Of a stretch of 64,000 nucleotides of DNA, positions 1 to 64,000 are shown piece after piece. This DNA is from an uncultured Bacillota bacterium (GTDB lineage: Bacteria > Bacillota_I > Bacilli_A > RFN20 > CAG-826). Where the stretch lies: positions 140 through 64,139 of the forward strand of contig CALEHV010000035.1 in assembly GCA_937876465.1 (NCBI GenBank). Direction: 5' to 3'. Positions within the stretch are counted from its first letter, which is position 1, and every line of letters begins with the position of its first letter. A program made the translations under genes and the position numbers. The notes beneath the pieces are model-generated. The model was not told the DNA's origin. It made no database searches and saw nothing but the letters and a program-made list of their open reading frames with translations.

Positions 1-624
1 GGAGTCTTTAATAAGATTGAATGGCAAAACCGCCATTAAACCATACGCCCATTTAATATCTTTAATAGCTGGATTTGCTGCTTGGCAAATAGCCAATAAT
101 TGTTCATCGTTTAAACCATATACAGACATATAAAAAGGAACCATTGCATAAATATTTAAAATTACTGAAATTACAACTTGGCATAATGTTCCAATTGCAA
201 TGCCAATAGCTGCACCGCTGAATCTTCTTCTATGTTTATAAAATAAAGTTGCAGGAATAATAAATGCAGCAGACAAAATGAAGTCCGTAATTTCACCAAC
301 ACATAGTGTTGAACTTAAAGGAAGTTTAATAACTGTTTTAATTAACAAAACACATATTGCTGAAAAAGGGCCATATGCAAAACCTGCAATAAAAGCAGGA
401 ATCTCATCAAAATGGAATTCTAAAAATGAAGGGAATATAGGTACAGGGAATTTTAAAACTGGTACTGCATAAAGAATTGCAGCCATTGCACCAAAAATTG
501 CGACTCTAACGATAAAGCGTGTCCAATTAATTGATTTTTTTGTAATATTTTGATCAAAAAATACTTTAACAAAGCATGTTAACCAAGCTATAACTACGAT
601 TCCTAAAATAATTACTCTAGCCAT
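1..624 (-). CDS. ribU: riboflavin ECF transporter S component RibU/FmnP (3' end lies outside the window)
   Basis: Open frame running off the window start, so it is absent from the ORF track. The ATG at 624-622 follows an FMN riboswitch. The translation MARVIILGIVVIAWL...FLEFHFDEIPAFIAGFAYGP...AVLPFNLIKDS closely resembles B. subtilis RibU (YpaA) motifs. Confidence 0.85.
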   Translation of the reverse strand, partial: MARVIILGIVVIAWLTCFVKVFFDQNITKKSINWTRFIVRVAIFGAMAAILYAVPVLKFPVPIFPSFLEFHFDEIPAFIAGFAYGPFSAICVLLIKTVIKLPLSSTLCVGEITDFILSAAFIIPATLFYKHRRRFSGAAIGIAIGTLCQVVISVILNIYAMVPFYMSVYGLNDEQLLAICQAANPAIKDIKWAYGLMAVLPFNLIKDS

Positions 625-625
625 T

Positions 626-765
626 AAAAAATACCCTTCTTCAGGGTAAACAAAATGTTTCTCTCATCCAGACTTTACTGTCGCCTCTGGAATTTAACCA
701 GATCTGCCTTTCGGCTCGCGGGGTATACCGCCGGTTAGGAATTACACCTTACCCTGAAACACAAT
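626..765 (-). promoter_or_regulatory. FMN riboswitch (RFN element) with an intrinsic-terminator expression platform
   Basis: The minus strand reads CAGGGTAAGGTGTAATTCCTAACCGGCGGTATACCCCGCGAGCC..GGTTAAATTCCAGAGGCGACAGTAAAGTCTGGATGAGAGAA, which is the conserved RFN core. It is followed by the hairpin TACCCTgaagaAGGGTA plus a T-run (about 626-650) just before the ribU ATG. Confidence 0.9.
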
Positions 766-766
766 C

Positions 767-775
767 ATTATATCA
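767..775 (-). promoter_or_regulatory. extended -10 promoter element (TGaTATAAT) for the riboswitch-ribU transcript
   Basis: The minus strand reads attgTGaTATAATgattgtgtttcaggg. No good -35 was found. Confidence 0.4.
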
Positions 776-781
776 CAATTC

Positions 782-1480
782 TTAAAGAGGTGACTTAGAA
801 ATTTCAGCAAAGTTTCTTGGATATTTGTTCTTTGTCCTAGACATCTTTTGAACAACAATCAAACTACGTTTTTCTTCGCTATTTGGTAAAACATATTTTT
901 CTATTTTTTCTATTTTCGAATCAAGAACCTTTAATGCATGTTTTGCATTGTTAATTTCTTCTTCACAATCAAATAATTTTAATGCGATTAGTTTTCCTTC
1001 AATTTTGAGTAAAGGAATAGCTAATTCGCAGAGCACATTCAATTGTGTAACAGCTCTAGCAGAAACATAATCAAAAGTCTCTCTATTTTTATAGTCTTCT
1101 GCACGTGATTGAACCACATCAATATTGTCTAAATATAATTGTTTTTTAATTTCATTTAAGAATTGAATTTTTTTGCCATTCGATTCTACTAAAGTTACTT
1201 TTAAAGACGGATTGTAAATTGCTAAAGGAATTCCAGGAAAACCAGCTCCTGTGCCTATATCACAGAGGGTTTTTCCATTAAAATCTATGAATTTTGCAGG
1301 GAAAATTGAATCTATAAAGTGTTTTAAAAGGATACCATCTTCATCTAAAATAGCGGTTAAATTAAACTTATTATTCCACTCTAAAAGAAGCGACTCATAC
1401 AAGGCAAATTTATTAACTTTTTCATCGTCTAATTTGAGTCCTATTTCTTTGATCAAATTTAATAGTTTTTCTTTATTCAT
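782..1480 (-). CDS. rsmG: 16S rRNA (guanine527-N7)-methyltransferase RsmG (GidB)
   Basis: 232-aa ORF with the SAM-binding motif DIGTGAGFPGIPLAI. It overlaps the 3' end of mnmG by 8 nt. Confidence 0.92.
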   Translation of the reverse strand: MNKEKLLNLIKEIGLKLDDEKVNKFALYESLLLEWNNKFNLTAILDEDGILLKHFIDSIFPAKFIDFNGKTLCDIGTGAGFPGIPLAIYNPSLKVTLVESNGKKIQFLNEIKKQLYLDNIDVVQSRAEDYKNRETFDYVSARAVTQLNVLCELAIPLLKIEGKLIALKLFDCEEEINNAKHALKVLDSKIEKIEKYVLPNSEEKRSLIVVQKMSRTKNKYPRNFAEISKSPL

Positions 1481-3347
1481 GTTTAACCTTTTTTAATTGC
1501 AAAATTAACATAGAAATATCACTTGGATTTACGCCAGATATACGCCCAGCTTGTCCTATTGTTAAAGGTCTAACTTTTGTTAATTTTTGACGTGCTTCAA
1601 CGGCAATTCCGTCCATATTCATATAATCAATATTTTCAGGTATTTTATACTCTTCAAATTTTGCAAAAGAATCCGCTTCTTGTTGTTCACGTTTAATATA
1701 ACCTTCAAACTTGACGCCAATTTCTAGTTGAGCAAGACCAATATAATCAAGTTTTATATCTTTTAGTTCATCGATTAAATAAACTAGATGTTCAAACTTA
1801 ACACCAGGCCTTCTAAGCAAATCAATAGCTAGAACACCACAACTTAATGGTTCAATACCTTGACTAACTAAATAATCAGTAACCTTTTTACTTGTTCCTA
1901 AATGAACAGAGTTAAGAATTTGAATTGCGCGATCAACTTCCTTATTTTTGTTGATAAATTTTTGATATCTTTCTTTTGAAATCAAACCTAATTTATATCC
2001 GTAATTTGTTAAGCGTAAATCTGCATTATCATGTCTTAATAACAAACGATATTCGGCTCTAGAAGACAAAAGCCTATAAGGCTCATTTGTTCCTTTTGTA
2101 ACAATATCGTCAATCATAACACCGATATATGCTTCGTTTCTTTTTAAAATAAATGGTTTTTTACCAAGTATATATAAAGAGGCATTAATTCCAGCCATTA
2201 AACCTAATGCTGCAGCTTCTTCGTATCCTGAAGTACCACAAATTTGTCCTGCACCATAAAGTCCTTTATATTTTTTAAATCTTAATGTTAAGTCAAATTG
2301 GAGAGGATCAACACAATCGTATTCAATCGCATAAGCGTACTTTAAGAATTCAGCATGTTCCATTCCTTTAAGTGAATGAACCATTTGTTCTTGTATATCT
2401 TCTCTCATAGCGGTTGAAAAACCTTGAACATAAATTGATTCTCCATCCCTAAATTCTGGTTCAAGGAAAAGTTGATGACGTTTCTTGTCTGTAAATGTCA
2501 TAACTTTGCTTTCAATTGATGGGCAATATCTTGGTCCAATGCCAGTTTGCAATCCGTTATATGTTGCGGTTTTATCTAAGTTACTACGAATAATGTCGTG
2601 TGTAGTTTCGTTTGTATAAATTAACCAACAAGGAATTTGTTTTTCTAATGGTAAAAAACTTGTAGTTTCGTATGAAAAAGCAAGGTTGCCTTCCATTCCT
2701 AATTCAACTTCAGCTTCTGAGAAATCAATAGAAGATTTTTTAATTCTTGGAGGGGTACCCGTTTTGAATCTAACAATATCAATACCCATCTTTTGCAAGG
2801 ATTTTGATAGGCCAATTGACGGTTTTTCGCCATCAGGCCCACCTGAAACTGCTTTATTTCCACGTAGAATTGCACCTTCCATATATGTTCCAGTTGCAAT
2901 AATTACAGCCTTCGATTTGATGAGTGTTCCATCTTCTAAAATTACGCCATCAACAACGTCGTCATGATAAGAAATTCCGGTGACTTGAGCTTCAATAATT
3001 TCGAGATTTTTAGTCTCATCCAACATTTTTTGAACTTGGGCTGGATAATATTTTTTATCTTCTTGAGCTCTTAAGCATTGAACACCAGGTCCTTTGCCGG
3101 TATTAAGCATCTTAATTTGCAAATATTCTCTATCTGCAGCAATGCCCATTACACCACCAAGCGCATCTATTTCTCTAACAACAACGCCCTTAGCAGATCC
3201 ACCAATTGATGGGTTACAAGGCATGTTGGAAATCATTTTCTTATTTAATGTTATAAGTAACGTTGAAAGACCCATGTGTGCTGCTGCACTACATGCTTCT
3301 ACACCTGCGTGTCCGCCACCAACAACAATTACATCAAAGTCTTTCAT
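1473..3347 (-). CDS. mnmG: tRNA uridine-5-carboxymethylaminomethyl modification enzyme MnmG (GidA)
   Basis: 624-aa ORF with the N-terminal FAD motif DVIVVGGGHAGVEA and a full-length GidA-like sequence. Confidence 0.95.
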   Translation of the reverse strand: MKDFDVIVVGGGHAGVEACSAAAHMGLSTLLITLNKKMISNMPCNPSIGGSAKGVVVREIDALGGVMGIAADREYLQIKMLNTGKGPGVQCLRAQEDKKYYPAQVQKMLDETKNLEIIEAQVTGISYHDDVVDGVILEDGTLIKSKAVIIATGTYMEGAILRGNKAVSGGPDGEKPSIGLSKSLQKMGIDIVRFKTGTPPRIKKSSIDFSEAEVELGMEGNLAFSYETTSFLPLEKQIPCWLIYTNETTHDIIRSNLDKTATYNGLQTGIGPRYCPSIESKVMTFTDKKRHQLFLEPEFRDGESIYVQGFSTAMREDIQEQMVHSLKGMEHAEFLKYAYAIEYDCVDPLQFDLTLRFKKYKGLYGAGQICGTSGYEEAAALGLMAGINASLYILGKKPFILKRNEAYIGVMIDDIVTKGTNEPYRLLSSRAEYRLLLRHDNADLRLTNYGYKLGLISKERYQKFINKNKEVDRAIQILNSVHLGTSKKVTDYLVSQGIEPLSCGVLAIDLLRRPGVKFEHLVYLIDELKDIKLDYIGLAQLEIGVKFEGYIKREQQEADSFAKFEEYKIPENIDYMNMDGIAVEARQKLTKVRPLTIGQAGRISGVNPSDISMLILQLKKVKHE

Positions 3348-4747
3348 TATCCTATGCTTCCATCCATATCCATTTTAATAAGTTGATTCAATTCAACTGC
3401 ATATTCCATTGGCAATTCTTTTGAGAATGGTTCAATAAATCCCATAATAATCATTTGAGTTGCGTCTTTTTTAGAAATTCCGCGAGACATTAAATAAAAT
3501 AATTGATCTTCATTAATTTTACTTACTGTTGCTTCGTGTTCAATAAATGAACTATTGTTCATAACTTGATTTGTTGGAATAGTATCAGATTTAGAAATAT
3601 CATCCAAAATTAATGTGTCACATTCAACGTGTGATTTACAGTTCAATGCATTTTTCATATGTCTAACTGTTCCACGATAATTAGCAACACCACCATTTTT
3701 AACAATTGATTTTGAAATAATAGTAGATGAAGTATTGCTTGCTAAATGAATCATTCTTGCGCCAGCATCTTGATATTGTCCCTTACCAGCAACTGCAACT
3801 GATACACAATAACCTCTAGCGCCTTCACCTGCTAAAACACATGCAGGGTATTTCATATTTGTTTGGGAACCAATATTTCCGTCTATCCATTCCATGGATC
3901 CGTTTTCCATAACCAAGGCACGTTTTGTAACTAAATTAACAATATTTGTTGACCAGTTTTGAACAGTAGAATATCTACATTTGCCGCCTGCTAAAACTAC
4001 AATTTCAACAACTGCAGCATGCAAACTGTCCTTACTATAAATAGGTGCAGTACAACCTTCAACATAGTGAACGCTTGCACCTTCATCAACAATAATTAAT
4101 GTTCTTTCAAATTGACCAGATTTTTCATTATTAATTCTAAAATAGGATTGTAATGGTTTATCTAAAACAACTCCCTTTGGGACATAAATGAAGGATCCGC
4201 CTGACCAAACAGCACTATTCAGTGCTGAAAATTTGTTATCAGCATATGGAACGACTGTATTCATATACTTTTTAACAAGTTCTGGACACATTTGAACAGC
4301 TTGATCTGTTGAAAGGAAAATAACTCCTTTATCTTCAACTTCCTTGAGCATGTTGTGATAAACAGCTTCTGATTCATATTGAGTAGTAACTCCAGACAAA
4401 TATTTTTGTTCAGCTTCAGGAATACCCAATTTTTGAAATGTATTTTTAATTGTTTCAGGAACTTGTTCCCAATCTTTTGCAACTTTTTTACTTGGTCTAA
4501 TAAAGTATGTATAAGATTGAAAATCTAATTTAGATAAATCAGGGCCAAATTTAGGCATTGGAAGTTTGCAAAAAGCATTATATGCTTTTAGTCTAAATTC
4601 AAGCATCCAATCAGGTTCATTTTTTAACTTAGAAATTTCTCGAACAATTTCTTCTGATAAACCTTTTCCAGTATCTAAAAGAGAAACATCTTCGTCTTTG
4701 AATCCGTATTTATATTCTTGTTCCTTTAATAACTCTTTTTTATCCAT
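3347..4747 (-). CDS. sufB: Fe-S cluster assembly scaffold SufB
   Basis: 466-aa ORF with typical SufB sequence (YVPKGV...[23 protein letters not shown]). Its stop overlaps the mnmG ATG (TAATG). Confidence 0.95.
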
Positions 4748-4749
4748 AA

Positions 4750-5199
4750 TTATTTATGCTCATGATCGTGGCAGCAAACAATTTGTTCTAAGCCATCCCA
4801 ACCTATAGTTGCACATTTAATTCTTGCTGCTTGTTTTGAAGTATTCATGAAAACAATAGCTTCATCTAAAACAGATTCATCATATGGTTGTTCGTGAATC
4901 ATATTTTTATATTGTTCAACGATATACATGGCGTCTTTATAGGTTTTACCTATAACTAAGCCACACATAATATCGGTAGATGCAGTCGAAATTGTGCATG
5001 CAACACCATCAAAACAACAATCTTTAACACTACCATTTTCTTCTAAAACATAAATGATAATATCGTCAACACAGTTAGTAGAATCCATATGCACTTGCTT
5101 ATAAGTTTCAGGATTACTTGGAGTGTGTTTGTATTGAGGATTGTCGTAATGATCCATGATGATTTGTCTCATCATTTGAGGATTAATTGAAATAGGCAT
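4750..5199 (-). CDS. sufU: SufU/IscU-type sulfur acceptor for SufS
   Basis: 149-aa ORF with [12 protein letters not shown] and conserved Cys residues, in the SufU position of a Firmicute-type suf operon. The start could also be the MM pair at 5175/5172. Confidence 0.85.
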
Positions 5200-6415
5200 C
5201 TAAAAAGTCACCACCATTCTTTAATGTTTCAACTAAGTAATCAATTTCTTCCTTAGTTGTATAGAAATAAAAGGAAGCTCTACATGTTGCAATCTCATTT
5301 AAGAATGTAACAAGAATTTTTGCACAATGCTGTCCAGAGCGAACAGCAATTCCTTTACTATTTAAATATGTTGCTAAATCTTGAGCAAATACACCTTTAA
5401 TATTAAATGTAATAATGCCAGCTTCAGCATTTTCGTTATAAATAACGATATTAGGAATTTCTTTGAAACGTTTAATTGCATAAGTACGAATCTCGTGTTC
5501 GTATTTATTTATATTTTCCATTCCAATATTTGTAAGATAATCTATTGCAGCTTTTAAGCCATAAATGCCTTCAATATTCATCGTGCCTGCTTCGAATTTG
5601 GTTGGTGCGTTAAGGTATTTAACATCACCGCACATATCGAATTTTGCATTCATACCACCACCAGACATTAATGGATCCATTTTTTCTAAGAGCTCATATT
5701 TTCCATACAAAACGCCAATACCAGTTGGACCACAGCATTTATGTCCAGAGAAGCTTAAAAAATCTACATCTAAATCTTTAACATTAATTTTCATGTGAGG
5801 AGTTGATTGAGCACCATCGCACATTACAAGTGCGCCATGTTTATGGGCAATACTCGCAATCTTTTTTATATCTACAACATATCCAAGAACATTTGTAACA
5901 TGCGCAATTGCGATTATTTTTGTATTTGGTGTAATAGCTTTTTCAACATTTTCTGGTGTTAATCTTCCTTCCTTATCTAAAGGTATATAACTTATTTTCG
6001 CACCAGTAATTTCACTTATTTTAAACCAAGGAAGAACATTTGATGCATGTTCAGCTTGAGTGATTAAAATTTCATCTTTTTCAGTCAAATATTTGCAACC
6101 ATAGCCATAAGCTATTAAATTAATTGACATCGAGGTTCCTGAAGTAAAAACAATTTCATTTTCATTAGCGCCTATGAAGTTTGCTAATGTTTTTCTTGCT
6201 TCTTCAACCTTTTGATCTGCATTAAAGCAAAGATCGTAATCTCCACGATGGGTGTTTGAAGTTTCTTTTGTCAAATATTCATTTATAGCATTAATAACAC
6301 AATCAGGTTTGAATGTTGTTGATGCGTTGTCCAAAAATACAAGATTGTGATTTTGCATATTAATCTTCTTTCTAAACATTGGAAAGTCTTGTCTTATTTT
6401 ATAAGGATCAAACAT
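5183..6415 (-). CDS. sufS: cysteine desulfurase SufS (class II aminotransferase)
   Basis: 410-aa ORF with the PLP-lysine region SFSGHKCCGPTGIGVLYG and the active-site loop RSGQHCA. Confidence 0.93.
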   Translation of the reverse strand: MFDPYKIRQDFPMFRKKINMQNHNLVFLDNASTTFKPDCVINAINEYLTKETSNTHRGDYDLCFNADQKVEEARKTLANFIGANENEIVFTSGTSMSINLIAYGYGCKYLTEKDEILITQAEHASNVLPWFKISEITGAKISYIPLDKEGRLTPENVEKAITPNTKIIAIAHVTNVLGYVVDIKKIASIAHKHGALVMCDGAQSTPHMKINVKDLDVDFLSFSGHKCCGPTGIGVLYGKYELLEKMDPLMSGGGMNAKFDMCGDVKYLNAPTKFEAGTMNIEGIYGLKAAIDYLTNIGMENINKYEHEIRTYAIKRFKEIPNIVIYNENAEAGIITFNIKGVFAQDLATYLNSKGIAVRSGQHCAKILVTFLNEIATCRASFYFYTTKEEIDYLVETLKNGGDFLDAYFN

Positions 6416-7116
6416 TACATTGCCTCCTTAATTGCGTTTTCAATTTTTTCTTTATTTTCATCTGAGAAATATTTGGAAATAGGTTGTAAATATCCTCTAG
6501 TAATTAATTCCCTTGCTTCATCTTTTGAAAGTCCTCTAGACATAAGATAAAACATATGGTCAGAATTAAGTTGTCCAACTACAGCTGAATGGCTTGCTTG
6601 AACATCGTTTTCGTCAATACATAAACGAGGGGATGCAACACCATTACTTTCTTTATCAAAAACAATGATTTTGGCAATCTGATTTGTAACTGATTTTTTA
6701 GCACCATTTTGGATGCGATTTTCGCCAGTAAAAATGACTCTCGATTTGTCACGTGCAACACCATAGTTATCCATCAATGCAGTTGTATGTCCAACAAGGT
6801 GATTAAAAGAGACATCAAAATTCTTCTTAAAACTTTGATTTGCAAGTGTTGCTAAATGCCACTCGCATGACGCGCCTTCTTCTATTAAATTAACATTAGA
6901 AATAAGATCAATATTGCCGTTTGAAAAATCTGCAAAAACTACGATTAAATGGCAATTATATCCAACTTTTGCAAGGAAATTTAACTTTTTATCGCTTCCT
7001 AAATTAAGCACTTTAATTGTTAAAGAAGCACCATCTAAAAGTTCCACCGAAACATCATCAATATCGGTGATTTCTAAGTCTTGATTTTGGTTAACTAATT
7101 TAATAACTTTTTCCAT
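6415..7116 (-). CDS. sufD: short SufD-like Fe-S assembly protein
   Basis: 233-aa ORF between sufC and sufS. Its C-terminal region FYLMSRGLSKDEARELITRGYL is typical of the SufB/SufD family. Confidence 0.8.
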   Translation of the reverse strand: MEKVIKLVNQNQDLEITDIDDVSVELLDGASLTIKVLNLGSDKKLNFLAKVGYNCHLIVVFADFSNGNIDLISNVNLIEEGASCEWHLATLANQSFKKNFDVSFNHLVGHTTALMDNYGVARDKSRVIFTGENRIQNGAKKSVTNQIAKIIVFDKESNGVASPRLCIDENDVQASHSAVVGQLNSDHMFYLMSRGLSKDEARELITRGYLQPISKYFSDENKEKIENAIKEAM

Positions 7117-7934
7117 TATTTTGACTTTAAAATTTCCTTAGTTGCGCATGTTCCAATTGATACGGAATTCATCTCTGTTTCCTTCTCAATTTCAATGCCT
7201 AATTCTTTACGTAACCATTCATAGCCTTGAGCATCGATTTTTTGGATCAATTCACGACCACCTTCAACTGCAACTTTTCCATTGACTAAAACTACAGCAT
7301 GGTCAACATCAATTAACTCATACAATCTAGCATAGTGAGAGACGATAACGAATCCTCTATTCTTTTGTTCTTCTTTAATAATTTTTGCAACGATTTGAAC
7401 TGCATCAACATCTAGTCCAGAATCAATTTCATCAAGCATAACAATTTGAGGATTTAGAATGAGCATTTGAAGAATTTCGTTTTTCTTCTTTTCTCCACCT
7501 GAGAAGCCTTCGTTTAAATTACGATTTGCCATTTCAAAAGGAATGTTTGTTCTTTCGTATGCATTATTAAGAAGTTTATAAAACTCAAATAAAGAAACAG
7601 GTTTTTCTCTGTGTGCATTTAAACTTGCTTTCAAAAAATCAGAGTTATTAACACCAGGAACTTCGCTTGGATATTGCATTCCAAGGAACAAACCAAGTTT
7701 GCTTCTTTCATTAACTTCGAGTTTTAAAACATCTTTTCCATCGAAAAGAATTTCACCTTCGGTTACGGTATAGTTTGGATTGCCCATGATTGTTTGGAGA
7801 AGAGTTGATTTGCCATTACCGTTTGGACCTAAAAGTGCGACCGTCTTTGACGAGTCTATTTTTAAATTTAATCCTTTTAGAATTTCTTTCTCTTTCACGT
7901 TTACGTGAAGGTTTTTAATTTCAAGTACTGACAT
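7116..7934 (-). CDS. sufC: Fe-S cluster assembly ATPase SufC
   Basis: Walker A GPNGNGKST, signature FSGGEKKKNE and Walker B MLDEIDSGLD are present. The track ORF extends to 8033, but GAAGGAG at 7950-7944 favours the ATG at 7934 (or 7940). Confidence 0.92.
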   Translation of the reverse strand: MSVLEIKNLHVNVKEKEILKGLNLKIDSSKTVALLGPNGNGKSTLLQTIMGNPNYTVTEGEILFDGKDVLKLEVNERSKLGLFLGMQYPSEVPGVNNSDFLKASLNAHREKPVSLFEFYKLLNNAYERTNIPFEMANRNLNEGFSGGEKKKNEILQMLILNPQIVMLDEIDSGLDVDAVQIVAKIIKEEQKNRGFVIVSHYARLYELIDVDHAVVLVNGKVAVEGGRELIQKIDAQGYEWLRKELGIEIEKETEMNSVSIGTCATKEILKSK

Positions 7935-7962
7935 ATGCATTTTCTCCTTCAAATCTTCACAT

Positions 7963-7991
7963 ATTCTACTCGTATAAAAATGGGGTTTCAA
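7963..7991 (-). promoter_or_regulatory. putative sigma-70 promoter of the suf-mnmG-rsmG operon
   Basis: On the minus strand, TTGAAA (7991-7986), a 17-nt spacer, then TAGAAT (7968-7963), about 25 nt upstream of the sufC RBS. Confidence 0.4.
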
Positions 7992-8166
7992 ATAAAACGA
8001 TAAGAAATCGTGCAAAGATAATTCTTTGGACACTTTTTCGTAACAAAATTAAGCCCAAAAATATAGATAAATCTATCTCAATTCGCTAAATTCTATTTGT
8101 ATTTATACAAGAGTTATTATATTATTTACTCGCTATGTTTGAAAAAGGAGGAGCACAAGGTTAATT

Positions 8167-9996
8167 ATGAAAAGATCAAAAATTACCTTAGGAATCATGA
8201 CATCATTACTTGCTTGTTCAGTTCTTGCAGGCTGTAATGGCGCAAAGTATTCCCCAGAAGGCTATATCTTAACCTATAAAGACTCTGCTGGTAACGAACA
8301 ACATTACACTGCTAAAGATTTATTCGATAGCTACTATGAAGATTCCAGCAAAGTTTCTTCAATGTTTGACAGTATTTATAAATTAATCGTCCGCAACTAC
8401 TTCACCGAAGGAAACGCCGGACATGATAAATACAATGAAATATTGAAAAACGCCAAAAATGACGTCGAAGGCGTTAAATCCAAAGCCAGCGAAAACGCTG
8501 ACGCAAACGATTCTGACTACGATACAGAATTCCATACTTTATTAGAAAGCTATTCATGTAAAGATGAAGCAGAATTGTTACAACACTTTATTTATGAAAG
8601 AGAACTTTCTGAATTCAACGAACAATTCTATTCAGATGATAATATGAAGTTCTTACGTGACCACAAAGTTGAATCCACAACTGAAGAAGATCCAGAAAGA
8701 TATGTTAAAAATTATGAAGGATATATCTCAAAGAAACTTCCATATCACGTTAGACACATTTTAGTTAAAATTGCAGATACTGGTTCAACCAATTTCTGGA
8801 ATGCAACAATTGATGAAAACGATGCTATTGAACTTTATGACGTTGTTAGATCATTAGCAGAAGGTAAGCAATCATTCGGTAAAATTGCACAACTTTACTC
8901 AGAAGATGGTTCCAAGGACAAATTCGGAGACCTTGGTATCATGGATTACGACACATCATTTGTTAACGAATTTAAATTAGGTATCTTTGCTGCAGAAAAC
9001 TTATACAATAATGCAACAAAAGAAGCCGTCAAAACTTCCCATATTTATATGGGTGATCCAACAGTAGCAGGAACAATTGCTAAACAATATTCTGATGTTG
9101 TAGGTTCATCAATCGGAAAAATCAAATATGGTTCATTCTTAAATCTATACGACACAAGAAAAACTACAAAAGATGATTTGAACCGTGATGTTAACGACGG
9201 TAATGCAAATTATTTCCCGAGAAACATTTACTTCAACAACGATATTAACTTACACTCAGTCAATGTTATCGTTCCAGAAGATGGCGATTTATGGGATACA
9301 GCAAGAACAGCAACCAACTATGCCGAACTTACAGGTTTCTCTGATCAAGGCGATGGTTTTGGAAACTGCTTGCGTACAACAGATGGACAACCAATTTTAG
9401 TTGTTCGTGCTGGTACAAGCGATTACCAAGGAATTCACTTCATTGTTGTTGAAAGAACACCTCTTGTTGATGAAACAAGCTATGTTGTTGAAGATTCCGA
9501 AGGAAACCCACACACAATTACAGTTAATAACTCCGAATATTACACAATCAAGTATCCTGGACAAGAAAACTATCCAGAACACAAAGAAGATACTGGTTTC
9601 AAAATCAATAAACAAACATACGTTAATTTCCTTAACTTAGAAACAAAAGAACTTAAATCTCGTGCCGAAACAGTTCAAAAACAAATTAAGAACTTCGATA
9701 CAGATTTGAATAAATTCATTTATCACAAATACTTAACTGAAGAGAAAATCGTCATCAAAGATGAGGCTCTCAAAGCTAAGATTGAAAAATGGATTGATGC
9801 TTCAGCAGAAGGTGCTGAATACGACAGACAACTTGCATGGGAAAAGACATGGGAAACATATCTTGATTCCTTAAAAGTTCAAAATGCTGAAAGAACAAAA
9901 GTTATTAAGAAAGCTTGTGCTATTGGCTTTATGAGCCACACAGGTGCTGATTGGCAAGAAGGAGGAGACTGCTATGACAACAAGATCCGTGGCTAA
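8167..9996 (+). CDS. PrsA-like foldase lipoprotein with a parvulin-type PPIase domain
   Basis: Signal peptide with lipobox LLACSVLAGC. The central region LPYHVRHILVK...AQLYSEDGSKDKFGDLGIMD...FVNEF matches the PpiC/parvulin pattern. Confidence 0.7.
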   Translation: MKRSKITLGIMTSLLACSVLAGCNGAKYSPEGYILTYKDSAGNEQHYTAKDLFDSYYEDSSKVSSMFDSIYKLIVRNYFTEGNAGHDKYNEILKNAKNDVEGVKSKASENADANDSDYDTEFHTLLESYSCKDEAELLQHFIYERELSEFNEQFYSDDNMKFLRDHKVESTTEEDPERYVKNYEGYISKKLPYHVRHILVKIADTGSTNFWNATIDENDAIELYDVVRSLAEGKQSFGKIAQLYSEDGSKDKFGDLGIMDYDTSFVNEFKLGIFAAENLYNNATKEAVKTSHIYMGDPTVAGTIAKQYSDVVGSSIGKIKYGSFLNLYDTRKTTKDDLNRDVNDGNANYFPRNIYFNNDINLHSVNVIVPEDGDLWDTARTATNYAELTGFSDQGDGFGNCLRTTDGQPILVVRAGTSDYQGIHFIVVERTPLVDETSYVVEDSEGNPHTITVNNSEYYTIKYPGQENYPEHKEDTGFKINKQTYVNFLNLETKELKSRAETVQKQIKNFDTDLNKFIYHKYLTEEKIVIKDEALKAKIEKWIDASAEGAEYDRQLAWEKTWETYLDSLKVQNAERTKVIKKACAIGFMSHTGADWQEGGDCYDNKIRG

Positions 9997-11701
9997 GAAA
10001 ATGCTTCTTGCACTTAGTGCAACATTACTCCTTACTGGCTGTGATGCAATTGAAATCAAACCAGTAAACTATAACGATCCAGTCGTTGTTGACAATCAAG
10101 ACGTTAAAGTTGATGTCTACGACAATATTATGGGTGTCCTTTATGATTCGATCTCTTCAAACAAAAAAGATGATGTTCTCCAAAACTTCATGAACATTAT
10201 CGCTGAAGAAACTTTCGGTAAATGGTCTGAAATCGTTGAACTTGTTACAGCTGATGATGATGCAAAAATTAAGACATTCATTGAAGCTCACAAGAAAGCA
10301 TATATTCACGACAACAAAGTCACCAAAGAAGATGGCACAGAAGTTGCAGAAGACGAATATTTAGCAGCACAATTTGAAACTACAGTTGATGCTATTAGAA
10401 AAGACAGATTAATTAACTTCTTTAACAATGTTAAAGATCAAATCAACGAAGTCTTCTATAACGAAATCATTTCTAAATCATACAATGATGATACTGGAAA
10501 ATTCTATGAATACAGATTAGCTGTTGGTCACGCACGTGAAATGTACGACATCCTTATGGATTTAGATGGTCAAGAATGGTATGAAGGATATGTCACACCA
10601 GATCTTAAGAAAGATGACGTTTCATCATTAATCCACTTAGATGGAAGATATGATGATTACATCAACAGACACATCATTCGTTCTGTTTATAAAGATAAAC
10701 TCGTCGAAGATTATCTCTTAAAGAACAACTATTCTACACTTGGACGTGCATACGGACGTAAAGTTAATTATATTAAATTAACACGTGACGATAAGTTCAA
10801 AGAACTTCCAACAAAACTCATGGAAGCATATGCAACAACATATGTTGATACTGGCAAAATCGGAGATGGAGAAGGCGAAATGACCTTTGATTCTCTTGCA
10901 AACTGCTGGAGAGGATTCCGTGGTCTTAAAGCCGACGGAACAGTCGAAGAATTAAGCGCAGATGAAAAGGCATTACTTGCCGCTTCAAACGCTACACCAT
11001 CAAACCCAATTACAATTGAAGGAGTTTGTACTAACCTCGTTTATTACAAAGAAACTCAATTTGGTCAAATGATGGATAAATACAACTTAATTGATGAAAA
11101 TAACAGATTCGCTTCTGAAGAAGCAGCTTCTGCTTTATCAGAATTCACAAATAGCTTTGCCTACACAAAGGAAAAAGGTTTAAAGATTAAACTTGCTTCC
11201 CTTGCATTAACAGACTACACAACCGATGGTTGGTTCGTTAAAAATGGTGGCTTAACAGAATTACCAGAAGCATTAAGAAATCGTTTATTCAACATTAACG
11301 TTGCTAAAGAATTAGATGACGCTGAATACGTTTATGAATCATCAAGCTACACAAGAAAAGTTCAAGGTAACTACTTTGTTACACCTTCAACATCTGAAGT
11401 TGGCGATAATCATAACTACATCAATTATATTGATGGAAGCTTCTATTTAGTTCAAGTTGGAGAAGCTGTCTCAACATCAAAACTTAGCATCACAGGTAAG
11501 AATTCTTACGTTGCTGCTAAGAAGGGTGGAGAAGCATTATTCACCGAAGAAATTGCTCGTCATTTAGCTGAGACACTTGGTACAAAAGATTCATACATTA
11601 ACAATGCTTATGCATCATATATCAAGGAATGCTCACTCACATACCACGACACAGCAATTCTTGATTACTTCAAAGAAAAATATCCAGAACTCTTTGAATA
11701 A
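9974..11701 (+). CDS. lipoprotein of unknown function
   Basis: GGAGGAG at 9961-9967 followed by the ATG at 9974. The product starts MTTRSVAKKMLLALSATLLLTGC (lipobox). The gene overlaps the upstream lipoprotein gene by 23 nt. Confidence 0.7.
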   Translation: MTTRSVAKKMLLALSATLLLTGCDAIEIKPVNYNDPVVVDNQDVKVDVYDNIMGVLYDSISSNKKDDVLQNFMNIIAEETFGKWSEIVELVTADDDAKIKTFIEAHKKAYIHDNKVTKEDGTEVAEDEYLAAQFETTVDAIRKDRLINFFNNVKDQINEVFYNEIISKSYNDDTGKFYEYRLAVGHAREMYDILMDLDGQEWYEGYVTPDLKKDDVSSLIHLDGRYDDYINRHIIRSVYKDKLVEDYLLKNNYSTLGRAYGRKVNYIKLTRDDKFKELPTKLMEAYATTYVDTGKIGDGEGEMTFDSLANCWRGFRGLKADGTVEELSADEKALLAASNATPSNPITIEGVCTNLVYYKETQFGQMMDKYNLIDENNRFASEEAASALSEFTNSFAYTKEKGLKIKLASLALTDYTTDGWFVKNGGLTELPEALRNRLFNINVAKELDDAEYVYESSSYTRKVQGNYFVTPSTSEVGDNHNYINYIDGSFYLVQVGEAVSTSKLSITGKNSYVAAKKGGEALFTEEIARHLAETLGTKDSYINNAYASYIKECSLTYHDTAILDYFKEKYPELFE

Positions 11702-11716
11702 TTGAAAAATTTAATT

Positions 11717-11747
11717 GGAGGGTGGACTATCCATCCTCCTTTTATTT
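11717..11747 (+). terminator. rho-independent terminator
   Basis: GGAGGGTGG actat CCATCCTCC forms a 9-bp stem and is followed by TTTTATTT. Confidence 0.8.
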
Positions 11748-11836
11748 ATAATGGAACTATCTCATTAACAAATAAGTTAATCTAATCACATACTGGTTAG
11801 ATTTTCTTTTTATCTAATTAAGTATAATTGTTTTAT

Positions 11837-11986
11837 GCCGTTATCCTGCTAAATAGAAATACAGCTTTGACTGTCGGACTTCATACTCAGGCATACGGCT
11901 TTTCTTTTATTCGCTAATAGGTTGATTAACACTAGACGTTCTAACAGATAATTCGATAAGAAAAGCTGATATGGATCAATGACGGC
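11837..11986 (+). ncRNA. candidate bridge RNA (structured non-coding left end of the IS110 element)
   Basis: Nested long-range helices. GCCGTTATCC (11837-11846) pairs with GGAT[caat]GACGGC (11973-11986). CAGCTTT (11862-11868) pairs with AAAGCTG (11962-11968). The structure sits between the element boundary and the transposase RBS. Confidence 0.4.
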
Positions 11987-12001
11987 GAAAGGAGGAACGT
12001 T

Positions 12002-13213
12002 GTGTTTTTTAACGTAGGAATCGATGTTAGCAAGTACAAGCATGCAATCGCAATCATCGATGATGAAGGGGAAGTTAGAAAGAAAAGTTTCGATATTTCT
12101 AACACTCGTGAAGGGTTTAATTCTCTCTTAAATGAATTAGGCCTGCTCGGCCCAAAAGAGCAAATAAAAATAGGGATGGAAGCAACAGGGCATTATATGA
12201 CTTGTCTGTCTAAATTCCTGGTAGCAAATGGCTACAAAGTACAAATTTACAATCCGTTTATTGTTGAAAGATTTCGCGAGTCTGAAACAAATAAAGGAAG
12301 TAAAACTGACAAGAAAGATGCTTATCTAATTGCTAGATTTGTGATGACTCACCAATTTTCTGCATCCCCGCAATTATCTTACTACATTGAACAACTTCGT
12401 AAAATGTCTAGAGCAAAGTATTTTTTCTATGCTGACAAAATTCGAGCATATAACCATTTGCAAAGATATCTTGATGAAATATTTCCTGAACTATTACCAT
12501 TTTTAGATAGAAAAAGAGATGGAACCAAAGGTTCACGCGGTAGAAATATTCTTGATTCAAAGACAACAAGATGGCTTCTTTCGAATTATCCATCAGCAAC
12601 AAAAATTGCAAATATGAGAAAAGAAACCGCAGAAAAATTAAAAAGGATGTCGCATGGGAAAATAAGTTATATTCGTTTTGAAGAACTTAAAGACCTTGCT
12701 AAAAATTCGATTGGAATTTCAACAGCTGAAGATGAGCAAATAGTAAAATCTCTGATTATCCAAATAGAGGCTATTGACGAAGAAATTGATGAATTTGAAA
12801 ATCAAATTGATCAAATAATGAATCGAATACTATCACCAATAACTTCTATTCCTGGAATTGGCAATCAATTAGGAGCTATGATTCTAGGAGAAATAGGAGA
12901 CATTAAAAGATTTGACAATCCTGAAAAATTAATTAGATATGCAGGTTTGGATGTCAGAATTTATCAATCGGGAACAATTAACCAGCGAGGAAAAATTGTT
13001 AAAAGAGGATCACCGATTTTGCGTTATGCATTAGCGCTTACAATTCAAAAACTTAGAATTCATTCTCCAGTGTTTTCTGAGTACTACTATTCAAAAATTC
13101 GCGAAGGAAAACATACACAAGTTGCAATTATTGCTACAACAAGAAAGCTAATTCGAGTTATTTGGAAAATGCTTTACGACAATGTAGTTTTTGAAAACTT
13201 GGCTAAGAATTAA
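12002..13213 (+). CDS. IS110-family DEDD transposase/recombinase
   Basis: 403-aa ORF with a GTG start preceded by AGGAGG. The N-terminus VGIDVSKYKH...MEATGHY is RuvC-like DEDD, and the C-terminus SIPGIGNQLGAMILGEIGD is a Transposase_20-like HhH region. Confidence 0.92.
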   Translation: MFFNVGIDVSKYKHAIAIIDDEGEVRKKSFDISNTREGFNSLLNELGLLGPKEQIKIGMEATGHYMTCLSKFLVANGYKVQIYNPFIVERFRESETNKGSKTDKKDAYLIARFVMTHQFSASPQLSYYIEQLRKMSRAKYFFYADKIRAYNHLQRYLDEIFPELLPFLDRKRDGTKGSRGRNILDSKTTRWLLSNYPSATKIANMRKETAEKLKRMSHGKISYIRFEELKDLAKNSIGISTAEDEQIVKSLIIQIEAIDEEIDEFENQIDQIMNRILSPITSIPGIGNQLGAMILGEIGDIKRFDNPEKLIRYAGLDVRIYQSGTINQRGKIVKRGSPILRYALALTIQKLRIHSPVFSEYYYSKIREGKHTQVAIIATTRKLIRVIWKMLYDNVVFENLAKN

Positions 13214-13305
13214 AAGAAACATTAATTTTTAGAATTTTGAAAAAGGCAGAGCCTTTGGGTTGTTTTATGCTACACTTTTATAAAAATTTATAAGATAATA
13301 GTTGT

Positions 13306-13728
13306 ATGAAAAAAGAAGATTGTATATTTTGCAAAATTGCCGCAGGAGAAATTCCTTCAAGCAAAGTCTATGAAGACGATGATGTAATGGCCTTTTTGGA
13401 TATTTCACAAACCACAATTGGACATACATTAGTTATTCCTAAACAACACTATGATAACTTTTTAGTTATCCCAAAGGATCTAATGCATAAAGTTATGGAC
13501 GTTGCTCAACGTATTGGACAGGCTCAAATAGCCATCTTAAATGCTAAAGGTGTAAATATATTAAGCAACGTTAATAAAGAGGCTGGACAGAGCGTTTATC
13601 ACTTCCATGTGCATGTTATTCCACGATATGGCAAGGATGAAGGATTCGAAATTGAGATGAAAGGCAATCCAAAGGCCGAAGAATTGTCACTTCCTGCATT
13701 AGCAGAACAAATTAAAAAAGGATTATAA
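13306..13728 (+). CDS. hit: HIT-family (histidine triad) nucleotide hydrolase
   Basis: 140-aa ORF with the HFHVHVIP triad and an N-terminal CIFCKI zinc motif. Confidence 0.9.
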   Translation: MKKEDCIFCKIAAGEIPSSKVYEDDDVMAFLDISQTTIGHTLVIPKQHYDNFLVIPKDLMHKVMDVAQRIGQAQIAILNAKGVNILSNVNKEAGQSVYHFHVHVIPRYGKDEGFEIEMKGNPKAEELSLPALAEQIKKGL

Positions 13729-13736
13729 AAAAGAAA

Positions 13737-13766
13737 ATACTTCCAATCTAACGGAAGTATTTTTTC
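13737..13766. terminator. bidirectional terminator between hit and gpsA
   Basis: ATACTTCC aatctaac GGAAGTAT, flanked by an A-run on one side and a T-run on the other. Confidence 0.7.
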
Positions 13767-14749
13767 TATTCACTTATTAATTCTCTGCCGACTAGAGCGT
13801 TGACTGCATCAACAGGTTTTAAGCCATTAAATACAATATCGTATACGCCTTTAATAATTGGCATCTCAACATTCGTTTTTAGGGCAAGTTGTTTTGCTGC
13901 TTTCAAACAGTTAATACCTTCAACAACCATTCCTACTTGTTCAAGAGTTTCTTTTAGTGGCACTCCTGAACCAAGAAGAGCACCCGCATTATGGTTACGA
14001 GAATGTTTTGAAGTAGCAGTAACAACAATATCGCCAATGCCAGCTAATCCGGAGAATGTTCTCTCGCTACATCCTAAGGCCATACCAAGTCTTGAAATCT
14101 CAACAAGGCCACGTGTAATAATTGCTGCCTTTGCATTGTCACCATAGCCTAAACCATCAGACATACCTGCTGCTAAAGCAATAATGTTTTTAAATGCAGC
14201 TGCAAGTTCAACACCTTTGGTGTCTCCATTTACATAAATTCTGAAATAAGGAAGTGATAATTGTTGTTGCACAATCTTTGCAACTTTCTTATTTTCGCTA
14301 GCAGCAACTATAGTTGTTGGGAGTCCAATCGAAACTTCCTCAGCATGTGTTGGGCCAGATAATACAACAACATCAAAATTCATTCCTAAAACATCATTAA
14401 TAACTTCTGACATTGTTAATAATGTATCTTCTTCAATACCTTTAGCGACATCAACAATAATTTGTTTATCGTTTAAATATGGCTTTGCTAACATTGCAGT
14501 TTCTCTTACAAAAGGAGAAGGAACTGCAAAAACAACAATATCCTTATCTTTGCATGCTTCTTCTATAGAAGCTGTGAATTTGATTTTATCTGAAAGAACA
14601 GCACCAGGAAGATTTTTATGTCTTCTGGTTTTGGACATTGCGTCTACTTCTTCTTGAAATCTAGACCAAACTGTAACTTCATGCTTAACAATAAAAGCAT
14701 TAGCTAAAGCTGTTCCCCAAGTACCTGCGCCTATAATTGAAATCTTCAT
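13766..14749 (-). CDS. gpsA: NAD(P)H-dependent glycerol-3-phosphate dehydrogenase
   Basis: 327-aa ORF with the N-terminal motif MKISIIGAGTWGTALA and a full-length GpsA-like sequence. Confidence 0.93.
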   Translation of the reverse strand: MKISIIGAGTWGTALANAFIVKHEVTVWSRFQEEVDAMSKTRRHKNLPGAVLSDKIKFTASIEEACKDKDIVVFAVPSPFVRETAMLAKPYLNDKQIIVDVAKGIEEDTLLTMSEVINDVLGMNFDVVVLSGPTHAEEVSIGLPTTIVAASENKKVAKIVQQQLSLPYFRIYVNGDTKGVELAAAFKNIIALAAGMSDGLGYGDNAKAAIITRGLVEISRLGMALGCSERTFSGLAGIGDIVVTATSKHSRNHNAGALLGSGVPLKETLEQVGMVVEGINCLKAAKQLALKTNVEMPIIKGVYDIVFNGLKPVDAVNALVGRELISE

Positions 14750-14750
14750 A

Positions 14751-15695
14751 TTATTTTCTTTCCTTAGGTTTGTAGAATGAAGCGTTATCCATTGACCAAA
14801 TTCTTTCTGTGAATTCGCCTGGTTCTGTAGCGTCTAAATACTTATCTAAACACATCATTTTAGAATCAAGTAAGTCAATCATTGAAAGAAGCAAAGCTTC
14901 TCTTGTACATGGAACAACAGGAGAACCAAAATCTAATTGTCCGTGATGTGCAAGAATCATATGTTCTAAAAGCATTGGCACTTCTGACTTGATATTCAAA
15001 GTTTCAACAATGCGTTTAAATTCAGCATACATAATTGAAATGTGACCGCAGAGTTTTCCTTCAACTGTTTGTTCTGGAACTGGGCCATCTTTATATTCAA
15101 TAGTTTTTCCAATATCGTGTAATAACGTTCCTGCAACAAGAATATCTCTATCTACTTGAGGATAAAGTTTAGCGACTTCTTCAGCTAAATCTGCCATTGC
15201 TAAGGAGTGATGAATAATTCCACTTCCAAATTCATGGTGAACTTTAACAGCAGCAGGATAGGTTATATATTTATCATAAAAATGCTCAATTACTTTGTTA
15301 GTAATTAAAGCGACATCTGGATCTTTAAAAGATTTGAGATACTTATCAAGTTTTGCCTTCATGTCTTTTAAAGGTATTGGTGAAACTTTCTTAAAATCAG
15401 ATAAATCTACTGTTGAAATATCAATTGGACGAGCAAATAAGACTTTCATTTGAAGGCTACCTTTATAGTCAGTAACTTCGCCTTCAACTTCAATAATATT
15501 GTTTGTCTTAATAAAATCTGTATCGCCAGGTAAAACTTCCCATTTCTTTGCAGAAATAGAACCACTATTGTCTTGCAAAGTAATGTTTAAGTAAGTCTTT
15601 GCTTTATCACTTGTGCATTTATTTACACTGCTAACAACAAATAAATCGTTTACGTGATCTCCATCTTTGATGTCTTTTACAAATTGCATTTTCAT
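14751..15695 (-). CDS. yhaM: 3'-5' exoribonuclease YhaM (OB-fold plus HD domain)
   Basis: 314-aa ORF, the same length and layout as B. subtilis YhaM. It has the HD motif LLHDIGK and HHGQLDFGSP. Confidence 0.85.
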   Translation of the reverse strand: MKMQFVKDIKDGDHVNDLFVVSSVNKCTSDKAKTYLNITLQDNSGSISAKKWEVLPGDTDFIKTNNIIEVEGEVTDYKGSLQMKVLFARPIDISTVDLSDFKKVSPIPLKDMKAKLDKYLKSFKDPDVALITNKVIEHFYDKYITYPAAVKVHHEFGSGIIHHSLAMADLAEEVAKLYPQVDRDILVAGTLLHDIGKTIEYKDGPVPEQTVEGKLCGHISIMYAEFKRIVETLNIKSEVPMLLEHMILAHHGQLDFGSPVVPCTREALLLSMIDLLDSKMMCLDKYLDATEPGEFTERIWSMDNASFYKPKERK

Positions 15696-16321
15696 AATTC
15701 TTCTCCTCCTATGTTTTGTATATCTTGAATTCGATATCCTTTAGATATCAAATAATTTACAGTCTTGAATTTTGCTTGGAATTTATCATATTTTTTCAAA
15801 TATTTATTGATGATTTTTGGATAAAGGATGTTTAATTTTTCAATTTCTCTTTTTGAATCAATTTCGTATTGTTTAATAAGCTCTATAGATATTCCTTTTT
15901 GCTTCAACTCGTTTTCGATTCGAAGTTTTCCATAGAGTTTAGAATTTAAATGTTCAATAAGTTCAATAGTGTATTGTTCATCATTTAATAAATTAGATTT
16001 TTTTAACAAAGCAACGATGTAATCCGTGTCTTTTTGAGAAACATTTCTTTTTAATAATCGATTACGAACATCAACTTCGTTTCTAATTTTGTTTGAACAA
16101 ATATTTCGCGAATATTTAATTTCCTTATCTAATCTTTCTAATCTTCTTAATTCCTTATATGTGTCATCTAACAGTCTCTTACCTCTATAAAGGTTCAACT
16201 CTGTATATGTATCTTTAGATACAGCTATTCTTTTATCATTAACGATAACTATAATGTTCTTTTTGTTTGCCTTTACAGAGCTGATAACTTTATTACCAGC
16301 ATTGTTTAATGACGTGTGCAT
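15692..16321 (-). CDS. recX: RecX-family regulatory protein
   Basis: Three-helix repeat pattern (...YGKLRIENELKQKGISIELIKQY...). The ATG at 16321 is preceded by AAGGAGG (16331-16325). The track ORF start at 16369 is probably an over-extension. Confidence 0.65.
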   Translation of the reverse strand: MHTSLNNAGNKVISSVKANKKNIIVIVNDKRIAVSKDTYTELNLYRGKRLLDDTYKELRRLERLDKEIKYSRNICSNKIRNEVDVRNRLLKRNVSQKDTDYIVALLKKSNLLNDEQYTIELIEHLNSKLYGKLRIENELKQKGISIELIKQYEIDSKREIEKLNILYPKIINKYLKKYDKFQAKFKTVNYLISKGYRIQDIQNIGGEEL

Positions 16322-17465
16322 ATGCCTCCTTAATTCGTTTGTAGAATGTATCAATCGAATAATGATCAATTGACTTCAATGCCTCTACGAGCATTTTGTT
16401 ATCTTTTTCTTTCCATAACTTATAAGCTTTAGAAAGTTTTTCGGAAAATTCTTCACTATTTTCGAAGAAAAATCCTGTCGCTCCTTCTTGAATAACATCA
16501 ATAAGGTTATGGTCGTAACGAGCAAGAACATATAGATGACTTGCCATTGCTTCCATGTAAGTTAAGCCTTGTGTTTCGGTTAAAGATGCACTAACAAAGG
16601 CGTTTCCTAAAGTGTAATAATATTGAACTTCATTTGGATCGCAAGGACCAGTAAAGATAACATTTTCTTCAATTCCTAATTTCTTGACTAATTGTTTTAA
16701 TTCTTCTTCTGCAGGGCCTTTACCTACAATAACCATCTTTGTATCTAACTTTGGGTTATCTGCTAAAAACTTTGCATAGCAAGAAATAGAGAAATCAATA
16801 CTCTTTTCTTTTGCAATACGGCCAAGAGAAAGTAAGACAAATGTCTTTTCGCTTAAACCAAATTTCTTTTTCAAATCTTTTACAATCTGTTGATCTAAAT
16901 TTTCAGGATTAAATTTAGAAAAATCAACTCCGGTAGGAATGACATTTGCGTAAGTATCAATGCCAATTCGTCGAATGTAGTCTTTCGTTTTACTTGAAGG
17001 CGTAATAAATCCATTACAGGCCTCAATCGTACTACGCGAATAGTTACGCATAAACGCTTTACCCACACGGTCAAAGTGTCCTTTTGTAACATAATATGTA
17101 TAGTCTTCATACATAGTATGGTATGTATAAATAGATGGACATTTTAATTTACGAATTGCAATCTTACCAAATATTCCAATACCAAATTCTGTTTGTAAAT
17201 GAATAATATCTGGATTAAATTGACGCAATATTTTCATTGCTTTTCGGTTATATCCAGCTAAACGATAACCATAAAATTTCTTTAATTCCATTCCAGGAAC
17301 ACGAACGATATTATCTTCAAAAATAAGTTCCTTCGAAAATGGATTAGTTGTAATGACTAAAACTTCATCACCGTTTTTAACTAAGATATCTCTTAAAGAT
17401 TTGCAGCTCATTGCAACTCCGTTAACTTCAGGAGTAAAAGTATCTGTAAAAAGAGCGATTTTCAT
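16293..17465 (-). CDS. GT4 glycosyltransferase, diacylglycerol glycosyltransferase-like (glycolipid synthase)
   Basis: 390-aa GT-B protein. The N-terminus MKIALFTDTFTPEVNGVA and the E-x7-E-type region resemble the Acholeplasma/Firmicute monoglucosyl-DAG synthase family. Confidence 0.7.
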   Translation of the reverse strand: MKIALFTDTFTPEVNGVAMSCKSLRDILVKNGDEVLVITTNPFSKELIFEDNIVRVPGMELKKFYGYRLAGYNRKAMKILRQFNPDIIHLQTEFGIGIFGKIAIRKLKCPSIYTYHTMYEDYTYYVTKGHFDRVGKAFMRNYSRSTIEACNGFITPSSKTKDYIRRIGIDTYANVIPTGVDFSKFNPENLDQQIVKDLKKKFGLSEKTFVLLSLGRIAKEKSIDFSISCYAKFLADNPKLDTKMVIVGKGPAEEELKQLVKKLGIEENVIFTGPCDPNEVQYYYTLGNAFVSASLTETQGLTYMEAMASHLYVLARYDHNLIDVIQEGATGFFFENSEEFSEKLSKAYKLWKEKDNKMLVEALKSIDHYSIDTFYKRIKEAYAHVIKQCW

Positions 17466-19030
17466 TAATCATCGCCTCCAGTGGTAATAGAATCCCACTT
17501 TTCATCTTCGATAAGATTCTTAGGTTTTTTCTTTGTTTTTACGGATTTTGAAGGTTTTTCTACAGCTTTATCCTCGTTTTTTGGATTAGCTTTAGCTTCA
17601 TCTGGGAAGTCATCACCTGCTCTAGTTTTCTTTTTCTTACCCCAGTTTTTCAAACGCATTTGCATTTCTTTACGAGATAAAGAAGCGGTCTCGTACATTG
17701 TATCGGCAGTGCTCTTACGTCCTTCATATGTTTCGTATTGCATAGTAACGAATGTTTTTCTATCAACATGGTTGTATTCATTCTTCGGTGAAGATTTATA
17801 TGTAGCTGAAACAATACCAGCAACAAGAAGAACAATATGGAACGTTGAGAATCTCCAAATAATCTGAGCCGCAGCAGTAATCTGTTGAGAAGTAAAGAAA
17901 TTTTGGAACATGATGTTAAAGAAATATTCAGAAACACCAGCGGATCCTGGTAAAGGAATTAATCCTGTTGCCATTTGGTGATATGCACTTAGGAAAACAC
18001 ATTGCCAGAAGCTTTCAATATTAGGACCACCAACAGTTGGAATTGGAGCTGTTCCAATAACATTACCTGCAGCATCTAATACGTTTTGAGTCATAAGTGT
18101 TCCATCGATATTCATACGATAGCCATAACCATCCAAAGCTAATCCAGCAAAGAATGGGATGGAGAATCTGATAATTAAAACCATGCTAAAGCAAACGAAA
18201 ACCAATAATAAGACAGGGATATTTGAAAGCAAACGTCTTAATTCAATCTTAAAGTTTTCAACTTTGATACGAAGATTTTCTCTAGTTTTATCTGGATGTT
18301 TTAAGATTTTAAGTTTAGCTAATAAATCAATTCCGTAGTGCATGATAAAGTTATGGAACCAACGGGAATATGAGAGCAAGAACAAACCAACAATAACTAA
18401 TAAGTTGAGAGCGAATCCAGCAATTGTTAAAGGAATTGCAGGAATTCTAATCGTTGTATTATTAAAACTAATTTCAAAATTACCAATAGTAGAAATCAAA
18501 TTTCCAGCAGAGAAGAATAATGCAATAACACCAATTGCAATCAAGGCAACTTGGTAAACAATGAAGCTCATGATCATAATTGATGCTCCATTGCTTGTGT
18601 CTACGCCTTGTTTTTTCAATGTATAGGTTTGCATAACTTGTCCACCGCTAGCACCTGGAGTAACTGCACTATAGAATGCGCCAACCATGCTACAAGCTAA
18701 ACCCTGGTGATACTTATACTTACGTGTGTACAAGCGCGAGAAAACAAAAACAATAAAGCCTTCTAAACAGTATGTAACAGCAACTAAAGCAAGAATTACC
18801 AAAAGGTAACGGAAGTTTGCTTTCGACAACGCTGCCATAACACCGTCAAAGTCTTGATAAAGTGATAAGAATAAAGCTATTCCGGTAGCTAAAAGAATAA
18901 TTGAAAAATAAAGTAAATATTTAAGAACCGGATGTTTCTTTTGCTTAGGTTTCTCTGGTTCTTCTTCAGTAAGAGTTTTTAGGCCGCCTACGTCTTCTAA
19001 TTCAATATTATTTGAGCTTTTACTAACCAT
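17465..19030 (-). CDS. UPF0104/LPG-synthase-TM (flippase-like) membrane protein with a Lys-rich C-terminal tail
   Basis: 521-aa polytopic protein whose stop abuts the GT4 start. The family call is by composition and topology only. Confidence 0.5.
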   Translation of the reverse strand: MVSKSSNNIELEDVGGLKTLTEEEPEKPKQKKHPVLKYLLYFSIILLATGIALFLSLYQDFDGVMAALSKANFRYLLVILALVAVTYCLEGFIVFVFSRLYTRKYKYHQGLACSMVGAFYSAVTPGASGGQVMQTYTLKKQGVDTSNGASIMIMSFIVYQVALIAIGVIALFFSAGNLISTIGNFEISFNNTTIRIPAIPLTIAGFALNLLVIVGLFLLSYSRWFHNFIMHYGIDLLAKLKILKHPDKTRENLRIKVENFKIELRRLLSNIPVLLLVFVCFSMVLIIRFSIPFFAGLALDGYGYRMNIDGTLMTQNVLDAAGNVIGTAPIPTVGGPNIESFWQCVFLSAYHQMATGLIPLPGSAGVSEYFFNIMFQNFFTSQQITAAAQIIWRFSTFHIVLLVAGIVSATYKSSPKNEYNHVDRKTFVTMQYETYEGRKSTADTMYETASLSRKEMQMRLKNWGKKKKTRAGDDFPDEAKANPKNEDKAVEKPSKSVKTKKKPKNLIEDEKWDSITTGGDD

Positions 19031-19091
19031 ATCTAAAAGATTAACAAGTTAATGATACCATATATAACTATAAAAACGCACACAATAAATA

Positions 19092-19934
19092 TTATTTGCT
19101 TTTTAAAATACAAGATACTAATTGCATCGGACAATTAAATCTAATAGGTCCTTTTCCATTTGAACCAATGCCGTTTGATACTATTAATGAAGTGTTTTGA
19201 ACGTCGTATCTACCTGATTGATATTTGAAAAACTTAATTAAAGGTAGATTAATTTGACCACCATGAGTATGTCCTGAAAAGACTAAATCCATTTTTTGTC
19301 TTACATAGGCATCCATCATGTTTGGTCTATGTGATAACAATATTGTTAATTCATCATCCAAGCTTTCTTTAATTTCGTGCAAAACAGGTTCGACATAACG
19401 CGTTAAATTTTCATCTGTATCAAAATCATTTTCTTGGGCTTTGGGATCTTTTAATCCGATTAAATTGAAAGAGGAACCGTTATGTTCAACTTTAACCGCA
19501 TTATCTCTTAAAATTGTTAAGTTTGAATAATCATTTAACATTGCGAAAAATTCATCTGTATGACTTGCGTAATGCTCGTGGTTTCCTTCAACATAATAAA
19601 TTGGATAATCTATAAGATTATCGAAAAATATCTTTAATTGAGCTAAGTTTTCGTTTCCGGTAAATTGATCAATTAAATCTCCAGTTAAGAAAATAGCATC
19701 TGGATTTTCGTTTTTTACCATCTCATAAACATAACCATTTTTATACTTGTTTCCATGATTGTGAAAATCAGAAAGTTGAACAATTTTAAAACCATTTAAG
19801 TTTGAATCAACTAACTCGGATTCATAAACATAGTTTGCTAGATATAAATTTTCGTCGGAAGTAAAACTTACTATGGCCATAATAAGTCCACCTATAATTC
19901 CTAAAAAAGAAAATATTCTTAAGAAAATTTTCAT
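19092..19934 (-). CDS. membrane-anchored metallophosphoesterase
   Basis: Calcineurin-like motifs DFHN, GDLID, GNHE and GHTHGG, after one N-terminal TM helix. Confidence 0.8.
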   Translation of the reverse strand: MKIFLRIFSFLGIIGGLIMAIVSFTSDENLYLANYVYESELVDSNLNGFKIVQLSDFHNHGNKYKNGYVYEMVKNENPDAIFLTGDLIDQFTGNENLAQLKIFFDNLIDYPIYYVEGNHEHYASHTDEFFAMLNDYSNLTILRDNAVKVEHNGSSFNLIGLKDPKAQENDFDTDENLTRYVEPVLHEIKESLDDELTILLSHRPNMMDAYVRQKMDLVFSGHTHGGQINLPLIKFFKYQSGRYDVQNTSLIVSNGIGSNGKGPIRFNCPMQLVSCILKSK

Positions 19935-19962
19935 ATAACTAGTTTACAAAATTTTGTTGTAT

Positions 19963-19989
19963 TAAAAAAGGCAACCTTTCGATTGCCTT
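19963..19989 (-). terminator. rho-independent terminator downstream of mgtC
   Basis: The minus strand reads AAGGCAA tcgaaagg TTGCCTT followed by TTTTAAT. Confidence 0.6.
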
Positions 19990-19998
19990 AATTGATAA

Positions 19999-20778
19999 TT
20001 AATGGTGATTTAGAACTTGAACTGATAAGGCGTGAGCTTTAACTTCTAACGATTTAACAATTTCATCAATTTTAATATCGCCTTTAACTTCTCTTGTAAG
20101 TTTAAATGTAACTTCTAATCTTGAATTGTCGCCATCTTTAATAACTTGGCTAGACATATCAGTTACAGAACATTCATATTCTTTTGCAACTTCAAGAAGA
20201 ACTGTCATAACAGGGATTTCGCTTGGAGCAAGCATAACGAACATTGGACTTGTTTTTGTAATTGATCTTTCAATTCTACGGAATGAGATAAGAACAATCA
20301 TAACAACGAGTGTTCCAAACAATGCGAGAATGAAGTTCATTGATCCACAGCATAATCCAATAGCCATTACTAACCAGATTGTTGAAGCGGTTGTTAAGCC
20401 TTTAATTCCACCATTATTATGAATAATGGCACCAGCGCCTAAGAAGCCAACACCGGTAACAACTTGTGCTGCTAAACGAGCAACATCACGAGATAATCCA
20501 GCAGGGAATCCATAAATAGAAATAATCATTACAAGGCACGAACCAACACCGACCAATAAGTGAGTTCTTAAACCGGCGCTACGACCTCTTTTTTCTCTTT
20601 CTAATCCAACAATACCGCATAAAAAGACGGAGAGAATAACTGCAATTGCGCAAAGAATTAAATTTCCCCAAGGTATTTCACCAGCGGCTAATCCACCTTC
20701 ATGGAAATTGTTATTAAATTTATCAATTAACCATTGATCAAATGTTTGGAAAGATGGAGCTCCTTCAGTAAAAAGCAT
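19999..20778 (-). CDS. mgtC: MgtC/SapB-family membrane protein
   Basis: 259-aa ORF with an MgtC-like N-terminal TM block (GLRTHLLVGVGS...TGVGFLGAGAI) and a soluble C-terminal domain. Confidence 0.8.
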   Translation of the reverse strand: MLFTEGAPSFQTFDQWLIDKFNNNFHEGGLAAGEIPWGNLILCAIAVILSVFLCGIVGLEREKRGRSAGLRTHLLVGVGSCLVMIISIYGFPAGLSRDVARLAAQVVTGVGFLGAGAIIHNNGGIKGLTTASTIWLVMAIGLCCGSMNFILALFGTLVVMIVLISFRRIERSITKTSPMFVMLAPSEIPVMTVLLEVAKEYECSVTDMSSQVIKDGDNSRLEVTFKLTREVKGDIKIDEIVKSLEVKAHALSVQVLNHH

Positions 20779-20865
20779 AAAAATTCCTCCTTATGACTAG
20801 TAACGACAATTAAAATAATTGTCTTGTTTAATTATAATAACATATATCTATAAATATAGATAGAA

Positions 20866-20892
20866 TAAAAAACTCGATTTAATCAAACCGAG
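20866..20892 (-). terminator. terminator after tRNA-Leu
   Basis: The minus strand reads CTCGGTTT gatt AAATCGAG followed by TTTTTTATT. Confidence 0.6.
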
Positions 20893-20904
20893 CAATTTTA
20901 TATT

Positions 20905-20989
20905 TGGTGGAGATAACAGGAATTGAACCTGCACGGGTCACCCCACTAGATCCTAAGTCTAGCGCGTCTGCCAGTTTCGCCATATCTCC
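20905..20989 (-). tRNA. tRNA-Leu (anticodon UAG), class II with a long variable arm, CCA encoded
   Basis: GGAGATATGGCGAAACTGGCAGACGCGCTAGACTTAGGATCTAGTGGGGTGACCCGTGCAGGTTCAATTCCTGTTATCTCCACCA. The acceptor stem is 7 bp and the anticodon loop is CTTAGGA. Confidence 0.9.
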
Positions 20990-21002
20990 AACGACAATAG
21001 TT

Positions 21003-21031
21003 ATTCTATACAAAGTAGAATATTTTTACAA
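21003..21031 (-). promoter_or_regulatory. putative promoter for tRNA-Leu
   Basis: On the minus strand, TTGTAA (21031-21026), a 17-nt spacer, then TAGAAT (21008-21003), 12 nt before the 5' end of the tRNA. Confidence 0.4.
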
Positions 21032-21054
21032 AATAAAATCCTCTTTTCAGAGGA
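21030..21054 (-). terminator. terminator after the tRNA Ile-Val-Thr cluster
   Basis: The minus strand reads TCCTCT gaaa AGAGGA followed by TTTTATTTT. Confidence 0.55.
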
Positions 21055-21059
21055 ATAAA

Positions 21060-21135
21060 TGGTGCCTTCTATCGGAATTGAACCAATAACCTATCGCTTA
21101 CAAGGCGATTGCTCTGCCAGTTGAGCTAAGAAGGC
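21060..21135 (-). tRNA. tRNA-Thr (anticodon UGU)
   Basis: GCCTTCTTAGCTCAACTGGCAGAGCAATCGCCTTGTAAGCGATAGGTTATTGGTTCAATTCCGATAGAAGGCACCA. The cloverleaf is consistent. Confidence 0.9.
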
Positions 21136-21149
21136 AAATATTTTTTTGA

Positions 21150-21225
21150 TGGTGGGCGCTACAGGGATCGAACCTGTGACCTCTTCCGTGTGAAGGAAAC
21201 GCTCTCCCAACTGAGCTAAGTGCCC
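21150..21225 (-). tRNA. tRNA-Val (anticodon CAC)
   Basis: GGGCACTTAGCTCAGTTGGGAGAGCGTTTCCTTCACACGGAAGAGGTCACAGGTTCGATCCCTGTAGCGCCCACCA. Confidence 0.9.
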
Positions 21226-21307
21226 AAGTTTTGTGAGAGAGTAGCGAATAACCACTCGCTATCCTCACTTAATCTATAAACAAGCCTCATTGGCTAATTT
21301 ATCTAAA

Positions 21308-21384
<77 letters not shown>

Positions 21385-21405
21385 ATAACGCAAACGCGCT
21401 ATATA

Positions 21406-21434
21406 ACTATATAATAGAAAAATTATATTTGCAA
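21406..21434 (-). promoter_or_regulatory. putative promoter of the tRNA cluster
   Basis: On the minus strand, TTGCAA (21434-21429), a 17-nt spacer, then TATAGT (21411-21406). Confidence 0.4.
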
Positions 21435-21446
21435 TATATCTTTTAA

Positions 21447-21480
21447 AGAAAAAAGAAAAGGACCCGGTTTCCCAGATCCT
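21447..21480 (-). terminator. rho-independent terminator of rplM-rpsI
   Basis: The minus strand reads GGATCTGG gaaa CCGGGTCC followed by TTTTCTTTTTTC. Confidence 0.8.
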
Positions 21481-21498
21481 TTGAAAAATAAAAGTGAA

Positions 21499-21897
21499 TT
21501 AACGTTTTGAGAATTGTGGAGCGCGACGAGCAGCTTTAAGACCATATTTCTTACGTTCTTTAGCTCTGCTATCACGTGTGAGTAATCCAGCGACTTTTAA
21601 TGTTTTACGATCTACACCAGCTTCTAATAAAGCACGTGCGATACCTAAGCGAATAGCGCCAGCTTGTCCTGTAAATCCACCACCAGAGACAAATGCTTCG
21701 ACGTCGAATTTATCGGCGACACCAGCAACTGTTAATGGTTGTGATAAGTCCATAACAAGTGTTGCATATGGCATATAGGCATTAACATCTTGTCCATTGA
21801 CAATGATTTTGCCCTTACCGGATGTAACATAGACACGGGCAACTGATGATTTACGTCTACCAGTTCCGTAGTATTTGACTGATTCTTTCTTTGCCAT
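21499..21897 (-). CDS. rpsI: 30S ribosomal protein S9
   Basis: 132-aa ORF ending ...[18 protein letters not shown]. Confidence 0.97.
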
Positions 21898-21913
21898 AAA
21901 TAATTACTCCTAA

Positions 21914-22357
21914 TTATCTCTTCCAAACGAGCACTTCTGGCTTTTGAGCTTCGTGCTTGTGTTCAGCACCTTTGTAAACAAAGAGCTTCTTTGCGATTTG
22001 GCGGCCAAGTCTTCCTTTTGGTAACATACCCCAAACGGATCTTTCGACCATTTCTTCTGGATATCTTTCGATCATTTCGCCAGCGGTTCTTGTTCTTAAA
22101 CCACCGTTATATCCTGAAACGTTGTAATACTTTTTATTGTTCTTTTTATTAGCACCAGATAAAGCGACTTTCTCTGCATTAATAATAATGACATAGTCTC
22201 CACAATCGACGTTTGGTGTCCAGGTTGGTTTATCCTTACCCATTAACTTAACGGCGACGAATGAAGCTAATCTTCCATATGGGATGTCAGTAGCATCAAT
22301 GACATACCATTTGCGAGAAACGTTTTCTGACTTTGCGATCGTTGTTTGACGTTGCAT
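21914..22357 (-). CDS. rplM: 50S ribosomal protein L13
   Basis: The product [22 protein letters not shown]... is typical L13. AAGGAGG lies 8 nt upstream of the ATG at 22357. The track start at 22378 is a TTG over-extension. Confidence 0.95.
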
Positions 22358-22423
22358 TTTTGTTTCCTCCTTACTCAAGCAATAATCTTACCGGGACTAT
22401 TGATTTTTCGTGTGCCGAAAAAA

Positions 22424-22453
22424 ATTATATATATTTATATAGAGTTAAGTCAA
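22424..22453 (-). promoter_or_regulatory. putative rplM-rpsI promoter
   Basis: On the minus strand, TTGACT (22453-22448), an 18-nt spacer, then TATAAT (22429-22424). Confidence 0.45.
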
Positions 22454-22586
22454 ATACTTTATAACAAAGTTAAAGTTCTCTCAACGTTTACCGGTGTTTC
22501 GTTTTTGACTATAATTACAATGTAATTAAATTAAAGGTTTTAATACAACTAATTATGTTCTACAATAATTACGAAAGGAGTATTTC

Positions 22587-23189
22587 ATGGAATTAGTTAA
22601 AAAGTCATTAGGCACTTGGATTAAAGCCGCAATCGTATTAACAATCGGTATTCTTTGCATTGTTTGTGGTGCTGCACATAATCAACAAGATCCAGAAGCT
22701 GCAAATAATGCATTCAAAGCTATTTCGTTAGTTGGCGGTATTGCATTAATCGTTGTCGGTGCATTGTGCTTAGCATTAGCAATTTTCAATTTCATTAAGA
22801 ACAAAAAAGAATTAGTTTCAACAGCTCTTCCAGGAGCATTAGTTTTAGCACTTGGCGTTAGCTTTGTTGTTAGTGAAACAATTTTAGGCGAAATTTTCGG
22901 CGCTTTAATTTATGTTGTTCCATTCTTATTATTAGCTCTTGGTGCAGTTTTACTTGCTGATGGTGTTATCAAATTAATCACCACAATCAAAGAAAAAGGT
23001 AGTTTAGTTTCTCCAATTGTAGAAATCGTTTTAGCAGCTGCAGTTATTACTGTTGGCGCATTATGCGTAAACGGAGCAGTTATCAAAGAAGATATTCAAT
23101 TCATTATCTTTGGTATCATTCTTGTTTTTTCAGCTTTATTCATGGTTCTTACAACATTTGTTAAGATGCCAGGCAAAGCTGCTGAATAA
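22587..23189 (+). CDS. small polytopic membrane protein, function unknown
   Basis: 200-aa hydrophobic ORF with GAAAGGAG 6 nt upstream of the ATG. Confidence 0.6.
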   Translation: MELVKKSLGTWIKAAIVLTIGILCIVCGAAHNQQDPEAANNAFKAISLVGGIALIVVGALCLALAIFNFIKNKKELVSTALPGALVLALGVSFVVSETILGEIFGALIYVVPFLLLALGAVLLADGVIKLITTIKEKGSLVSPIVEIVLAAAVITVGALCVNGAVIKEDIQFIIFGIILVFSALFMVLTTFVKMPGKAAE

Positions 23190-23204
23190 TTATTACTTTG
23201 TAAT

Positions 23205-23236
23205 AAAAAAGACCATCGTTTAATGGTCTTTTCTTT
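23205..23236. terminator. bidirectional terminator between convergent genes
   Basis: AAGACCAT cgttta ATGGTCTT, flanked by an A-run on one side and a T-run on the other. Confidence 0.75.
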
Positions 23237-23246
23237 TGCTTATTGA

Positions 23247-23954
23247 TTATAAATCAACGTTGTGGAAGACGTTTTGAACATCTTCTAATTCGTCTAAGTC
23301 ATCGAGTAAGTCTTGGAACTTATTCTTTGCTTCTTCGTCATCAATTGTAATGTATTCGTTTGGAACCATTTGAATTTCAGCTTCTTCATATTCTGTAATT
23401 CCCATTGATGCGAGTAATTCTTTAGCACCTGCAAATGCTGCTGGGGCAATATATACAACGATTAAGTCTTCGTCTTGTTCGACTGATTGAACATCAACAT
23501 CACCTAAGATTAATGCTTCTTCAACTTCATCACGGTTGTTTCCTTTGAAAACGAGAACACCTTTTTCTTCGAAGTTGAATGCAACTGAACCTGGGTGGCC
23601 ACCTTTACGAACAACTTGAGTCTTAACTTCAACTAAAGCACGATTTGGGTTATCTGTTAATGTATCAACAATAAGGTATGATCCGGATGGGCCAAAGAAT
23701 TCATAACGGCCAGCGATGAAGACTTCTGCGTCGCCACCTTGAGCTTTCTTAATAGCTCTATCGAAAACGTCTCTTGGAACTGATTTACCACGATACTTTT
23801 CATAAACTGCTCTAAGAGCAAGGTTTGTCTTTGGATCTGGAGTACCAGTTCTAGCAGCTAAGTAAGCTTCTCTACTAGCACGAGCATATAATGCAGATTT
23901 GATTTTGCCGGTTCTTGCCATTGCGGCAGCACGGACTTCATGATGTCTTCCCAT
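23247..23954 (-). CDS. yebC: YebC/PmpR-family (YeeN-type) DNA-binding regulator
   Basis: 235-aa ORF with the three-domain YebC layout (...DRAIKKAQGG..., acidic C-terminus). Confidence 0.85.
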   Translation of the reverse strand: MGRHHEVRAAAMARTGKIKSALYARASREAYLAARTGTPDPKTNLALRAVYEKYRGKSVPRDVFDRAIKKAQGGDAEVFIAGRYEFFGPSGSYLIVDTLTDNPNRALVEVKTQVVRKGGHPGSVAFNFEEKGVLVFKGNNRDEVEEALILGDVDVQSVEQDEDLIVVYIAPAAFAGAKELLASMGITEYEEAEIQMVPNEYITIDDEEAKNKFQDLLDDLDELEDVQNVFHNVDL

Positions 23955-23979
23955 GTAATTTTCTCCTTAAAACGTGTTT

Positions 23980-24008
23980 ATTATACTCTTGTCTTATAAA
24001 ATAGACAA
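23980..24008 (-). promoter_or_regulatory. putative yebC promoter
   Basis: On the minus strand, TTGTCT (24008-24003), a 17-nt spacer, then TATAAT (23985-23980). Confidence 0.45.
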
Positions 24009-24071
24009 AGCTAAGTTTTCTAAAATAGGGTTTTCATTTGAAAAAATCATATTAATTTAATAAGTAAGATT

Positions 24072-24096
24072 TAAAAAAATCCAGCAAATGCTGGAT
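24072..24096 (-). terminator. terminator after truA
   Basis: The minus strand reads ATCCAGC attt GCTGGAT followed by TTTTTTTAA. Confidence 0.75.
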
Positions 24097-24104
24097 ATTT
24101 TCAT

Positions 24105-24833
24105 TTAATAAGTGACTTTTACAAGTGTTAATCCTTCTGCAGAAACTCTATATTGAGTAGGATTCCTTTCTTCGGAATTTAAGAGCTTTTCGATTTCGTT
24201 TGGCTCTAATTTTCCTAGGCCAATCATCATTAAAGTGCCGACCATCATACGAACCATATAACGCATAAATCCTGTTCCAACAAAAGTTAGAATGAGTTTA
24301 TTTTTGTCTTCTTTTACATCAACAGAAAAGATTTCACGTACAAAATTTTGATCGTCTTCATCCTTTGAAGTAAAGTTTTTAAAATTATGTTTTCCAACAA
24401 AATAAGATGCTGCTTCTTTAATCTTTTTAACATCCATTTTTTGACACAATTGGAATTCTCTATTTCTATTAAACAAATCATATTCACCCATGTTGAAAAC
24501 ATATTGATAAGTCTTTGACTTAGCAGAAAATCTTGCATGGAAATTATCAGGAACAACTTCTAATGATTTTATATGAATATCTGCAGGTAAAATTTGATTT
24601 AACGAATACTTAAATTTACCTAAATCTTCAACCTCTTTACCGTCAAAATGAAATGTTTGACCATAAGCGTGAACTCCACCGTCTGTTCTTCCTGAACCAT
24701 AGATTTTAGTAGGAGTGTTTAAAATTGTTGATATAGCTTTTTGTATATCGTTTTGAACTGTTCTTTGACCAACTTGAATTTGCCATCCAAAGAATTTAGT
24801 TCCTTCATATTCAACTACTGCGAAATATCTCAT
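24105..24833 (-). CDS. truA: tRNA pseudouridine38-40 synthase TruA
   Basis: 242-aa ORF with YEGTKFFGWQIQ and the catalytic-Asp region GSGRTDGGVHA. Confidence 0.93.
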   Translation of the reverse strand: MRYFAVVEYEGTKFFGWQIQVGQRTVQNDIQKAISTILNTPTKIYGSGRTDGGVHAYGQTFHFDGKEVEDLGKFKYSLNQILPADIHIKSLEVVPDNFHARFSAKSKTYQYVFNMGEYDLFNRNREFQLCQKMDVKKIKEAASYFVGKHNFKNFTSKDEDDQNFVREIFSVDVKEDKNKLILTFVGTGFMRYMVRMMVGTLMMIGLGKLEPNEIEKLLNSEERNPTQYRVSAEGLTLVKVTY

Positions 24834-25873
24834 TTTTGTCTCCTCAAATTAGCTTCCATAACACCCAAAATAATAATATATGTAGTGATGCCACAGCACG
24901 AAACACCTAATATAGGCAAGAAGTGTTCGGTCATATTTACAACATTATAAAATTGTCCATTTACAAAGTAATCAAATCCTAAATTATATCCATTAACAGA
25001 AATTACAATGATTCCTGCTGTGATTGCTCCAACTAACAAAATTACAAATAAATCTCTAATATCAAACGACATCTTATGATATCTAGTGCGTTTTGCTTTT
25101 GGATCATAACCTCTCGCTTCCATTGCATCAGCAAGTTCTTCACTACGTTGGAATGATGAAATAAATAAAGGAATAATAAGCGAAATAATTGCTTTTAATC
25201 TTGCAGAAACTTTACCATGTTTAAAATCGACACCACGAGACTCTTGAGCCTTCATAATTCTGTCTGTTTCATCAAGCAAAGTTGGAATAAATCTAAGTGC
25301 AATTGATATTGTCATAGCAACTTCGTGAGCTGGGAATTTAATAAGTTTTAAAGGAGTCAAAAACCATTCAAGTGCATACGTCAAATCTAATGGTTTTGTT
25401 GTTGCAGTTAATATCATTGTTAAGGTTAACATTAAGACAAGTCTTAATATAATCTTTAAAGATTGAAATAATGCATCCCAATAAACCTTAAATCCATTGA
25501 TATCAAAGATTAAATTGCAGTATGGATTTTTAGGTGGAACTATACAGTTAATAATTAATAAGAAAATAACTACAAACCACATTGATTTTAAACTGCCAAA
25601 TAACTGCCTAAAACTAACATGAGATGAAATCATTAAAATAATGGTAAATACTAAAAGTATTCCTCCCATTATAAATGTCATTTTCCAGTCTGTTACTGAA
25701 ACATTTTTAATTAAGGTTTCACCATTTTCAACCACTTCTAATGGAACAACAATATTGAAAGGGAAAAAGATTGCTACCATTAATGCAATGAGAGCAAGAA
25801 TTTTAACCCTTGGATCAATTTTGTGAATAAAGGAGTTAAAAGGAGTGTATTTTCCTAATGTTAAACCACTCAT
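24830..25873 (-). CDS. ecfT: ECF transporter T component EcfT (extended form)
   Basis: Both coupling-helix motifs are present (AQESRGV and AMEARGY). At 347 aa it carries an extra loop near the N-terminus and about 70 extra C-terminal residues with predicted TM helices. Confidence 0.85.
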   Translation of the reverse strand: MSGLTLGKYTPFNSFIHKIDPRVKILALIALMVAIFFPFNIVVPLEVVENGETLIKNVSVTDWKMTFIMGGILLVFTIILMISSHVSFRQLFGSLKSMWFVVIFLLIINCIVPPKNPYCNLIFDINGFKVYWDALFQSLKIILRLVLMLTLTMILTATTKPLDLTYALEWFLTPLKLIKFPAHEVAMTISIALRFIPTLLDETDRIMKAQESRGVDFKHGKVSARLKAIISLIIPLFISSFQRSEELADAMEARGYDPKAKRTRYHKMSFDIRDLFVILLVGAITAGIIVISVNGYNLGFDYFVNGQFYNVVNMTEHFLPILGVSCCGITTYIIILGVMEANLRRQK

Positions 25874-26718
25874 TTTTTGTCTCCTTTGAGTTGTTCCACC
25901 AAACTATCAATATCGTGAATTTTAGATAAATCTAATTTGTATCCTTTTGATATCAACTTTTGAATTGTTTTTGTAAACAATGGAGTTTCAAGATTATATT
26001 TTTCAACATCCTCTAAAAATAATTCGCTTGGAGTTGTTTGTTTAATAACCTTTCCAGAGTCCATTACGATTACATCAGTTGCATATTCGTGAACGATGTT
26101 CATGTCGTGAGTAACCAAAATAATCGTTATTCCGTTTTCGTTCAACTTTTTAAATAATTTTAAAATGTCTTTACAACCTTTTGGATCTAATCCTGCAGTA
26201 GGCTCGTCTAAAACAAGTATTTTAGGTTCTAAAGCAAGAATTCCTGCAATTGAAACTCTTCTACGTTCACCACCAGATAACTCAAAAGGTGATTTTTCAT
26301 AGTATTCAGGGCCTATAGAAACCTTTTCTAAAGCTTCTCGAGCAATCTTCAACGAATCCTCTTTGCTAGCCCCAAAATTAGACGGGCCAAATGCTACATC
26401 ATCCAAAACATTTTCCTCGAAAAGTTGATTTTCAGAAAATTGGAAAACAATTCCAACATGCTTTCTTAATGGTTGTAACTTTTTAGTTCTATTTTTACTT
26501 TTTCTAGCAACAACAAAATTATCAATATGAACTTCACCTTTTGTAGGTACAAGTAAACCGTTAATTTGTTGAATCAAAGTTGATTTTCCGCAACCAGTTT
26601 TGCCAACAATGCAAGTGAAAGAGCCATCTTTAATTGTTAAACAAACATCGTTTAAAGCTTCATATTCTAAAGGAGAATCTGGAGAATAGATGAAAGATAC
26701 ATGATCAAAATTAATCAT
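25870..26718 (-). CDS. ecfA2: ECF transporter ATPase EcfA2
   Basis: Walker A GKTGCGKST, signature LSGGERRRV and Walker B LVLDEPTAGLD. Confidence 0.9.
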   Translation of the reverse strand: MINFDHVSFIYSPDSPLEYEALNDVCLTIKDGSFTCIVGKTGCGKSTLIQQINGLLVPTKGEVHIDNFVVARKSKNRTKKLQPLRKHVGIVFQFSENQLFEENVLDDVAFGPSNFGASKEDSLKIAREALEKVSIGPEYYEKSPFELSGGERRRVSIAGILALEPKILVLDEPTAGLDPKGCKDILKLFKKLNENGITIILVTHDMNIVHEYATDVIVMDSGKVIKQTTPSELFLEDVEKYNLETPLFTKTIQKLISKGYKLDLSKIHDIDSLVEQLKGDKK

Positions 26719-27502
26719 TTAAATCACCTATCACTTTCTCTAGTCCATTCTCTTTGAGAATATCATTTAATTTTTCTTTGAATGGAATATCAAGTCCCAT
26801 TTCTTTCAATTTATCTTTATGGGTTAAAAGTTCATTTGGAGTTGTATCAAATGCAACATTGGTCTCATTAATAACCATAATGCGATCAGAAGCGAAAGCT
26901 TCCTCAACATCATGAGTGATAGAAATAATTGCTAATTCAGGATTTTCTTTTCTTAAATTGTCAATTGTTTCTCTTATTTCTCTTTTGCCTTTAGGGTCAA
27001 GCATTGCAGTTGCTTCATCCAAAATAATTAAGTCTGGAGACATTGCTAAAATTCCTGCAATAGCAACTCTTTGTTTTTGTCCACCGCTTAAATGTTCAGG
27101 TTCTTTTTCCAAATAATCTAACATGCCAACTTTTTCGGCAAACTTATTAATGATAGAATCCATTTCTTTTCTTGGAATTCTTCTATTTTCTAATCCAAAA
27201 GCGATGTCGTCTTTAACAGTTGCGCCAATAAATTGATTGTCAGGATTTTGGAAAACAATCCCTATCTTTTGACGTATGCTTCTAATAGTTTTCTTACTAT
27301 ATTCCATTCCAAAGGCTGTTATTTTACCTTCCTTTGGAGTTAATAAACCCATCAAAAGTTTTGCGATTGTTGATTTGCCTGAACCGTTATGTCCGATAAT
27401 TGAAGTATATGTTCCGCTTTCAACGCAAAAAGATACGTTCTCAAGAACGTTCCTTTTGTCGTCATATGAATATGTTAAACCTTTAACCTCAATTATTTTC
27501 AT
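26711..27502 (-). CDS. ecfA1: ECF transporter ATPase EcfA1
   Basis: Walker A GHNGSGKST, signature LSGGQKQRV and Walker B IILDEATAMLD. Confidence 0.9.
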   Translation of the reverse strand: MKIIEVKGLTYSYDDKRNVLENVSFCVESGTYTSIIGHNGSGKSTIAKLLMGLLTPKEGKITAFGMEYSKKTIRSIRQKIGIVFQNPDNQFIGATVKDDIAFGLENRRIPRKEMDSIINKFAEKVGMLDYLEKEPEHLSGGQKQRVAIAGILAMSPDLIILDEATAMLDPKGKREIRETIDNLRKENPELAIISITHDVEEAFASDRIMVINETNVAFDTTPNELLTHKDKLKEMGLDIPFKEKLNDILKENGLEKVIGDLND

Positions 27503-27974
27503 TTACTAAAATATCTAAATTTCTACCGTCGTATTTACGCACCTTAACACCTGCAAGTTCTAACATTTTTCTGCTAGCAGTTGTCTCTGTTGTATCGTGA
27601 TATTTATCATCACCATAAACAACTTCTTTAATGCCTGTTTGAATAATTGCTTTTGTACATTCATTACATGGGAATAAAGTTACATATAATGTACAGCCCT
27701 TTAATGCTGCCCCATTTCTTGTATTTAAAATTGCGTTAAATTCAGCGTGGCAGACATATAAATATTTGCTATCTAAGCCTTCACCTTTATTCCATGAAAT
27801 TTTAGTTTCATCAACTCCACGTGGCATTCCGTTATAACCGTTAGAAACAACCTTGTGATCTGGATCAACAATACATGCTCCAACTTTAGTATTTGGATCT
27901 TTACTTCTAAGGGCGCTTAATTTAGCCATACCCATGAAGTATTCATCCCAATTAATTACTGCTTTTGGTTCCAT
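27489..27974 (-). CDS. comEB: dCMP deaminase (ComEB-type)
   Basis: Zinc motifs CHAEFNAI and PCNECTKAI in a 161-aa ORF. Confidence 0.88.
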   Translation of the reverse strand: MEPKAVINWDEYFMGMAKLSALRSKDPNTKVGACIVDPDHKVVSNGYNGMPRGVDETKISWNKGEGLDSKYLYVCHAEFNAILNTRNGAALKGCTLYVTLFPCNECTKAIIQTGIKEVVYGDDKYHDTTETTASRKMLELAGVKVRKYDGRNLDILVNENN

Positions 27975-27992
27975 TTTTATATCTCCTTAAAT

Positions 27993-30900
27993 TTAATTTT
28001 CTTTTCTTCTTTTATACAAAGTATAAGTAATTCCAATACCCAAGAGTAAACCAGGTAATGCAAGAACAAATATACTTAATGTTTCGTTGGTAATTCCATT
28101 ACTATTGAAACGAGCTGATGGCACAGTATATTGATTTCCGTCTCCATCAACGATGAATGGTGCAAATTGGTCTTCACCATAACGTTGAATAATTGTTTCA
28201 TAACGTCTCATAGCGTCACTAAATTGAAGTTGTTCAACAAAGTAGGTTTTACTACCGGAGTACATATTTTCAAACTCTGTTCTAAGTGTAGGCCAAATTG
28301 TCTTCAAATTATCTATATCTGAATCCATACCTGTAACATCACAATACTTATCAGTTTGACTCATGAAGTAATTGCCCCATGCAGTTGCTTGTTCTTCTGC
28401 TGTATACGTTGTTGGTGTTCCACCTTGACCATATGTAATTCCAATAGCACTAACATAGAATCGTTTTGATTTAGCAGAAGCAGAAATCGAAATGCTTGAT
28501 GTTGTTGCATCAGTAATACTGAAAACCAAATCGCTTGATGTAGCAGGCGCTTGGAGAGATTTGCCATTTACTGTAATTGACGAGCCATCGCTGCCATAAA
28601 CCAAACAAGTTAATGTAATTTTAGTTATAGGTTGAGCTTTATTTAATGTCATAACCCAGGAACCGCCTTTACTACCTGAGCCGAATCTGAATCCACTAGA
28701 TTCAATGCAAACATAGCTTGTAACTGTATTTGATGCAATAGAAAAATCACTCTGACTTGATAAAGTATAGTAGTTGCTTATTGTGTCGCTTTTTAGTTCA
28801 GTTGTTGTTCCACTGGTGTTCATTATAATAGTCGCTGTTTTGCTTTGACTTGAAGAACCAACATTTGTGACTTCAACCTCATAATAAGAAGTTTTAGTTA
28901 TTCCGTTCTCGGTATAAGAAACATCAACTTTTTGCATTCCAAGAATCTTTGTATTTGGATCGTCAATTACCGCTTTATCGGTAACAATCTTGTCATCACC
29001 ACGTTCATATTCCGCAGTCACAACAATGGAACTCTTATCATATGAACTTCCAAAAGGAACTTTATTCAAAGAATAACCAGTAACATAAATTTTTGTTAAA
29101 GCTGGAGCTGCTAAAACCTCAATTGTTGCTACATCAGTAAATCCACCATCTTCAGTGGTAACAGTAATATGAGCAGTACCTGTTGAAACGGCAGTTACTA
29201 ATCCTGTATCACTAACTGTTGCAATTGTTGGTGCATCAGATTCATACGAAACATTTTTGTTAGTTGCATTTCCTGGAGCAACAGTAGCAGTTAATGGAGC
29301 TGTCTCAGAAGTATCTAGGGATAAACTTTTTGGCGAAATTGTTACTCCAGTTACAGAAACTGCTTGTTGAGATTCCCAAACATAAAGTTTAGGCAGCAAC
29401 ATTGTAGTACTTACATTACTTGTGTAATTGCAGAATCTTGGACTTTGCACATTGTACATCCATTTACCATATGAAGAATCTGTGCAAGCAACAGTTGCGA
29501 AATCATTATTATCAATTGAGATTGTCCAAGTAGTAGTTCCACTACCAGTTGTATTGAGTGATCTTGCACTACTAGTACCAATTAATTTATTTGTAGGAGA
29601 AGCGATTTGAAAAATAGTCCAATTATTATTGTCTTTTCCTAAAAGGAACTCGGTTGCTCCAGATGGTACTGTTGTAATTGTTTTATTGTCGCTTGAATAT
29701 ACCAAACCATCTAATTTTGAGAAATATGAAGTATTAAAACCACCCGCTACATAAGTTCCGCTTGTGAACAATATCTTTGATCCTTCTTTAAGTTGAGAAA
29801 CATCTTCTACAAGCTTCCAAGAATAAACACCTGGGTCTGGTGATTCCTTTTCTACGGTAATAGTAATTGAATCTTCGAAACTACCATCGTTAGTTAAAAC
29901 ACCTACTTCAGTAGTGCCTTCACTAACACCATGGACAAGACCTGTATCTTCATCGACAGTACAAATATCTTCATCGTTTGAAATCCAGAATACGCTTTTA
30001 TCTGAAGCAGTACTTGGTATAACTGTAGCGTGCAATTGTAAGTCTTCACCAACATCAATAGTTGTACTATCGCCTTCATCAATTGAAACTCCAGTAACAG
30101 GAACAACGCTAGAATTAATCAATTCACCAATATCTAAACGACCATAACCAAAGGTTTGACTCCAATTTGAATCGTTTAATTTAGTAGCAGAGGCATATAA
30201 ATCTGATTCAAAATCAGTTTGTGTTTTACCTGGGTTTGCTTGTTTCCATAAAGCTGCTGCACCAGCAACAATTGGAGAAGCAAAAGATGTGCCGTGTGTG
30301 TCTTTATATGTGTGGGTTCCGTTTCCGCTACCATCTGCAACACAAACTTGTCCTGGAGCAACAATATCAACATTGTTGATTCCGGCTGTAGTTTCAGAAT
30401 TGTAGTTAGAATAAGAGGCTTTTGTTGTAAAAGCTTGATTGTCTTCCAAAGCACCAACACCAATAACATAATTTGTATGGGCTGGATACGTAGATGCAGA
30501 AGTATTTTTGTTACCAGCAGCAGCACAAATAATAGTTCCTGCAGTATTTAATTTTTTGTAATCCGCAGATAAGTTTGTCCACCCTGAAGACGATGCTTCA
30601 AAGGACATGTTAATAACATCAACGCCTAAAGATAGACATTGTTGCAAAGCAAATTGAACTTCATAGTATCTATATGCAGTTCTAAAAATAATAAGTTCAA
30701 CATTTGGTGCAATTCCAACGCCACCAACTCCATTAATAGAGGCAGCTAAAGTTGCTGCAACGTTTGTTCCATGGTTACTAGTGGATGCAACATCATAGTT
30801 GTGATTTAAACAAGTAGGAAAACTTTTTAAAGTGTAATAAGTAACTTGGTTATCTGTATCATTTCCCTTAATGTACATTGAACTAGAACTGATAATTGAA

Positions 30901-31220
30901 TTTCCGTTTTTATCCTTAAAATCTGGATGATCCATATCAATTCCGTTATCAATAATTGCAACTTTGATGGAATCGCCTTTATAGGTGTCCCAAATGGTTT
31001 CGATATCGCCGAGGCCATTCGGTGACATGTGATAAGATTCTTTTAAAGTAGCATAATTTGTATCAGTTGGAACATAAGAAGGAATAGCATTTTCAACATG
31101 ACCAACATCTTTCATTACAGCGGTGAGAGGTTGAGCATATTCATGATCACCTATGAGCGCGCATAAAGAAAAACTCATCATTGCGATAGGAAATATAACG
31201 AAGAATTTTTTGTTTTTCAT
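27993..31220 (-). CDS. surface-anchored subtilisin-like (S8) serine protease with Big_2 domains and a C-terminal TM anchor
   Basis: Catalytic triad contexts VAIIDNGID, SNHGTNVAAT and HGTSFASPIVAGAAAL. There are at least two Big_2-like repeats. The signal peptide MKNKKFFVIFPIAMMSF starts at the ATG at 31220, with a GGAG upstream. The C-terminus is a TM helix followed by KRRKEN. Confidence 0.85.
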   Translation of the reverse strand: MKNKKFFVIFPIAMMSFSLCALIGDHEYAQPLTAVMKDVGHVENAIPSYVPTDTNYATLKESYHMSPNGLGDIETIWDTYKGDSIKVAIIDNGIDMDHPDFKDKNGNSIISSSSMYIKGNDTDNQVTYYTLKSFPTCLNHNYDVASTSNHGTNVAATLAASINGVGGVGIAPNVELIIFRTAYRYYEVQFALQQCLSLGVDVINMSFEASSSGWTNLSADYKKLNTAGTIICAAAGNKNTSASTYPAHTNYVIGVGALEDNQAFTTKASYSNYNSETTAGINNVDIVAPGQVCVADGSGNGTHTYKDTHGTSFASPIVAGAAALWKQANPGKTQTDFESDLYASATKLNDSNWSQTFGYGRLDIGELINSSVVPVTGVSIDEGDSTTIDVGEDLQLHATVIPSTASDKSVFWISNDEDICTVDEDTGLVHGVSEGTTEVGVLTNDGSFEDSITITVEKESPDPGVYSWKLVEDVSQLKEGSKILFTSGTYVAGGFNTSYFSKLDGLVYSSDNKTITTVPSGATEFLLGKDNNNWTIFQIASPTNKLIGTSSARSLNTTGSGTTTWTISIDNNDFATVACTDSSYGKWMYNVQSPRFCNYTSNVSTTMLLPKLYVWESQQAVSVTGVTISPKSLSLDTSETAPLTATVAPGNATNKNVSYESDAPTIATVSDTGLVTAVSTGTAHITVTTEDGGFTDVATIEVLAAPALTKIYVTGYSLNKVPFGSSYDKSSIVVTAEYERGDDKIVTDKAVIDDPNTKILGMQKVDVSYTENGITKTSYYEVEVTNVGSSSQSKTATIIMNTSGTTTELKSDTISNYYTLSSQSDFSIASNTVTSYVCIESSGFRFGSGSKGGSWVMTLNKAQPITKITLTCLVYGSDGSSITVNGKSLQAPATSSDLVFSITDATTSSISISASAKSKRFYVSAIGITYGQGGTPTTYTAEEQATAWGNYFMSQTDKYCDVTGMDSDIDNLKTIWPTLRTEFENMYSGSKTYFVEQLQFSDAMRRYETIIQRYGEDQFAPFIVDGDGNQYTVPSARFNSNGITNETLSIFVLALPGLLLGIGITYTLYKRRKEN

Positions 31221-31227
31221 AAAACTC

Positions 31228-31395
31228 CTAAATATTGCAGATGACAATAATGCAAGCAATCATAAGCACAGCAATAACTCCACAAACTATCAAAATCCAC
31301 CAGGGGAAATGATAACCTGATTCTCTTTTCTGCTCTTCGGTTAATAAAGAGTCATCAACCTTAAGATCTTTAGTTGGCCTATTTTTCTCTTCCAT
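31228..31395 (-). CDS. possible 55-aa tail-anchored membrane protein (below the size cutoff of the ORF track)
   Basis: An ATG at 31395, 3 nt after the folT stop, encodes MEEKNRPTKDLKVDDSLLTEEQKRESGYHFPWWILIVCGVIAVLMIACIIVICNI. Its TAG stop overlaps the protease SD. No SD of its own was found. Confidence 0.35.
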   Translation of the reverse strand: MEEKNRPTKDLKVDDSLLTEEQKRESGYHFPWWILIVCGVIAVLMIACIIVICNI

Positions 31396-31398
31396 AAT

Positions 31399-32151
31399 TT
31401 AAACGTGATTCTTATTAAAGAATACCTTATTTGTTAATTTTAATAAATATCCAACTACAACTGTGTTGAGTGGGATATTGATAAAGAAAACGATAGATTG
31501 AAAGAATAAAATGACAAGAAAATCAACTTCAAAAAATATAGATTTCACAATTGTATTGCCGATTAACATTACGATTATTTCAGCAATCAAACATGTGAAA
31601 GCAACAGACATAATATTTATATCGCCACTTCTTATGAAGTGTTTGTTTATAAAATAGACGATTATTAAGATTAAGAAGCACATCACAAATGATAGACTAA
31701 AGATTAGTATTTTTTGCCATAATTCAAAGTTAACAGAACCAACTTTATTGTTAAGCAAACCATACACTAAAACAAACGTCCATAATGCAAATAAAGTTGC
31801 ACCAAAAATTATTAATAAAATCTTCTCGTTTTTAATTTTTTTGAATAATTGATAAACGCACCACGGCAAAATTCCAAGCAAAGTGTATATCAAAGTAAAC
31901 CAAGGATTAATTGAATAACCTAATGCGTTTGGAACTAGTAATATTCCTAAAATATCACTTGCACCACCAATTACTCCTCCAAATAAAGGTCCTAAAAGTA
32001 AGCTAGCAAAAATTATTAAAGCAGGGCCTATTGAAATACGAACAAATGGAAGAACTGGAATATTTTGAATAGACAAAAATCTTGTAAAGATGACAGTTAA
32101 AGCCAAAATTAAACCAGATAAGCAAATCTTTGTAACGGTATTTAATTTCAT
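31399..32151 (-). CDS. folT: ECF transporter S component, folate family (FolT-like), extended
   Basis: 250-aa polytopic protein overlapping the folC stop. The region RISIGPALIIFASLLLGPLFGGVIGGASDILG is typical of S components. Confidence 0.6.
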   Translation of the reverse strand: MKLNTVTKICLSGLILALTVIFTRFLSIQNIPVLPFVRISIGPALIIFASLLLGPLFGGVIGGASDILGILLVPNALGYSINPWFTLIYTLLGILPWCVYQLFKKIKNEKILLIIFGATLFALWTFVLVYGLLNNKVGSVNFELWQKILIFSLSFVMCFLILIIVYFINKHFIRSGDINIMSVAFTCLIAEIIVMLIGNTIVKSIFFEVDFLVILFFQSIVFFINIPLNTVVVGYLLKLTNKVFFNKNHV

Positions 32152-33362
32152 TTTTTAAACTCATTTCTTACTAATCCTGCAAATGCAAGTGAACCAGTTA
32201 CTAAAACTACATCGTCTGGGTATTCATTTAATTTATCTGTAATTGCTTTTTTATAATCGGATTCAAAATGATAATCATCCAAATATAAGAAATATTCTTC
32301 TTCTTTTCTTGCACGAACATGATCAAAAGTAGTCAAAGTTACATCTTGAGCAATGTTCGATAACGATATAAGCATTGTCTCAATGTTTTTATCTCTAAAT
32401 GATGCAAAAATAACATGAATTGGACGTTCTTCAGCCTTTTGAATTGATTCACATAATTGAGAAATAGCTGCAGGATTATGTCCTCCATCAACTATTAAAT
32501 TTTTACTTAAATATTCAAAACGAGCAGGTAAAATTGAAGCCTTTAAACCTTCTCTAATTGAGGATTCCTCGACTGGTAAAATTGAAGAAACAATCTTAGT
32601 TGCTTCAATAGCTAAAGATGCATTCAAGCATTGATAAATAGCATTCGTATTGATGATTAAATTGTTGTATGGGCGATAGTAAAAATCAACTTTTCCGTCT
32701 TCGATTTTTTCGTTGTGAAAATCATCCACAACATAAACTTGAGAACCCATATCTTTGGCGTATTCTCTAATCGCATATTCTGCAGTTTCTTCTAATTTTC
32801 CTGTTAAAACTGGCACATTTTCCTTAATAATGCCTGCTTTGTTATATGCAATTTCAGAAATTGAAGTGCCTAAATATGCAGTATGTTCAAGACTTACGTT
32901 TGTAATAATACTAAGAATTGGGGTGATGATGTTTGTTGCATCAATGAAACCGCCCATTCCTACTTCAACAATAACTAAGTCTAAATTGTTTTTAATAAAA
33001 TACTGATACGCTAAAAAAGTTTGTATTTCAAAAGAGCTTAAATGAAATTTTTCAAATTCTTTTTGGTAATTTTCAAAAAGAGAAAGATATTCTTCTTCTG
33101 ATATATTTTTGTCATCAATAAAAATTGATTCGGTAACATTAATTAAATATGGAGAATGATACATTCCGACTTTCAAACCTTGTTTCTTGTAAATATTGAA
33201 AAGAAAGTTTGCAGTTGATCCTTTTCCGTTTGTACCAGTTATATGGATGGATTTAATTGGAAAAGAAAAATTCATATGTTCGAGAAATTTATCGTAATTC
33301 TCTCTTTCATATGTCGAGTAGTTATGAGTTTTAAAGTATTCATGTAATTCTTCTATTGTCAT
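32148..33362 (-). CDS. folC: folylpolyglutamate synthase/dihydrofolate synthase FolC
   Basis: Mur-ligase P-loop HITGTNGKGST in a 404-aa ORF. Confidence 0.9.
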   Translation of the reverse strand: MTIEELHEYFKTHNYSTYERENYDKFLEHMNFSFPIKSIHITGTNGKGSTANFLFNIYKKQGLKVGMYHSPYLINVTESIFIDDKNISEEEYLSLFENYQKEFEKFHLSSFEIQTFLAYQYFIKNNLDLVIVEVGMGGFIDATNIITPILSIITNVSLEHTAYLGTSISEIAYNKAGIIKENVPVLTGKLEETAEYAIREYAKDMGSQVYVVDDFHNEKIEDGKVDFYYRPYNNLIINTNAIYQCLNASLAIEATKIVSSILPVEESSIREGLKASILPARFEYLSKNLIVDGGHNPAAISQLCESIQKAEERPIHVIFASFRDKNIETMLISLSNIAQDVTLTTFDHVRARKEEEYFLYLDDYHFESDYKKAITDKLNEYPDDVVLVTGSLAFAGLVRNEFKK

Positions 33363-33826
33363 AAATCCCTACCCATATTTTTCTTTGCTTTATCCATCAT
33401 GCGTTTGTCATCTCTTTCCTTCATGACTTCACGCTTATCAAATTTCTTTTTACCTTTACCTAAAGCAATTTCAACTTTAGCTTTACCACGATTAAGATAA
33501 ACTTTTGTTGGAATAATTTGTAGAGCTTTTTCTTGAGCTTTTCTTTCTAATTTAAACAATTCTTTTTTATGTAATAAAAGTTTACGTGTTCTATTTGGCT
33601 CGTGGTTAAAAATATTTCCAGATTCATATTGAGCAATGTGCATGTTTAAAATAAAAGCTTCTCCATTACGAATTAGAACGTAAGCATCATTTAATGTTGC
33701 ACCATTTTTACGTAAGGATTTAATTTCAGTACCTTTTAGTTCGATTCCACATTCAATGAAGTCGTCTAAGAAGTAGTTGAAGTACGCTTTTGAATTTTTA
33801 ACTAAAATCTTATTATGATTTTCCAT
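33359..33826 (-). CDS. smpB: SsrA-binding protein SmpB
   Basis: The product MENHNKILVKNSKAYFNYFLDDFIECGIELKGTEIKSLR... is typical SmpB. The track ORF start at 33877 is an over-extension. Confidence 0.92.
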   Translation of the reverse strand: MENHNKILVKNSKAYFNYFLDDFIECGIELKGTEIKSLRKNGATLNDAYVLIRNGEAFILNMHIAQYESGNIFNHEPNRTRKLLLHKKELFKLERKAQEKALQIIPTKVYLNRGKAKVEIALGKGKKKFDKREVMKERDDKRMMDKAKKNMGRDL

Positions 33827-34245
33827 GCAATTGATTATAAATGAAAAACAATAAAAAAAATATTGTTTTATAAACATTCTAAAATTAGCAGATTTCTCAA
33901 AAACAATTTAGATAGAATTTTTTAATTAATAAATGTAGTTATGTAATTATTGCAACTATAATTTTGTTTTTTCATTTTTAAAGAATTAACAGAAACAAAT
34001 TATAAAGAACTATATCAAAACCAATATTTGATTATTTTTAAAACGACAACCTTAGTCAAAATTTAGGCATATCGTTAAAATAAAAAAATCCCTTAGATTA
34101 AAATCGAATTAAACATTTAAGCTCTTATTTAATTATAGCGATACAAAATATTTAAAATAAAAACTTTCTGATATGACTTTTCGACAAGCATAATAAAGAA
34201 AATTTATAAAAACTTAATAGATGATTAAAAAAATCAATCATCATG

Positions 34246-34638
34246 TTATTTCTTTGCTATTGCTGCAAAATTTAGACAAGCACTTATAAGATTCAAAAAA
34301 GGCACTAAATCCTTCTCAATACGTTCTAAACTTTTATAAAAATTGTTTTTCACATAATAATCTGCTTTTTCGTAATCAGAAATAACAAGATCTAAGGTAT
34401 CAACAATTTCCTTATTTTTATCAAGAGGTTCGATAATATTTTGTTTAATTAATACTTCTATTAGTTTACTAAAACGTTTTTTATCGAAATTAACATCAAT
34501 CATGTCAGATGATAAGCGCGACCTTTCATCAATAGACAAAATGATACACCTAATAATATTTCTATCAGGCGAATTCTTTTTCGGAATATGTTTTGATTTT
34601 TTTACCGAAAATTTAGAAGTTTTTTTATTTTTATACAT
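34246..34638 (-). CDS. hypothetical protein with a basic N-terminus
   Basis: 130-aa ORF downstream of the LRR lipoprotein gene. I recognise no family and found no SD. Confidence 0.4.
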   Translation of the reverse strand: MYKNKKTSKFSVKKSKHIPKKNSPDRNIIRCIILSIDERSRLSSDMIDVNFDKKRFSKLIEVLIKQNIIEPLDKNKEIVDTLDLVISDYEKADYYVKNNFYKSLERIEKDLVPFLNLISACLNFAAIAKK

Positions 34639-34707
34639 ATTTACCAGTTTTTCTACTTATTAATGTCTTTGCAATTGTTCATCTTGTTTTGCAAACGAAT
34701 GTTCAAA

Positions 34708-37700
34708 TTAAGCTTGATAATTCCATACGACCGGTCTATCACTAGTATTCCAAATTGAACTCCATCCACTAGGTTGAGACGAACTTTCACAAAAAATAGA
34801 AAGAGAATTACAAATACGAAAAGCATCGTCACCAATAAAAATGACTCCTTCAGGAATATATATTGAAGTCAAGGAAGAACAACCAGAAAAAGCACCATGG
34901 CCAATTGAAGTCAAACTTTTTGGAATACTTATTAAAATGAGCGCCGAAGCAGCAAAAGCTTCGTCACCAATAGAAACTACTCCTTCAGGAATATATATTG
35001 AAGTCAAGGAAGAACAACCAGAAAAAGCTCTTGAACCAATCGATATAATTGTATTTGGAATATTAACTGAAATAATTGAATCACAATAGTAAAAGGCGTA
35101 ATCTGCAATAGCTATAACTGACATTCCGTCAATTTGAGAAGGAATATTTATTTCAGTTATGGTATTATCTGCTAAAGACGCGACAACAAGGTTTCCATCT
35201 TTTGTAACCCCATAATTAATTCCATCTTTTGTAAAATGGCTCATACAGTTCCAAACAACTGGTCTCCAACTATTCCAAAATGAACCCCATCCACTTGGTT
35301 TTGATTTGATTTCACAATATATTGTCACTTCACTGTTTGGTGTAATGTATTCCCCGATCGAAGTTACGGTATCTGGGATACTGATTGAAATAAGAGAGAC
35401 GGAATTTTTGAAAGCGTACTCGTTTATTGCAGTGACTGGTTTTCCATTGACATGAGATGGAATATTTATTTCAGTTATGGTGTTATCTGCTAAAGACACG
35501 ACAACAAGATTTCCATCTTTTGTAACCCCATAATTAATTCCATCTTTTATAAAATGGCTCATACAGTTCCAAACAACCGGCCTAAAATCTGTATACCACC
35601 CACTTGGTTTAGACTTACTTTCGCAGATAATATGAAGAAAAGGACAATTATCAAAAACATCAGAACCAATAGAAGTAATAGAAGACGGAATAAAAATTAA
35701 AGTTAAAGATTTCGAATCTTTGAAAGCACCTCCCGCTATGGAAACGACAGGCATTCCGTCAATTTGAGAAGGAATATTTATTTCAGTTAAAGTTTTGTCT
35801 GCCAATGATACAAGTACTATATTTCCATCTTTTGTAACCACATAATTAATTCCATCTTTTGTAAAATGGCTCATACAGTTCCAAACAACCGGAGTAGATA
35901 AAGATTTCCAATTTGTATCCCACCCACCTGGTTTAGACGAACTTTCACAACAAATAGAAAGAGAATTACAAGAAAGAAAAGCATCGTCACCAATAAAAAT
36001 GACACCTTCAGGAATATATATTGAAGTCAAGGAAGAACAATCATAAAAAGCACTATTTCCAATAGATGTGACAGAATTAGGGATATTGATGGAAGTTAAA
36101 GAAGAACAATGATAAAAAGCTTTATCTCCAATAGATGTGACAGAATTAGGGATATTGATGGAAGTTAAAGAAGAACAATGACAAAAAGCACTATTTCCAA
36201 TAGATGTGACAGAATTAGGGATATTGATGGAAGTTAAAGAAGAACAATGATAAAAAGCTTTATCTCCAATAGATGTGACAGAATTAGGGATATTGATGGA
36301 AGTTAAAGAAGAACAATGATAAAAAGCATTCTGCGCTATGGAAACAACAGGCATTCCATCAATTTGAGAAGGAATGTCTATGTCTGCTAAAGTTTTGTCT
36401 ATCAACACCGCAACTACAAGATTTCCATCATTTGTAGCGCCATAATTAATGCCGTTTTTTGTAAAGTAGCCCATACAGTTCCATATTATTTTACCGTTAA
36501 AATGCCAGGTAGTTGGTTTTGATGCTATCTCACAGTAAATAGTAAGAGATGTGCAGCCTTCGAAAACATCTGAACTTATGCTAGAGGTTACACTATTTGG
36601 AATATAAATCGAAGATAAAGAAGAACAATGTTTAAAAGCACTATTTCCAATAGATGTGACAGAATTAGGGATATTGATGGAAACAAGGGAACTGCAACCC
36701 AAAAAAGCCTCACTGCCGATCGAAATAACGGAAGATGGGATTTCAATCGAAACCAATGACGAGCAATTAGAAAAAGTAGCATAGTATACATACTGAATCC
36801 CATAAGGTATATTAATTGAGACAAGGGAAGAACATCTAGAAAAAGCGCCCCAACTTATGAAACTAACGCTGTTAGGAATATTGATGGTGGTAAGGGATAT
36901 ACATTCACAGAAAGTAGATGCTTCTATTTTTGCGATTTTCTCAGGTAGCCTAACCGAAATAAGGGAAGAACACCCATAAAAAGCATCGTCGCCGATTGTA
37001 ACCACACTATCTGGGATTTCAATAGATCTAAGTGATGAACAACAATAAAAAGCATATTGTTGTATTGAAGTAATAGTGTTTTCTATTTTTATTGAAGTAA
37101 GAACATTATCACGCGAGAACGCATGAACACCAATCGAAGCTATTTTTCTACCACTGTAGTATGATGGAATATACGCAAAACAAAAATTATTTCCACTTTT
37201 TTTGTACAAATCATATTCGTTATCAATCAAAGTAAAATCATATTTTCCATCTAAATATTCATCATCATCCCTTAGTTTGTATCGTGCTGTTAATATTTTG
37301 CTAGCTTCGGAATATTCCCAAGAATTTCCTTTGGTAGGAATAACTTTCCCATCAAGGAGCCAACAATCAAAGACATATTCCCAATCTATTTCTTTTTTAG
37401 CTGTTGTAGGAACAGGAAGTTCGTAAGGGCTTTTAAATGTAATCGTCATCAATGTTGTATCACAAGTACCATCACCAGCATCAAAACTATAAACGTTTGA
37501 ATTACTAGACCATTTTGCAGTTAAAGTCAGGTCGTTTGGAATTGTCCATGTTGCTTTATTACTATACTTTACATCATCTTTAAACCATCCCAAAAATGTT
37601 GAATTATATTTCATTGGAATTGGTAACTCATATGCGCAATTGTAGACAACTTTTACGCTTTTTATATCACACTCTCCGCCATTAGCTTTAAGCGTTACAG

Positions 37701-38466
37701 TATATACATTAGCAGACCAATAAGAACTTAAATGAGTATCTCCTTTCTCGCGATATTTACCAGAAAAAGGGAATGGTCTTCCTTCATTATCTATCCAGCA
37801 TGTTAATGTGTAGCCAATTTCTTCTAAATACTGAGGAATGTTGTACTGAGAATTATAAGATACATTTAGTGGTTCTAGAGTTTTTCCAAATATTTGATCT
37901 TCGAAATAGATTTTATACGCTTTTGATGTAAATTTCGCTTTTAGATTAATATCCTCTGTCACTCTATCAGCATAAAATCCATTAAAAACCCACTCTCTTT
38001 CAGGATAGCCTTCAACATACCAGCTTGATATATTGTAGCCTTCAGTTTCACTAGCTGATGGTTTCTCAATTTTGGAATTTGAAGGCACCACTTTAGTTTC
38101 AATTAAATCATCATCACAGTAAAAGTTTACTGTATATGTTGTTGTGTCTTTTACATTTCCTGCATTAACAGTTTCCCCATTTGAAAAAGTAACAATCAAA
38201 TCTCCATTTTCATCAATAAATGTGTTAACGACAGAAACTCCATCTTTCCCATCTTCACCCTGTTCACCTTGTGGGCCAGTATCACCTTGTGGACCAGTAT
38301 CACCTTGTGGGCCTTGTGGGCCGGTATCACCTTGTGGGCCTTGTGGACCAGTATCACCTTTTTCTCCTTGGATACCTTGTGGGCCTTGTAGGCCTGCTTG
38401 ACAACCTACAAGTGTGAAACACGATATGATACTTAAAACCAAAAAACGTATTTGTTTAAATTTCAT
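34708..38466 (-). CDS. giant surface lipoprotein: collagen-like GXY stalk, Listeria-Bacteroides (InlB B-type) repeats, then BspA-type leucine-rich repeats
   Basis: Lipobox FTLVGC, followed directly by 17 GXY triplets. Next come repeats of the YTVNF...GY.F.GW type, then many 23-aa units [23 protein letters not shown]. An in-frame TGA 9 nt upstream fixes the start. Confidence 0.85.
35118..36486 (-). repeat. four dispersed direct repeats of about 140 bp, marking the starts of repeated BspA-like units
   Basis: Near-identical segments lie at about 35118-35262, 35441-35582, 35751-35892 and 36351-36486. Each encodes [45 protein letters not shown]. Confidence 0.85.
36027..36327 (-). repeat. 69-bp in-frame tandem repeat, about 4.3 copies (LRR units)
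   Basis: AATAGATGTGACAGAATTAGGGATATTGATGGAAGTTAAAGAAGAACAATG recurs starting at 36061, 36130, 36199 and 36268. Confidence 0.9.
38239..38394 (-). repeat. collagen-like GXY coding repeat (9/18-nt periodic DNA)
   Basis: Reiterated ccttgtgggcc / agtatcacc units encode [12 protein letters not shown]... Confidence 0.9.
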
Positions 38467-38518
38467 AAATATTCAATAATTTATGTTCGATTAAAATTGA
38501 ACACTTCTCCTTCTAATA

Positions 38519-38549
38519 ATTCTAGAGAGAGAGAGAGAGAGAGAGTCAA
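38519..38549 (-). promoter_or_regulatory. putative promoter of the LRR lipoprotein gene, with the microsatellite as its spacer
   Basis: On the minus strand, TTGACT (38549-38544) and TAGAAT (38524-38519) are separated by a 19-nt spacer made almost entirely of CT repeats. Confidence 0.45.
38524..38545 (-). repeat. (CT)11 dinucleotide microsatellite, read as (AG)11 on the + strand
   Basis: A perfect 22-nt tract, tctAGAGAGAGAGAGAGAGAGAGAGtcaag, lying 58 nt upstream of the lipoprotein ATG. Confidence 0.98.
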
Positions 38550-38794
38550 GCACTTATATAATAAGAGTGCTAATAACTTTCTATGTCAAAATTATTAAAA
38601 ATTAAGAAAATCGTTAAAAGCAGTTTTCTTCAAGATATGTAATTGCTCACAACTTTTTAAACATTTGGTAATTGGTTAAATACAAAATCTATTAAAGTTA
38701 ATAATTAAAATCAATGCATAAAATGAGATAAAAATTTTTAGAATAAGATTTAATTATTGCCGAATACAAACATTAACATGTTGAAGAGTTCGTA

Positions 38795-38896
38795 TTATTG
38801 TAAACAAAAGCCAAATTCTTCGATATCTGCCCTACGTTTAAGCGAAGCTTAAAATCATTTTAAAATTGCGTTGTTCTTTTCAATGTTGTATTTCAT
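38795..38896 (-). pseudogene. possible decayed YafQ/RelE-type toxin remnant
   Basis: An ATG overlaps the antitoxin stop (ATGA). The frame reads MKYNIEKNNAILK*F*ASLKRRADIEEFGFCLQ*, with three in-frame stops and only weak toxin-like N-terminal character. Confidence 0.25.
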
Positions 38897-39165
38897 TTAA
38901 GCAAATCTTCAATCAGTGTATCTACACTATCAAATGTTTCCGATTTGCTACGATTATGCTCCATTTTTTCAACTTCTCTATAATTTCTATTTGGAACTTC
39001 ACGAGTAATTTCAAAAGGAATCCTCTGTTCTCGAACAGATTGCGTTAAAAATAATGAAATAGCCGTAGACAAATCTAACCCAAATTCCCTAAATAGCGCA
39101 ACTGCGTCCTTCTTCAATTCAGAATCAATATTTCTGTGTATAATATATGCACGATAAGCACACAC
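38893..39165 (-). CDS. RelB/DinJ-family type II antitoxin
   Basis: 90-aa ORF with a GTG start. RNIDSELKKDAVALFREFGLDLSTAISLFLTQSVREQRIPFEI is the DinJ ribbon-helix-helix region, and the C-terminus ...FDSVDTLIEDLLK is typical of the family. Confidence 0.8.
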   Translation of the reverse strand: MCAYRAYIIHRNIDSELKKDAVALFREFGLDLSTAISLFLTQSVREQRIPFEITREVPNRNYREVEKMEHNRSKSETFDSVDTLIEDLLK

Positions 39166-39180
39166 TATAAATATTAATAA

Positions 39181-40446
39181 TTACTTTTTATTAGTTATGG
39201 AAACAATTCTTTGATAATTTCGATAGCCTTTGGTTAAAGAAAGGCAAGTAACTAATGAGCCGAATAATAAGTTAGCAGTAATAAATTGAACAATTGCGCT
39301 ACTTCCAATGTAATAGATAGTATCACCATTATTGATGTTCATCATAATGCAAATAACAATATTTAATATCATTGATATTGTGGATACTAAAAGAATAATA
39401 AAACCAAGAACGTATGAAGGGATTTTAAACATCATTCCTCTTTCATTCTTAGAAAAGAATCCAATTGAAATAAATATTATTAATGAACTTACAATAAGTC
39501 CATTTACGTAAACAAATAAATATAAGGAAGACGAAATAATTAATCCCGTAATATCTTGTGAATCGACTATAGAAGAAATTTGTATAATCGATTTTTCAAC
39601 AAGTGAGTACAATCTAAAGCTATTATTTTTTGAAATAAGTGAAACTTCTCCAATATTGCTTATCAAAATTAATCCAAAGAAGAAGGCACAACCAAAGAAA
39701 ATTCTTTCGAGCAATAAAACAGGTCTTCTTCTATCTTTTGAGGTGATGATTGTGATTATAAATATCGCTAATAACGAAACAAAAGCAGTCCAAATATATA
39801 AACTTTGATATGAAGAAATTGAATAAATTCCTCCAACATTATTGTTCATAGAAAGAATAAGTTGAGTTCCTAAAATATTTGAACATAATTGGACTGCAAC
39901 ATATTTATATGAAGTGCAGATAATATTATCTTTTACTTTAAGTTCTTTAAATGTATTGTTAATTCCGATTAGTCCAAATACAAGGCATATACCTATATTT
40001 AAAACAACTATAACAAACGGTATTAAAACTTTTAAGTAAGCAATAGCAACTTCTCCACCACTTAAACTAGCATTAATAGCATCTGTAATTAAACCCCATT
40101 GCTTGAAAAGATAAAACCACGAAAAACCATAATCTAATTCACTTGAACCAGTGAAAGAAACATATTGTCCAAAAGGTAAAACTATCCCAACAAATAGTAA
40201 AACTAATGTAACAACTAAGAAGATTTTTGAAAATATATTTTTCGTATGTTGCGAAATTTCTTTATTATTTTCTTTTTCGTTTGTCTCATGAGGAATTTTC
40301 TTTCCACAATGAGGACATTCGACCTCATCTGGTGAAATTGGTTTTCCACATTTAGGACATAAAATCTTGCCGTCCACTCTTGCACCGCAATTAATGCAAT
40401 ATGAGGCAATATCTGGATTGTCAAAGCCACACTTTGGACATTTCAT
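39181..40446 (-). CDS. double zinc-ribbon membrane protein, function unknown
   Basis: MKCPKCGFDNPDIASYCINCGARVDGKILCPKCGKPISPDEVECPHCGKKI is followed by about 8 TM helices. GGAG lies 7 nt upstream of the ATG at 40446, which sits 1 nt after the CDF stop. Confidence 0.7.
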   Translation of the reverse strand: MKCPKCGFDNPDIASYCINCGARVDGKILCPKCGKPISPDEVECPHCGKKIPHETNEKENNKEISQHTKNIFSKIFLVVTLVLLFVGIVLPFGQYVSFTGSSELDYGFSWFYLFKQWGLITDAINASLSGGEVAIAYLKVLIPFVIVVLNIGICLVFGLIGINNTFKELKVKDNIICTSYKYVAVQLCSNILGTQLILSMNNNVGGIYSISSYQSLYIWTAFVSLLAIFIITIITSKDRRRPVLLLERIFFGCAFFFGLILISNIGEVSLISKNNSFRLYSLVEKSIIQISSIVDSQDITGLIISSSLYLFVYVNGLIVSSLIIFISIGFFSKNERGMMFKIPSYVLGFIILLVSTISMILNIVICIMMNINNGDTIYYIGSSAIVQFITANLLFGSLVTCLSLTKGYRNYQRIVSITNKK

Positions 40447-40447
40447 T

Positions 40448-41662
40448 TTATTTCTCCACAAAAGGGCGGTCGACATGAATAACAACGTTGATTTTTACAT
40501 CCTCGTTTTCATTAACCGCATCTTCAAATAAGCGAACCAATTCAGTTTCTTTAATCTTATCTTCGAAAGGAACAACGACATCAAACAAAATGTTCTTATG
40601 TCCGGTTCCAAAAACCATTCTAAAATCGTGAATTGTGTAATTTAAATTCTTTTCTTTAATAAAATTAAGTACTTTTTCTTTTAAACGTTGAACCTCTGGA
40701 TTTGAAATTTCAATTGGGTCCATATGAACTGTCAATTCAACATCAAATTTTTGTTTTATATCCTTTTCAATATCGTCCATTAATTCATGAGAAGTCAAAA
40801 CATCTACAGTAGAATCTACTTCAACGTGAATTGTCATAAAAATCTTTGTTGGGCCGTAGTTGTGAGCCATCATGTCATGGACTCCAAGAACTCCATCATA
40901 AGATTCAATTTCCTTAACAATCTTTTCAACCTCTTCCATTGATGTTGACTCACCAATTAAAGGGCTTGAAGTTTCTAAAATCATTTTGACTCCTGAGAAA
41001 CCAACAAATAAAGCGACAACAATACCAATAAGTCCATCAAGAGAAAATGGTATTTTTACTGAATTTTGTTCGCAAATTGCACAAACAATTGCACCAATCA
41101 AAATTAATAAAGTTGAAATAGAATCAGTTAACGAATCTACTGCAGTAGCTTTAAGAGCAACAGACTTAATAATCTTGCTCATTCTGAAATTAAATAAAGA
41201 TTGTAATAGTTTAAAAACTATAGCAATGCCTAAAATGATAAATGGCCATGGTTGAGAAAATACAAAAATTGAAGGATCATCTACTTTATATTCCACCATT
41301 TTCATGACAGATGTATAAGCAAGAACAATTGCTAAAGCAACAATAACAATTGAAACAATTAAACCAGCAATGTATTCGATTCTTTGATGCCCAAAAGGAT
41401 GTTCTTTATCAGCAGGTTTACTAGAAAATTTAAAACCTAACAATGTAATTGCTGAACTTGCGAAGTCACTTAAGTTGTTAATGGAGTCTGCAATGATTGA
41501 AATAGAAGCAGAAATAATACCAAAGACAAGCTTCATTCCAAAAAGAATAATATTTGAAAAAATCCCGAAACCTGCAGCCAATTTTCCATGTGAAGTTCTT
41601 ACCTTTGGATCATCAACGTTTTTATAATTTTTAATGAATATTTTTCTTAGTAATGTGACCAT
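40448..41662 (-). CDS. cation diffusion facilitator (CDF) family metal efflux transporter
   Basis: TM domain with SIIADSINNLSDFASS and DSLTDSIST, plus a C-terminal cytoplasmic dimerisation domain. The start is either the ATG at 41662 or the TTG at 41686. Confidence 0.85.
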   Translation of the reverse strand: MVTLLRKIFIKNYKNVDDPKVRTSHGKLAAGFGIFSNIILFGMKLVFGIISASISIIADSINNLSDFASSAITLLGFKFSSKPADKEHPFGHQRIEYIAGLIVSIVIVALAIVLAYTSVMKMVEYKVDDPSIFVFSQPWPFIILGIAIVFKLLQSLFNFRMSKIIKSVALKATAVDSLTDSISTLLILIGAIVCAICEQNSVKIPFSLDGLIGIVVALFVGFSGVKMILETSSPLIGESTSMEEVEKIVKEIESYDGVLGVHDMMAHNYGPTKIFMTIHVEVDSTVDVLTSHELMDDIEKDIKQKFDVELTVHMDPIEISNPEVQRLKEKVLNFIKEKNLNYTIHDFRMVFGTGHKNILFDVVVPFEDKIKETELVRLFEDAVNENEDVKINVVIHVDRPFVEK

Positions 41663-41723
41663 AGTCGTAAAGATAGTATAAAACAAAATGTTTTAATTTT
41701 GAAATGTATTCTTATGTGCGACT

Positions 41724-41751
41724 AAAGAAAAAACCTCTCATTATTGAGAGG
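41724..41751 (-). terminator. rho-independent terminator after the 905-aa surface protein gene
   Basis: The minus strand reads ACCTCTCA ataa TGAGAGGT followed by TTTTTTC. Confidence 0.8.
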
Positions 41752-41762
41752 TCTTATTCTAA

Positions 41763-44480
41763 CTAGTTTTCTTTGCGTTTCTTGATAAATAAGAATGCAC
41801 CAACTGCAGGTATTGCGATCACACTAATGACAACAATTAATTCAGTTATATTTTGCTTTTCTAGCATAGGTGCAATTTGGAACGAGAACGAAGAAACTGG
41901 AATTACTCTTTCGCCAATAAATGCAGGATATCTGTCGGTTCCATATTTATTAACGATGTAGTCATATAATCTTATTGCTTCTGCAACAATTTGGTAGGTT
42001 GATCCACGCGCAGTTACAACTGTTGAAGCGCCTGAACCAAATGCTTCGTATTCCGCATTGATCAATAAGGCTTTGTCTTCATTACCTAAATCAGCAAACG
42101 CTTCAGCCATATCTACCCAAGAAGTTGAATGAACAGGATCTGTTTGTCCAGTTGCATCACATGTGATACTACTTAAGAAATCTTGTGACCATTGGAACAC
42201 TTCTTCTGAAGGATAAGAAGCTTGTGCTTTATAAAGGCTAACTTTGTTATTTGTACCTATTTTGTTGTAACAAGAGAACAATAAACTTGATTTGTTGAAG
42301 AACAATAAATTATGTGTATAGTCTCCTAATGCAGCTGCATCAACTTCTTCATTAGCAAAAGCGATACTAAAGGAACCATTTCCATCTAAAACATCTTTTG
42401 TTCTTAAGTAATTGCTTGAACTACTTGCCGCATAAATGTATCCATCTCTACTACGATCATAGAATGCATATGAACCTTGGGTTGTTCCAATTCTTAATTC
42501 AAATGGATGAATATCTAAATCTGTATCGTATTGAACTGTACCATCTGTATTTTTAACAATTTCAATTGCTTTACGGTTGTTTGATTCTTGTGAGCCTAAT
42601 GCATAGGTTGCAGCATCTTTTTCTCCAACAATGAGAATGTTGTCTCCCACATTAAGTTCTGCTAAGGATTTTACTTTGGTAAATTGTTGTGAATACGGTA
42701 TCGGAGTAATTTGAATTTGAATTGAATCGTAGATATCATCTCCACCATTAGCAGTACATGTAACTGTTGCAGTACCAACTGCTAAGAATTGCATTAATCC
42801 TTCTGCGTCAATTGAAACAAGATCATCTTCATCAACAGAATATGTGACAGACTTATCTGTGGCATTTGAAGGTAAAATTGTTGGCTCTAATTGGAAAGAG
42901 GTACCAACTTTAAATGATTGACCTGCTTCAATATTGAGTGATACCGATTCAACAAGAACAATTGTAGCCGAAACAGTTACATCAAATGTTGCTGTTGCGC
43001 CACATCTATGTGTAACAGTAATTGTTTGTGTTCCTGCTGTGGATAATGTCATTGGAGAATATGTACAACTTGCTGCAACATTTTCCAATTCTTCCGATGC
43101 TTCAGTAACAGCACTAACAACAATACCAGTTGGATCTAACGTTTCATTTAATGAATATTCTACTTTAGAAGGCAATGATTCTACTGCAATCTCTTCAACT
43201 GGATCAGCAGAATATAATTTCATTTTTGCATTATTAGTATTTGTATATGTTCTAAAATCTGGAGCGGTACTATATAAAGATAAATATCTTGTATTGTTAA
43301 CTGAATTTCTCAAGTAGATAAAGCCATCACCAGCGTCTTCTACAATCCAGTTTTGGGTACCATTTTCAAGAGCATTAACACCATCGTTGGAAGTTGTGCA
43401 TCCAAGAACATATGTTTTATCTTCAACAGTTTTTGAAATTGTATAAGTATTTCTTTCAACTCTATCAAAAACCCATCCGGCATCATCTGTATAATCGTTA
43501 ATAAAATTAATTTTTTCGGTTAATTTGTCGGAATCCTCAGTTTTAATATAACCGGATTTTAAAATATAAGAATCACTTGATGAATCTGATGTTAAAAGAT
43601 AAGCCTCACCATCTACAATGCCTCCGATTGGAGAAAATGGATTTACGACAATATCTGAAACTGTATATGGATCGCTTTCAACATCATTATAAGAAGCAGT
43701 AACATCGACTGATGTGGTTCCAAGAGCAGCAACTGCAGGATCAACTGACCAATCTACTGAACTAGTAAGATCTGCAGTAGTTAAATCTGAATAAGTACCA
43801 GTTGCAACTAATCCAGTTGGATCGAATTCTTCACCTTCTTCATAAGTTGTTTTGCCCATATTTCCACTTACTTCAATAGAAGAAAGTGTTTTTGTATTTT
43901 CTGCAATTGTTAATTCGATTTTCTTCCAACCAATTTGATTATTGGTTAAAGTGGTTGAAACTGTAGCGCTTGTTGCGACCGCATTATTTAAAGAAATATC
44001 TCCACTTTCCCAAAGACGATCTGTGAATGTTTTAACATCAATATTTGAAGAGTCGCTTGGTGAAATAGTTAGTTTTTGTTCTTTTTCTGGTTTATCGGTT
44101 TGAGTCCAACCATAAAATGTAACAGCTACTTTACTAATTACATATCCAGTTTCATTTAATTCTATGGACAAATCAGCATTTTTTGTGACTGGCATAGAAG
44201 TGATATTTGAAGAGGATTTATTTGCACCGCTAAATGTAAAAGTAACATCCGGTAAATCGCCATCAATTTCGCTGGATTCAACAACACGTTCATTATATGT
44301 AGTATTCCATTTAGATGCATATGTTTGAAAGTTTTTTTCGAAATCAAAAGTGTACTTTCCTGTATCAACTTCAGCCTTTGCTTCAATTGGTTTTACAGCA
44401 CAATTAATTCCAATTACAGAACCAACGCCCAAAACTAAAGCAGAGGAAGCTAACAAAGCTAAAATCTTAAATTTTTTCAT
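41763..44480 (-). CDS. 905-aa surface protein with Big_2 domains, uncharacterised modules and a C-terminal TM anchor; no catalytic domain recognised
   Basis: Signal peptide MKKFKILALLASSALVLGVG. There is a Big_2-like region around VESVSLNIEAGQSFKVGTSFQLEPTILPSNATDKSVTYSV. The C-terminus is a TM helix followed by KKRKEN. Confidence 0.75.
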   Translation of the reverse strand: MKKFKILALLASSALVLGVGSVIGINCAVKPIEAKAEVDTGKYTFDFEKNFQTYASKWNTTYNERVVESSEIDGDLPDVTFTFSGANKSSSNITSMPVTKNADLSIELNETGYVISKVAVTFYGWTQTDKPEKEQKLTISPSDSSNIDVKTFTDRLWESGDISLNNAVATSATVSTTLTNNQIGWKKIELTIAENTKTLSSIEVSGNMGKTTYEEGEEFDPTGLVATGTYSDLTTADLTSSVDWSVDPAVAALGTTSVDVTASYNDVESDPYTVSDIVVNPFSPIGGIVDGEAYLLTSDSSSDSYILKSGYIKTEDSDKLTEKINFINDYTDDAGWVFDRVERNTYTISKTVEDKTYVLGCTTSNDGVNALENGTQNWIVEDAGDGFIYLRNSVNNTRYLSLYSTAPDFRTYTNTNNAKMKLYSADPVEEIAVESLPSKVEYSLNETLDPTGIVVSAVTEASEELENVAASCTYSPMTLSTAGTQTITVTHRCGATATFDVTVSATIVLVESVSLNIEAGQSFKVGTSFQLEPTILPSNATDKSVTYSVDEDDLVSIDAEGLMQFLAVGTATVTCTANGGDDIYDSIQIQITPIPYSQQFTKVKSLAELNVGDNILIVGEKDAATYALGSQESNNRKAIEIVKNTDGTVQYDTDLDIHPFELRIGTTQGSYAFYDRSRDGYIYAASSSSNYLRTKDVLDGNGSFSIAFANEEVDAAALGDYTHNLLFFNKSSLLFSCYNKIGTNNKVSLYKAQASYPSEEVFQWSQDFLSSITCDATGQTDPVHSTSWVDMAEAFADLGNEDKALLINAEYEAFGSGASTVVTARGSTYQIVAEAIRLYDYIVNKYGTDRYPAFIGERVIPVSSFSFQIAPMLEKQNITELIVVISVIAIPAVGAFLFIKKRKEN

Positions 44481-44606
44481 AATTTTACCTCCGAATTTTA
44501 TAGCAAAATTTTTACAGTATTTTCTTTACACCATTATATATGCACATACGAGCGGACACAATAAATCATTTAATATTTTATTTAAAAATAAATATAATAA
44601 TTACGT

Positions 44607-45881
44607 ATGAAAGCAGTAATAATGGCAGGCGGCCAAGGAACCAGACTTGGCAATTTAGTTAGAGAAGTACCTAAACCAATGGTTAAGGTAAATAACAAAG
44701 CAATTTTGGAAAGACAAATTGAAACTTTAGTTTCATGTGGAGTCACCGAAATAACTTTAGTTATTGGTTATTTAGGAGATGTTATTAAACAATATTTCCA
44801 AGATGGGAAAAAGTTTAATGTTAGCATCGACTATATTGAAGAAACTTCTCCAATGGGTTCTGCAGGTTCTCTGTTCTATTTAAAAGATAAATTTGATGAT
44901 GATTTTGTCCTACTTTTTGGTGACTTAATTGAGTCTGTTGATTTCAATAAAATGATGGAATTTCATAAGCAAAATAATGCCTTAATAACTCTGCTTTCTC
45001 ACCCTAATATGCACCCATTCGATTCAGACCTAATTATCGTAGATAAAAATAACGTCGTTTTAGGTATGGATTCGAAGCACAATATTCGTAATTATTTTTA
45101 CCATAATTTAGTTAACGCAGGCATCTATATTTTGAGCCCAAAATCTCTTGAATATTTTACTGAAATTCGTAAACAAGATATGGAAAAAGACTTTATTAAA
45201 AGTCTAATTCCATCAAATCGTGTATACTCATACTGCTCAAGCGAGTATGTAAAAGACGCAGGAACTTTAGAAAGATTAGAGGCGGTTGGAAACGACATCA
45301 AAAACGGCCTTGTCGAAGCTAAAAATATTCGCCATAAACAAAAGGCAATTTTCCTTGATCGTGATGGCACAATTAACACCCTTGTTGGGCACTTAGATGA
45401 CATCAATAAATTTGAGTTAATTGACGGGGTTGCAGAAGCAATCAAAAAGATTAATGCTTCAGGTTATCTTGCAATAGTCATTACAAACCAACCAGTTGTC
45501 GCTCGTGGAGCCTTAACTTTAGAAGGTTTGGAAGAAGTTCATAAGAAAATGGAAACACTTCTTGGAAACGAAGGCGCATTCCTAGACGCAATTTATTTCT
45601 GTCCTCACTATCCAGAGAGTGGCTTCCCTGGCGAAGTTAAAGAATTAAAAATTGAATGTGACTGCCGCAAACCAAAAATCGGAATGCTATTAAAAGCTCA
45701 ATCTCGTTTTAACATTGACTTTAGTCAATCTTGGTTCGTTGGAGATGCAGATTTAGATATTGAATGTGGTCAAAATGCAGGCACAAAAACTGTTTTAATT
45801 AAAAGCGAAAAGGTCTGCAAATCAAAGCCAGACTACACTGTAAATTCCTTGCTTGAAGCTGTTGAACTTATCACAAAATAA
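44607..45881 (+). CDS. bifunctional sugar-1-phosphate nucleotidyltransferase (HddC-like) / D,D-heptose 1,7-bisphosphate phosphatase (GmhB-like HAD-IIIA)
   Basis: The N-terminus MKAVIMAGGQGTRLG...PKPM is an NTP-transferase motif. The C-terminal half carries FLDRDGTIN, ITNQP, CPHYPE..CDCRKP and VGDADLD. Confidence 0.8.
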   Translation: MKAVIMAGGQGTRLGNLVREVPKPMVKVNNKAILERQIETLVSCGVTEITLVIGYLGDVIKQYFQDGKKFNVSIDYIEETSPMGSAGSLFYLKDKFDDDFVLLFGDLIESVDFNKMMEFHKQNNALITLLSHPNMHPFDSDLIIVDKNNVVLGMDSKHNIRNYFYHNLVNAGIYILSPKSLEYFTEIRKQDMEKDFIKSLIPSNRVYSYCSSEYVKDAGTLERLEAVGNDIKNGLVEAKNIRHKQKAIFLDRDGTINTLVGHLDDINKFELIDGVAEAIKKINASGYLAIVITNQPVVARGALTLEGLEEVHKKMETLLGNEGAFLDAIYFCPHYPESGFPGEVKELKIECDCRKPKIGMLLKAQSRFNIDFSQSWFVGDADLDIECGQNAGTKTVLIKSEKVCKSKPDYTVNSLLEAVELITK

Positions 45882-45953
45882 GTCATATTTCAATTCTTGC
45901 TTATATATTTCATATATGTATAATAGTAGTGTTTCACGAATTTAATTTATTAA

Positions 45954-46634
45954 ATGAGCGCTACTAAAAACACCGATAAAAACGAAACATCTAAACGTAA
46001 AATCAAAGGAAATTGGTTCTACTTCTCAGTTAAACGTTTCCTTGATTTATTATTTTCTACAATCGCAATAATTGTTTTAGCGCTTCCAATGTTGGTTTTT
46101 GCAATCATTGTAAAATGCTCATCAAAAGGCCCTGCAATATTTGCAGATCAACGTGTTGGCAAAAATGGAAATTTAATAAAAGTGCTAAAGTTCAGAAGCA
46201 TGTATGTTGACGCTGAAACAAATATCGACCACTACTTAACTCCTGAACAAAAAGAAATTTGGCTTCGTGAAAGAAAATTAGATGACGATCCAAGAGTTAC
46301 AAAATTTGGTCGCTTTATTAGAAAAACATCTATTGATGAATTGCCGCAATTATTTAATATTTGGATTGGCAATATGAGTTTTGTTGGTACACGTCCAATA
46401 ACAGTTAGAGAAATTGAAACTAATTTTACTGAAGAACAAAAACAAATTTTATATAAAGGAAAACCTGGTTTAACTGGGTATTGGCAAGTCTACGGAAGAG
46501 GCGAAGCCGAATATGAAAACAATGAACGACAAAAATATGAATTGGAATATTTTTACAGACGTTCAATTTTATTTGATTTCAAACTCGTTTTCTTAACAAT
46601 TCCAGTAGTTATTAAAGGAAAGGGAGCAAGATAA
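45954..46634 (+). CDS. initiating phosphoglycosyl transferase (bacterial sugar transferase family, small monotopic type)
   Basis: 226-aa ORF with KRFLDLLFS...TM, KFRSM, DELPQLFNIWIGNMSFVGTRP and PGLTGYWQV. Confidence 0.88.
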   Translation: MSATKNTDKNETSKRKIKGNWFYFSVKRFLDLLFSTIAIIVLALPMLVFAIIVKCSSKGPAIFADQRVGKNGNLIKVLKFRSMYVDAETNIDHYLTPEQKEIWLRERKLDDDPRVTKFGRFIRKTSIDELPQLFNIWIGNMSFVGTRPITVREIETNFTEEQKQILYKGKPGLTGYWQVYGRGEAEYENNERQKYELEYFYRRSILFDFKLVFLTIPVVIKGKGAR

Positions 46635-46635
46635 A

Positions 46636-47619
46636 ATGCCTAAAATGCTCTTTATTGCTCCAAATTTCTACTCATACCATGTTTTCATGAAAGAGGCTTT
46701 TGAAAATAAAGGTTATGAAGTTGATTATTTTGACGATAGACCTTCTACAGGCTTTTGGGACAAAGCGTTTTTAAGACTTAACAAGAAAATTCTTAAAAGA
46801 AAGATATCAAAATATTTTGATAAAATTTTAAATTCTGCAAAAGATAAACAATATGATGTTGTGCTTTGCATTTATGGTCAGTCTTTTACAAAAGAAATGT
46901 TTTCAAAACTTCGTAACGCCATTCCAAATGCACACTTCATTTTCTACATGTATGATCCTTTAGCATCCATGCCAGATAGACTTGAGATTGCAAAGATGTT
47001 TGATAAAGCCTATTCGTTCGACAATGACGATGTAAAAGAACACAGCGATGTCTTTGAACTTTTACCAGTCATGTTTTGCTACAAAAATTTTGAAAAAAGA
47101 AATCCTAAATACGATTTCTCCTTTGCAACAACAATCATGCCTGGAAAATACAAGTTGTCTAAAGAGATTATTGAGCAACTTAAAGAGAAAAATTATAAGG
47201 TTTATGAATTTAAATTCATTCAATCAAAACTTGTCTTAATGTATTATAAATCTAAGAACAAGGAGTTCAAAAAGGCTAAATTCAAAGAATTTGTGTATAA
47301 AAGAATGTCGTACGAAGACTCTTTAAAATTAATTGAAGACTCTAATGTAGTTATTGACATTCCGAAGCTACACCAATCTGGTCTAACAATGAAAACATTT
47401 GATTGTTTAGCCGCAGAAAAGAAACTTATTACTACAAACGAATCTATCAAGGAATACGATTTTTATAAGCCGGAAAATATTTATATTTACAAAGACAAAT
47501 TTGATTTCGATGACGTATTCTTCAAATCGGATTACGTTCCAGTTCCTGAAGAGATTAAGGAAAAATATTCATTAGAAAGCTGGGCAAAGAAAATTCTCAG
47601 CACATATGAGGGGAGATAA
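46636..47619 (+). CDS. uncharacterised polysaccharide-locus protein, possible CgeB/Glyco_trans_1_2-like glycosyltransferase (paralogue of 52567-53571)
   Basis: 327 aa. It shares KDKQYD[VL]V, FDKAYSFD and a C-terminal [20 protein letters not shown]-type motif with the paralogue. The family call is tentative. Confidence 0.45.
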
Positions 47620-47621
47620 AA

Positions 47622-48533
47622 ATGAAAGGTATTATTTTAGCAGGTGGATCTGGTACAAGACTATATCCATCAACATTAGTTACTAGTAAGCAATTGATGC
47701 CTATCTATGATAAGCCAATGATTTACTATCCATTAAGCACATTAATGCTTGCTGGTATCAAAGATATTTTGATTATTACTACACCTGAAGATAGTCCAAA
47801 ATTCAAACAATTCTTAGGCGATGGTTCAGCATTTGGCATTAATTTAAGTTACGCTATTCAGGCTGTACCAAACGGACTTGCTCAAGCTTTTGTTATTGGT
47901 GAACACTTTATTAATGGTGATGCATGTGCTCTTATTTTAGGAGACAACATTTTCTACGGAGCAAACTTAACTGCTCACTTACAAAACTCTGTTGCAAGAG
48001 CTAAGTTAGGAAAATGCACAATCTATGGTTACTATGTAAAAGATCCAGAAAGATTCGGAATTGTTGAATTAGACGAAAACAATAACGCTATTTCAATCGA
48101 AGAAAAACCAGAACATCCAAAATCAAACTACTGTGTCACTGGTTTATATTTCTATCCAAAGGATGTTGTTGAAAAAGCTAAAAAAGTTACTCCATCTAAA
48201 CGCGGAGAATATGAAATCACCTCCCTCAACAATATGTATCTTGATGAAAAACGCATTCACGTTACAACTCTTGGACGTGGTTACACATGGCTAGATACAG
48301 GAACACACGATTCATTAGTTGAAGCATCTGACTTTGTCAGAATGATGGAACGTCAACAAGGAATTCAAATCTCTTGTCCAGAAGAAATTGCATACATCAA
48401 TGGATGGATTTCTAAAGAAGATTTAATTGCAAAAGGCGAATTAATGAATAAAAACGAATATGGTCAACATTTATTGAATGTTGCTCAAGGAAAAATTAGA
48501 TATTCTGTTATTAAAAGAAAGGTCGTTAAATAA
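47622..48533 (+). CDS. rfbA: glucose-1-phosphate thymidylyltransferase
   Basis: [16 protein letters not shown]... with a full-length RmlA-like sequence. Confidence 0.95.
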
Positions 48534-49087
48534 TGCTTAATTTTATTAAAACCGAAATTGAAGGTGTTTATATAATTGAACCAAAAGTATTTGGTGACAA
48601 TCGCGGTTATTTTATGGAAACTTATAGCGAACGTGATTTTATCGCTGCAGGTTTACATTACAACTTTATCCAAGATAACCAATCAAAATCTAAAAAAGGC
48701 GTTTTACGCGGCTTGCACTTCCAAAAATCACATCCACAAGCAAAGCTTGTTCGTGTAATTAAAGGCGAAGTGTACGATGTCGCAGTTGATCTTAGAGAAG
48801 GCTCTAAAACATACGGAAAATATGTTGGTGTCCTTCTTACAGAAGAAAACAAAAAACAATTTTTGATTCCGAGAGGTTTTGCTCACGGATTTTTAGTTGT
48901 TTCTGACGAAGCAGAATTTGTTTACAAATGTGACGAATTCTATCACCCAGAAGATGAGGGCGGAATCATGTGGAATGATAAAGACGTTAACATAAAATGG
49001 CCTGAAATTAATGGAGAAATCCTTCTTTCAGAAAAAGACAAATTACATCTTGCATTAAAAGACAGTAAGGTAAGTTTTAAATTATGA
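48533..49087 (+). CDS. rfbC: dTDP-4-dehydrorhamnose 3,5-epimerase
   Basis: 184-aa cupin with GDNRGYFMETY and LRGLHFQ. Confidence 0.93.
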   Translation: MLNFIKTEIEGVYIIEPKVFGDNRGYFMETYSERDFIAAGLHYNFIQDNQSKSKKGVLRGLHFQKSHPQAKLVRVIKGEVYDVAVDLREGSKTYGKYVGVLLTEENKKQFLIPRGFAHGFLVVSDEAEFVYKCDEFYHPEDEGGIMWNDKDVNIKWPEINGEILLSEKDKLHLALKDSKVSFKL

Positions 49088-49959
49088 GAATATTAGTTAC
49101 TGGAGTAAAAGGGCAACTTGGCTTTGATGTTCTAAAAGAACTATCGAAAAGAGGTTACAAAGATGTCCTCGGAATCGATAAAGACGAATTAGATATAACA
49201 AAAGAAGATGATGTAATTCGTTTTATTTCAGATTACAAACCAGATGTCGTTATTCATAACGCTGCTTGGACTGCAGTTGATAAAGCTGAAGAGAACAAAG
49301 ACAAGGTTTATGAAGTCAACTCTTTGGGTCCAAAATACATCGCAGAAGCCTGTAAAATTGTAAACGCTAAAATGGTCTATATTTCTACAGACTACGTCTT
49401 TGACGGACTAGGAGATAAACCATTTGAAGTTAATTCCCCTAAAAACGGTCTTTCAGTTTACGGATCAACAAAATCTAAAGGTGAAGACTTTGTAAAATCT
49501 ACTATAGATAAATATTTTATCATTCGTATTTCTTGGGTATTTGGTTTAAATGGAAATAACTTTGTTAGAACCATGATTAAACTTGCTCAAGCCGGCAAAG
49601 AAGAACTAAATATCGTTAACGATCAAATTGGTTCTGTTACATATACTGCGGATTTATCAAGATTAATTGTTGATATGGTTGAAACAGAAAAATATGGAAT
49701 CTACCATGCAACAAATGAAGGTTTCATATCTTGGGCCGAATTTGCACAAGAAATATTCAAAGCAACTAATTTTAATGTAAAAGTTAACAAAGTTACCACT
49801 GAAGAATATAAAAAACTTGTACCTAATCAAGCGGATAGACCTCTTAATTCAAGAATGTCAAAACAATCACTTGATGAAGCAGGTTTTAAGCGACTTCCAG
49901 AATGGAAATATGCTTTAAAAAGATATATTGAAGAATTAAAAGAAAACAAAATTTTATAA
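49084..49959 (+). CDS. rfbD: dTDP-4-dehydrorhamnose reductase
   Basis: MRILVTGVKGQLG..., STDYVFDG and YGSTK, in a 291-aa ORF. Confidence 0.93.
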   Translation: MRILVTGVKGQLGFDVLKELSKRGYKDVLGIDKDELDITKEDDVIRFISDYKPDVVIHNAAWTAVDKAEENKDKVYEVNSLGPKYIAEACKIVNAKMVYISTDYVFDGLGDKPFEVNSPKNGLSVYGSTKSKGEDFVKSTIDKYFIIRISWVFGLNGNNFVRTMIKLAQAGKEELNIVNDQIGSVTYTADLSRLIVDMVETEKYGIYHATNEGFISWAEFAQEIFKATNFNVKVNKVTTEEYKKLVPNQADRPLNSRMSKQSLDEAGFKRLPEWKYALKRYIEELKENKIL

Positions 49960-49970
49960 GGAGAATACTT

Positions 49971-50993
49971 ATGGCAAAATTTTTAATTACAGGCGGAGCA
50001 GGTTTCATTGGAGGAAACTTCTGCCACATTATGACAGAAATGTACCCAAACGATGAATATGTTTGCATTGATGCTTTAACATATGCAGGAAACCTCGAAA
50101 CACTTGAACCAATTATGAATAGACCAAATTTCAAATTTGTTCATGAAAATATCTGCAATAGAGAAGCAGTATTTGCTTTATTTGAAAAAGAAAAATTTGA
50201 TTATGTTATCAACTTTGCTGCAGAAAGTCATGTTGATAGATCAATCGAAAATCCAAGAATTTTCTTGGAAACAAATATTTTAGGTACTCAAACTTTAATG
50301 GATGCATGTAGAAAATATGGCATTAAAAGATACCATCAAGTTTCTACTGATGAAGTTTATGGAGATCTTCCTTTAGATAGACCTGATTTATTCTTCACTG
50401 AAGACACACCAATTCACACTTCAAGTCCATACAGTGCTTCTAAAGCTTCAGCCGACTTATTAGTTATGGCATACCACCGCACATTTGGTCTTCCAACAAC
50501 AATTTCACGTTGTTCAAATAACTATGGACCATATCACTTCCCAGAGAAATTAATTCCATTAATTATCAAAAAGGCTTTAGCAAACGAACCATTACCAATT
50601 TACGGTAAAGGTGACAACGTTAGAGATTGGTTACACGTTTACGACCACTGCACCGCTATTGACTTAATCGTTAGAAAAGGCAGAGATGGTGAAATTTATA
50701 ATGTTGGTGGTCACAACGAAAGAACAAACCTTCAAGTTGTTAAAGTAATTCTCAAAGAATTAGGAAAACCTGAATCGCTTATTACTTATGTAAAAGATAG
50801 AGCAGGTCACGATTTAAGATACGCAATGGACCCAACAAAATTAATGAATGAATTAGGTTGGAAACCAAAATATACTTTTGAAACCGGCATTGGTCCAACA
50901 ATCAAATGGAATCTCGAACACCAAGATTGGATTAACCATATCATTTCTGGTGAATACATGAGATTCATGGAACAAAATTACAAAAATAAATAA
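49971..50993 (+). CDS. rfbB: dTDP-glucose 4,6-dehydratase
   Basis: ITGGAGFIGGNF, QVSTDEVYG and YSASKASADL. Confidence 0.95.
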   Translation: MAKFLITGGAGFIGGNFCHIMTEMYPNDEYVCIDALTYAGNLETLEPIMNRPNFKFVHENICNREAVFALFEKEKFDYVINFAAESHVDRSIENPRIFLETNILGTQTLMDACRKYGIKRYHQVSTDEVYGDLPLDRPDLFFTEDTPIHTSSPYSASKASADLLVMAYHRTFGLPTTISRCSNNYGPYHFPEKLIPLIIKKALANEPLPIYGKGDNVRDWLHVYDHCTAIDLIVRKGRDGEIYNVGGHNERTNLQVVKVILKELGKPESLITYVKDRAGHDLRYAMDPTKLMNELGWKPKYTFETGIGPTIKWNLEHQDWINHIISGEYMRFMEQNYKNK

Positions 50994-50996
50994 TTA

Positions 50997-52565
50997 ATGA
51001 CGGAACAAGCAACTACTCAAAAATCCTTATCAAAAAATACGATTTGGTACTTGCTTTATAATGTACTGAACATTATTTTTCCTTTGCTAACAAGCATATA
51101 TGTAGCGAGAGTTTTACTCCCAGATACAATTGGCCAAGTTTATGATGCCCAAAACATTGCGTCATATTTTTCGGTTTTAGCTTTTCTTGGAATACCAACT
51201 TATGGTTTAAGAGAAATCGCAAAAATTAGAGGAAATAAAGAAGAGAGAAATCGATTATTTACTGAACTCTATATAATCAATTTAATTTCAACAATCATCT
51301 TTTCGATTGTATATGTTTCGGTAGTTTTTATAGTTCCTGAATTTAGAAATAATTTAGTTTTATATCTAGTTGCCGGAATAATAATTGTTATAAATGCATT
51401 TAATATTAATTGGCTTTATGAAGGCCTTGAAGAGTTTAAATTTGAATCAATAAGAAACCTAATTTGCAAGGCTTTAAGCTTCGTAATATTGGTTCTTTTT
51501 GTTAAAAATGACAGCAATTCCTTAATATTTGCTTCTATTCTTGCTATTGCGACAGGCCTAAATTATTTGGTTAATATGCTTGTCCATAGTAAGCATGCAA
51601 AATTCACATTTAAAAATTTAAATTTGAAGAGACACATGAAGCCTATTTTATTCTTAGTAGCAGTTAATCTAGCTATTGAAATATATACACTAGTAGATAC
51701 AACAATGATTGCTAGAATATGTGGAGAAGTTAATAAAGACCAGGTTGCTTTCTATGTAAACGGAAACAAAATTTTTAAAGTCTTTTTACAAGTCGTTAAC
51801 ACATTCACAATAGTTGTTGTTCCTCGATTAACAGAATACTTCCAAGACAAAAAACAAATAAACTTTAATAACCTTTTGTCAAAAACATTAAGAATTTTAA
51901 TTATGATTGCTATTCCGTTAGTAGTCGGAATTTTCTTCTTAGGAGATTTAGTAATTCAAATTCTTTATAGCAGCGATAAGAGTTCATACGAAACGTCTGG
52001 AACGGTATTGAAAATTTTAAGCCTGTCTTTAATTTTCTCTCCTATAGGTTATTTGCTTGGAAGCCGTGTCTGCTTAATTGCTGGCAAAGAAAAGAAAATG
52101 CTATTAAGTGTAGCTATTGGTGCGGTTTTAAATGTTGGTTTAAACTTCCTATTAATTAACCTTTTCCAATACAACAATTCAATCGTTGAATTTTTAAATT
52201 CACATTTTACACGTGAAAGTCATGTTGGGTTTGGTGAATTTGGGGCTGCTATCGCGTCTGTAATAAGCGAAATTGTTGTAATGATTGTTTATATTGCCCA
52301 AGGTAAAAAGTACTTTAAATTAAATGGATTATTCGACGACATCTTAAAACCAATTTTAGCAACCAATATTATGTTGTGTTTCCTAACAGTTCTAAATCTA
52401 TTCAATTTCAATTTCACTAATATCGTTTTAGTAAACCAAATCATTGAATTAGTTGCAAAATTTGTTGTTGGTTTATTAACTTATTTCATTTCACTTCTTG
52501 CACTACAACAAAAAGACGTTGTATATACACTTAACAAGTTAAAAATTAGATCTCATTCTAATTAA
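50997..52565 (+). CDS. wzx: Wzx-type polysaccharide flippase (MOP/PST family)
   Basis: 522-aa polytopic protein with about 14 predicted TM helices, in the locus position of a flippase. Confidence 0.75.
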   Translation: MTEQATTQKSLSKNTIWYLLYNVLNIIFPLLTSIYVARVLLPDTIGQVYDAQNIASYFSVLAFLGIPTYGLREIAKIRGNKEERNRLFTELYIINLISTIIFSIVYVSVVFIVPEFRNNLVLYLVAGIIIVINAFNINWLYEGLEEFKFESIRNLICKALSFVILVLFVKNDSNSLIFASILAIATGLNYLVNMLVHSKHAKFTFKNLNLKRHMKPILFLVAVNLAIEIYTLVDTTMIARICGEVNKDQVAFYVNGNKIFKVFLQVVNTFTIVVVPRLTEYFQDKKQINFNNLLSKTLRILIMIAIPLVVGIFFLGDLVIQILYSSDKSSYETSGTVLKILSLSLIFSPIGYLLGSRVCLIAGKEKKMLLSVAIGAVLNVGLNFLLINLFQYNNSIVEFLNSHFTRESHVGFGEFGAAIASVISEIVVMIVYIAQGKKYFKLNGLFDDILKPILATNIMLCFLTVLNLFNFNFTNIVLVNQIIELVAKFVVGLLTYFISLLALQQKDVVYTLNKLKIRSHSN

Positions 52566-52566
52566 T

Positions 52567-53571
52567 TTACTTTTCAATCAAATTTGAATTAACAATTTTA
52601 TCTATAAAAGATTTAAGCGAATATGATTCGCATATTTTTTGATCAATAGGTTCAAATTCCTTTTCAATAAATTCTTTGCTTATTTCTGAATAATTATCTG
52701 TAGAGAATACTGCGACATTATTTTTGCTATATAAATCATACTCAGCTATATTGGCGTTGTTTGTAATAATTTTTATATTAGATGTTAATGCATCAACACA
52801 ACGGTTAGTTAAACCATTTTGTTCAACTCTTGTTACATCAACTAACACTTTACCTTGATTGTATAAATTGTCTTTTTCTTCAGCATTTAAAGGCTTAAAA
52901 ACAAAGTCAGGCATTTTTGAACCTTTCATATATTTCGGATGCAAAATTTTATTCGCAATATAAGAAAATTTGTATCTAAAAAATTGCACAAATTTATATG
53001 TAATATTATTATCTTCGCAATATTTTGATAAATCTTTTAAAACTCTAAATCTACTTGGGGTTGCAGTGCCTAAATAAATAAGATCGTACTTCTTTTCGTT
53101 TTGATCTTTATTTAATTTAATTGGCTCCGAAAAATCTCCCTGATATTCTAATGAATATTCTTTGCAATCTGTTAAATCGAAAGAATAGAATTTATCAACA
53201 TGTTTAATATGGCTTTTTACTACAGGATACATTCTTAATGAATCCCACATAAAATATACTTTTTTTGTATTTTTGTAAGTTTCAACAAGGCTTATCATTT
53301 GCTTCTCAGAGAAAAATACTGGGGAACAAAAGAACACTAAATCATATTGTTTATCTTTGGTTTCTTTAATAATTCTTTTGGTGTGCTTTTTCATCATTAA
53401 AGATTTCATAAATGGAACATGATAAAAAAGTATTTTTGTAAAGAAATTTAATCTAGGTCTCCATTCAAAAACAGAAACGTTATAGCCTTGACGTTGTAAT
53501 TCTTCGATTATCTGATTTGATAAACGGAAGAAAACTTGAGTAATAAGAAGTATGTTTTTATTTTTGCCCAT
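52567..53571 (-). CDS. paralogue of 46636-47619 (possible CgeB-like glycosyltransferase)
   Basis: 334 aa. It is collinear with the other copy through KDKQYDLV, VDKFYSFD and a C-terminal GLTNRCVDALTSNIKIITNN-type motif. Confidence 0.45.
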   Translation of the reverse strand: MGKNKNILLITQVFFRLSNQIIEELQRQGYNVSVFEWRPRLNFFTKILFYHVPFMKSLMMKKHTKRIIKETKDKQYDLVFFCSPVFFSEKQMISLVETYKNTKKVYFMWDSLRMYPVVKSHIKHVDKFYSFDLTDCKEYSLEYQGDFSEPIKLNKDQNEKKYDLIYLGTATPSRFRVLKDLSKYCEDNNITYKFVQFFRYKFSYIANKILHPKYMKGSKMPDFVFKPLNAEEKDNLYNQGKVLVDVTRVEQNGLTNRCVDALTSNIKIITNNANIAEYDLYSKNNVAVFSTDNYSEISKEFIEKEFEPIDQKICESYSLKSFIDKIVNSNLIEK

Positions 53572-53594
53572 TTGTTTTTACCAAAACGACAAAG

Positions 53595-55010
53595 TTATGC
53601 AACTTTCCTTTCCAAATAGATTGAACGAATAGGAACCCAAATAAATACAGATAGCAAAGCATAATCAAAGTTGTAGGCGAATATAATTGTTCCGCTTTCA
53701 AACATCGTGTATATTAAGCAAGTTAAAATTATTAACCATTCCAATAAAACAATGTCTTTATTGTCTTTAAATATTTTGATCGATTGATATATCAAAATTC
53801 CAAACAAGATAAAGAAGGAAACTAATAGAACAACTCCACCATTACCGAGTAATTCAAGGAAGCCGTTATGAGCAGAATTAGTTTGGTTAATATTTTGTTC
53901 AAGTATAGGTTCCCAAGCCAGATTGAATTTATACAATAAATCGTTAAAAATTTGATAACCAGTTCCTACTCTCCAGTTTGAAACTTTAATGATATCAAAC
54001 GCATTTTGCCAAATTGAAACTCTACTATCAAAGGTATTGAAATTACCATAGGTAAAGAAATTATGAAGTAATGATGAAATCTTGTGAGTTACGAGTTCAA
54101 AGACTAATAAGCCAAGACCAATTAAAACTAAGATTCCTCCGACAATTATAACTATTAAAAGATTTCTTTTTGGATTGTCTTTCCAAGTCAATATAAGTCT
54201 TACAATTAAATAGCCAATATAAACAAGTGAACCAGCAAAAATTGGAAGTTTTGCAAATGTAAAGAACATCGAAATTACAAAATAAATTGGTAATAAAAGT
54301 GTCCACCATTTCTTTGTAAAATGATGCAACATAACTGAAGCAACAACACCCAAGAACATGATAAATCCAAAAGAATTGCCATTAGGAAATACAGAATGTA
54401 CAGCGTGAAGTTTAATATCGCTAGCATTCGGATTTGTAAAAATATAGTTGTAGCAGTAATTATACTCTGCGAAATAAGAAGCAATAATGAATGCTGCTAC
54501 AACCGCAACACAGCAAGCTGAAATAATAAACAATAATGCTTTATAGTTAAATATTTTTGGTAAGACGTCTAATGTAACAAATGTTAAAGATAAAACGATT
54601 AAAAATTGGGCAATAGATTTAACTCTTCTTATTCCTTCAACAGAGAAAATTAAATCTGATTTGTAGCCTTCACGCATTACATAATGTGAATATGCAACAT
54701 CGTTTGGGAAGAATATAACTGCAAGAATATTACAGACAAATAATACTCCCAAGAAAATAAGTAACGCTTTATTAGGAACATAATGTTTGTTTTTAACACC
54801 AAACACAAACATCAACGCAATACTAATTGCAAAAACTCCAAAGGATAAAAAGAAAAAGAAATCAGGTAAGGATAATAATTGCTCTTTGGTTCCAACTAAC
54901 ATTGTTACATTGCATACACAATAAAAACCTGTGCAAAAGGCAACGACCATAAGACCAAAAAATATCCAGAACCACTTATCCTTTAGTTTTGCAGCATATT
55001 CTCTAATCAT
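53595..55010 (-). CDS. O-antigen polymerase/ligase-like (Wzy_C) membrane protein
   Basis: 471-aa polytopic protein whose large periplasmic-type loop contains NSAHNGFLELLGNGG. Confidence 0.65.
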   Translation of the reverse strand: MIREYAAKLKDKWFWIFFGLMVVAFCTGFYCVCNVTMLVGTKEQLLSLPDFFFFLSFGVFAISIALMFVFGVKNKHYVPNKALLIFLGVLFVCNILAVIFFPNDVAYSHYVMREGYKSDLIFSVEGIRRVKSIAQFLIVLSLTFVTLDVLPKIFNYKALLFIISACCVAVVAAFIIASYFAEYNYCYNYIFTNPNASDIKLHAVHSVFPNGNSFGFIMFLGVVASVMLHHFTKKWWTLLLPIYFVISMFFTFAKLPIFAGSLVYIGYLIVRLILTWKDNPKRNLLIVIIVGGILVLIGLGLLVFELVTHKISSLLHNFFTYGNFNTFDSRVSIWQNAFDIIKVSNWRVGTGYQIFNDLLYKFNLAWEPILEQNINQTNSAHNGFLELLGNGGVVLLVSFFILFGILIYQSIKIFKDNKDIVLLEWLIILTCLIYTMFESGTIIFAYNFDYALLSVFIWVPIRSIYLERKVA

Positions 55011-55087
55011 AAAATTTCCCGCTCATATTATACATAAAACTTTTCTTTATTAGAAAACAAATATGTAAATAGAATCTTTGTTAACAA

Positions 55088-56482
55088 TTAAGCAATCATC
55101 GCTTTTTCAAACTTTGATAGTTTTACTTCATTGAAGTATATAGAAGAAATTGGAATCCAAATAAACATGCTAAATACTGTGTAATCTAAGTTGTTTGCAA
55201 AGCAAATACGTCCTGTTTCAAATGCTGAGAAAGCTAAACCGCATGTTATTAAAACGAATCCTAAAATTGAAGTTCTTGAATCTACTTTTGCAATTCGAAT
55301 ACAACGAACGAAAAGAATGATGTAAAACAATAAACCAATCAAAGCAAAAACTATGCCACCAGAACACAAAAAGTCTAAATAACCTTCATGGACTGTTGAT
55401 CCGTTTGTTGGAGTAGGTCCGCCAAACATATAACGCTCTAAAATGTAATCGAATTTCTTAAATCCGTAGCCATGACCTATATCAAATTGGGAGAATAATT
55501 TTAATGCATTATTCCAAAGCTCTATTCTTCCGGATAAACTTTCAATACCAGCATTTAAAGCTTTGAAAAACTTGCTAACCCATTGAGTTGCATTTTCTAA
55601 TGTTGTTAAAGCAATTACACCTGCAAAAAGTATTCCACTAACAATTATTATTGTTATAACATTCATGTTTCTATGTGTTTTAAACGTAATAATAAAGCGA
55701 ATAATAAAATAAACGACAAAGTAAACTAATCCAACGATCATTGATACTCTACAGAATGTAAATGGTATGTGTACTAAGAAATAAACCATTAATAAAATGA
55801 ACCACCATTTTCCGCTTCTATAATGCAAGATTGAACATGCAACCATTGCAGTAAAAAGTAAGAATGAATATGGATTTGGGTTAACAATTATTGATTGAAC
55901 TGAATTACTCTTAAACAAAGAAATTGAAGGCTCAGATATTCCTTTAAAAATTGCTATATATTTATCAGCCTCTAAACAATAAGAGATAATTACTAAAACA
56001 CCAACAATCGTCGCAAATAAAATTGCCAAAAGATTGGTTAATGTTTTTCCATCACATGTTTTTGGTAAGAAATCTATAACAATAAAGAATACAAGTAAGA
56101 CTAAAAAGAACTGCAAAATATTAAGTAAATCTTCCTTGAGAAGTTCATAAACTTTTGAACCATAAATCGGACTATCTAAAAACACAGAACTTCCCGACTT
56201 AAATGTTGTTATTAAATTAAGACAAAAAAGAATGGTAAAAATGCATAAAAATGCCATATTTGGTTTGTACTTGGATTTAACTGCTCCGATTACAAACAAA
56301 ACACAAGCTAAACCATTAGCAATCAAAAAGGCAATGTACGGAAAACTAACAGGAGGTAAAGCTAATTTCTCCATATCTTGTCCAATCATTTGAGCGTTAC
56401 AAACAGCAAAAAAGCTAATCGCCATTAGCAACGCAGACAATATGAAGTAAATTGTTGACCATCTGTTCCAATTTCTAAACAT
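55088..56482 (-). CDS. second O-antigen polymerase/ligase-like membrane protein (paralogue)
   Basis: 464 aa with the same topology as its neighbour. The equivalent loop motif is STVHEGYLDFLCSGG. Confidence 0.65.
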   Translation of the reverse strand: MFRNWNRWSTIYFILSALLMAISFFAVCNAQMIGQDMEKLALPPVSFPYIAFLIANGLACVLFVIGAVKSKYKPNMAFLCIFTILFCLNLITTFKSGSSVFLDSPIYGSKVYELLKEDLLNILQFFLVLLVFFIVIDFLPKTCDGKTLTNLLAILFATIVGVLVIISYCLEADKYIAIFKGISEPSISLFKSNSVQSIIVNPNPYSFLLFTAMVACSILHYRSGKWWFILLMVYFLVHIPFTFCRVSMIVGLVYFVVYFIIRFIITFKTHRNMNVITIIIVSGILFAGVIALTTLENATQWVSKFFKALNAGIESLSGRIELWNNALKLFSQFDIGHGYGFKKFDYILERYMFGGPTPTNGSTVHEGYLDFLCSGGIVFALIGLLFYIILFVRCIRIAKVDSRTSILGFVLITCGLAFSAFETGRICFANNLDYTVFSMFIWIPISSIYFNEVKLSKFEKAMIA

Positions 56483-56565
56483 AACTATTGTTTAGTTTAC
56501 TCTATTTATGTTTCTTATATCAAAAAAAATAATCGTAATTAAAAATTTGTATTACAATTGTAGCC

Positions 56566-57753
56566 ATGAATTTCGTATTTATTTCGCCTAACTTTCCATC
56601 AATATACTCACATTTCGTAAAAGCTCTAAACGAAAGGGGTTTGAAAGTTTTAGGTATTGGAGACAATCCTTATGAATGTCTAAATGATGAGTTAAAACAA
56701 AACTTAGCAGAATATTGCTATGTTTCAAATTTAGGTAATCTTCAATGGATGAAAAACACATTAGATTACTTAGAAAGTAAACATGGCCATATTGACTATA
56801 TCGAATCCAATAATGAATTCTGGTTATTCTCTGACAGTTATTTAAGAGAATATAAAGGAGTTCAAAACGGCTTCCTTCCATCCGAAATGGATAAGATCAA
56901 ATACAAATCTCAAATGAAGCAATATTTCGAAGAAGCAAAGGTCAAAACCGCTCGTTGGATTATTGCAGATTCTTTCGAAAAAGTAATTGATTTTGTAAAC
57001 AAAGTTGGTTATCCAGTGTTTGCTAAACCAGATAACGGGGTAGGCGCTGCATGCACATATAAAATTAATAATAAAAAAGATGTTAAAAACTTCTTTGCAA
57101 CTAAGCCTAACGAAATCTACATTATGGAAGAATTCATTCAAGGCGAGATCATCTCATTCGATGGAATTGTTGATGACGAGTCTAATCCAGTTCTAGCATT
57201 CAACGAAACATTCCCAACTCCAATTGCAGAAATTGTTAATAAAGATTTAGATGTTTATTACTACGCTAATATGGACATGCCTGAAGAATTTAGAAAAATG
57301 GGTGAACGTGTTGTAAAAGCATTTAAGATTAGAAAACGTTGTTTCCATATTGAATTCTTCAAGTTAACTGAAGATAGACCAGGATTAGCTAAAAAAGGTG
57401 AAATACTTGGCCTTGAAGTTAATATGCGTTCTCCTGGAGGAGACACTCCTGACTTATTATGTATTGCATTTAATGATTCATATTATGAAGCCTACGGAGA
57501 CGTAATCGCATATAACAAAGTTAATAAAGATTTAAATAAGAAACACTACATTGCAATCTCGGTTGCTAAAAAGAATAGATTCTCCTATAAACATCAACAC
57601 AATGAGATTGAATCAAATTATAAAGACCATATTGTTAAACACGGTTTCTATGATCCTGCAATCTCAAAAGCAATGGGCAACGAATTCTATTTAGCTAAAT
57701 TTGAAAACCTTGATGAAGCATTAAAATTCAAAGACTTTATTTTAGAAAAATAA
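56566..57753 (+). CDS. ATP-grasp domain protein (carboxylate-amine ligase type)
   Basis: 395 aa. YPVFAKPDNGVGAACTYKI, IMEEFIQGEI and GLEVNMRSPGG match the ATP-grasp layout. Confidence 0.7.
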   Translation: MNFVFISPNFPSIYSHFVKALNERGLKVLGIGDNPYECLNDELKQNLAEYCYVSNLGNLQWMKNTLDYLESKHGHIDYIESNNEFWLFSDSYLREYKGVQNGFLPSEMDKIKYKSQMKQYFEEAKVKTARWIIADSFEKVIDFVNKVGYPVFAKPDNGVGAACTYKINNKKDVKNFFATKPNEIYIMEEFIQGEIISFDGIVDDESNPVLAFNETFPTPIAEIVNKDLDVYYYANMDMPEEFRKMGERVVKAFKIRKRCFHIEFFKLTEDRPGLAKKGEILGLEVNMRSPGGDTPDLLCIAFNDSYYEAYGDVIAYNKVNKDLNKKHYIAISVAKKNRFSYKHQHNEIESNYKDHIVKHGFYDPAISKAMGNEFYLAKFENLDEALKFKDFILEK

Positions 57754-57778
57754 CTCGAACGAATCGAGTTATTTTTTT
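57752..57778. terminator. terminator between convergent genes
   Basis: AACTCGA acgaa TCGAGTT followed by ATTTTTTTG. Confidence 0.75.
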
Positions 57779-57781
57779 GTT

Positions 57782-60700
57782 TTAGTATTGATATGTAGAA
57801 TTAATTGCTCCGCCGTATGTTTTAGATAAATCAGACCATTCCGTGAAGTGCGAATAAGTAGACGAAGTGAAGGTTGATTGACTGTCTCGTGTTCCAGCTA
57901 CATAGTAGAATGCTAGTCCGTGTGCATCATGGGCAGCTTCTTGTTGTGAGGAAGAATAAGCAACAAGATTTCCAAATGCAGTCTTAACATTAGAAATGTA
58001 ACTGCCTCCTGGATTAAATGTGCTATTTTTCTCAAGCAATGTTAAGAAGTGCCATACATCAAATGTGCAGAAGTAATTATAATCTGTACCACCAAAATAC
58101 TTCGTTTTTCCAATAAGGTTTGAATTAAATGTAGATTTATTACTTGATGTAATCTTATTCTTAAGTTGAGCAGCTAATTCTTCAAAAGCGGTCTTGTAAG
58201 CAGACATATAATTCAAGTTATAGTATGCCAATGTTTGATCGCAAGGATAGTATTCGCCTTCCCAATAACCTCCTGTTCCATTCACTCCGCCATTATCACT
58301 AATAAATCCATCAACAACGGCTTTTAAAATGGTTTCAGTAGATTTGTTAGCATAAACATCGTCAATCCATGTGTCGTAATCCCATCCCTCTCCAGCTTCA
58401 GATTCTTCAGAACCAACCATATAGTTGAAATATGGAGAGTTGAACTCTGCAACATCTTGCAAGCCCATTAAACATGCGTCATATCCAATCCACTCAAGTT
58501 TTGTAGTTCCAGTTGATTGGAAAGCCCCACTAACAGCATTTACAACTTCGTAATCATATAATGAATCCTGGCTGTAATTTTCATCATAGCAAACGCCTCT
58601 CATTCCGCCACCATGGTTCCAGAGTATAACACCTGTTTTTTCTGCAGGATATTCTGTTAAACCCCATTCTAGGAATGACTGGAATGTTTCAGTTTCACCC
58701 ATAGATGCATTATCAAGTCTTTCATCAAGAACATAATTTTTTGAACTTAGATGGAATCGATTTAATTTATTTAAATAAATCAAAGAAGAGTATGAATCAT
58801 TCCAACTCTTTGCACCACCAGCCTCAATAACAATATTTACATCATTAGGTTGGTTCTTTACGGATTTGATTTCATCAAGATCGCCTGAAGCGAGACCGTT
58901 CTTGCTCTCCAAATCGTTTCCGCTCATATAAATCAAAATAGTATATTTATCTTTTTGCTGTTCAGTAACAGTCACGGAACATGTTGCTGTTTTGTTACCA
59001 TCTTGAGTTGTACAAGTAATTGTTGCAGTTCCAACAGCTTTAGCTGTTACTAAACCCGATGAATCGACTGAAGCAATTGTGGATTTACTTGAAGACCAAG
59101 AAACGTTCTTATTAGAAGCATTAGATGGAGATACTGTTGGGGTTAATTGATATGTTGAACCAATGCCAATAGATGCTGAGGAAGTATTTAATGTAACTCC
59201 TGTAACAGCAATTGTCTTAACTGTAACTGTACATGAAGCAACAGTTGTTGTTGTTTCGCCAGTCTCAACAGTAGCTTTAATTGTTGCTTGTCCAGTTTTA
59301 ACACCTGTAACTACACCATTGTCAACTGTTGCAATTGTTTCGTTTGTGCTTGTCCAAGTAATTCCTCGATTGTAATTAGATGGAGATACTGTAGCTTTAA
59401 GTTCAACAGCATTTCCTAATGCAACCTCTTGTGTAGATGGCAAAGATACGCTTGTTGCATATACAGGTTTTCCACTTGTTCCATAAAGTTCTGGAAGAAG
59501 CATTGATGTAGAAGTGTTTGATGTATATGTTGTGAAACGAGGACTACCTGAATTGTAAAGTATACGTCCATAGCTACTTGTTCCGTTTTGAATTGTTGCA
59601 GAATCACTGCTAATAGAAATATCCCATGTAGTTGTTCCGCTGTTCCAACCTACACTCTTTGCACCAGATGATCCTAATAAATCGCCATTATCATTTTCAA
59701 AAGTCCATGCGCCAGAATTTCCGCCAACAGTGAATATAACAGCACCTTCTCCTGGTGCAACAACATCATCATCAAATTCTGAATCAATAGGATCTAGGAA
59801 TGTGCCATTAACATCTCCTGCAACAACACCTTTAGAAGCACTACCGATTACAACCTTCATACCGGCTTCAATATCATTAGCATTTGTAATTAATTCAAAA
59901 CCTTCTGGTTTAACTGGTTCAGTAACCGTAATTGTACATGTTGCTGTGAAGCTACCATCTGTTGTTGTAACAGTAATAACTGCTGTGCCGGCAGACTTAC
60001 CTGTAACTAAACCATTACTATCAACTGATGCAATAGTTGGTTTATCAGATTGCCAAGCAACTGATTTTGTTGTTGCTGTTGATGGGGTAACAGTTGCAGT
60101 TAATTGAACTGTCTTGCCAACTTCGATTGATGCTGTTGTTTTATCAAGAGTGACATCTTGTACTGGAACAGCGTTAACTGTAATAGCGACCGAACCAGAA
60201 ATTGATGGGTTATCAGTCTTATAAACTTTAGCAGACCAGTTTCCTGCAACACCTAAGATTTGGCTCATGTCATGAGCAACACTGTTTGGATTTAATAAAC
60301 TTGCAGAAAGTCCGTATTCACTAAAGTTAGCATATGGAACGTCTTTTGCTGTTGTACCATCGCTAAGACTTAATGTCGCTTTTAAATTGTTTGTAAATGT
60401 AACTGTTTGAGCAGTTGTATAAGTTGTTGTTGTCATGGAAGCACTAATAGCTGTAACAACTACTGGTGGATTGCCAACAATGATTTGAATATCAACTGGT
60501 AAGAGTGTTGAATATTGAACTCTAACCCAATATGTACCAGCTTCTGGGAAAGGTTTTGTTTTATCAATACCACTTCCACCTTGAGTTTTTGAAACATTAT
60601 ATGTGTATTGAGTTGAAGTTAAAGAAACTTGAGTTCCGTCTTGTTTTTTAGCTTTAACGATTAATCCATTATCTGAAGAATATGTATTTTCAGTTGTATA

Positions 60701-61774
60701 ATCGTTTGCTTTTGTATCAGAAACTGTAATTCCAACAATATCACTTGGTGTGTCATATTCGACATCAGCTAATTTAACTTTATGATAAAGATAAGTAACA
60801 TTGTCTTGTCCTTTGTTCCAAGAGTTCCAAGTTGTCTTACTTGTATTGTAAGAAACGTAGTGTGGATCTGAGTTATTGCTATAAATCTTGTGAGATGAAA
60901 GATCAATATTCCATGTTCTGTTACTAGTTGATCCTTCAGTTGAGAAATATAAGCTTTGATATGAGCCGCCATCATAAAGAGGTTTTGTATCTCCACCTTC
61001 TTTAGTGAATTGGTATGAACCTTTAGAACCGCTTAAAACGAAACCATAACCTGAAACATAATCAAATTGTTTACTAGCAACATTTATAGATGCAGATGCT
61101 AAGTAATAATTTGCGGAAATTGTGTTTGTAGAAACTTTACCGCTTCCGTTATTTACTGTAGCAAATGTATAAACATCGCCAGAGATAAGGTCTTTTTCGT
61201 CTTCAACAAGTTGAAAAACTGTTTTGCCTTCGATTTGGTGTCCGTGAGCAGCTGGGTTGTCAACACATGTGTATTGATATGTAGCTTTCTCGAGGTTAAC
61301 ACTACCGCCGGTAGCAGATAATTCGACGTAATAAGGTAATGAAGGTAAGTTATATACTTCTGTGCTTATTGCGTTGCTGTAACCAGACCATGTTGCGCCA
61401 TCGTATGAAGTTCTAAATCTTAAAGATCCGGAACCAGAAAAATTAAACTGCATGTAATCGATTGATGTAATTTGTACAGTATTAACAATTTTTCCACCAT
61501 TTGCGATTGTCGCATGGCCGGTAGAACTAACGCTACAATTTGTGTAATCGAATCCGATTTGCCAGTTACCTGAACTTGTTGTAATGTCCTTATGAGTTTC
61601 AGATGATCCTAGCTTGTTACTTGAGTCTAAAACAACTGTGTAATCAGAATCGCCAAACGCACCCGCAGCGTTTATTTTTGAGGAGGAATTTGTAAAAGCT
61701 AAAATGCTAACCATTCCTAGGATAGCAAGTGAGGAGGCGAAAGCAAGTCCGCCTAGCTTGTTCTTCTTTTCCAT
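57782..61774 (-). CDS. giant secreted or surface clostripain-like (C11) cysteine protease with Big_2 domains and uncharacterised modules
   Basis: The ATG at 61774 has GGAG 7 nt upstream and encodes the signal peptide MEKKNKLGGLAFASSLAILGMVSILAF. There are three Big_2-like repeats. The C-terminal roughly 390 aa carry YTILIYMSGNDLE, ILWNHGGG (His) and IGYDACLMG (Cys). Confidence 0.85.
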   Translation of the reverse strand: MEKKNKLGGLAFASSLAILGMVSILAFTNSSSKINAAGAFGDSDYTVVLDSSNKLGSSETHKDITTSSGNWQIGFDYTNCSVSSTGHATIANGGKIVNTVQITSIDYMQFNFSGSGSLRFRTSYDGATWSGYSNAISTEVYNLPSLPYYVELSATGGSVNLEKATYQYTCVDNPAAHGHQIEGKTVFQLVEDEKDLISGDVYTFATVNNGSGKVSTNTISANYYLASASINVASKQFDYVSGYGFVLSGSKGSYQFTKEGGDTKPLYDGGSYQSLYFSTEGSTSNRTWNIDLSSHKIYSNNSDPHYVSYNTSKTTWNSWNKGQDNVTYLYHKVKLADVEYDTPSDIVGITVSDTKANDYTTENTYSSDNGLIVKAKKQDGTQVSLTSTQYTYNVSKTQGGSGIDKTKPFPEAGTYWVRVQYSTLLPVDIQIIVGNPPVVVTAISASMTTTTYTTAQTVTFTNNLKATLSLSDGTTAKDVPYANFSEYGLSASLLNPNSVAHDMSQILGVAGNWSAKVYKTDNPSISGSVAITVNAVPVQDVTLDKTTASIEVGKTVQLTATVTPSTATTKSVAWQSDKPTIASVDSNGLVTGKSAGTAVITVTTTDGSFTATCTITVTEPVKPEGFELITNANDIEAGMKVVIGSASKGVVAGDVNGTFLDPIDSEFDDDVVAPGEGAVIFTVGGNSGAWTFENDNGDLLGSSGAKSVGWNSGTTTWDISISSDSATIQNGTSSYGRILYNSGSPRFTTYTSNTSTSMLLPELYGTSGKPVYATSVSLPSTQEVALGNAVELKATVSPSNYNRGITWTSTNETIATVDNGVVTGVKTGQATIKATVETGETTTTVASCTVTVKTIAVTGVTLNTSSASIGIGSTYQLTPTVSPSNASNKNVSWSSSKSTIASVDSSGLVTAKAVGTATITCTTQDGNKTATCSVTVTEQQKDKYTILIYMSGNDLESKNGLASGDLDEIKSVKNQPNDVNIVIEAGGAKSWNDSYSSLIYLNKLNRFHLSSKNYVLDERLDNASMGETETFQSFLEWGLTEYPAEKTGVILWNHGGGMRGVCYDENYSQDSLYDYEVVNAVSGAFQSTGTTKLEWIGYDACLMGLQDVAEFNSPYFNYMVGSEESEAGEGWDYDTWIDDVYANKSTETILKAVVDGFISDNGGVNGTGGYWEGEYYPCDQTLAYYNLNYMSAYKTAFEELAAQLKNKITSSNKSTFNSNLIGKTKYFGGTDYNYFCTFDVWHFLTLLEKNSTFNPGGSYISNVKTAFGNLVAYSSSQQEAAHDAHGLAFYYVAGTRDSQSTFTSSTYSHFTEWSDLSKTYGGAINSTYQY

Positions 61775-61888
61775 AAGAATTCTCCAATAAACCGTATTTT
61801 TGTACGTATGTATATATATTATATATATGCGTATATTTTGTAAATCTTTTTGTATTAAAGCAATGTTTCTTTTCCGATTTAATCGGAA

Positions 61889-61916
61889 CAAAAAACCTGC
61901 AGGAGTCCCTACAGGT
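61889..61916 (-). terminator. terminator after the Ser-rich lipoprotein gene
   Basis: The minus strand reads ACCTGTAGG gact CCTGCAGGT (one mismatch) followed by TTTTTTG. Confidence 0.7.
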
Positions 61917-61933
61917 GTTTGCTGTAAAAATGA

Positions 61934-62677
61934 TTAATCAGCGTAATATTCAATGGTCATCGAACTTAATGCAGCACGACATTTTTCATCGTTCAAATCG
62001 GTTTGAACATGGAATGCGTGATACACCTTATCACCAGCTGGCATTGTGATGGTTCCAGACTTTTCAGGACCTTCAGTAGCTGATTCAGTTGTTAAGTCTA
62101 AAGTTTGCCATGTTGATTGAACTGTTGTTTCGCCATAATAGACGATTGTATTTGTGTCGTAGTTAGCACCAGAATATCCAGTTCCCGAATCAAATGTTTT
62201 CCAATATGATTCAACATTTAACGAAATTGATTTAACGTCTTTTGCAAAAGAGAAATGTAAGCTTCCTCCTGCTTTGCCTGCACCTATGGTGCAAGAAACT
62301 GTACCGCTTAATTCGTGCATTGCAGTTGAGTTTACGTTGTATGGTGTTGCAGAACTAAATACTTCATCACGATATGGGTTTGCACCGTTTAAATAATTTT
62401 TAAGTTCGTTAACGTGTTCATCTAATCCGACACCAGCACCAAAAGCTTCCTTCCATGCACCGTCTTGTAAGACAATTGTGAATGAACGTACTTCTCTTTC
62501 TTGTGAAGTCGTAGAAGATGAAGAAGATGATGAACTTGATTCACTTGAACTTTGTGAAGTTGAACTTGATGAGGAAGTGCTTGATGAACTGCCTGTAGAT
62601 GAAGATGTTTGTGGATTACATCCAGCGAGCAATGCCCCAGATGCTACTAGCACTAATAAATTACAAATTTTTTTCAT
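61934..62677 (-). CDS. lipoprotein with a poly-Ser linker and a C-terminal beta-rich domain
   Basis: The ATG at 62677 has GGAG 6 nt upstream and encodes MKKICNLLVLVASGALLAGC (lipobox), followed by about 45 residues that are almost all Ser/Thr. Confidence 0.8.
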   Translation of the reverse strand: MKKICNLLVLVASGALLAGCNPQTSSSTGSSSSTSSSSSTSQSSSESSSSSSSSSTTSQEREVRSFTIVLQDGAWKEAFGAGVGLDEHVNELKNYLNGANPYRDEVFSSATPYNVNSTAMHELSGTVSCTIGAGKAGGSLHFSFAKDVKSISLNVESYWKTFDSGTGYSGANYDTNTIVYYGETTVQSTWQTLDLTTESATEGPEKSGTITMPAGDKVYHAFHVQTDLNDEKCRAALSSMTIEYYAD

Positions 62678-62783
62678 AAAAATCTCCGTTTTTGAATTAT
62701 ACCATAACAAGTAAGTATTTTTAATTCTTTGAATAAGTATTAAAATTATATAAACAAACCTATTAGGTTCTTAAGGAGATATT

Positions 62784-64000
62784 ATGTATCAACCGAAAAT
62801 GAAGCTAACAGAAGAACAGCTTAATATTTTAAGCGGTAAAGAAGGCGAAACAAAAGCCAAGGTTATGGAAACAATTGTTCGTTATGGCGACATGTTTGAA
62901 GCTACCGAACTTGTTAAAGTAACTCATGGACAAGGTCACCTTGTCACATCTTTTGGACTACAACTTCTAACTCCTGTTTACCGTGTGATGGACGAACTCA
63001 TCAAAGCAAATTTAAAAGTCGAAGAAGGTTTCACGATGGATCCAAGACCAGTCGACTTTGCAAACGTTAGATGTGATCCACTTGAGAAATTAATTTTTAA
63101 AAAGATTCTTTACGGAACTCAAGGTAAATATGAAGACCAATTAACAAAACTTGGTCTTAAGAGCAAAGACTCATTCTCATGCGCATGTTATTTCAAAGAA
63201 ATGGATAACGTGCCTAAGAAAGGTGACGTTCTTTCCTGGGCAGAATCTAGCGCAGTTAACTATGCAAACTCAGTCTTAGGAGCACGTTGTAATCGTAACT
63301 CGGGTATTATCGATATCTTTGGTTCGATTATTGGTTATGTTCCAAAATTTGGTTTATTGACCGATGAAGGCCGTAAAGCATCTTGGAGAGTTATCATTAA
63401 AACCACTAAAAAACCAATTCCACAAATTCTTGGTTCTGCAATCGGAATGAAAGTTATGGAAGATGTTCCATATGTTATCGGACTCGACAAATGGATTGGC
63501 GACGAACTTAACGAAGATGTTAAAGATTACTTAAAAGATTTTGGTGCTGCTACAGCAAGTAATGGCGCAGTTGGTCTTTATCACATCGATAAGATTACTC
63601 CAGAAGCAAAAGAGCTTGGCGAGAAGCTTATTAAGGAAGACGCAAAAGAATACATTATTACAGATGAAGAACTCGAAAGAGTTTATAAATCATATCCAAT
63701 AATGTGGAAGAACAAAAACAAACAAGGCAACAAAGCTTTCATTGGATGTCCTCATCTATCAATGACTCAATTAAATGATTGGGCAGATAGAATCATTAAT
63801 GCAGTCAAAGAGGCTGGAAGAAAGAAAGTTAAAATTGAAACAGTACTATGTACTGCTCCAGCAATTAGGGCCGAATTTGTTAAGACAGAAAAATATAAAC
63901 AATTATATGAAGTTGGCGCACGTGTAACATGCATTTGCCCACTCATGTATACTTCAAACCCATTAACAAAACGTCATAGATTAATGACATGTTCAAATAA
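62784..64000 (+). CDS. aconitase X catalytic-domain protein (DUF521/AcnX large subunit), 3' end outside the window
   Basis: AAGGAG lies 5 nt upstream of the ATG. The product MYQPKMKLTEEQLNILSGKEGETKAKVMETIVRYGDMFEATELVKVTHGQGHL matches the DUF521 N-terminal pattern. The frame is open to the window end. Confidence 0.7.
   Translation, partial: MYQPKMKLTEEQLNILSGKEGETKAKVMETIVRYGDMFEATELVKVTHGQGHLVTSFGLQLLTPVYRVMDELIKANLKVEEGFTMDPRPVDFANVRCDPLEKLIFKKILYGTQGKYEDQLTKLGLKSKDSFSCACYFKEMDNVPKKGDVLSWAESSAVNYANSVLGARCNRNSGIIDIFGSIIGYVPKFGLLTDEGRKASWRVIIKTTKKPIPQILGSAIGMKVMEDVPYVIGLDKWIGDELNEDVKDYLKDFGAATASNGAVGLYHIDKITPEAKELGEKLIKEDAKEYIITDEELERVYKSYPIMWKNKNKQGNKAFIGCPHLSMTQLNDWADRIINAVKEAGRKKVKIETVLCTAPAIRAEFVKTEKYKQLYEVGARVTCICPLMYTSNPLTKRHRLMTCSN

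What the first reader, a model, noticed from the sequence alone, without database searches (positions are those of the whole stretch)
11837..11986. The structured 150-nt leader of the IS110 element is a candidate bridge RNA
The non-coding left end, between the element boundary and the transposase RBS, folds on paper into nested long-range helices.

- GCCGTTATCC (11837-11846) pairs with GGAT[caat]GACGGC (11973-11986).
- CAGCTTT (11862-11868) pairs with AAAGCTG (11962-11968).
- These enclose an asymmetric internal loop (15 nt at 11847-11861 versus 4 nt at 11969-11972) and a 93-nt interior.
- The interior holds a 9/11 same-sense near-copy of the flanking repeat (TTcTTTTATtC, 11902-11912).
- It also holds GGCATA (11890-11895), complementary to TATGCC at the left junction (11834-11839).

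Work on IS621 in 2024 established that IS110-group recombinases are guided by an element-encoded bridge RNA in exactly this position, whose internal loops pair with target and donor DNA. This particular RNA, its guides and its target are undescribed. The guide assignments here are speculative.
Basis: partly seen in the sequence, partly recalled or inferred. Interest (0 to 1): 0.75.

Follow-up and report, generated by a model that had tools for sequence, protein, structure and literature searches.

The report
Bridge RNA of a promoter-homing IS110

Summary
Most of the details do not.

- **Boundaries.** A related contig with the same neighbouring genes and no IS (L164) sets the element at 11761-13307 (1547 bp). 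The 11-bp "flanking repeat" lies inside the element, is absent from relatives, and has about a 2% chance of arising at random.
- **Structure.** The RNA has two stem-loops, each with a large internal loop: a target-binding loop (11837-11899) and a donor-binding loop (11900-11964). Across 49 homologues, 96% of cells pair and 20 of 28 pairs show compensatory change.
- **Target guides.** The 5' side of loop 1 is a same-sense copy of the left flank. The 3' side is the reverse complement of the right flank. Both track their own flanks across loci (z 5-8, p≤5e-5).
- **Donor guides.** Loop 2 matches the element ends, and the matching letters change together between lineages.
- **Target class.** All 42 left flanks carry a TAnnnT -10 box 5-10 nt before an ATG, and 37 of 44 of those ATGs open long host ORFs. 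The right end supplies GATAAT-N6-ATG.

It is a new member of a known kind. Expression and activity are untested, and this copy's right donor guide mismatches its own left end.

The parts
11717..11752 (+). Host context. Terminator hairpin of the upstream gene (11717-11739), then the host promoter TGGACT-18-TATAAT (-10 box at 11747-11752). Before insertion this promoter served the HIT gene.
   Evidence: Promoter and terminator scan, (10 of 12 promoter match). The same sequence is present in the empty site L164.
11747..11760 (+). Left target (LT): TATAATGGAACTA plus T. The TAT at 11758-60 also occurs at the right junction, so the crossover dinucleotide is TA or AT.
   Evidence: Empty-site comparison. 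Match to the left target guide is 8 of 13.
11761..13307 (+). The IS110-group insertion sequence, 1547 bp. It has no terminal inverted repeats and no duplication beyond the shared TAT.
   Evidence: Limits of conservation among relatives. The empty site L164 reads TATAAT-TGAGTT-ATGAAAAAAG.
11758..11765 (+). Right donor (RD): core plus the start of the left end, TATCTCAT. The right donor guide expects TATCTGTT, so only 5 contiguous nt match in this copy.
   Evidence: Relatives match over 7-8 nt, in three types that change together with the guide.
11781..11802 (+). 5' stem-loop (UCUAAUC...GGUUAGA) followed by a U-tract at 11803-11815. It is either the 5' stem-loop of the bridge RNA, as in IS621, or a terminator that blocks read-in from the host promoter.
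   Evidence: Fold z-score -2.76. Seven pairs are conserved in 12 relatives, and the only changes are to G:U. Group 2 has a stem here with compensatory changes.
11823..11828 (+). Internal TATAAT. It is invariant in group 1, and group 2 has TGGTAAAAT at the same place. It may be an internal -10 box giving a transcript that starts near 11835.
   Evidence: Alignments. No good -35 box was called. Function is inferred.
11837..11899 (+). Target-binding loop (TBL) stem-loop. It has an outer stem (11837-41 with 11895-99), a middle stem (11845-48 with 11888-91) and an inner hairpin (11861-74, ACAG-CUUUGA-CUGU).
   Evidence: RNAalifold on a sequence-only alignment predicts exactly these three helices. 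The single-sequence minimum-energy fold is the same. Helices 1-3 pair in 99.5-100% of cells with compensatory changes.
11849..11861 (+). Left target guide (LTG): CUAAAUAGAAAUA. Positions 1-6 are a constant copy of a -10 hexamer. Positions 7-11 are the variable, programmable part. Positions 12-13 are a constant UA. It is same-sense to the left flank, so it would pair with the bottom strand.
   Evidence: Permutation tests give z 5.2 in register and 8.0 with an offset allowed, both p≤5e-5. The per-position signal lies at positions 7-11 and is strongest at 8-10. There are 22 variants among 23 close relatives. Three of the 8 differences from L161 fall in these 5 nt (p=4e-4).
11875..11887 (+). Loop carrying the right target guide (RTG). 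The guide core ACUUCAUA (11878-85) is the reverse complement of TATGAAGT. The target reads TATGAAAA, so 6 contiguous nt match.
   Evidence: The three nt next to CAU track the second codon of the gene on the element's own right flank: z 5.1, p≤5e-5.
11900..11964 (+). Donor-binding loop (DBL) stem-loop. It has an outer stem (11900-08 with 11956-64), a CG:CG step (11912-13 with 11954-55) and an inner hairpin (11928-40).
   Evidence: Helices 4-6. An alignment-free check gives an end-closing helix of median 9 bp in 36 variants, against 2.5 bp in shuffles, with different sequences in each lineage.
11914..11927 (+). Left donor guide (LDG) loop: CUAAUAGGUUGAUU. It is same-sense to the right-end terminus TAATAGTTGTAT. 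The match is discontinuous (TAATAG, then GTTG).
   Evidence: The pairs AAUAGGUUG/AATAGTTG (group 1), UUGUAGG/TTGTAGG (group 2) and CAGUUGA/AGTTGA (L027) change together.
11941..11953 (+). Right donor guide (RDG) loop: CUAACAGAUAAUU. Its core AACAGAUA (11943-50) is the reverse complement of TATCTGTT.
   Evidence: The pairs AACAG/CTGTT, UGCAG/CTGCA (L026) and UGAG/CTCA (group 2) change together.
11982..11986 (+). Tail ACGGC, just before the RBS (AAGGAGGA, 11989-96). It can pair with the 5' strand of the outer stem of the first loop (11837-41), so it offers an alternative, mutually exclusive helix.
   Evidence: Complementary pairs are kept in group 1, L020, L021, L022, L098 and L027, with different sequences. 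The pairing is lost in the main group 2 lineage.
12002..13213 (+). IS110-family recombinase, 403 aa, GTG start. The DEDD residues and the Ser of the Tnp domain fall in invariant columns.
   Evidence: Pfam PF01548 1.8e-37 and PF02371 4.2e-21. NCBIfam NF033542, 237.5 bits. PDB matches to ISCro4 (5.8e-21) and IS621 (1.2e-18). Invariant D8, E60, D103, D106 and S323.
13242..13269 (+). Terminator of the recombinase gene: hairpin at 13242-56 followed by a GGGTTGTTTT tract.
13294..13307 (+). Terminus of the right end: GATAAT-AGTTG-TAT. It mimics a -10 box placed 6 nt before the host ATG, and it contains the left donor (LD).
   Evidence: GATAAT[AT]GT[TA]G...ATG is kept at the right end in all clades, down to 39% protein identity. 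Promoter function is inferred.
13305..13314 (+). Right target (RT): TATGAAAAAA. The ATG at 13306-08 is the start codon of the HIT-family gene (13306-13728).
   Evidence: Pfam HIT 1.9e-27.

Best explanation
Window 11837-11967 (+ strand) encodes an IS110-group bridge RNA. It belongs to a 1547-bp insertion sequence spanning 11761-13307.

**Anatomy.** The RNA has two stem-loops, each with a large internal loop.
- In the first (target-binding) loop, the 5' strand is the left target guide (LTG, 11849-61). It repeats the left flank in the same sense, so it would pair with the bottom strand. It holds a fixed copy of a -10 promoter hexamer, about 5 variable nt, and then UA.
- The 3' strand of that loop is the right target guide (RTG, 11878-85). 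It is complementary to the top strand across TATG plus the next 3-4 nt.
- In the second (donor-binding) loop, the two strands match the terminus of the right end (AATAGTTG) and the start of the left end (TATCTGTT) in the same way.

**Proposed mechanism.** Bound to the DEDD/Tnp recombinase, the RNA would bring the joined right-end/left-end junction of the excised circle together with a target of the form TAnAAT-N6-ATG-NNN. It would then direct strand exchange at the shared TAT.

**Target and consequence.** The targets are promoters of leaderless genes. After insertion, the host promoter faces the left end, and the right end's own GATAAT-N6 sits in front of the host ATG.

**Shown versus inferred.** The structure, the guide/flank and guide/end covariation, the boundaries and the target class are shown. 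Transcription, recombinase binding, recombination and the promoter swap are inferred by analogy with IS621.
For: **Recombinase.** The protein belongs to the IS110 RNA-guided transposase family and is homologous to IS621 and ISCro4.

**Boundaries.** They follow from conservation among relatives and from an empty site.

**Structure.**
- RNAalifold on a sequence-only alignment predicts the three helices of the first loop.
- A covariance model finds 49 homologues.
- In those, 96.4% of cells pair and 20 of 28 pairs show compensatory change. No shuffle of 500 reaches this, and slid controls give 37-51%.
- An alignment-free check supports the second loop's stem.

**Variation pattern.** Among close relatives, differences concentrate in the target guides. 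There are 22 LTG variants among 23 sequences, while other columns are 96% conserved.

**Guides track their own flanks.**
- LTG versus own left flank: z 5.2 in register and 8.0 with offset, p≤5e-5.
- RTG versus own right flank: z 5.1, p≤5e-5.

**Donor guides.** They change together with the element ends in three or more lineages.

**Target class.**
- All 42 left flanks carry TAnnnT 5-10 nt before the ATG.
- Of 44 informative cases, 37 ATGs open long ORFs.
- A host promoter is called at 11723-52.

**Agreement with IS621.** The strand sense and loop order match the rules reported for IS621 (PMC11208160).
Against: - There is no expression or activity data.
- Single-sequence folding energies are not significant: z -1.6 for the first loop, -0.8 for the second, +0.45 for both together.
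- The pair counts were made on an alignment fitted to the model. Many compensatory cells trace back to one split between group 1 and group 2.
- In this copy the LTG matches its flank at only 8 of 13 positions.
- In this copy the RDG matches its own left end over only 5 contiguous nt, against 7-8 in relatives. The copy may be impaired.
- In about half the loci the LTG match is displaced by 1-4 nt relative to the junction. The IS621 model does not predict this.
- The LDG does not cover the core in a simple way.
- The 5' end of the RNA is undetermined.
Confidence: 0.82

Rival explanations
1. The element runs from about 11839 to 13259 and is flanked by the 11-bp repeat TTGTTTTATGC. The leader folds into nested long-range helices (11837-46 with 11973-86, and 11862-68 with 11962-68). 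TTcTTTTATtC and GGCATA act as guides.
For: The strings are present as stated. The minimum-energy fold of 11837-11986 contains the terminal helix. The GCCGU/ACGGC part recurs in other lineages.
Against: - Conservation and an empty site place the ends at 11761 and 13307.
- The repeat is absent from relatives and arises by chance about 2% of the time.
- The helices pair in 50.9% of cells, which is shuffle level.
- The proposed guides are stem strands in the covarying structure.
Confidence: 0.03
2. The structured region is only a cis-acting 5' leader that controls recombinase translation or transcription. One example would be a switch between the 5' strand pairing locally or with the tail next to the RBS. 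It would have no guide function.
For: It lies directly upstream of the RBS. Two mutually exclusive, covarying partners exist for the 5' strand, one of them adjacent to the RBS. A terminator-like hairpin lies upstream.
Against: A pure leader gives no reason for loop letters to follow the flanking host DNA of each insertion, or to follow the element's own ends. Nor does it explain why variation among near-identical copies concentrates in 5 nt of one loop. A regulatory role could still exist alongside the guide role.
Confidence: 0.05
3. The RNA family is a bridge RNA, but this copy is a decaying, immobile insertion. Its guides no longer match its own donor end or its target.
For: - The RDG (AACAGAUA) faces the left end TATCTCAT, with 2 mismatches. 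All relatives match over 7-8 nt.
- The LTG matches its flank at 8 of 13 positions.
- The recombinase uses a GTG start where L161 has ATG.
- There is a single copy in 64 kb.
Against: - The recombinase ORF is intact, with all catalytic columns conserved.
- All bridge-RNA stems are intact, and the model scores 149 bits.
- A 96%-identical relative carries a different LTG, which implies recent activity in the lineage.
- The site is polymorphic: an empty allele exists at about 2% flank divergence.
Confidence: 0.3
4. The resemblance between the loop and the flanks is compositional. Both are AT-rich and promoter-like, and the TAWAAT in the loop is simply an internal -10 box rather than a guide.
For: LTG positions 1-6 and 12-13 are nearly constant, as are the flanks at those positions. 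They therefore carry no pairing-specific information.
Against: Permutation keeps the composition and the shared motifs, yet own-flank matches exceed all 20,000 permutations. The signal sits at the variable positions 7-11 (strongest at 8-10) and at the 3 nt beside CAU. There are long exact matches, such as 11 of 11 in L033 and 12 of 13 in L092, L029 and L096 (and by eye).
Confidence: 0.03

Closest known systems
IS621 bridge RNA (Durrant et al. 2024, PMC11208160; Hiraizumi et al. 2024, PMC11208158)
   Same: - It is encoded in the left end, upstream of an IS110-group DEDD/Tnp recombinase.
- The target-binding loop comes first and the donor-binding loop second.
[quoted passage not shown] - Target guides vary while donor guides are conserved.
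- One donor match is discontinuous.
- A 5' stem-loop lies upstream.
   Different: - The recombinase is only distantly related (E 1e-18; 403 versus 328 aa in the solved chain).
- The LTG spans 13 nt, 6 of them a fixed -10-like hexamer. PMC11208160 reports stretches of 8-9 nt.
- The shared junction sequence is TAT rather than a CT core.
- The target is a promoter plus start codon rather than a REP element.
- The -10 box that would read across the circle junction lies wholly in the right end. IS621 has its -35 box in the right end; and my own reading, its -10 box lies at the start of the left end.
- In about half the loci the LTG match is offset by 1-4 nt.
ISEc21 seekRNA (IS110 type; Siddiquee et al. 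2024, PMC11187229)
   Same: An RNA derived from the upstream non-coding region is required for circle formation and for targeted insertion without duplication. Short matches to both strands of the target are present. A promoter forms at the circle junction.
   Different: The target is different: a conserved coding segment of IS3-family transposases. No sequence similarity was tested here.
IS900/IS901/IS902/IS116 group of IS110-family elements (from memory; not verified in the library)
   Same: These elements are reported to insert in one orientation, next to the translation-initiation signals of host genes, between the RBS and the start codon.
   Different: Those targets carry a Shine-Dalgarno sequence. 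Here the target is a -10 box plus a leaderless ATG, and the element carries its own -10 mimic.
Junction and outward promoters of mobile elements (Pjunc of ISEc11 and IS492; Pout of group IIC-attC introns, PMC3001079)
   Same: A promoter at or near an element end reads outward, or across the circle junction.
   Different: Here the right-end -10 box is placed so that the host ATG falls where a leaderless transcript would start. This would restore the geometry of the promoter that the insertion displaced. That role is inferred.

Membership tests
IS110-group bridge RNA (IS621 type) | Encoded in the non-coding left end, upstream of an IS110-group DEDD/Tnp recombinase, on the same strand | tested here: met
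   The bridge RNA lies at 11837-11967 and the ORF at 12002-13213.
IS110-group bridge RNA (IS621 type) | Two consecutive stem-loops, each with a large internal loop, conserved and supported by compensatory change | tested here: met
   96.4% of cells pair and 20 of 28 pairs show change on both sides. Caveat: the alignment was fitted to the model and the number of independent lineages is small.
IS110-group bridge RNA (IS621 type) | In the first loop, the 5' side is same-sense to the left target and the 3' side is complementary to the right target, and both vary with the insertion site | tested here: met
   (z 5.2, 8.0 and 5.1; p≤5e-5). In the window copy the LTG matches 8 of 13 positions and the RTG matches 6 contiguous nt.
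IS110-group bridge RNA (IS621 type) | The second loop matches the terminus of the right end (left donor) and the start of the left end (right donor) | tested here: met
   The match holds across relatives, with at least three types that change together. In the window copy the LDG matches, but the RDG matches over only 5 contiguous nt.
IS110-group bridge RNA (IS621 type) | A core dinucleotide shared by target and donor and covered by all four guides | tested here: inconclusive
   TAT is shared at both junctions. The LTG ends in UA and the RTG and RDG cover UAU/AUA. The LDG reads AUU or AU where UA(U) is expected. TA and AT cannot be told apart.
IS110-group bridge RNA (IS621 type) | Transcribed as a discrete RNA that binds the recombinase and is required for recombination | not testable with these tools
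   No transcript or biochemical data. Candidate promoters are the host -10 box at 11747-52, or the right-end -10 box in the circle, and the internal TATAAT at 11823-28.
IS110-group bridge RNA (IS621 type) | Match to published bridge-RNA covariance models | not testable with these tools
   Rfam 15 gives no relevant hit. It also gives none on the IS621 left end itself, so it holds no bridge-RNA family.
IS110 family insertion sequence | DEDD (RuvC-like) domain plus Tnp domain with its catalytic Ser. No terminal inverted repeats. Site-specific insertion without target duplication. | tested here: met
   Comparison with the empty site shows only the shared TAT. Target motif TAnnnT-N5-10-ATG in 42 of 42 loci.

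The most novel reading that the evidence does not exclude
This IS110 clade has hard-wired its bridge RNA to promoters. Its left target guide carries a fixed copy of the -10 hexamer, and its right target guide reads the start codon. The element therefore homes to the promoters of leaderless genes and swaps promoters with them. The host promoter then drives the element's RNA. The right end's built-in GATAAT-N6 restores leaderless expression of the host gene, which would make insertions nearly neutral. The guide may also tolerate 1-4 unpaired DNA bases between its duplex and the crossover. That would be a register flexibility not described for IS621.
Probability: 0.4. Interest if true: 0.75.

Novelty: new member of a known kind. 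Interest (0 to 1): 0.5.

Why it matters
Bridge RNAs are programmable guides for DNA insertion, excision and inversion.

This one adds a natural example in an uncultured gut and rumen Bacilli lineage. Here the rules for guide and target can be read directly from dozens of independent insertions.

If the promoter-homing reading is right, it shows how an RNA-guided insertion sequence can choose a site that exists hundreds of times per genome without inactivating the gene it lands on. It also offers a long left guide (13 nt) and a different core as raw material for engineering.

For annotation, it shows that the ends of an IS110 element cannot be set from a short repeat. They need relatives or an empty site.

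Tried and rejected
- **Rfam scan of 11000-14000**. Only weak chance hits. A control on the IS621 left end shows that Rfam holds no bridge-RNA family, so the result is uninformative.
- **Plasmid collection**. No match.
- **Exact look-up of the window's recombinase**. Not on record.
- **Single-sequence thermodynamics**. Not significant and not used as evidence.
- **RNAalifold on sequence-only alignments of the second loop**. No pairs were predicted, because MAFFT shifts the 3' strand by one column between lineages. I replaced this with a covariance-model alignment and an alignment-free check.
- **The 11-bp repeat as a target duplication or boundary.** Rejected.
- **Fixing the core as TA or AT.** Left open.
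- **Literature searches** for IS110 or bridge RNA together with leaderless or start-codon targeting. Nothing was found in the held library. The IS900 precedent rests on memory.
- **Explaining the 1-4 nt offsets as remnants of a right end in the left flanks.** Only L005 fits clearly (TGTAGGTA), so this was not pursued.

Full report
**1.

All quoted strings are at the stated coordinates. The ORF at 12002-13213 is an IS110-family recombinase:
- Pfam DEDD_Tnp_IS110 at 1.8e-37 and Transposase_20 at 4.2e-21.
- NCBIfam "IS110 family RNA-guided transposase" at 237.5 bits against a cut-off of 140.
- Distant homology to the solved ISCro4 and IS621 recombinases.

Folding the leader alone does not beat chance. 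The z-score is -1.29 for 11837-11986 and -0.52 for 11820-12005. Any case for a structured RNA therefore has to come from comparison with relatives.

**2. Boundaries**

Protein searches found thousands of relatives. Scans of genomes and metagenomes returned 160 loci, mostly rumen and gut Bacilli or Erysipelotrichaceae assembled from metagenomes. Two closer copies came from exact look-ups: L161 at 96% and L162 at 84% protein identity.

- On the left it starts at TAT|CTGTTTAAC, which is window 11758-61.
- On the right it ends at GATAATAGTTGTATG, which is window 13294-13308.

A contig that carries the identical HIT protein and the same upstream gene, but no IS (L164), reads ...TTTATTTATAAT-TGAGTT-ATGAAAAAAGAAG. 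The element is therefore 11761-13307, or 1547 bp. TAT is present at both junctions and there is no other duplication.

Its left copy follows an internal TATAAT. Its right copy is the T-tract of the recombinase terminator. It is absent from L161 and L162. An 11-mer shared by the two non-coding ends arises in about 2% of shuffles.

**3. Structure**

*The first loop.* A sequence-only alignment of 48 upstream regions (A2) lets RNAalifold predict three nested helices:
- 11837-41 with 11895-99
- 11845-48 with 11888-91
- 11861-64 with 11871-74

Four of these pairs show compensatory change. The minimum-energy fold of 11837-11899 alone is the same structure.

*The second loop.* By analogy I drew a second stem-loop at 11900-11964. 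I built a covariance model from 23 close relatives and searched the loci. It found 49 hits, with the window at 149 bits.

On the resulting alignment:
- 96.4% of cells form standard pairs.
- 20 of 28 pairs have a change on both sides.
- No shuffle of 500 reaches the observed values.
- Sliding the partners by 1-3 columns drops pairing to 37-51%.

*Caveats.* That alignment is fitted to the model. Many compensatory cells derive from one split between "group 1" (about 65% identity) and "group 2" (about 50%).

*Independent check.* Each of 36 distinct second-loop segments closes its own ends with a helix of median 9 bp, against 2.5 bp in shuffles. The helix sequence differs between lineages: GCUUUUCUU/AAGAAAAGC, GCUUCCCUA/UAGGGAAGC, GCCUUUUCUU/GGGAGAAGGC and ACUUUCCA/UGGAAAGU.

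One part survives. The 5' strand GCCGU and the tail ACGGC (11982-86) stay complementary in group 1, L020, L021, L022, L098 and L027, with different sequences. This helix excludes the local closing helix of the first loop and sits beside the RBS. Its role is open.

**4. Guides and target**

*Where the variation lies.* Among the 23 close relatives the RNA is 92% identical overall. The 5' side of the first loop, however, has 22 different versions. L161 differs from the window at 8 of 200 left-end positions, and 3 of those fall in five loop nucleotides (p=4e-4).

*Left target guide.* I extracted loops and flanks for all loci. The 13 nt at 11849-61 (the left target guide, LTG) repeats, in the same sense, the 13 nt of host DNA that end at the junction. 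Own-flank identity is 301, against 260.5±7.8 for permuted pairings (z 5.2). It is 319 against 270.3±6.1 (z 8.0) when the flank may be offset by 0-5 nt. Both give p≤5e-5.

The signal breaks down by position as follows:
- Positions 7-11 carry the pairing-specific signal, strongest at 8-10 (z up to 4.0).
- Positions 1-6 are a nearly constant TAWAAT.
- Positions 12-13 are a constant UA.

*Right target guide.* The 3' side of the loop (the right target guide, RTG) ends in CAUA. The three nucleotides before CAU follow the second codon of the gene on the right (77 against 64.0±2.6, z 5.1, p≤5e-5). Examples are ATGTA/UACAU, ATGGAA/UUCCAU and ATGCAA/UUGCAU.

These are the strand rules reported for IS621. 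[quoted passage not shown] *In the window copy.* The LTG CUAAAUAGAAAUA faces TATAATGGAACTA (8 of 13). The RTG ACUUCAUA faces TATGAAAA (6 contiguous).

**5. Donor**

The second loop matches the element's ends, and loop and end change together.

| Lineage | Left donor guide / right-end terminus | Right donor guide / left-end start |
|---|---|---|
| Group 1 | AAUAGGUUG / AATAGTTG | AACAGAU / ATCTGTT |
| L026 | not separately distinct | UGCAGAUA / TATCTGCA |
| Group 2 | UUGUAGG / TTGTAGG | UGAGAUA / TATCTCA |
| L027 | CAGUUGA / AGTTGA | no clear match |

The left donor guide (LDG) match is discontinuous. IS621 shows a comparable discontinuity for one of its donor guides.

The window copy is odd. 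Its right donor guide (RDG) is of the group 1 type (AACAGAUA), but its left end begins TCTCATTAACAA. That is the group 2 sequence for the first 12 nt. Only 5 contiguous nt can pair.

**6. What is targeted**

- All 42 informative left flanks have TAnnnT, and 22 of them have TATAAT. The hexamer ends 5-10 nt before the ATG, with a mode of 6.
- In 37 of 44 informative loci the ATG opens a long ORF with a typical N-terminus, such as a signal peptide, a Rossmann motif or a P-loop motif.
- In the window the gene is a HIT-family protein. A host promoter TGGACT-18-TATAAT is called at 11723-52.
- No Shine-Dalgarno sequence fits between the -10 box and the ATG. These therefore look like leaderless genes.
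- The right end always finishes with GATAAT-(5-7 nt)-TAT. After insertion the host ATG is again preceded by a -10-like hexamer at the same distance.

I infer a promoter swap. The host promoter (or, in the circle, the right-end -10 box) reads into the left end, and the right-end -10 box serves the host gene.

Where the RNA starts is unresolved. One candidate is about 11760, which would include the conserved 5' hairpin at 11781-11802. That hairpin changes only to G:U, as expected for an RNA from this strand. Group 2 has a compensated stem at the same place. The other candidate is about 11835, downstream of the invariant internal TATAAT.

**7. Comparison and novelty**

Anatomy and pairing rules match the IS621 bridge RNA. 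Durrant et al. predicted bridge RNAs in 85.7% of IS110-group elements, so finding one here is expected. It is a new member of a known kind.

The following go beyond the published description:
- the long left guide with a fixed promoter hexamer
- the TAT junction
- the promoter and start-codon target
- the right-end promoter mimic
- the 1-4 nt register offsets in about half of the loci

I found no paper in the held library that links IS110 or bridge RNAs with leaderless targets. From memory, the IS900 group inserts between the RBS and the start codon, which is a partial precedent.

**8. Limits**

Nothing here shows transcription, protein binding or recombination. The number of independent lineages behind the covariation is small. 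The core dinucleotide is ambiguous. The window copy may be impaired in recognising its own donor end.

Noticed in passing
window 11753-11758, compared with L164 1948-1953: The 6 nt between the host -10 box and the junction differ at 3 of 6 positions between the occupied allele (GGAACT) and the empty allele (TGAGTT). The remaining 3417 nt of flank differ by 2% (Fisher p=1.7e-4). I have no explanation.
   Followed up: partly
related loci, e.g. L162 (flank ATAATTTTAC-GAAT-TA), L008, L016, L093: In 20 of 41 loci the best match of the left target guide to the flank is shifted 1-4 nt away from the junction. The shift tracks the distance between the -10 box and the ATG (6 nt in 20 loci, 7 in 11, 8 in 5, 9 in 2, 10 in 1). 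This implies either unpaired DNA between the guide duplex and the crossover, or changes after insertion.
   Followed up: partly
window 11761-11772: The left end starts TCTCATTAACAA, which is identical to group 2 elements. The rest of the left end and the right donor guide are of group 1 type (relatives have TCTGTTTAACAA). This may reflect gene conversion between co-resident elements, or decay.
   Followed up: partly
window 11837-41 / 11895-99 / 11982-86: The 5' strand GCCGU has two conserved and mutually exclusive partners: the local ACGGC and a second ACGGC just before the RBS. This could be a switch that couples bridge-RNA folding to recombinase translation.
   Followed up: partly
window 11865-70 and relatives; DBL inner hairpin at 11928-40: In group 1 the inner hairpins of both loops carry the same loop sequence, CUUUGA (G-CUUUGA-C). 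This could be a shared protein contact.
   Followed up: no
L005 741-760 (left flank of a group 1 element): The flank ends TATAATATGTAGGTA. Its last 8 nt equal the terminus of the group 2 right end (TGTAGGTA). It may be a remnant of an earlier occupant's promoter mimic.
   Followed up: no
window 44591-44609 (+), 33826-33841 (-), 56551-56568 (+): Other candidate leaderless starts in the window: TATAAT-N8-ATG, TATAAT-N7-ATG and TACAAT-N7-ATG, each opening a long ORF. These are potential further targets for this kind of element.
   Followed up: no
window 34721-36845: Three families of direct repeats (units of 195-300 nt, one with a 69-nt period). This looks like a repetitive coding region and is unrelated to the IS.
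   Followed up: no
L163 1778-2062 (E. coli IS621 copy): This IS621 left end carries a partial tandem duplication of its first 85 nt or so, including half of the target-binding loop.
   Followed up: no
L032, L034, L036, L039, L051, L102 and others (33-39% identity): A more distant clade has its own conserved left end that begins near CCTCGTATAAT, with a GC-rich two-loop RNA. Model R1 does not detect it. Its target was not examined.
   Followed up: no

What the first reader, a model, noticed from the sequence alone, without database searches (positions are those of the whole stretch)
38519..38549. A (CT)11 microsatellite forms the promoter spacer of the giant LRR lipoprotein gene and may act as a slipped-strand phase switch
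The minus strand reads cTTGACT(CT)10AGAATTATT. The -35 TTGACT (38549-38544) and a -10 TAGAAT (38524-38519) are separated by 19 nt made almost entirely of the repeat (tract 38524-38545).

Losing one CT unit gives the optimal 17-nt spacer, and gaining one gives 21. This is the only long perfect dinucleotide tract I saw in the 64 kb, and it sits 58 nt upstream of a surface-exposed lipoprotein gene.

Spacer-length switching by repeats is established for Mycoplasma mycoides Vmm ((TA)n), Haemophilus hifA/B ((TA)n) and Neisseria porA/opc. A CT-repeat version controlling a collagen/BspA chimera would be new.
Basis: partly seen in the sequence, partly recalled or inferred. Interest (0 to 1): 0.75.

Follow-up and report, generated by a model that had tools for sequence, protein, structure and literature searches.

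The report
Repeat-spaced promoter with heat-shock operator
A run of eleven CT units lies between the two halves of the predicted promoter of a large surface lipoprotein gene, next to a heat-shock-type operator, and related gut bacteria carry the same scaffold with other repeats of differing length, so it is probably a mutational on/off switch for a surface protein.

Summary
On the minus strand, (CT)11 occupies 38545-38524. It is flanked by TTGACT (38549-38544) and TAGAAT (38524-38519), giving a 19-nt spacer 57 nt upstream of a 1252-aa lipoprotein gene (collagen, Flg_new and BspA-type LRR domains). It is the only dinucleotide tract of 5 or more units in the window. No tract of 6 or more units occurs in 1.29 Mb from 80 related genomes.

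1. The -35 is fused to a CIRCE-type inverted repeat, the HrcA operator: TTAGCACTC-N9-AAGTGCTTG (38573-38547).

2. The scaffold (CIRCE-like repeat ending in TTG, then a simple repeat, then a -10) recurs in four other assemblies of related uncultured gut Bacilli, with different repeats:
- L004: (CTT)8
- L082: (CTT)9
- L090: (CTT)9
- L089: (AAG)5

L004 and L082 have locally identical flanks but differ by one unit. Each module type has exactly one unit number that gives a 17-nt spacer. All five observed states are one or two units away from it.

The best reading is a slipped-strand, spacer-length switch on a possibly HrcA-gated promoter. It is a new variant of a known kind. Length heterogeneity at this locus, the transcription start and HrcA binding remain untested.

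The parts
38565..38573 (-). Left arm of CIRCE-like inverted repeat, TTAGCACTC
   Evidence: single match in the window, 0 mismatches to TTAGCACTC-N9-RAGTGCT. With up to 2 mismatches allowed, shuffles give a mean of 0.08 matches. Invariant in 4 of 5 modules. Consensus taken from PMC3842655.
38547..38555 (-). Right arm of CIRCE-like repeat, AAGTGCTTG. Its last three bases, TTG, are the first three of the -35.
   Evidence..AGTGCTTG is invariant in all five modules. True CIRCE elements of relatives end ..AGTGCTAA, for example upstream of clpB in L063.
38544..38549 (-). Predicted -35 hexamer TTGACT
38524..38545 (-). (CT)11 microsatellite that fills the 19-nt spacer
38519..38524 (-). Predicted -10 hexamer TAGAAT. 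The same hexamer follows the repeat in L004, L082 and L090.
38504..38514 (-). Purine-rich, SD-like AGAAGGAGAAG at the inferred 5' end of the transcript (start inferred near 38512). It lies about 40 nt from the ATG, too far to serve as its ribosome-binding site.
   Evidence: The transcription start is inferred, not mapped.
34708..38466 (-). Gene for a 1252-aa lipoprotein: lipobox LVGC, collagen GXY repeats, Flg_new and six BspA-type LRR_5 stretches, with internal 69-bp repeats
38584..38589 (-). Alternative upstream -35-like hexamer TTGACA, 10 nt before the CIRCE left arm. It has no good -10 at 17 nt (TCTTAT); TATTAT lies at 20 nt.
38893..39165 (-). RelB/DinJ antitoxin gene, followed at about 38760-38897 by a decayed toxin remnant. 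Marks the upstream edge of the segment absent from relatives.
   Evidence: The toxin remnant is read by eye from the sequence.
34246..34638 (-). 130-aa ORF of unknown function, downstream of the lipoprotein gene and inside the same lineage-specific segment

Best explanation
Window 38573-38519 (minus strand) is a composite promoter for the LRR/collagen lipoprotein gene. A CIRCE-type inverted repeat (the operator of the heat-shock repressor HrcA) is fused through its last three bases (TTG) to the -35 hexamer TTGACT. The spacer down to the -10 TAGAAT consists of (CT)11.

Proposed mechanism: slipped-strand mispairing adds or removes CT units and moves the spacer in 2-nt steps. Ten units give 17 nt (strong, ON). 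Eleven units, the sequenced state, give 19 nt (weak). Nine or twelve units give 15 or 21 nt (OFF). The surface lipoprotein is therefore switched stochastically and heritably. Occupancy of the operator by HrcA would add stress or temperature control on top.

Shown here: the anatomy, its non-random nature, conservation of the scaffold, and differences in repeat number and repeat unit between related genomes.

Inferred, not shown: that these hexamers are the promoter in use, the transcription start, the ON/OFF effect, and HrcA binding.
For: - The tract is unique in 64 kb, and no dinucleotide tract of >=6 units occurs in 1.29 Mb of related DNA.
- The flanking hexamers are as good as observed at only 0.014% of random positions.
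- With n=10 the site is the best sigma-70-like site in the whole window: 13.9 bits against a maximum of 13.2.
- The same scaffold occurs in four other assemblies: L004 (CTT)8, L082 (CTT)9, L090 (CTT)9 and L089 (AAG)5. The blocks ATT.GCACTC and .AGTGCTTG are invariant.
- L004 and L082 are 91-97% identical in shared genes. Locally they are identical around the module apart from one CTT unit.
- In L090 the flanks have diverged but the repeat is still perfect.
- Each module type has a single unit number that gives TTGnnn-17-(-10): n=10, n=7 and n=6.
- The repeat units include both pyrimidine-rich and purine-rich forms on the coding strand. This argues for a length effect at the DNA level rather than an RNA sequence effect.
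- All known downstream genes encode surface proteins.
- No ORF crosses the tract, and no inverted repeats flank it.
- Promoter-spacer repeats are an established switch type: porA, hifA/B and M. hyorhinis vlp (PMC3899988); Vmm (PMC2628566).
Against: - No read-level or strain-level variation could be obtained for this exact locus. No orthologue of the gene exists in any searched collection.
- All five observed modules have non-optimal spacers (19, 20, 23, 23, 14). This fits 'mostly OFF' populations, but it also fits a wrong -35 assignment or decayed promoters.
- The -35 of the CTT modules (TTGCTT) matches the consensus at only 3 of 6 positions.
- Sigma-70-like matches are no more frequent in this region than in shuffled sequence.
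- The weight matrix I used is an approximation written from memory.
- A perfect TTGACA lies 40 nt upstream (38589-38584). If it is the promoter in use, the tract would be in the 5' UTR.
- The CIRCE-like repeat has 3 mismatches to the canonical consensus (2 to the clade's own clpB CIRCE). This is at the limit reported as functional in Mollicutes (PMC5138195).
Confidence: 0.6

Rival explanations
1. The repeat sets the distance and helical phase between the CIRCE-like operator (or a neighbouring palindrome) and the -10 or transcription start. Under this reading it tunes repression or induction rather than -35/-10 spacing. A variant: transcription starts upstream (TTGACA at 38589) and the repeat acts within the 5' UTR.
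For: - All observed spacers are non-optimal for a -35/-10 promoter: 19, 20, 23, 23 and 14.
- The operator is the most conserved part of the module.
- A -35-like hexamer lies 10 nt upstream of the left arm in the window (TTGACA) and in L089 (TTTACA).
- Intergenic repeats that act through 5' UTR structure have been described in Haemophilus (PMC12721329 abstract).
Against: - No acceptable -10 lies 17 nt after the upstream hexamer in L004 or L089.
- 5' UTR folds with or without the tract are no more stable than shuffles, z = -0.05 and +0.62.
- The repeat unit changes from CT/CTT to AAG, so no common RNA sequence function is likely.
- The TAA-to-TTG change at the end of the right arm is specific to repeat-bearing modules, as expected if it creates a -35.
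Confidence: 0.17
2. The tract is a real and mutable microsatellite with no regulatory consequence. It would be a neutral expansion in a tolerant part of the intergenic region, or the remains of a promoter that no longer works. The gene would then be transcribed from elsewhere or by read-through from relB.
For: - No intrinsic terminator is predicted between relB and the gene.
- All modules are at OFF lengths.
- The gene lies in a lineage-specific segment next to a decayed toxin-antitoxin pair.
Against: - The scaffold is conserved between genomes that are only 67-71% identical in neighbouring housekeeping genes.
- The only long repeats in 1.35 Mb of this clade's DNA all sit at the same position of the same scaffold.
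- The repeat stays perfect where its flanks have diverged.
- The hexamer quality and register are unlikely by chance.
Confidence: 0.15
3. Assembly or sequencing artefact: the tract, or its length, is not real.
For: Low-complexity repeats are error-prone, and one related contig (L087) begins exactly where such a repeat would end.
Against: - A 22-nt tract is well within read length.
- Four independent assemblies from other studies carry analogous perfect repeats at the same position of the scaffold.
Confidence: 0.03

Closest known systems
Haemophilus influenzae hifA/hifB (TA)n and Mycoplasma mycoides Vmm (TA)n promoter-spacer switches
   Same: A dinucleotide repeat lies between -35 and -10. One unit number gives optimal spacing. 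The regulated gene encodes a surface structure or lipoprotein. Switching is transcriptional, by slippage (PMC3899988; PMC2628566).
   Different: - The unit here is CT (CTT or AAG in sister modules), not TA.
- The promoter is unidirectional.
- An operator-type inverted repeat is fused to the -35.
- The host is an uncultured gut member of Bacilli.
- Switching has not been demonstrated.
Mycoplasma hyorhinis vlp poly(A), Neisseria porA poly(G) and opc poly(C) spacer tracts
   Same: The promoter spacer is made of a hypermutable tract. M. hyorhinis, like the clade here, has a family of variable surface proteins (PMC3899988). That the vlp genes share a conserved 5' region is from my own knowledge. 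Here the conserved 5' UTR and signal peptide with divergent ectodomains are shown.
   Different: Those tracts are homopolymers moving in 1-nt steps. Here the steps are 2 or 3 nt, so only every second or third state can be ON.
CIRCE/HrcA class I heat-shock operators (groESL, dnaK, clpB, lon)
   Same: An inverted repeat TTAGCACTC-N9-(G/A)AGTGCT at a promoter (consensus from PMC3842655). Relatives in this clade use a true CIRCE upstream of clpB.
   Different: - The outer two bases of the right arm are TG, not AA.
- The downstream gene is a surface protein, not a chaperone or protease.
- The element is combined with a simple repeat.
- Binding by HrcA is untested.
Helicobacter pylori CT-repeat switches (oipA, sabA, babA)
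   Same: The same repeat unit (CT), in adhesin or outer-membrane protein genes, with slippage as the mechanism.
   Different: Those repeats lie in the 5' coding region and act by frameshift. Here no ORF crosses the tract.

Membership tests
Promoter-spacer simple-repeat phase switches | A perfect simple repeat of hypermutable length lies between the -35 and -10 hexamers | tested here: met
   The hexamers are predicted, not mapped.
Promoter-spacer simple-repeat phase switches | One unit number gives near-optimal 17-nt spacing and neighbouring numbers do not | tested here: met
   n=10 gives 17 nt and 13.9 bits. n=11 gives 10.5 bits, n=9 gives 9.1 bits, and n=12 gives no site. Sister modules behave the same way.
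Promoter-spacer simple-repeat phase switches | Unit number varies between cells or strains while the flanks stay constant | tested here: inconclusive
   Not obtainable for this locus. In the homologous module, L004 has (CTT)8 and L082 has (CTT)9 with identical local flanks, and L090 has (CTT)9.
Promoter-spacer simple-repeat phase switches | Transcription or protein level changes with unit number, reversibly and at high frequency | not testable with these tools
   Needs reads, reporter fusions or cultures.
Promoter-spacer simple-repeat phase switches | The regulated product is surface-exposed | tested here: met
   Lipobox, collagen and LRR_5 domains. Sister modules precede proteins with a signal peptide and membrane anchor.
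CIRCE/HrcA regulon | Inverted repeat TTAGCACTC-N9-GAGTGCTAA with few mismatches (no more than 2 reported as functional in Mollicutes) | tested here: inconclusive
   Left arm 9/9, right arm 6/9 against the canonical consensus, or 7/9 against the clade's clpB CIRCE (PMC3842655; PMC5138195).
CIRCE/HrcA regulon | The operator overlaps the RNA polymerase binding site | tested here: met
   The right arm shares TTG with the predicted -35. The position is predicted only.
CIRCE/HrcA regulon | The downstream gene is a chaperone or protease | tested here: not met
   The downstream gene is an LRR lipoprotein. In L004, L082 and L090 it is a variable surface protein.
CIRCE/HrcA regulon | hrcA is present in the genome and HrcA binds the site, with heat induction | not testable with these tools
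   I did not see hrcA among the window genes I annotated, and not all ORFs were annotated. No binding or expression data are available.
Coding-region CT-repeat frameshift switches (H. pylori type) | The repeat lies inside the ORF, so that unit changes shift the reading frame | tested here: not met
   All three minus-strand frames have stop codons between the tract and the ATG, and an in-frame stop lies 3 codons upstream of the ATG.
Invertible promoters (invertons) | The promoter is flanked by inverted repeats for a site-specific recombinase | tested here: not met
   Only weak AT-rich pairs were found around 38.4-38.8 kb.

The most novel reading that the evidence does not exclude
An uncultured gut lineage of Bacilli may use a portable two-input promoter cassette. 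The cassette is a heat-shock (HrcA/CIRCE) operator fused to a -35, followed by an interchangeable simple repeat (CT, CTT or AAG) as the spacer, and it sits in front of different variable surface-protein genes. Each gene would then be expressed only in cells that are both in the ON repeat register and under stress or temperature de-repression. That would be a stochastic switch gated by an environmental signal.
Probability: 0.33. Interest if true: 0.78.

Novelty: new variant of a known kind. Interest (0 to 1): 0.62.

Why it matters
Repeat-driven switching of surface proteins is known mainly from a few cultured pathogens such as Neisseria, Haemophilus, Helicobacter and Mycoplasma.

Here the same logic appears in uncultured commensals of herbivore guts. 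The scaffold is recognisable by sequence alone: TTAGCACTC-N9-RAGTGCTTG followed by a simple repeat. It could therefore be searched across metagenomes to list candidate switchable surface genes and to read their ON/OFF state directly from reads.

The fusion to a heat-shock operator, if functional, would link stochastic antigen switching to a stress or temperature signal. I found no report of that combination in the papers I searched.

Tried and rejected
- **Exact-sequence look-ups.** Five window proteins (LRR protein, SmpB with two starts, Zn-ribbon protein, Mur ligase) returned nothing on record.
- **Collection scans for the locus.** A DNA pattern with a variable gap found nothing in metagenome contigs. 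The N-terminal 430 aa found no relative in genome contigs or metagenome contigs.
- **Protein homology.** The first search was swamped by collagen repeats. Without the collagen part, only distant hits of at most about 30% identity over most of the query appeared. No orthologue was found, so the tract cannot be compared at this locus directly.
- **Translational switch.** Rejected: every frame has stop codons between tract and ATG.
- **Invertible promoter.** Rejected.
- **RNA structure or anti-SD role of the CU tract.** Folds are no better than shuffles.
- **Rfam.** Nothing in this region of the window and nothing in L004 or L089.
- **Paralogous upstream regions within the window.** None.
- **Viral contig scan for the scaffold.** One hit (L081) without a repeat and of different composition, judged unrelated.
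- **Other genes of the same surface-protein family.** L085, L086 and L088 have no module. L089 has none upstream of its own gene.

Full report
**1. The observation**

On the minus strand the window reads ...attagcactcttattatataagtgcTTGACTCTCTCTCTCTCTCTCTCTCTAGAATtattagaaggagaagtg.... Tandem Repeats Finder reports a perfect 11-unit dinucleotide array at 38524-38545.
- TTGACT at 38549-38544
- TAGAAT at 38524-38519
- a 19-nt spacer between them

The ATG of the downstream ORF is at 38466. A regex scan shows this is the only dinucleotide tract of five or more units in the 64 kb. The only other simple repeats found are two A8 runs and one (GTT)4.

In 1.29 Mb taken from 80 related genomes there is no dinucleotide tract of six or more units, and the longest has five.

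The ORF (38466-34708, 1252 aa) starts with a lipoprotein signal ending in the lipobox LVGC. It then carries collagen GXY repeats, a Flg_new domain and six BspA-type LRR_5 stretches.

**2. Organism and genomic setting**

The window is about 32% G+C and reads well in the standard code. It carries mnmG, an IS110 transposase, an FMN riboswitch and four tRNAs.

SmpB, 4.7 kb downstream of the tract, is at most about 80% identical to proteins of uncultured 'Bacilli bacterium' genomes; the titles of the nearest relatives name horse faeces, and further relatives (62-67% identity) include rumen genomes. More distant matches are Erysipelotrichaceae and Coprobacillaceae.

In the five nearest relatives the gene order is cation-efflux gene, Zn-ribbon membrane protein gene, then smpB. 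At most one unrelated gene lies between the last two: a 135-aa ORF in L004 and an IS605 OrfB in L082.

The window has about 5.3 kb extra at that site:
- a RelB/DinJ antitoxin gene (TIGR02384, E = 4e-19)
- a decayed toxin remnant
- the repeat-bearing promoter
- the lipoprotein gene
- a 130-aa ORF of unknown function

. The lipoprotein gene is therefore lineage-specific. No orthologue was found in the protein database or in the genome and metagenome collections.

**3. Whether the tract is a promoter spacer**

The built-in promoter scan allows only 16-18 nt spacers, so it does not list this site. It also finds no more promoter-like sites in the region than in shuffles, so a hexamer match alone proves little.

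I scored the region with an approximate sigma-70 weight matrix written from memory. The results:
- As sequenced (n=11), the site scores 10.5 bits.
- With n=10 it scores 13.9 bits, above the best site in any 300-nt segment of the whole window (13.2).
- With n=9 it scores 9.1 bits.
- With n=12 no site spans the tract.

If a CT tract were placed at every position of the window in turn, only 0.014% of positions give flanking hexamers this good in a register that can reach 17 nt.

No ORF crosses the tract, and an in-frame stop lies three codons before the ATG. No recombinase-type inverted repeats flank it. Folds of the leader, with or without the tract, are no more stable than shuffles.

**4.

Immediately upstream, and overlapping the -35, lies TTAGCACTC-TTATTATAT-AAGTGCTTG (38573-38547). 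It is the only match in the window to TTAGCACTC-N9-RAGTGCT.

The published CIRCE consensus, the operator of the heat-shock repressor HrcA, is TTAGCACTC-N9-GAGTGCTAA (PMC3842655). Relatives in this clade have a true CIRCE, TTAGCACTC-TCACTTGAC-AAGTGCTAA, in front of clpB.

The window element differs from that clade version only in its last two bases, TG instead of AA. This change creates the TTG of the -35. A study of Mollicutes reported that functional CIRCE elements carry no more than two mutations (PMC5138195), so this one is at the limit.

**5. The scaffold recurs with different repeats**

A scan of the fetched loci for long simple repeats found (CTT)8 in L004, a horse-faeces genome. Its context is ATTAGCACTCtaacatcgaAAGTGCTTG(CTT)8AGAATTTATT. 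This is the same scaffold as in the window, although neighbouring housekeeping genes are only 67-71% identical in DNA.

Following homologues of the protein encoded downstream in L004 gave three more instances:

| Locus | Source | Module | Repeat |
|---|---|---|---|
| L082 | ENA ERZ27247126 | locally identical to L004 | (CTT)9 |
| L090 | NCBI GCA_024408015.1 | diverged flanks: TTGGCACTC-tccacttga-AAGTGCTTG ... AGAATTATAGCG | perfect (CTT)9 |
| L089 | ENA ERZ28633530 | TTAGCACTC-gcgcgtata-GAGTGCTTG-T ... CTATTATTAAT | (AAG)5 |

L082 and L004 are 91-97% identical in shared genes.

In the five-way alignment, the arms of the inverted repeat and the terminal TTG are invariant. The loop, the repeat unit and the repeat number all vary.

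In about 1.35 Mb of DNA from this clade, every long di- or trinucleotide repeat sits at this one position of this one scaffold.

The genes downstream in L004, L082 and L090 belong to a family of surface proteins with a conserved 5' UTR, signal peptide and C-terminal membrane anchor. Their ectodomains diverge sharply. The window's 905-aa protein (41763-44480) belongs to this family through its C-terminus.

**6. Register and state**

For each module type the weight matrix gives one sharp optimum, where TTGnnn lies 17 nt from a -10:

| Module type | Optimal n | Promoter at optimum | Score |
|---|---|---|---|
| CT | 10 | TTGACT-17-TAGAAT | 13.9 bits |
| CTT | 7 | TTGCTT-17-TAGAAT | 10.6 bits |
| AAG | 6 | TTGTAA-17-TATTAT | 9.6 bits |

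The observed states are +1, +1, +2, +2 and -1 units from the optimum. Two readings are possible:
- The assemblies report the majority allele of populations in which each such gene is mostly OFF. This is common for multi-gene variable surface systems.
- The -35 assignment is wrong and the repeat acts differently. This is my main reservation.

Three observations favour the spacer model:
- The TAA-to-TTG change is specific to the repeat-bearing modules.
- TAGAAT is conserved directly after the repeat in four modules.
- The repeat unit is interchangeable, and purine-rich in one case, which argues for a length effect at the DNA level.

**7. Mechanism proposed**

Slippage in the repeat changes the spacer in steps of one unit. 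Only one register lets RNA polymerase contact both hexamers. The result would be heritable, reversible ON/OFF or graded expression of a surface lipoprotein.

Because the operator overlaps the -35, a bound repressor (HrcA, if it recognises the TTG-ending arm) would block the promoter except under stress or a temperature rise.

- Shown: anatomy, statistics, conservation, and differences in unit number and unit type between genomes.
- Inferred: promoter usage, the start near 38512, switching frequency, the effect on expression, and HrcA binding.

**8. Comparison with known systems**

The closest known systems are the (TA)n spacers of H. influenzae hifA/B and M. mycoides Vmm, and the homopolymer spacers of N. 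meningitidis porA and M. hyorhinis vlp (PMC3899988; PMC2628566).

In the papers I could search, CT repeats in phase variation are coding-region frameshift switches of H. pylori. AG repeats occur in a Mycoplasma mod gene (PMC3498834 abstract).

I found no report of a CT, CTT or AAG promoter spacer, nor of a CIRCE element combined with a simple repeat or placed before a surface-protein gene. These searches cover open-access text only.

**9. Verdict**

I rate it a new variant of a known kind: a repeat-spaced promoter cassette with an attached heat-shock-type operator, in uncultured gut Bacilli.

- Confidence in the spacer-switch mechanism: 0.6.
- Interest: 0.62.

Noticed in passing
window 38760-39165 (-): A RelB/DinJ antitoxin gene (38893-39165; TIGR02384, E = 4e-19) is followed by what looks like a decayed YafQ/RelE-type toxin gene. 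That remnant starts MKYNIEKNNAILK, then a stop codon, with further fragments in other frames. Together with the lipoprotein gene and a 130-aa ORF it forms a segment of about 5.3 kb absent from the nearest relatives.
   Followed up: partly
L004:3646-3703, L082:5765-5822, L090:1790-1845: The long 5' UTR after the CTT modules contains a strong hairpin with a conserved loop, GTTAGCCAG. Three base pairs change on both sides between L004 and L090 and stay paired. A conserved motif GTCGATGCATAACA follows it and is also present in L087. There is no Rfam match. The window's short leader lacks both features.
   Followed up: partly
L004:3564-3579, L090:1710-1729, L089:3325-3349; window 38576-38600 (-): An AT-rich palindrome lies directly upstream of the CIRCE-like repeat in every module. 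The sequences are TTACTATATATAGTAA, TTACTATTTATAAATAGTAA and TACATTACTTTacaAAGTAATGTA. The window has an imperfect version, AATAATTTTgacatagAAAGTTATT. The half-sites TTACT/AGTAA recur. It could be an insulating hairpin or a second binding site.
   Followed up: no
window 38504-38514 (-): A strong SD-like purine run, AGAAGGAGAAG, sits at the inferred 5' end of the transcript. It is about 40 nt from an ATG that has no SD of its own. No usable start codon follows it, since GTG lies only 2 nt away. From my own knowledge it resembles 5'-terminal 'STAB-SD' mRNA stabilisers of Bacillus. Untested.
   Followed up: partly
window 34819-35062 and 36023-36328: The lipoprotein gene has internal tandem repeats: a 69-bp period with 4.4 copies at 93% identity, and a 135-bp period with 1.8 copies. 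They encode LRR modules. Copy-number change here could vary the size of the protein, independently of the promoter repeat.
   Followed up: no
L087:1-60: A related contig (ENA ERZ28653446) begins exactly with TTAGAAACC, 232 nt upstream of a family gene that carries the same UTR motif. That is where a repeat-plus-TAGAA junction would lie. This could be an assembly break caused by a heterogeneous repeat.
   Followed up: no
window 41763-44480 (-), 57782-61891 (-), 27993-31259 (-): Other large surface or secreted proteins lie nearby: a 905-aa Big_2/Big_3 protein that shares the C-terminal anchor ...KKRKEN with the variable family seen in relatives, a 1369-aa Big_2 plus clostripain protein, and a 1088-aa subtilisin-like protease. 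None has a simple repeat or a CIRCE-like element upstream.
   Followed up: partly
window 12002-13213 (+); 652-765 (-); L082:10509-11906: The window carries an IS110-family transposase gene (NF033542, E = 2e-70) and an FMN riboswitch. In L082 an IS605 OrfB/Cas12f-like gene sits in the same Zn-ribbon-to-smpB gap that holds the lipoprotein segment in the window. That gap may be an insertion hot spot.
   Followed up: no
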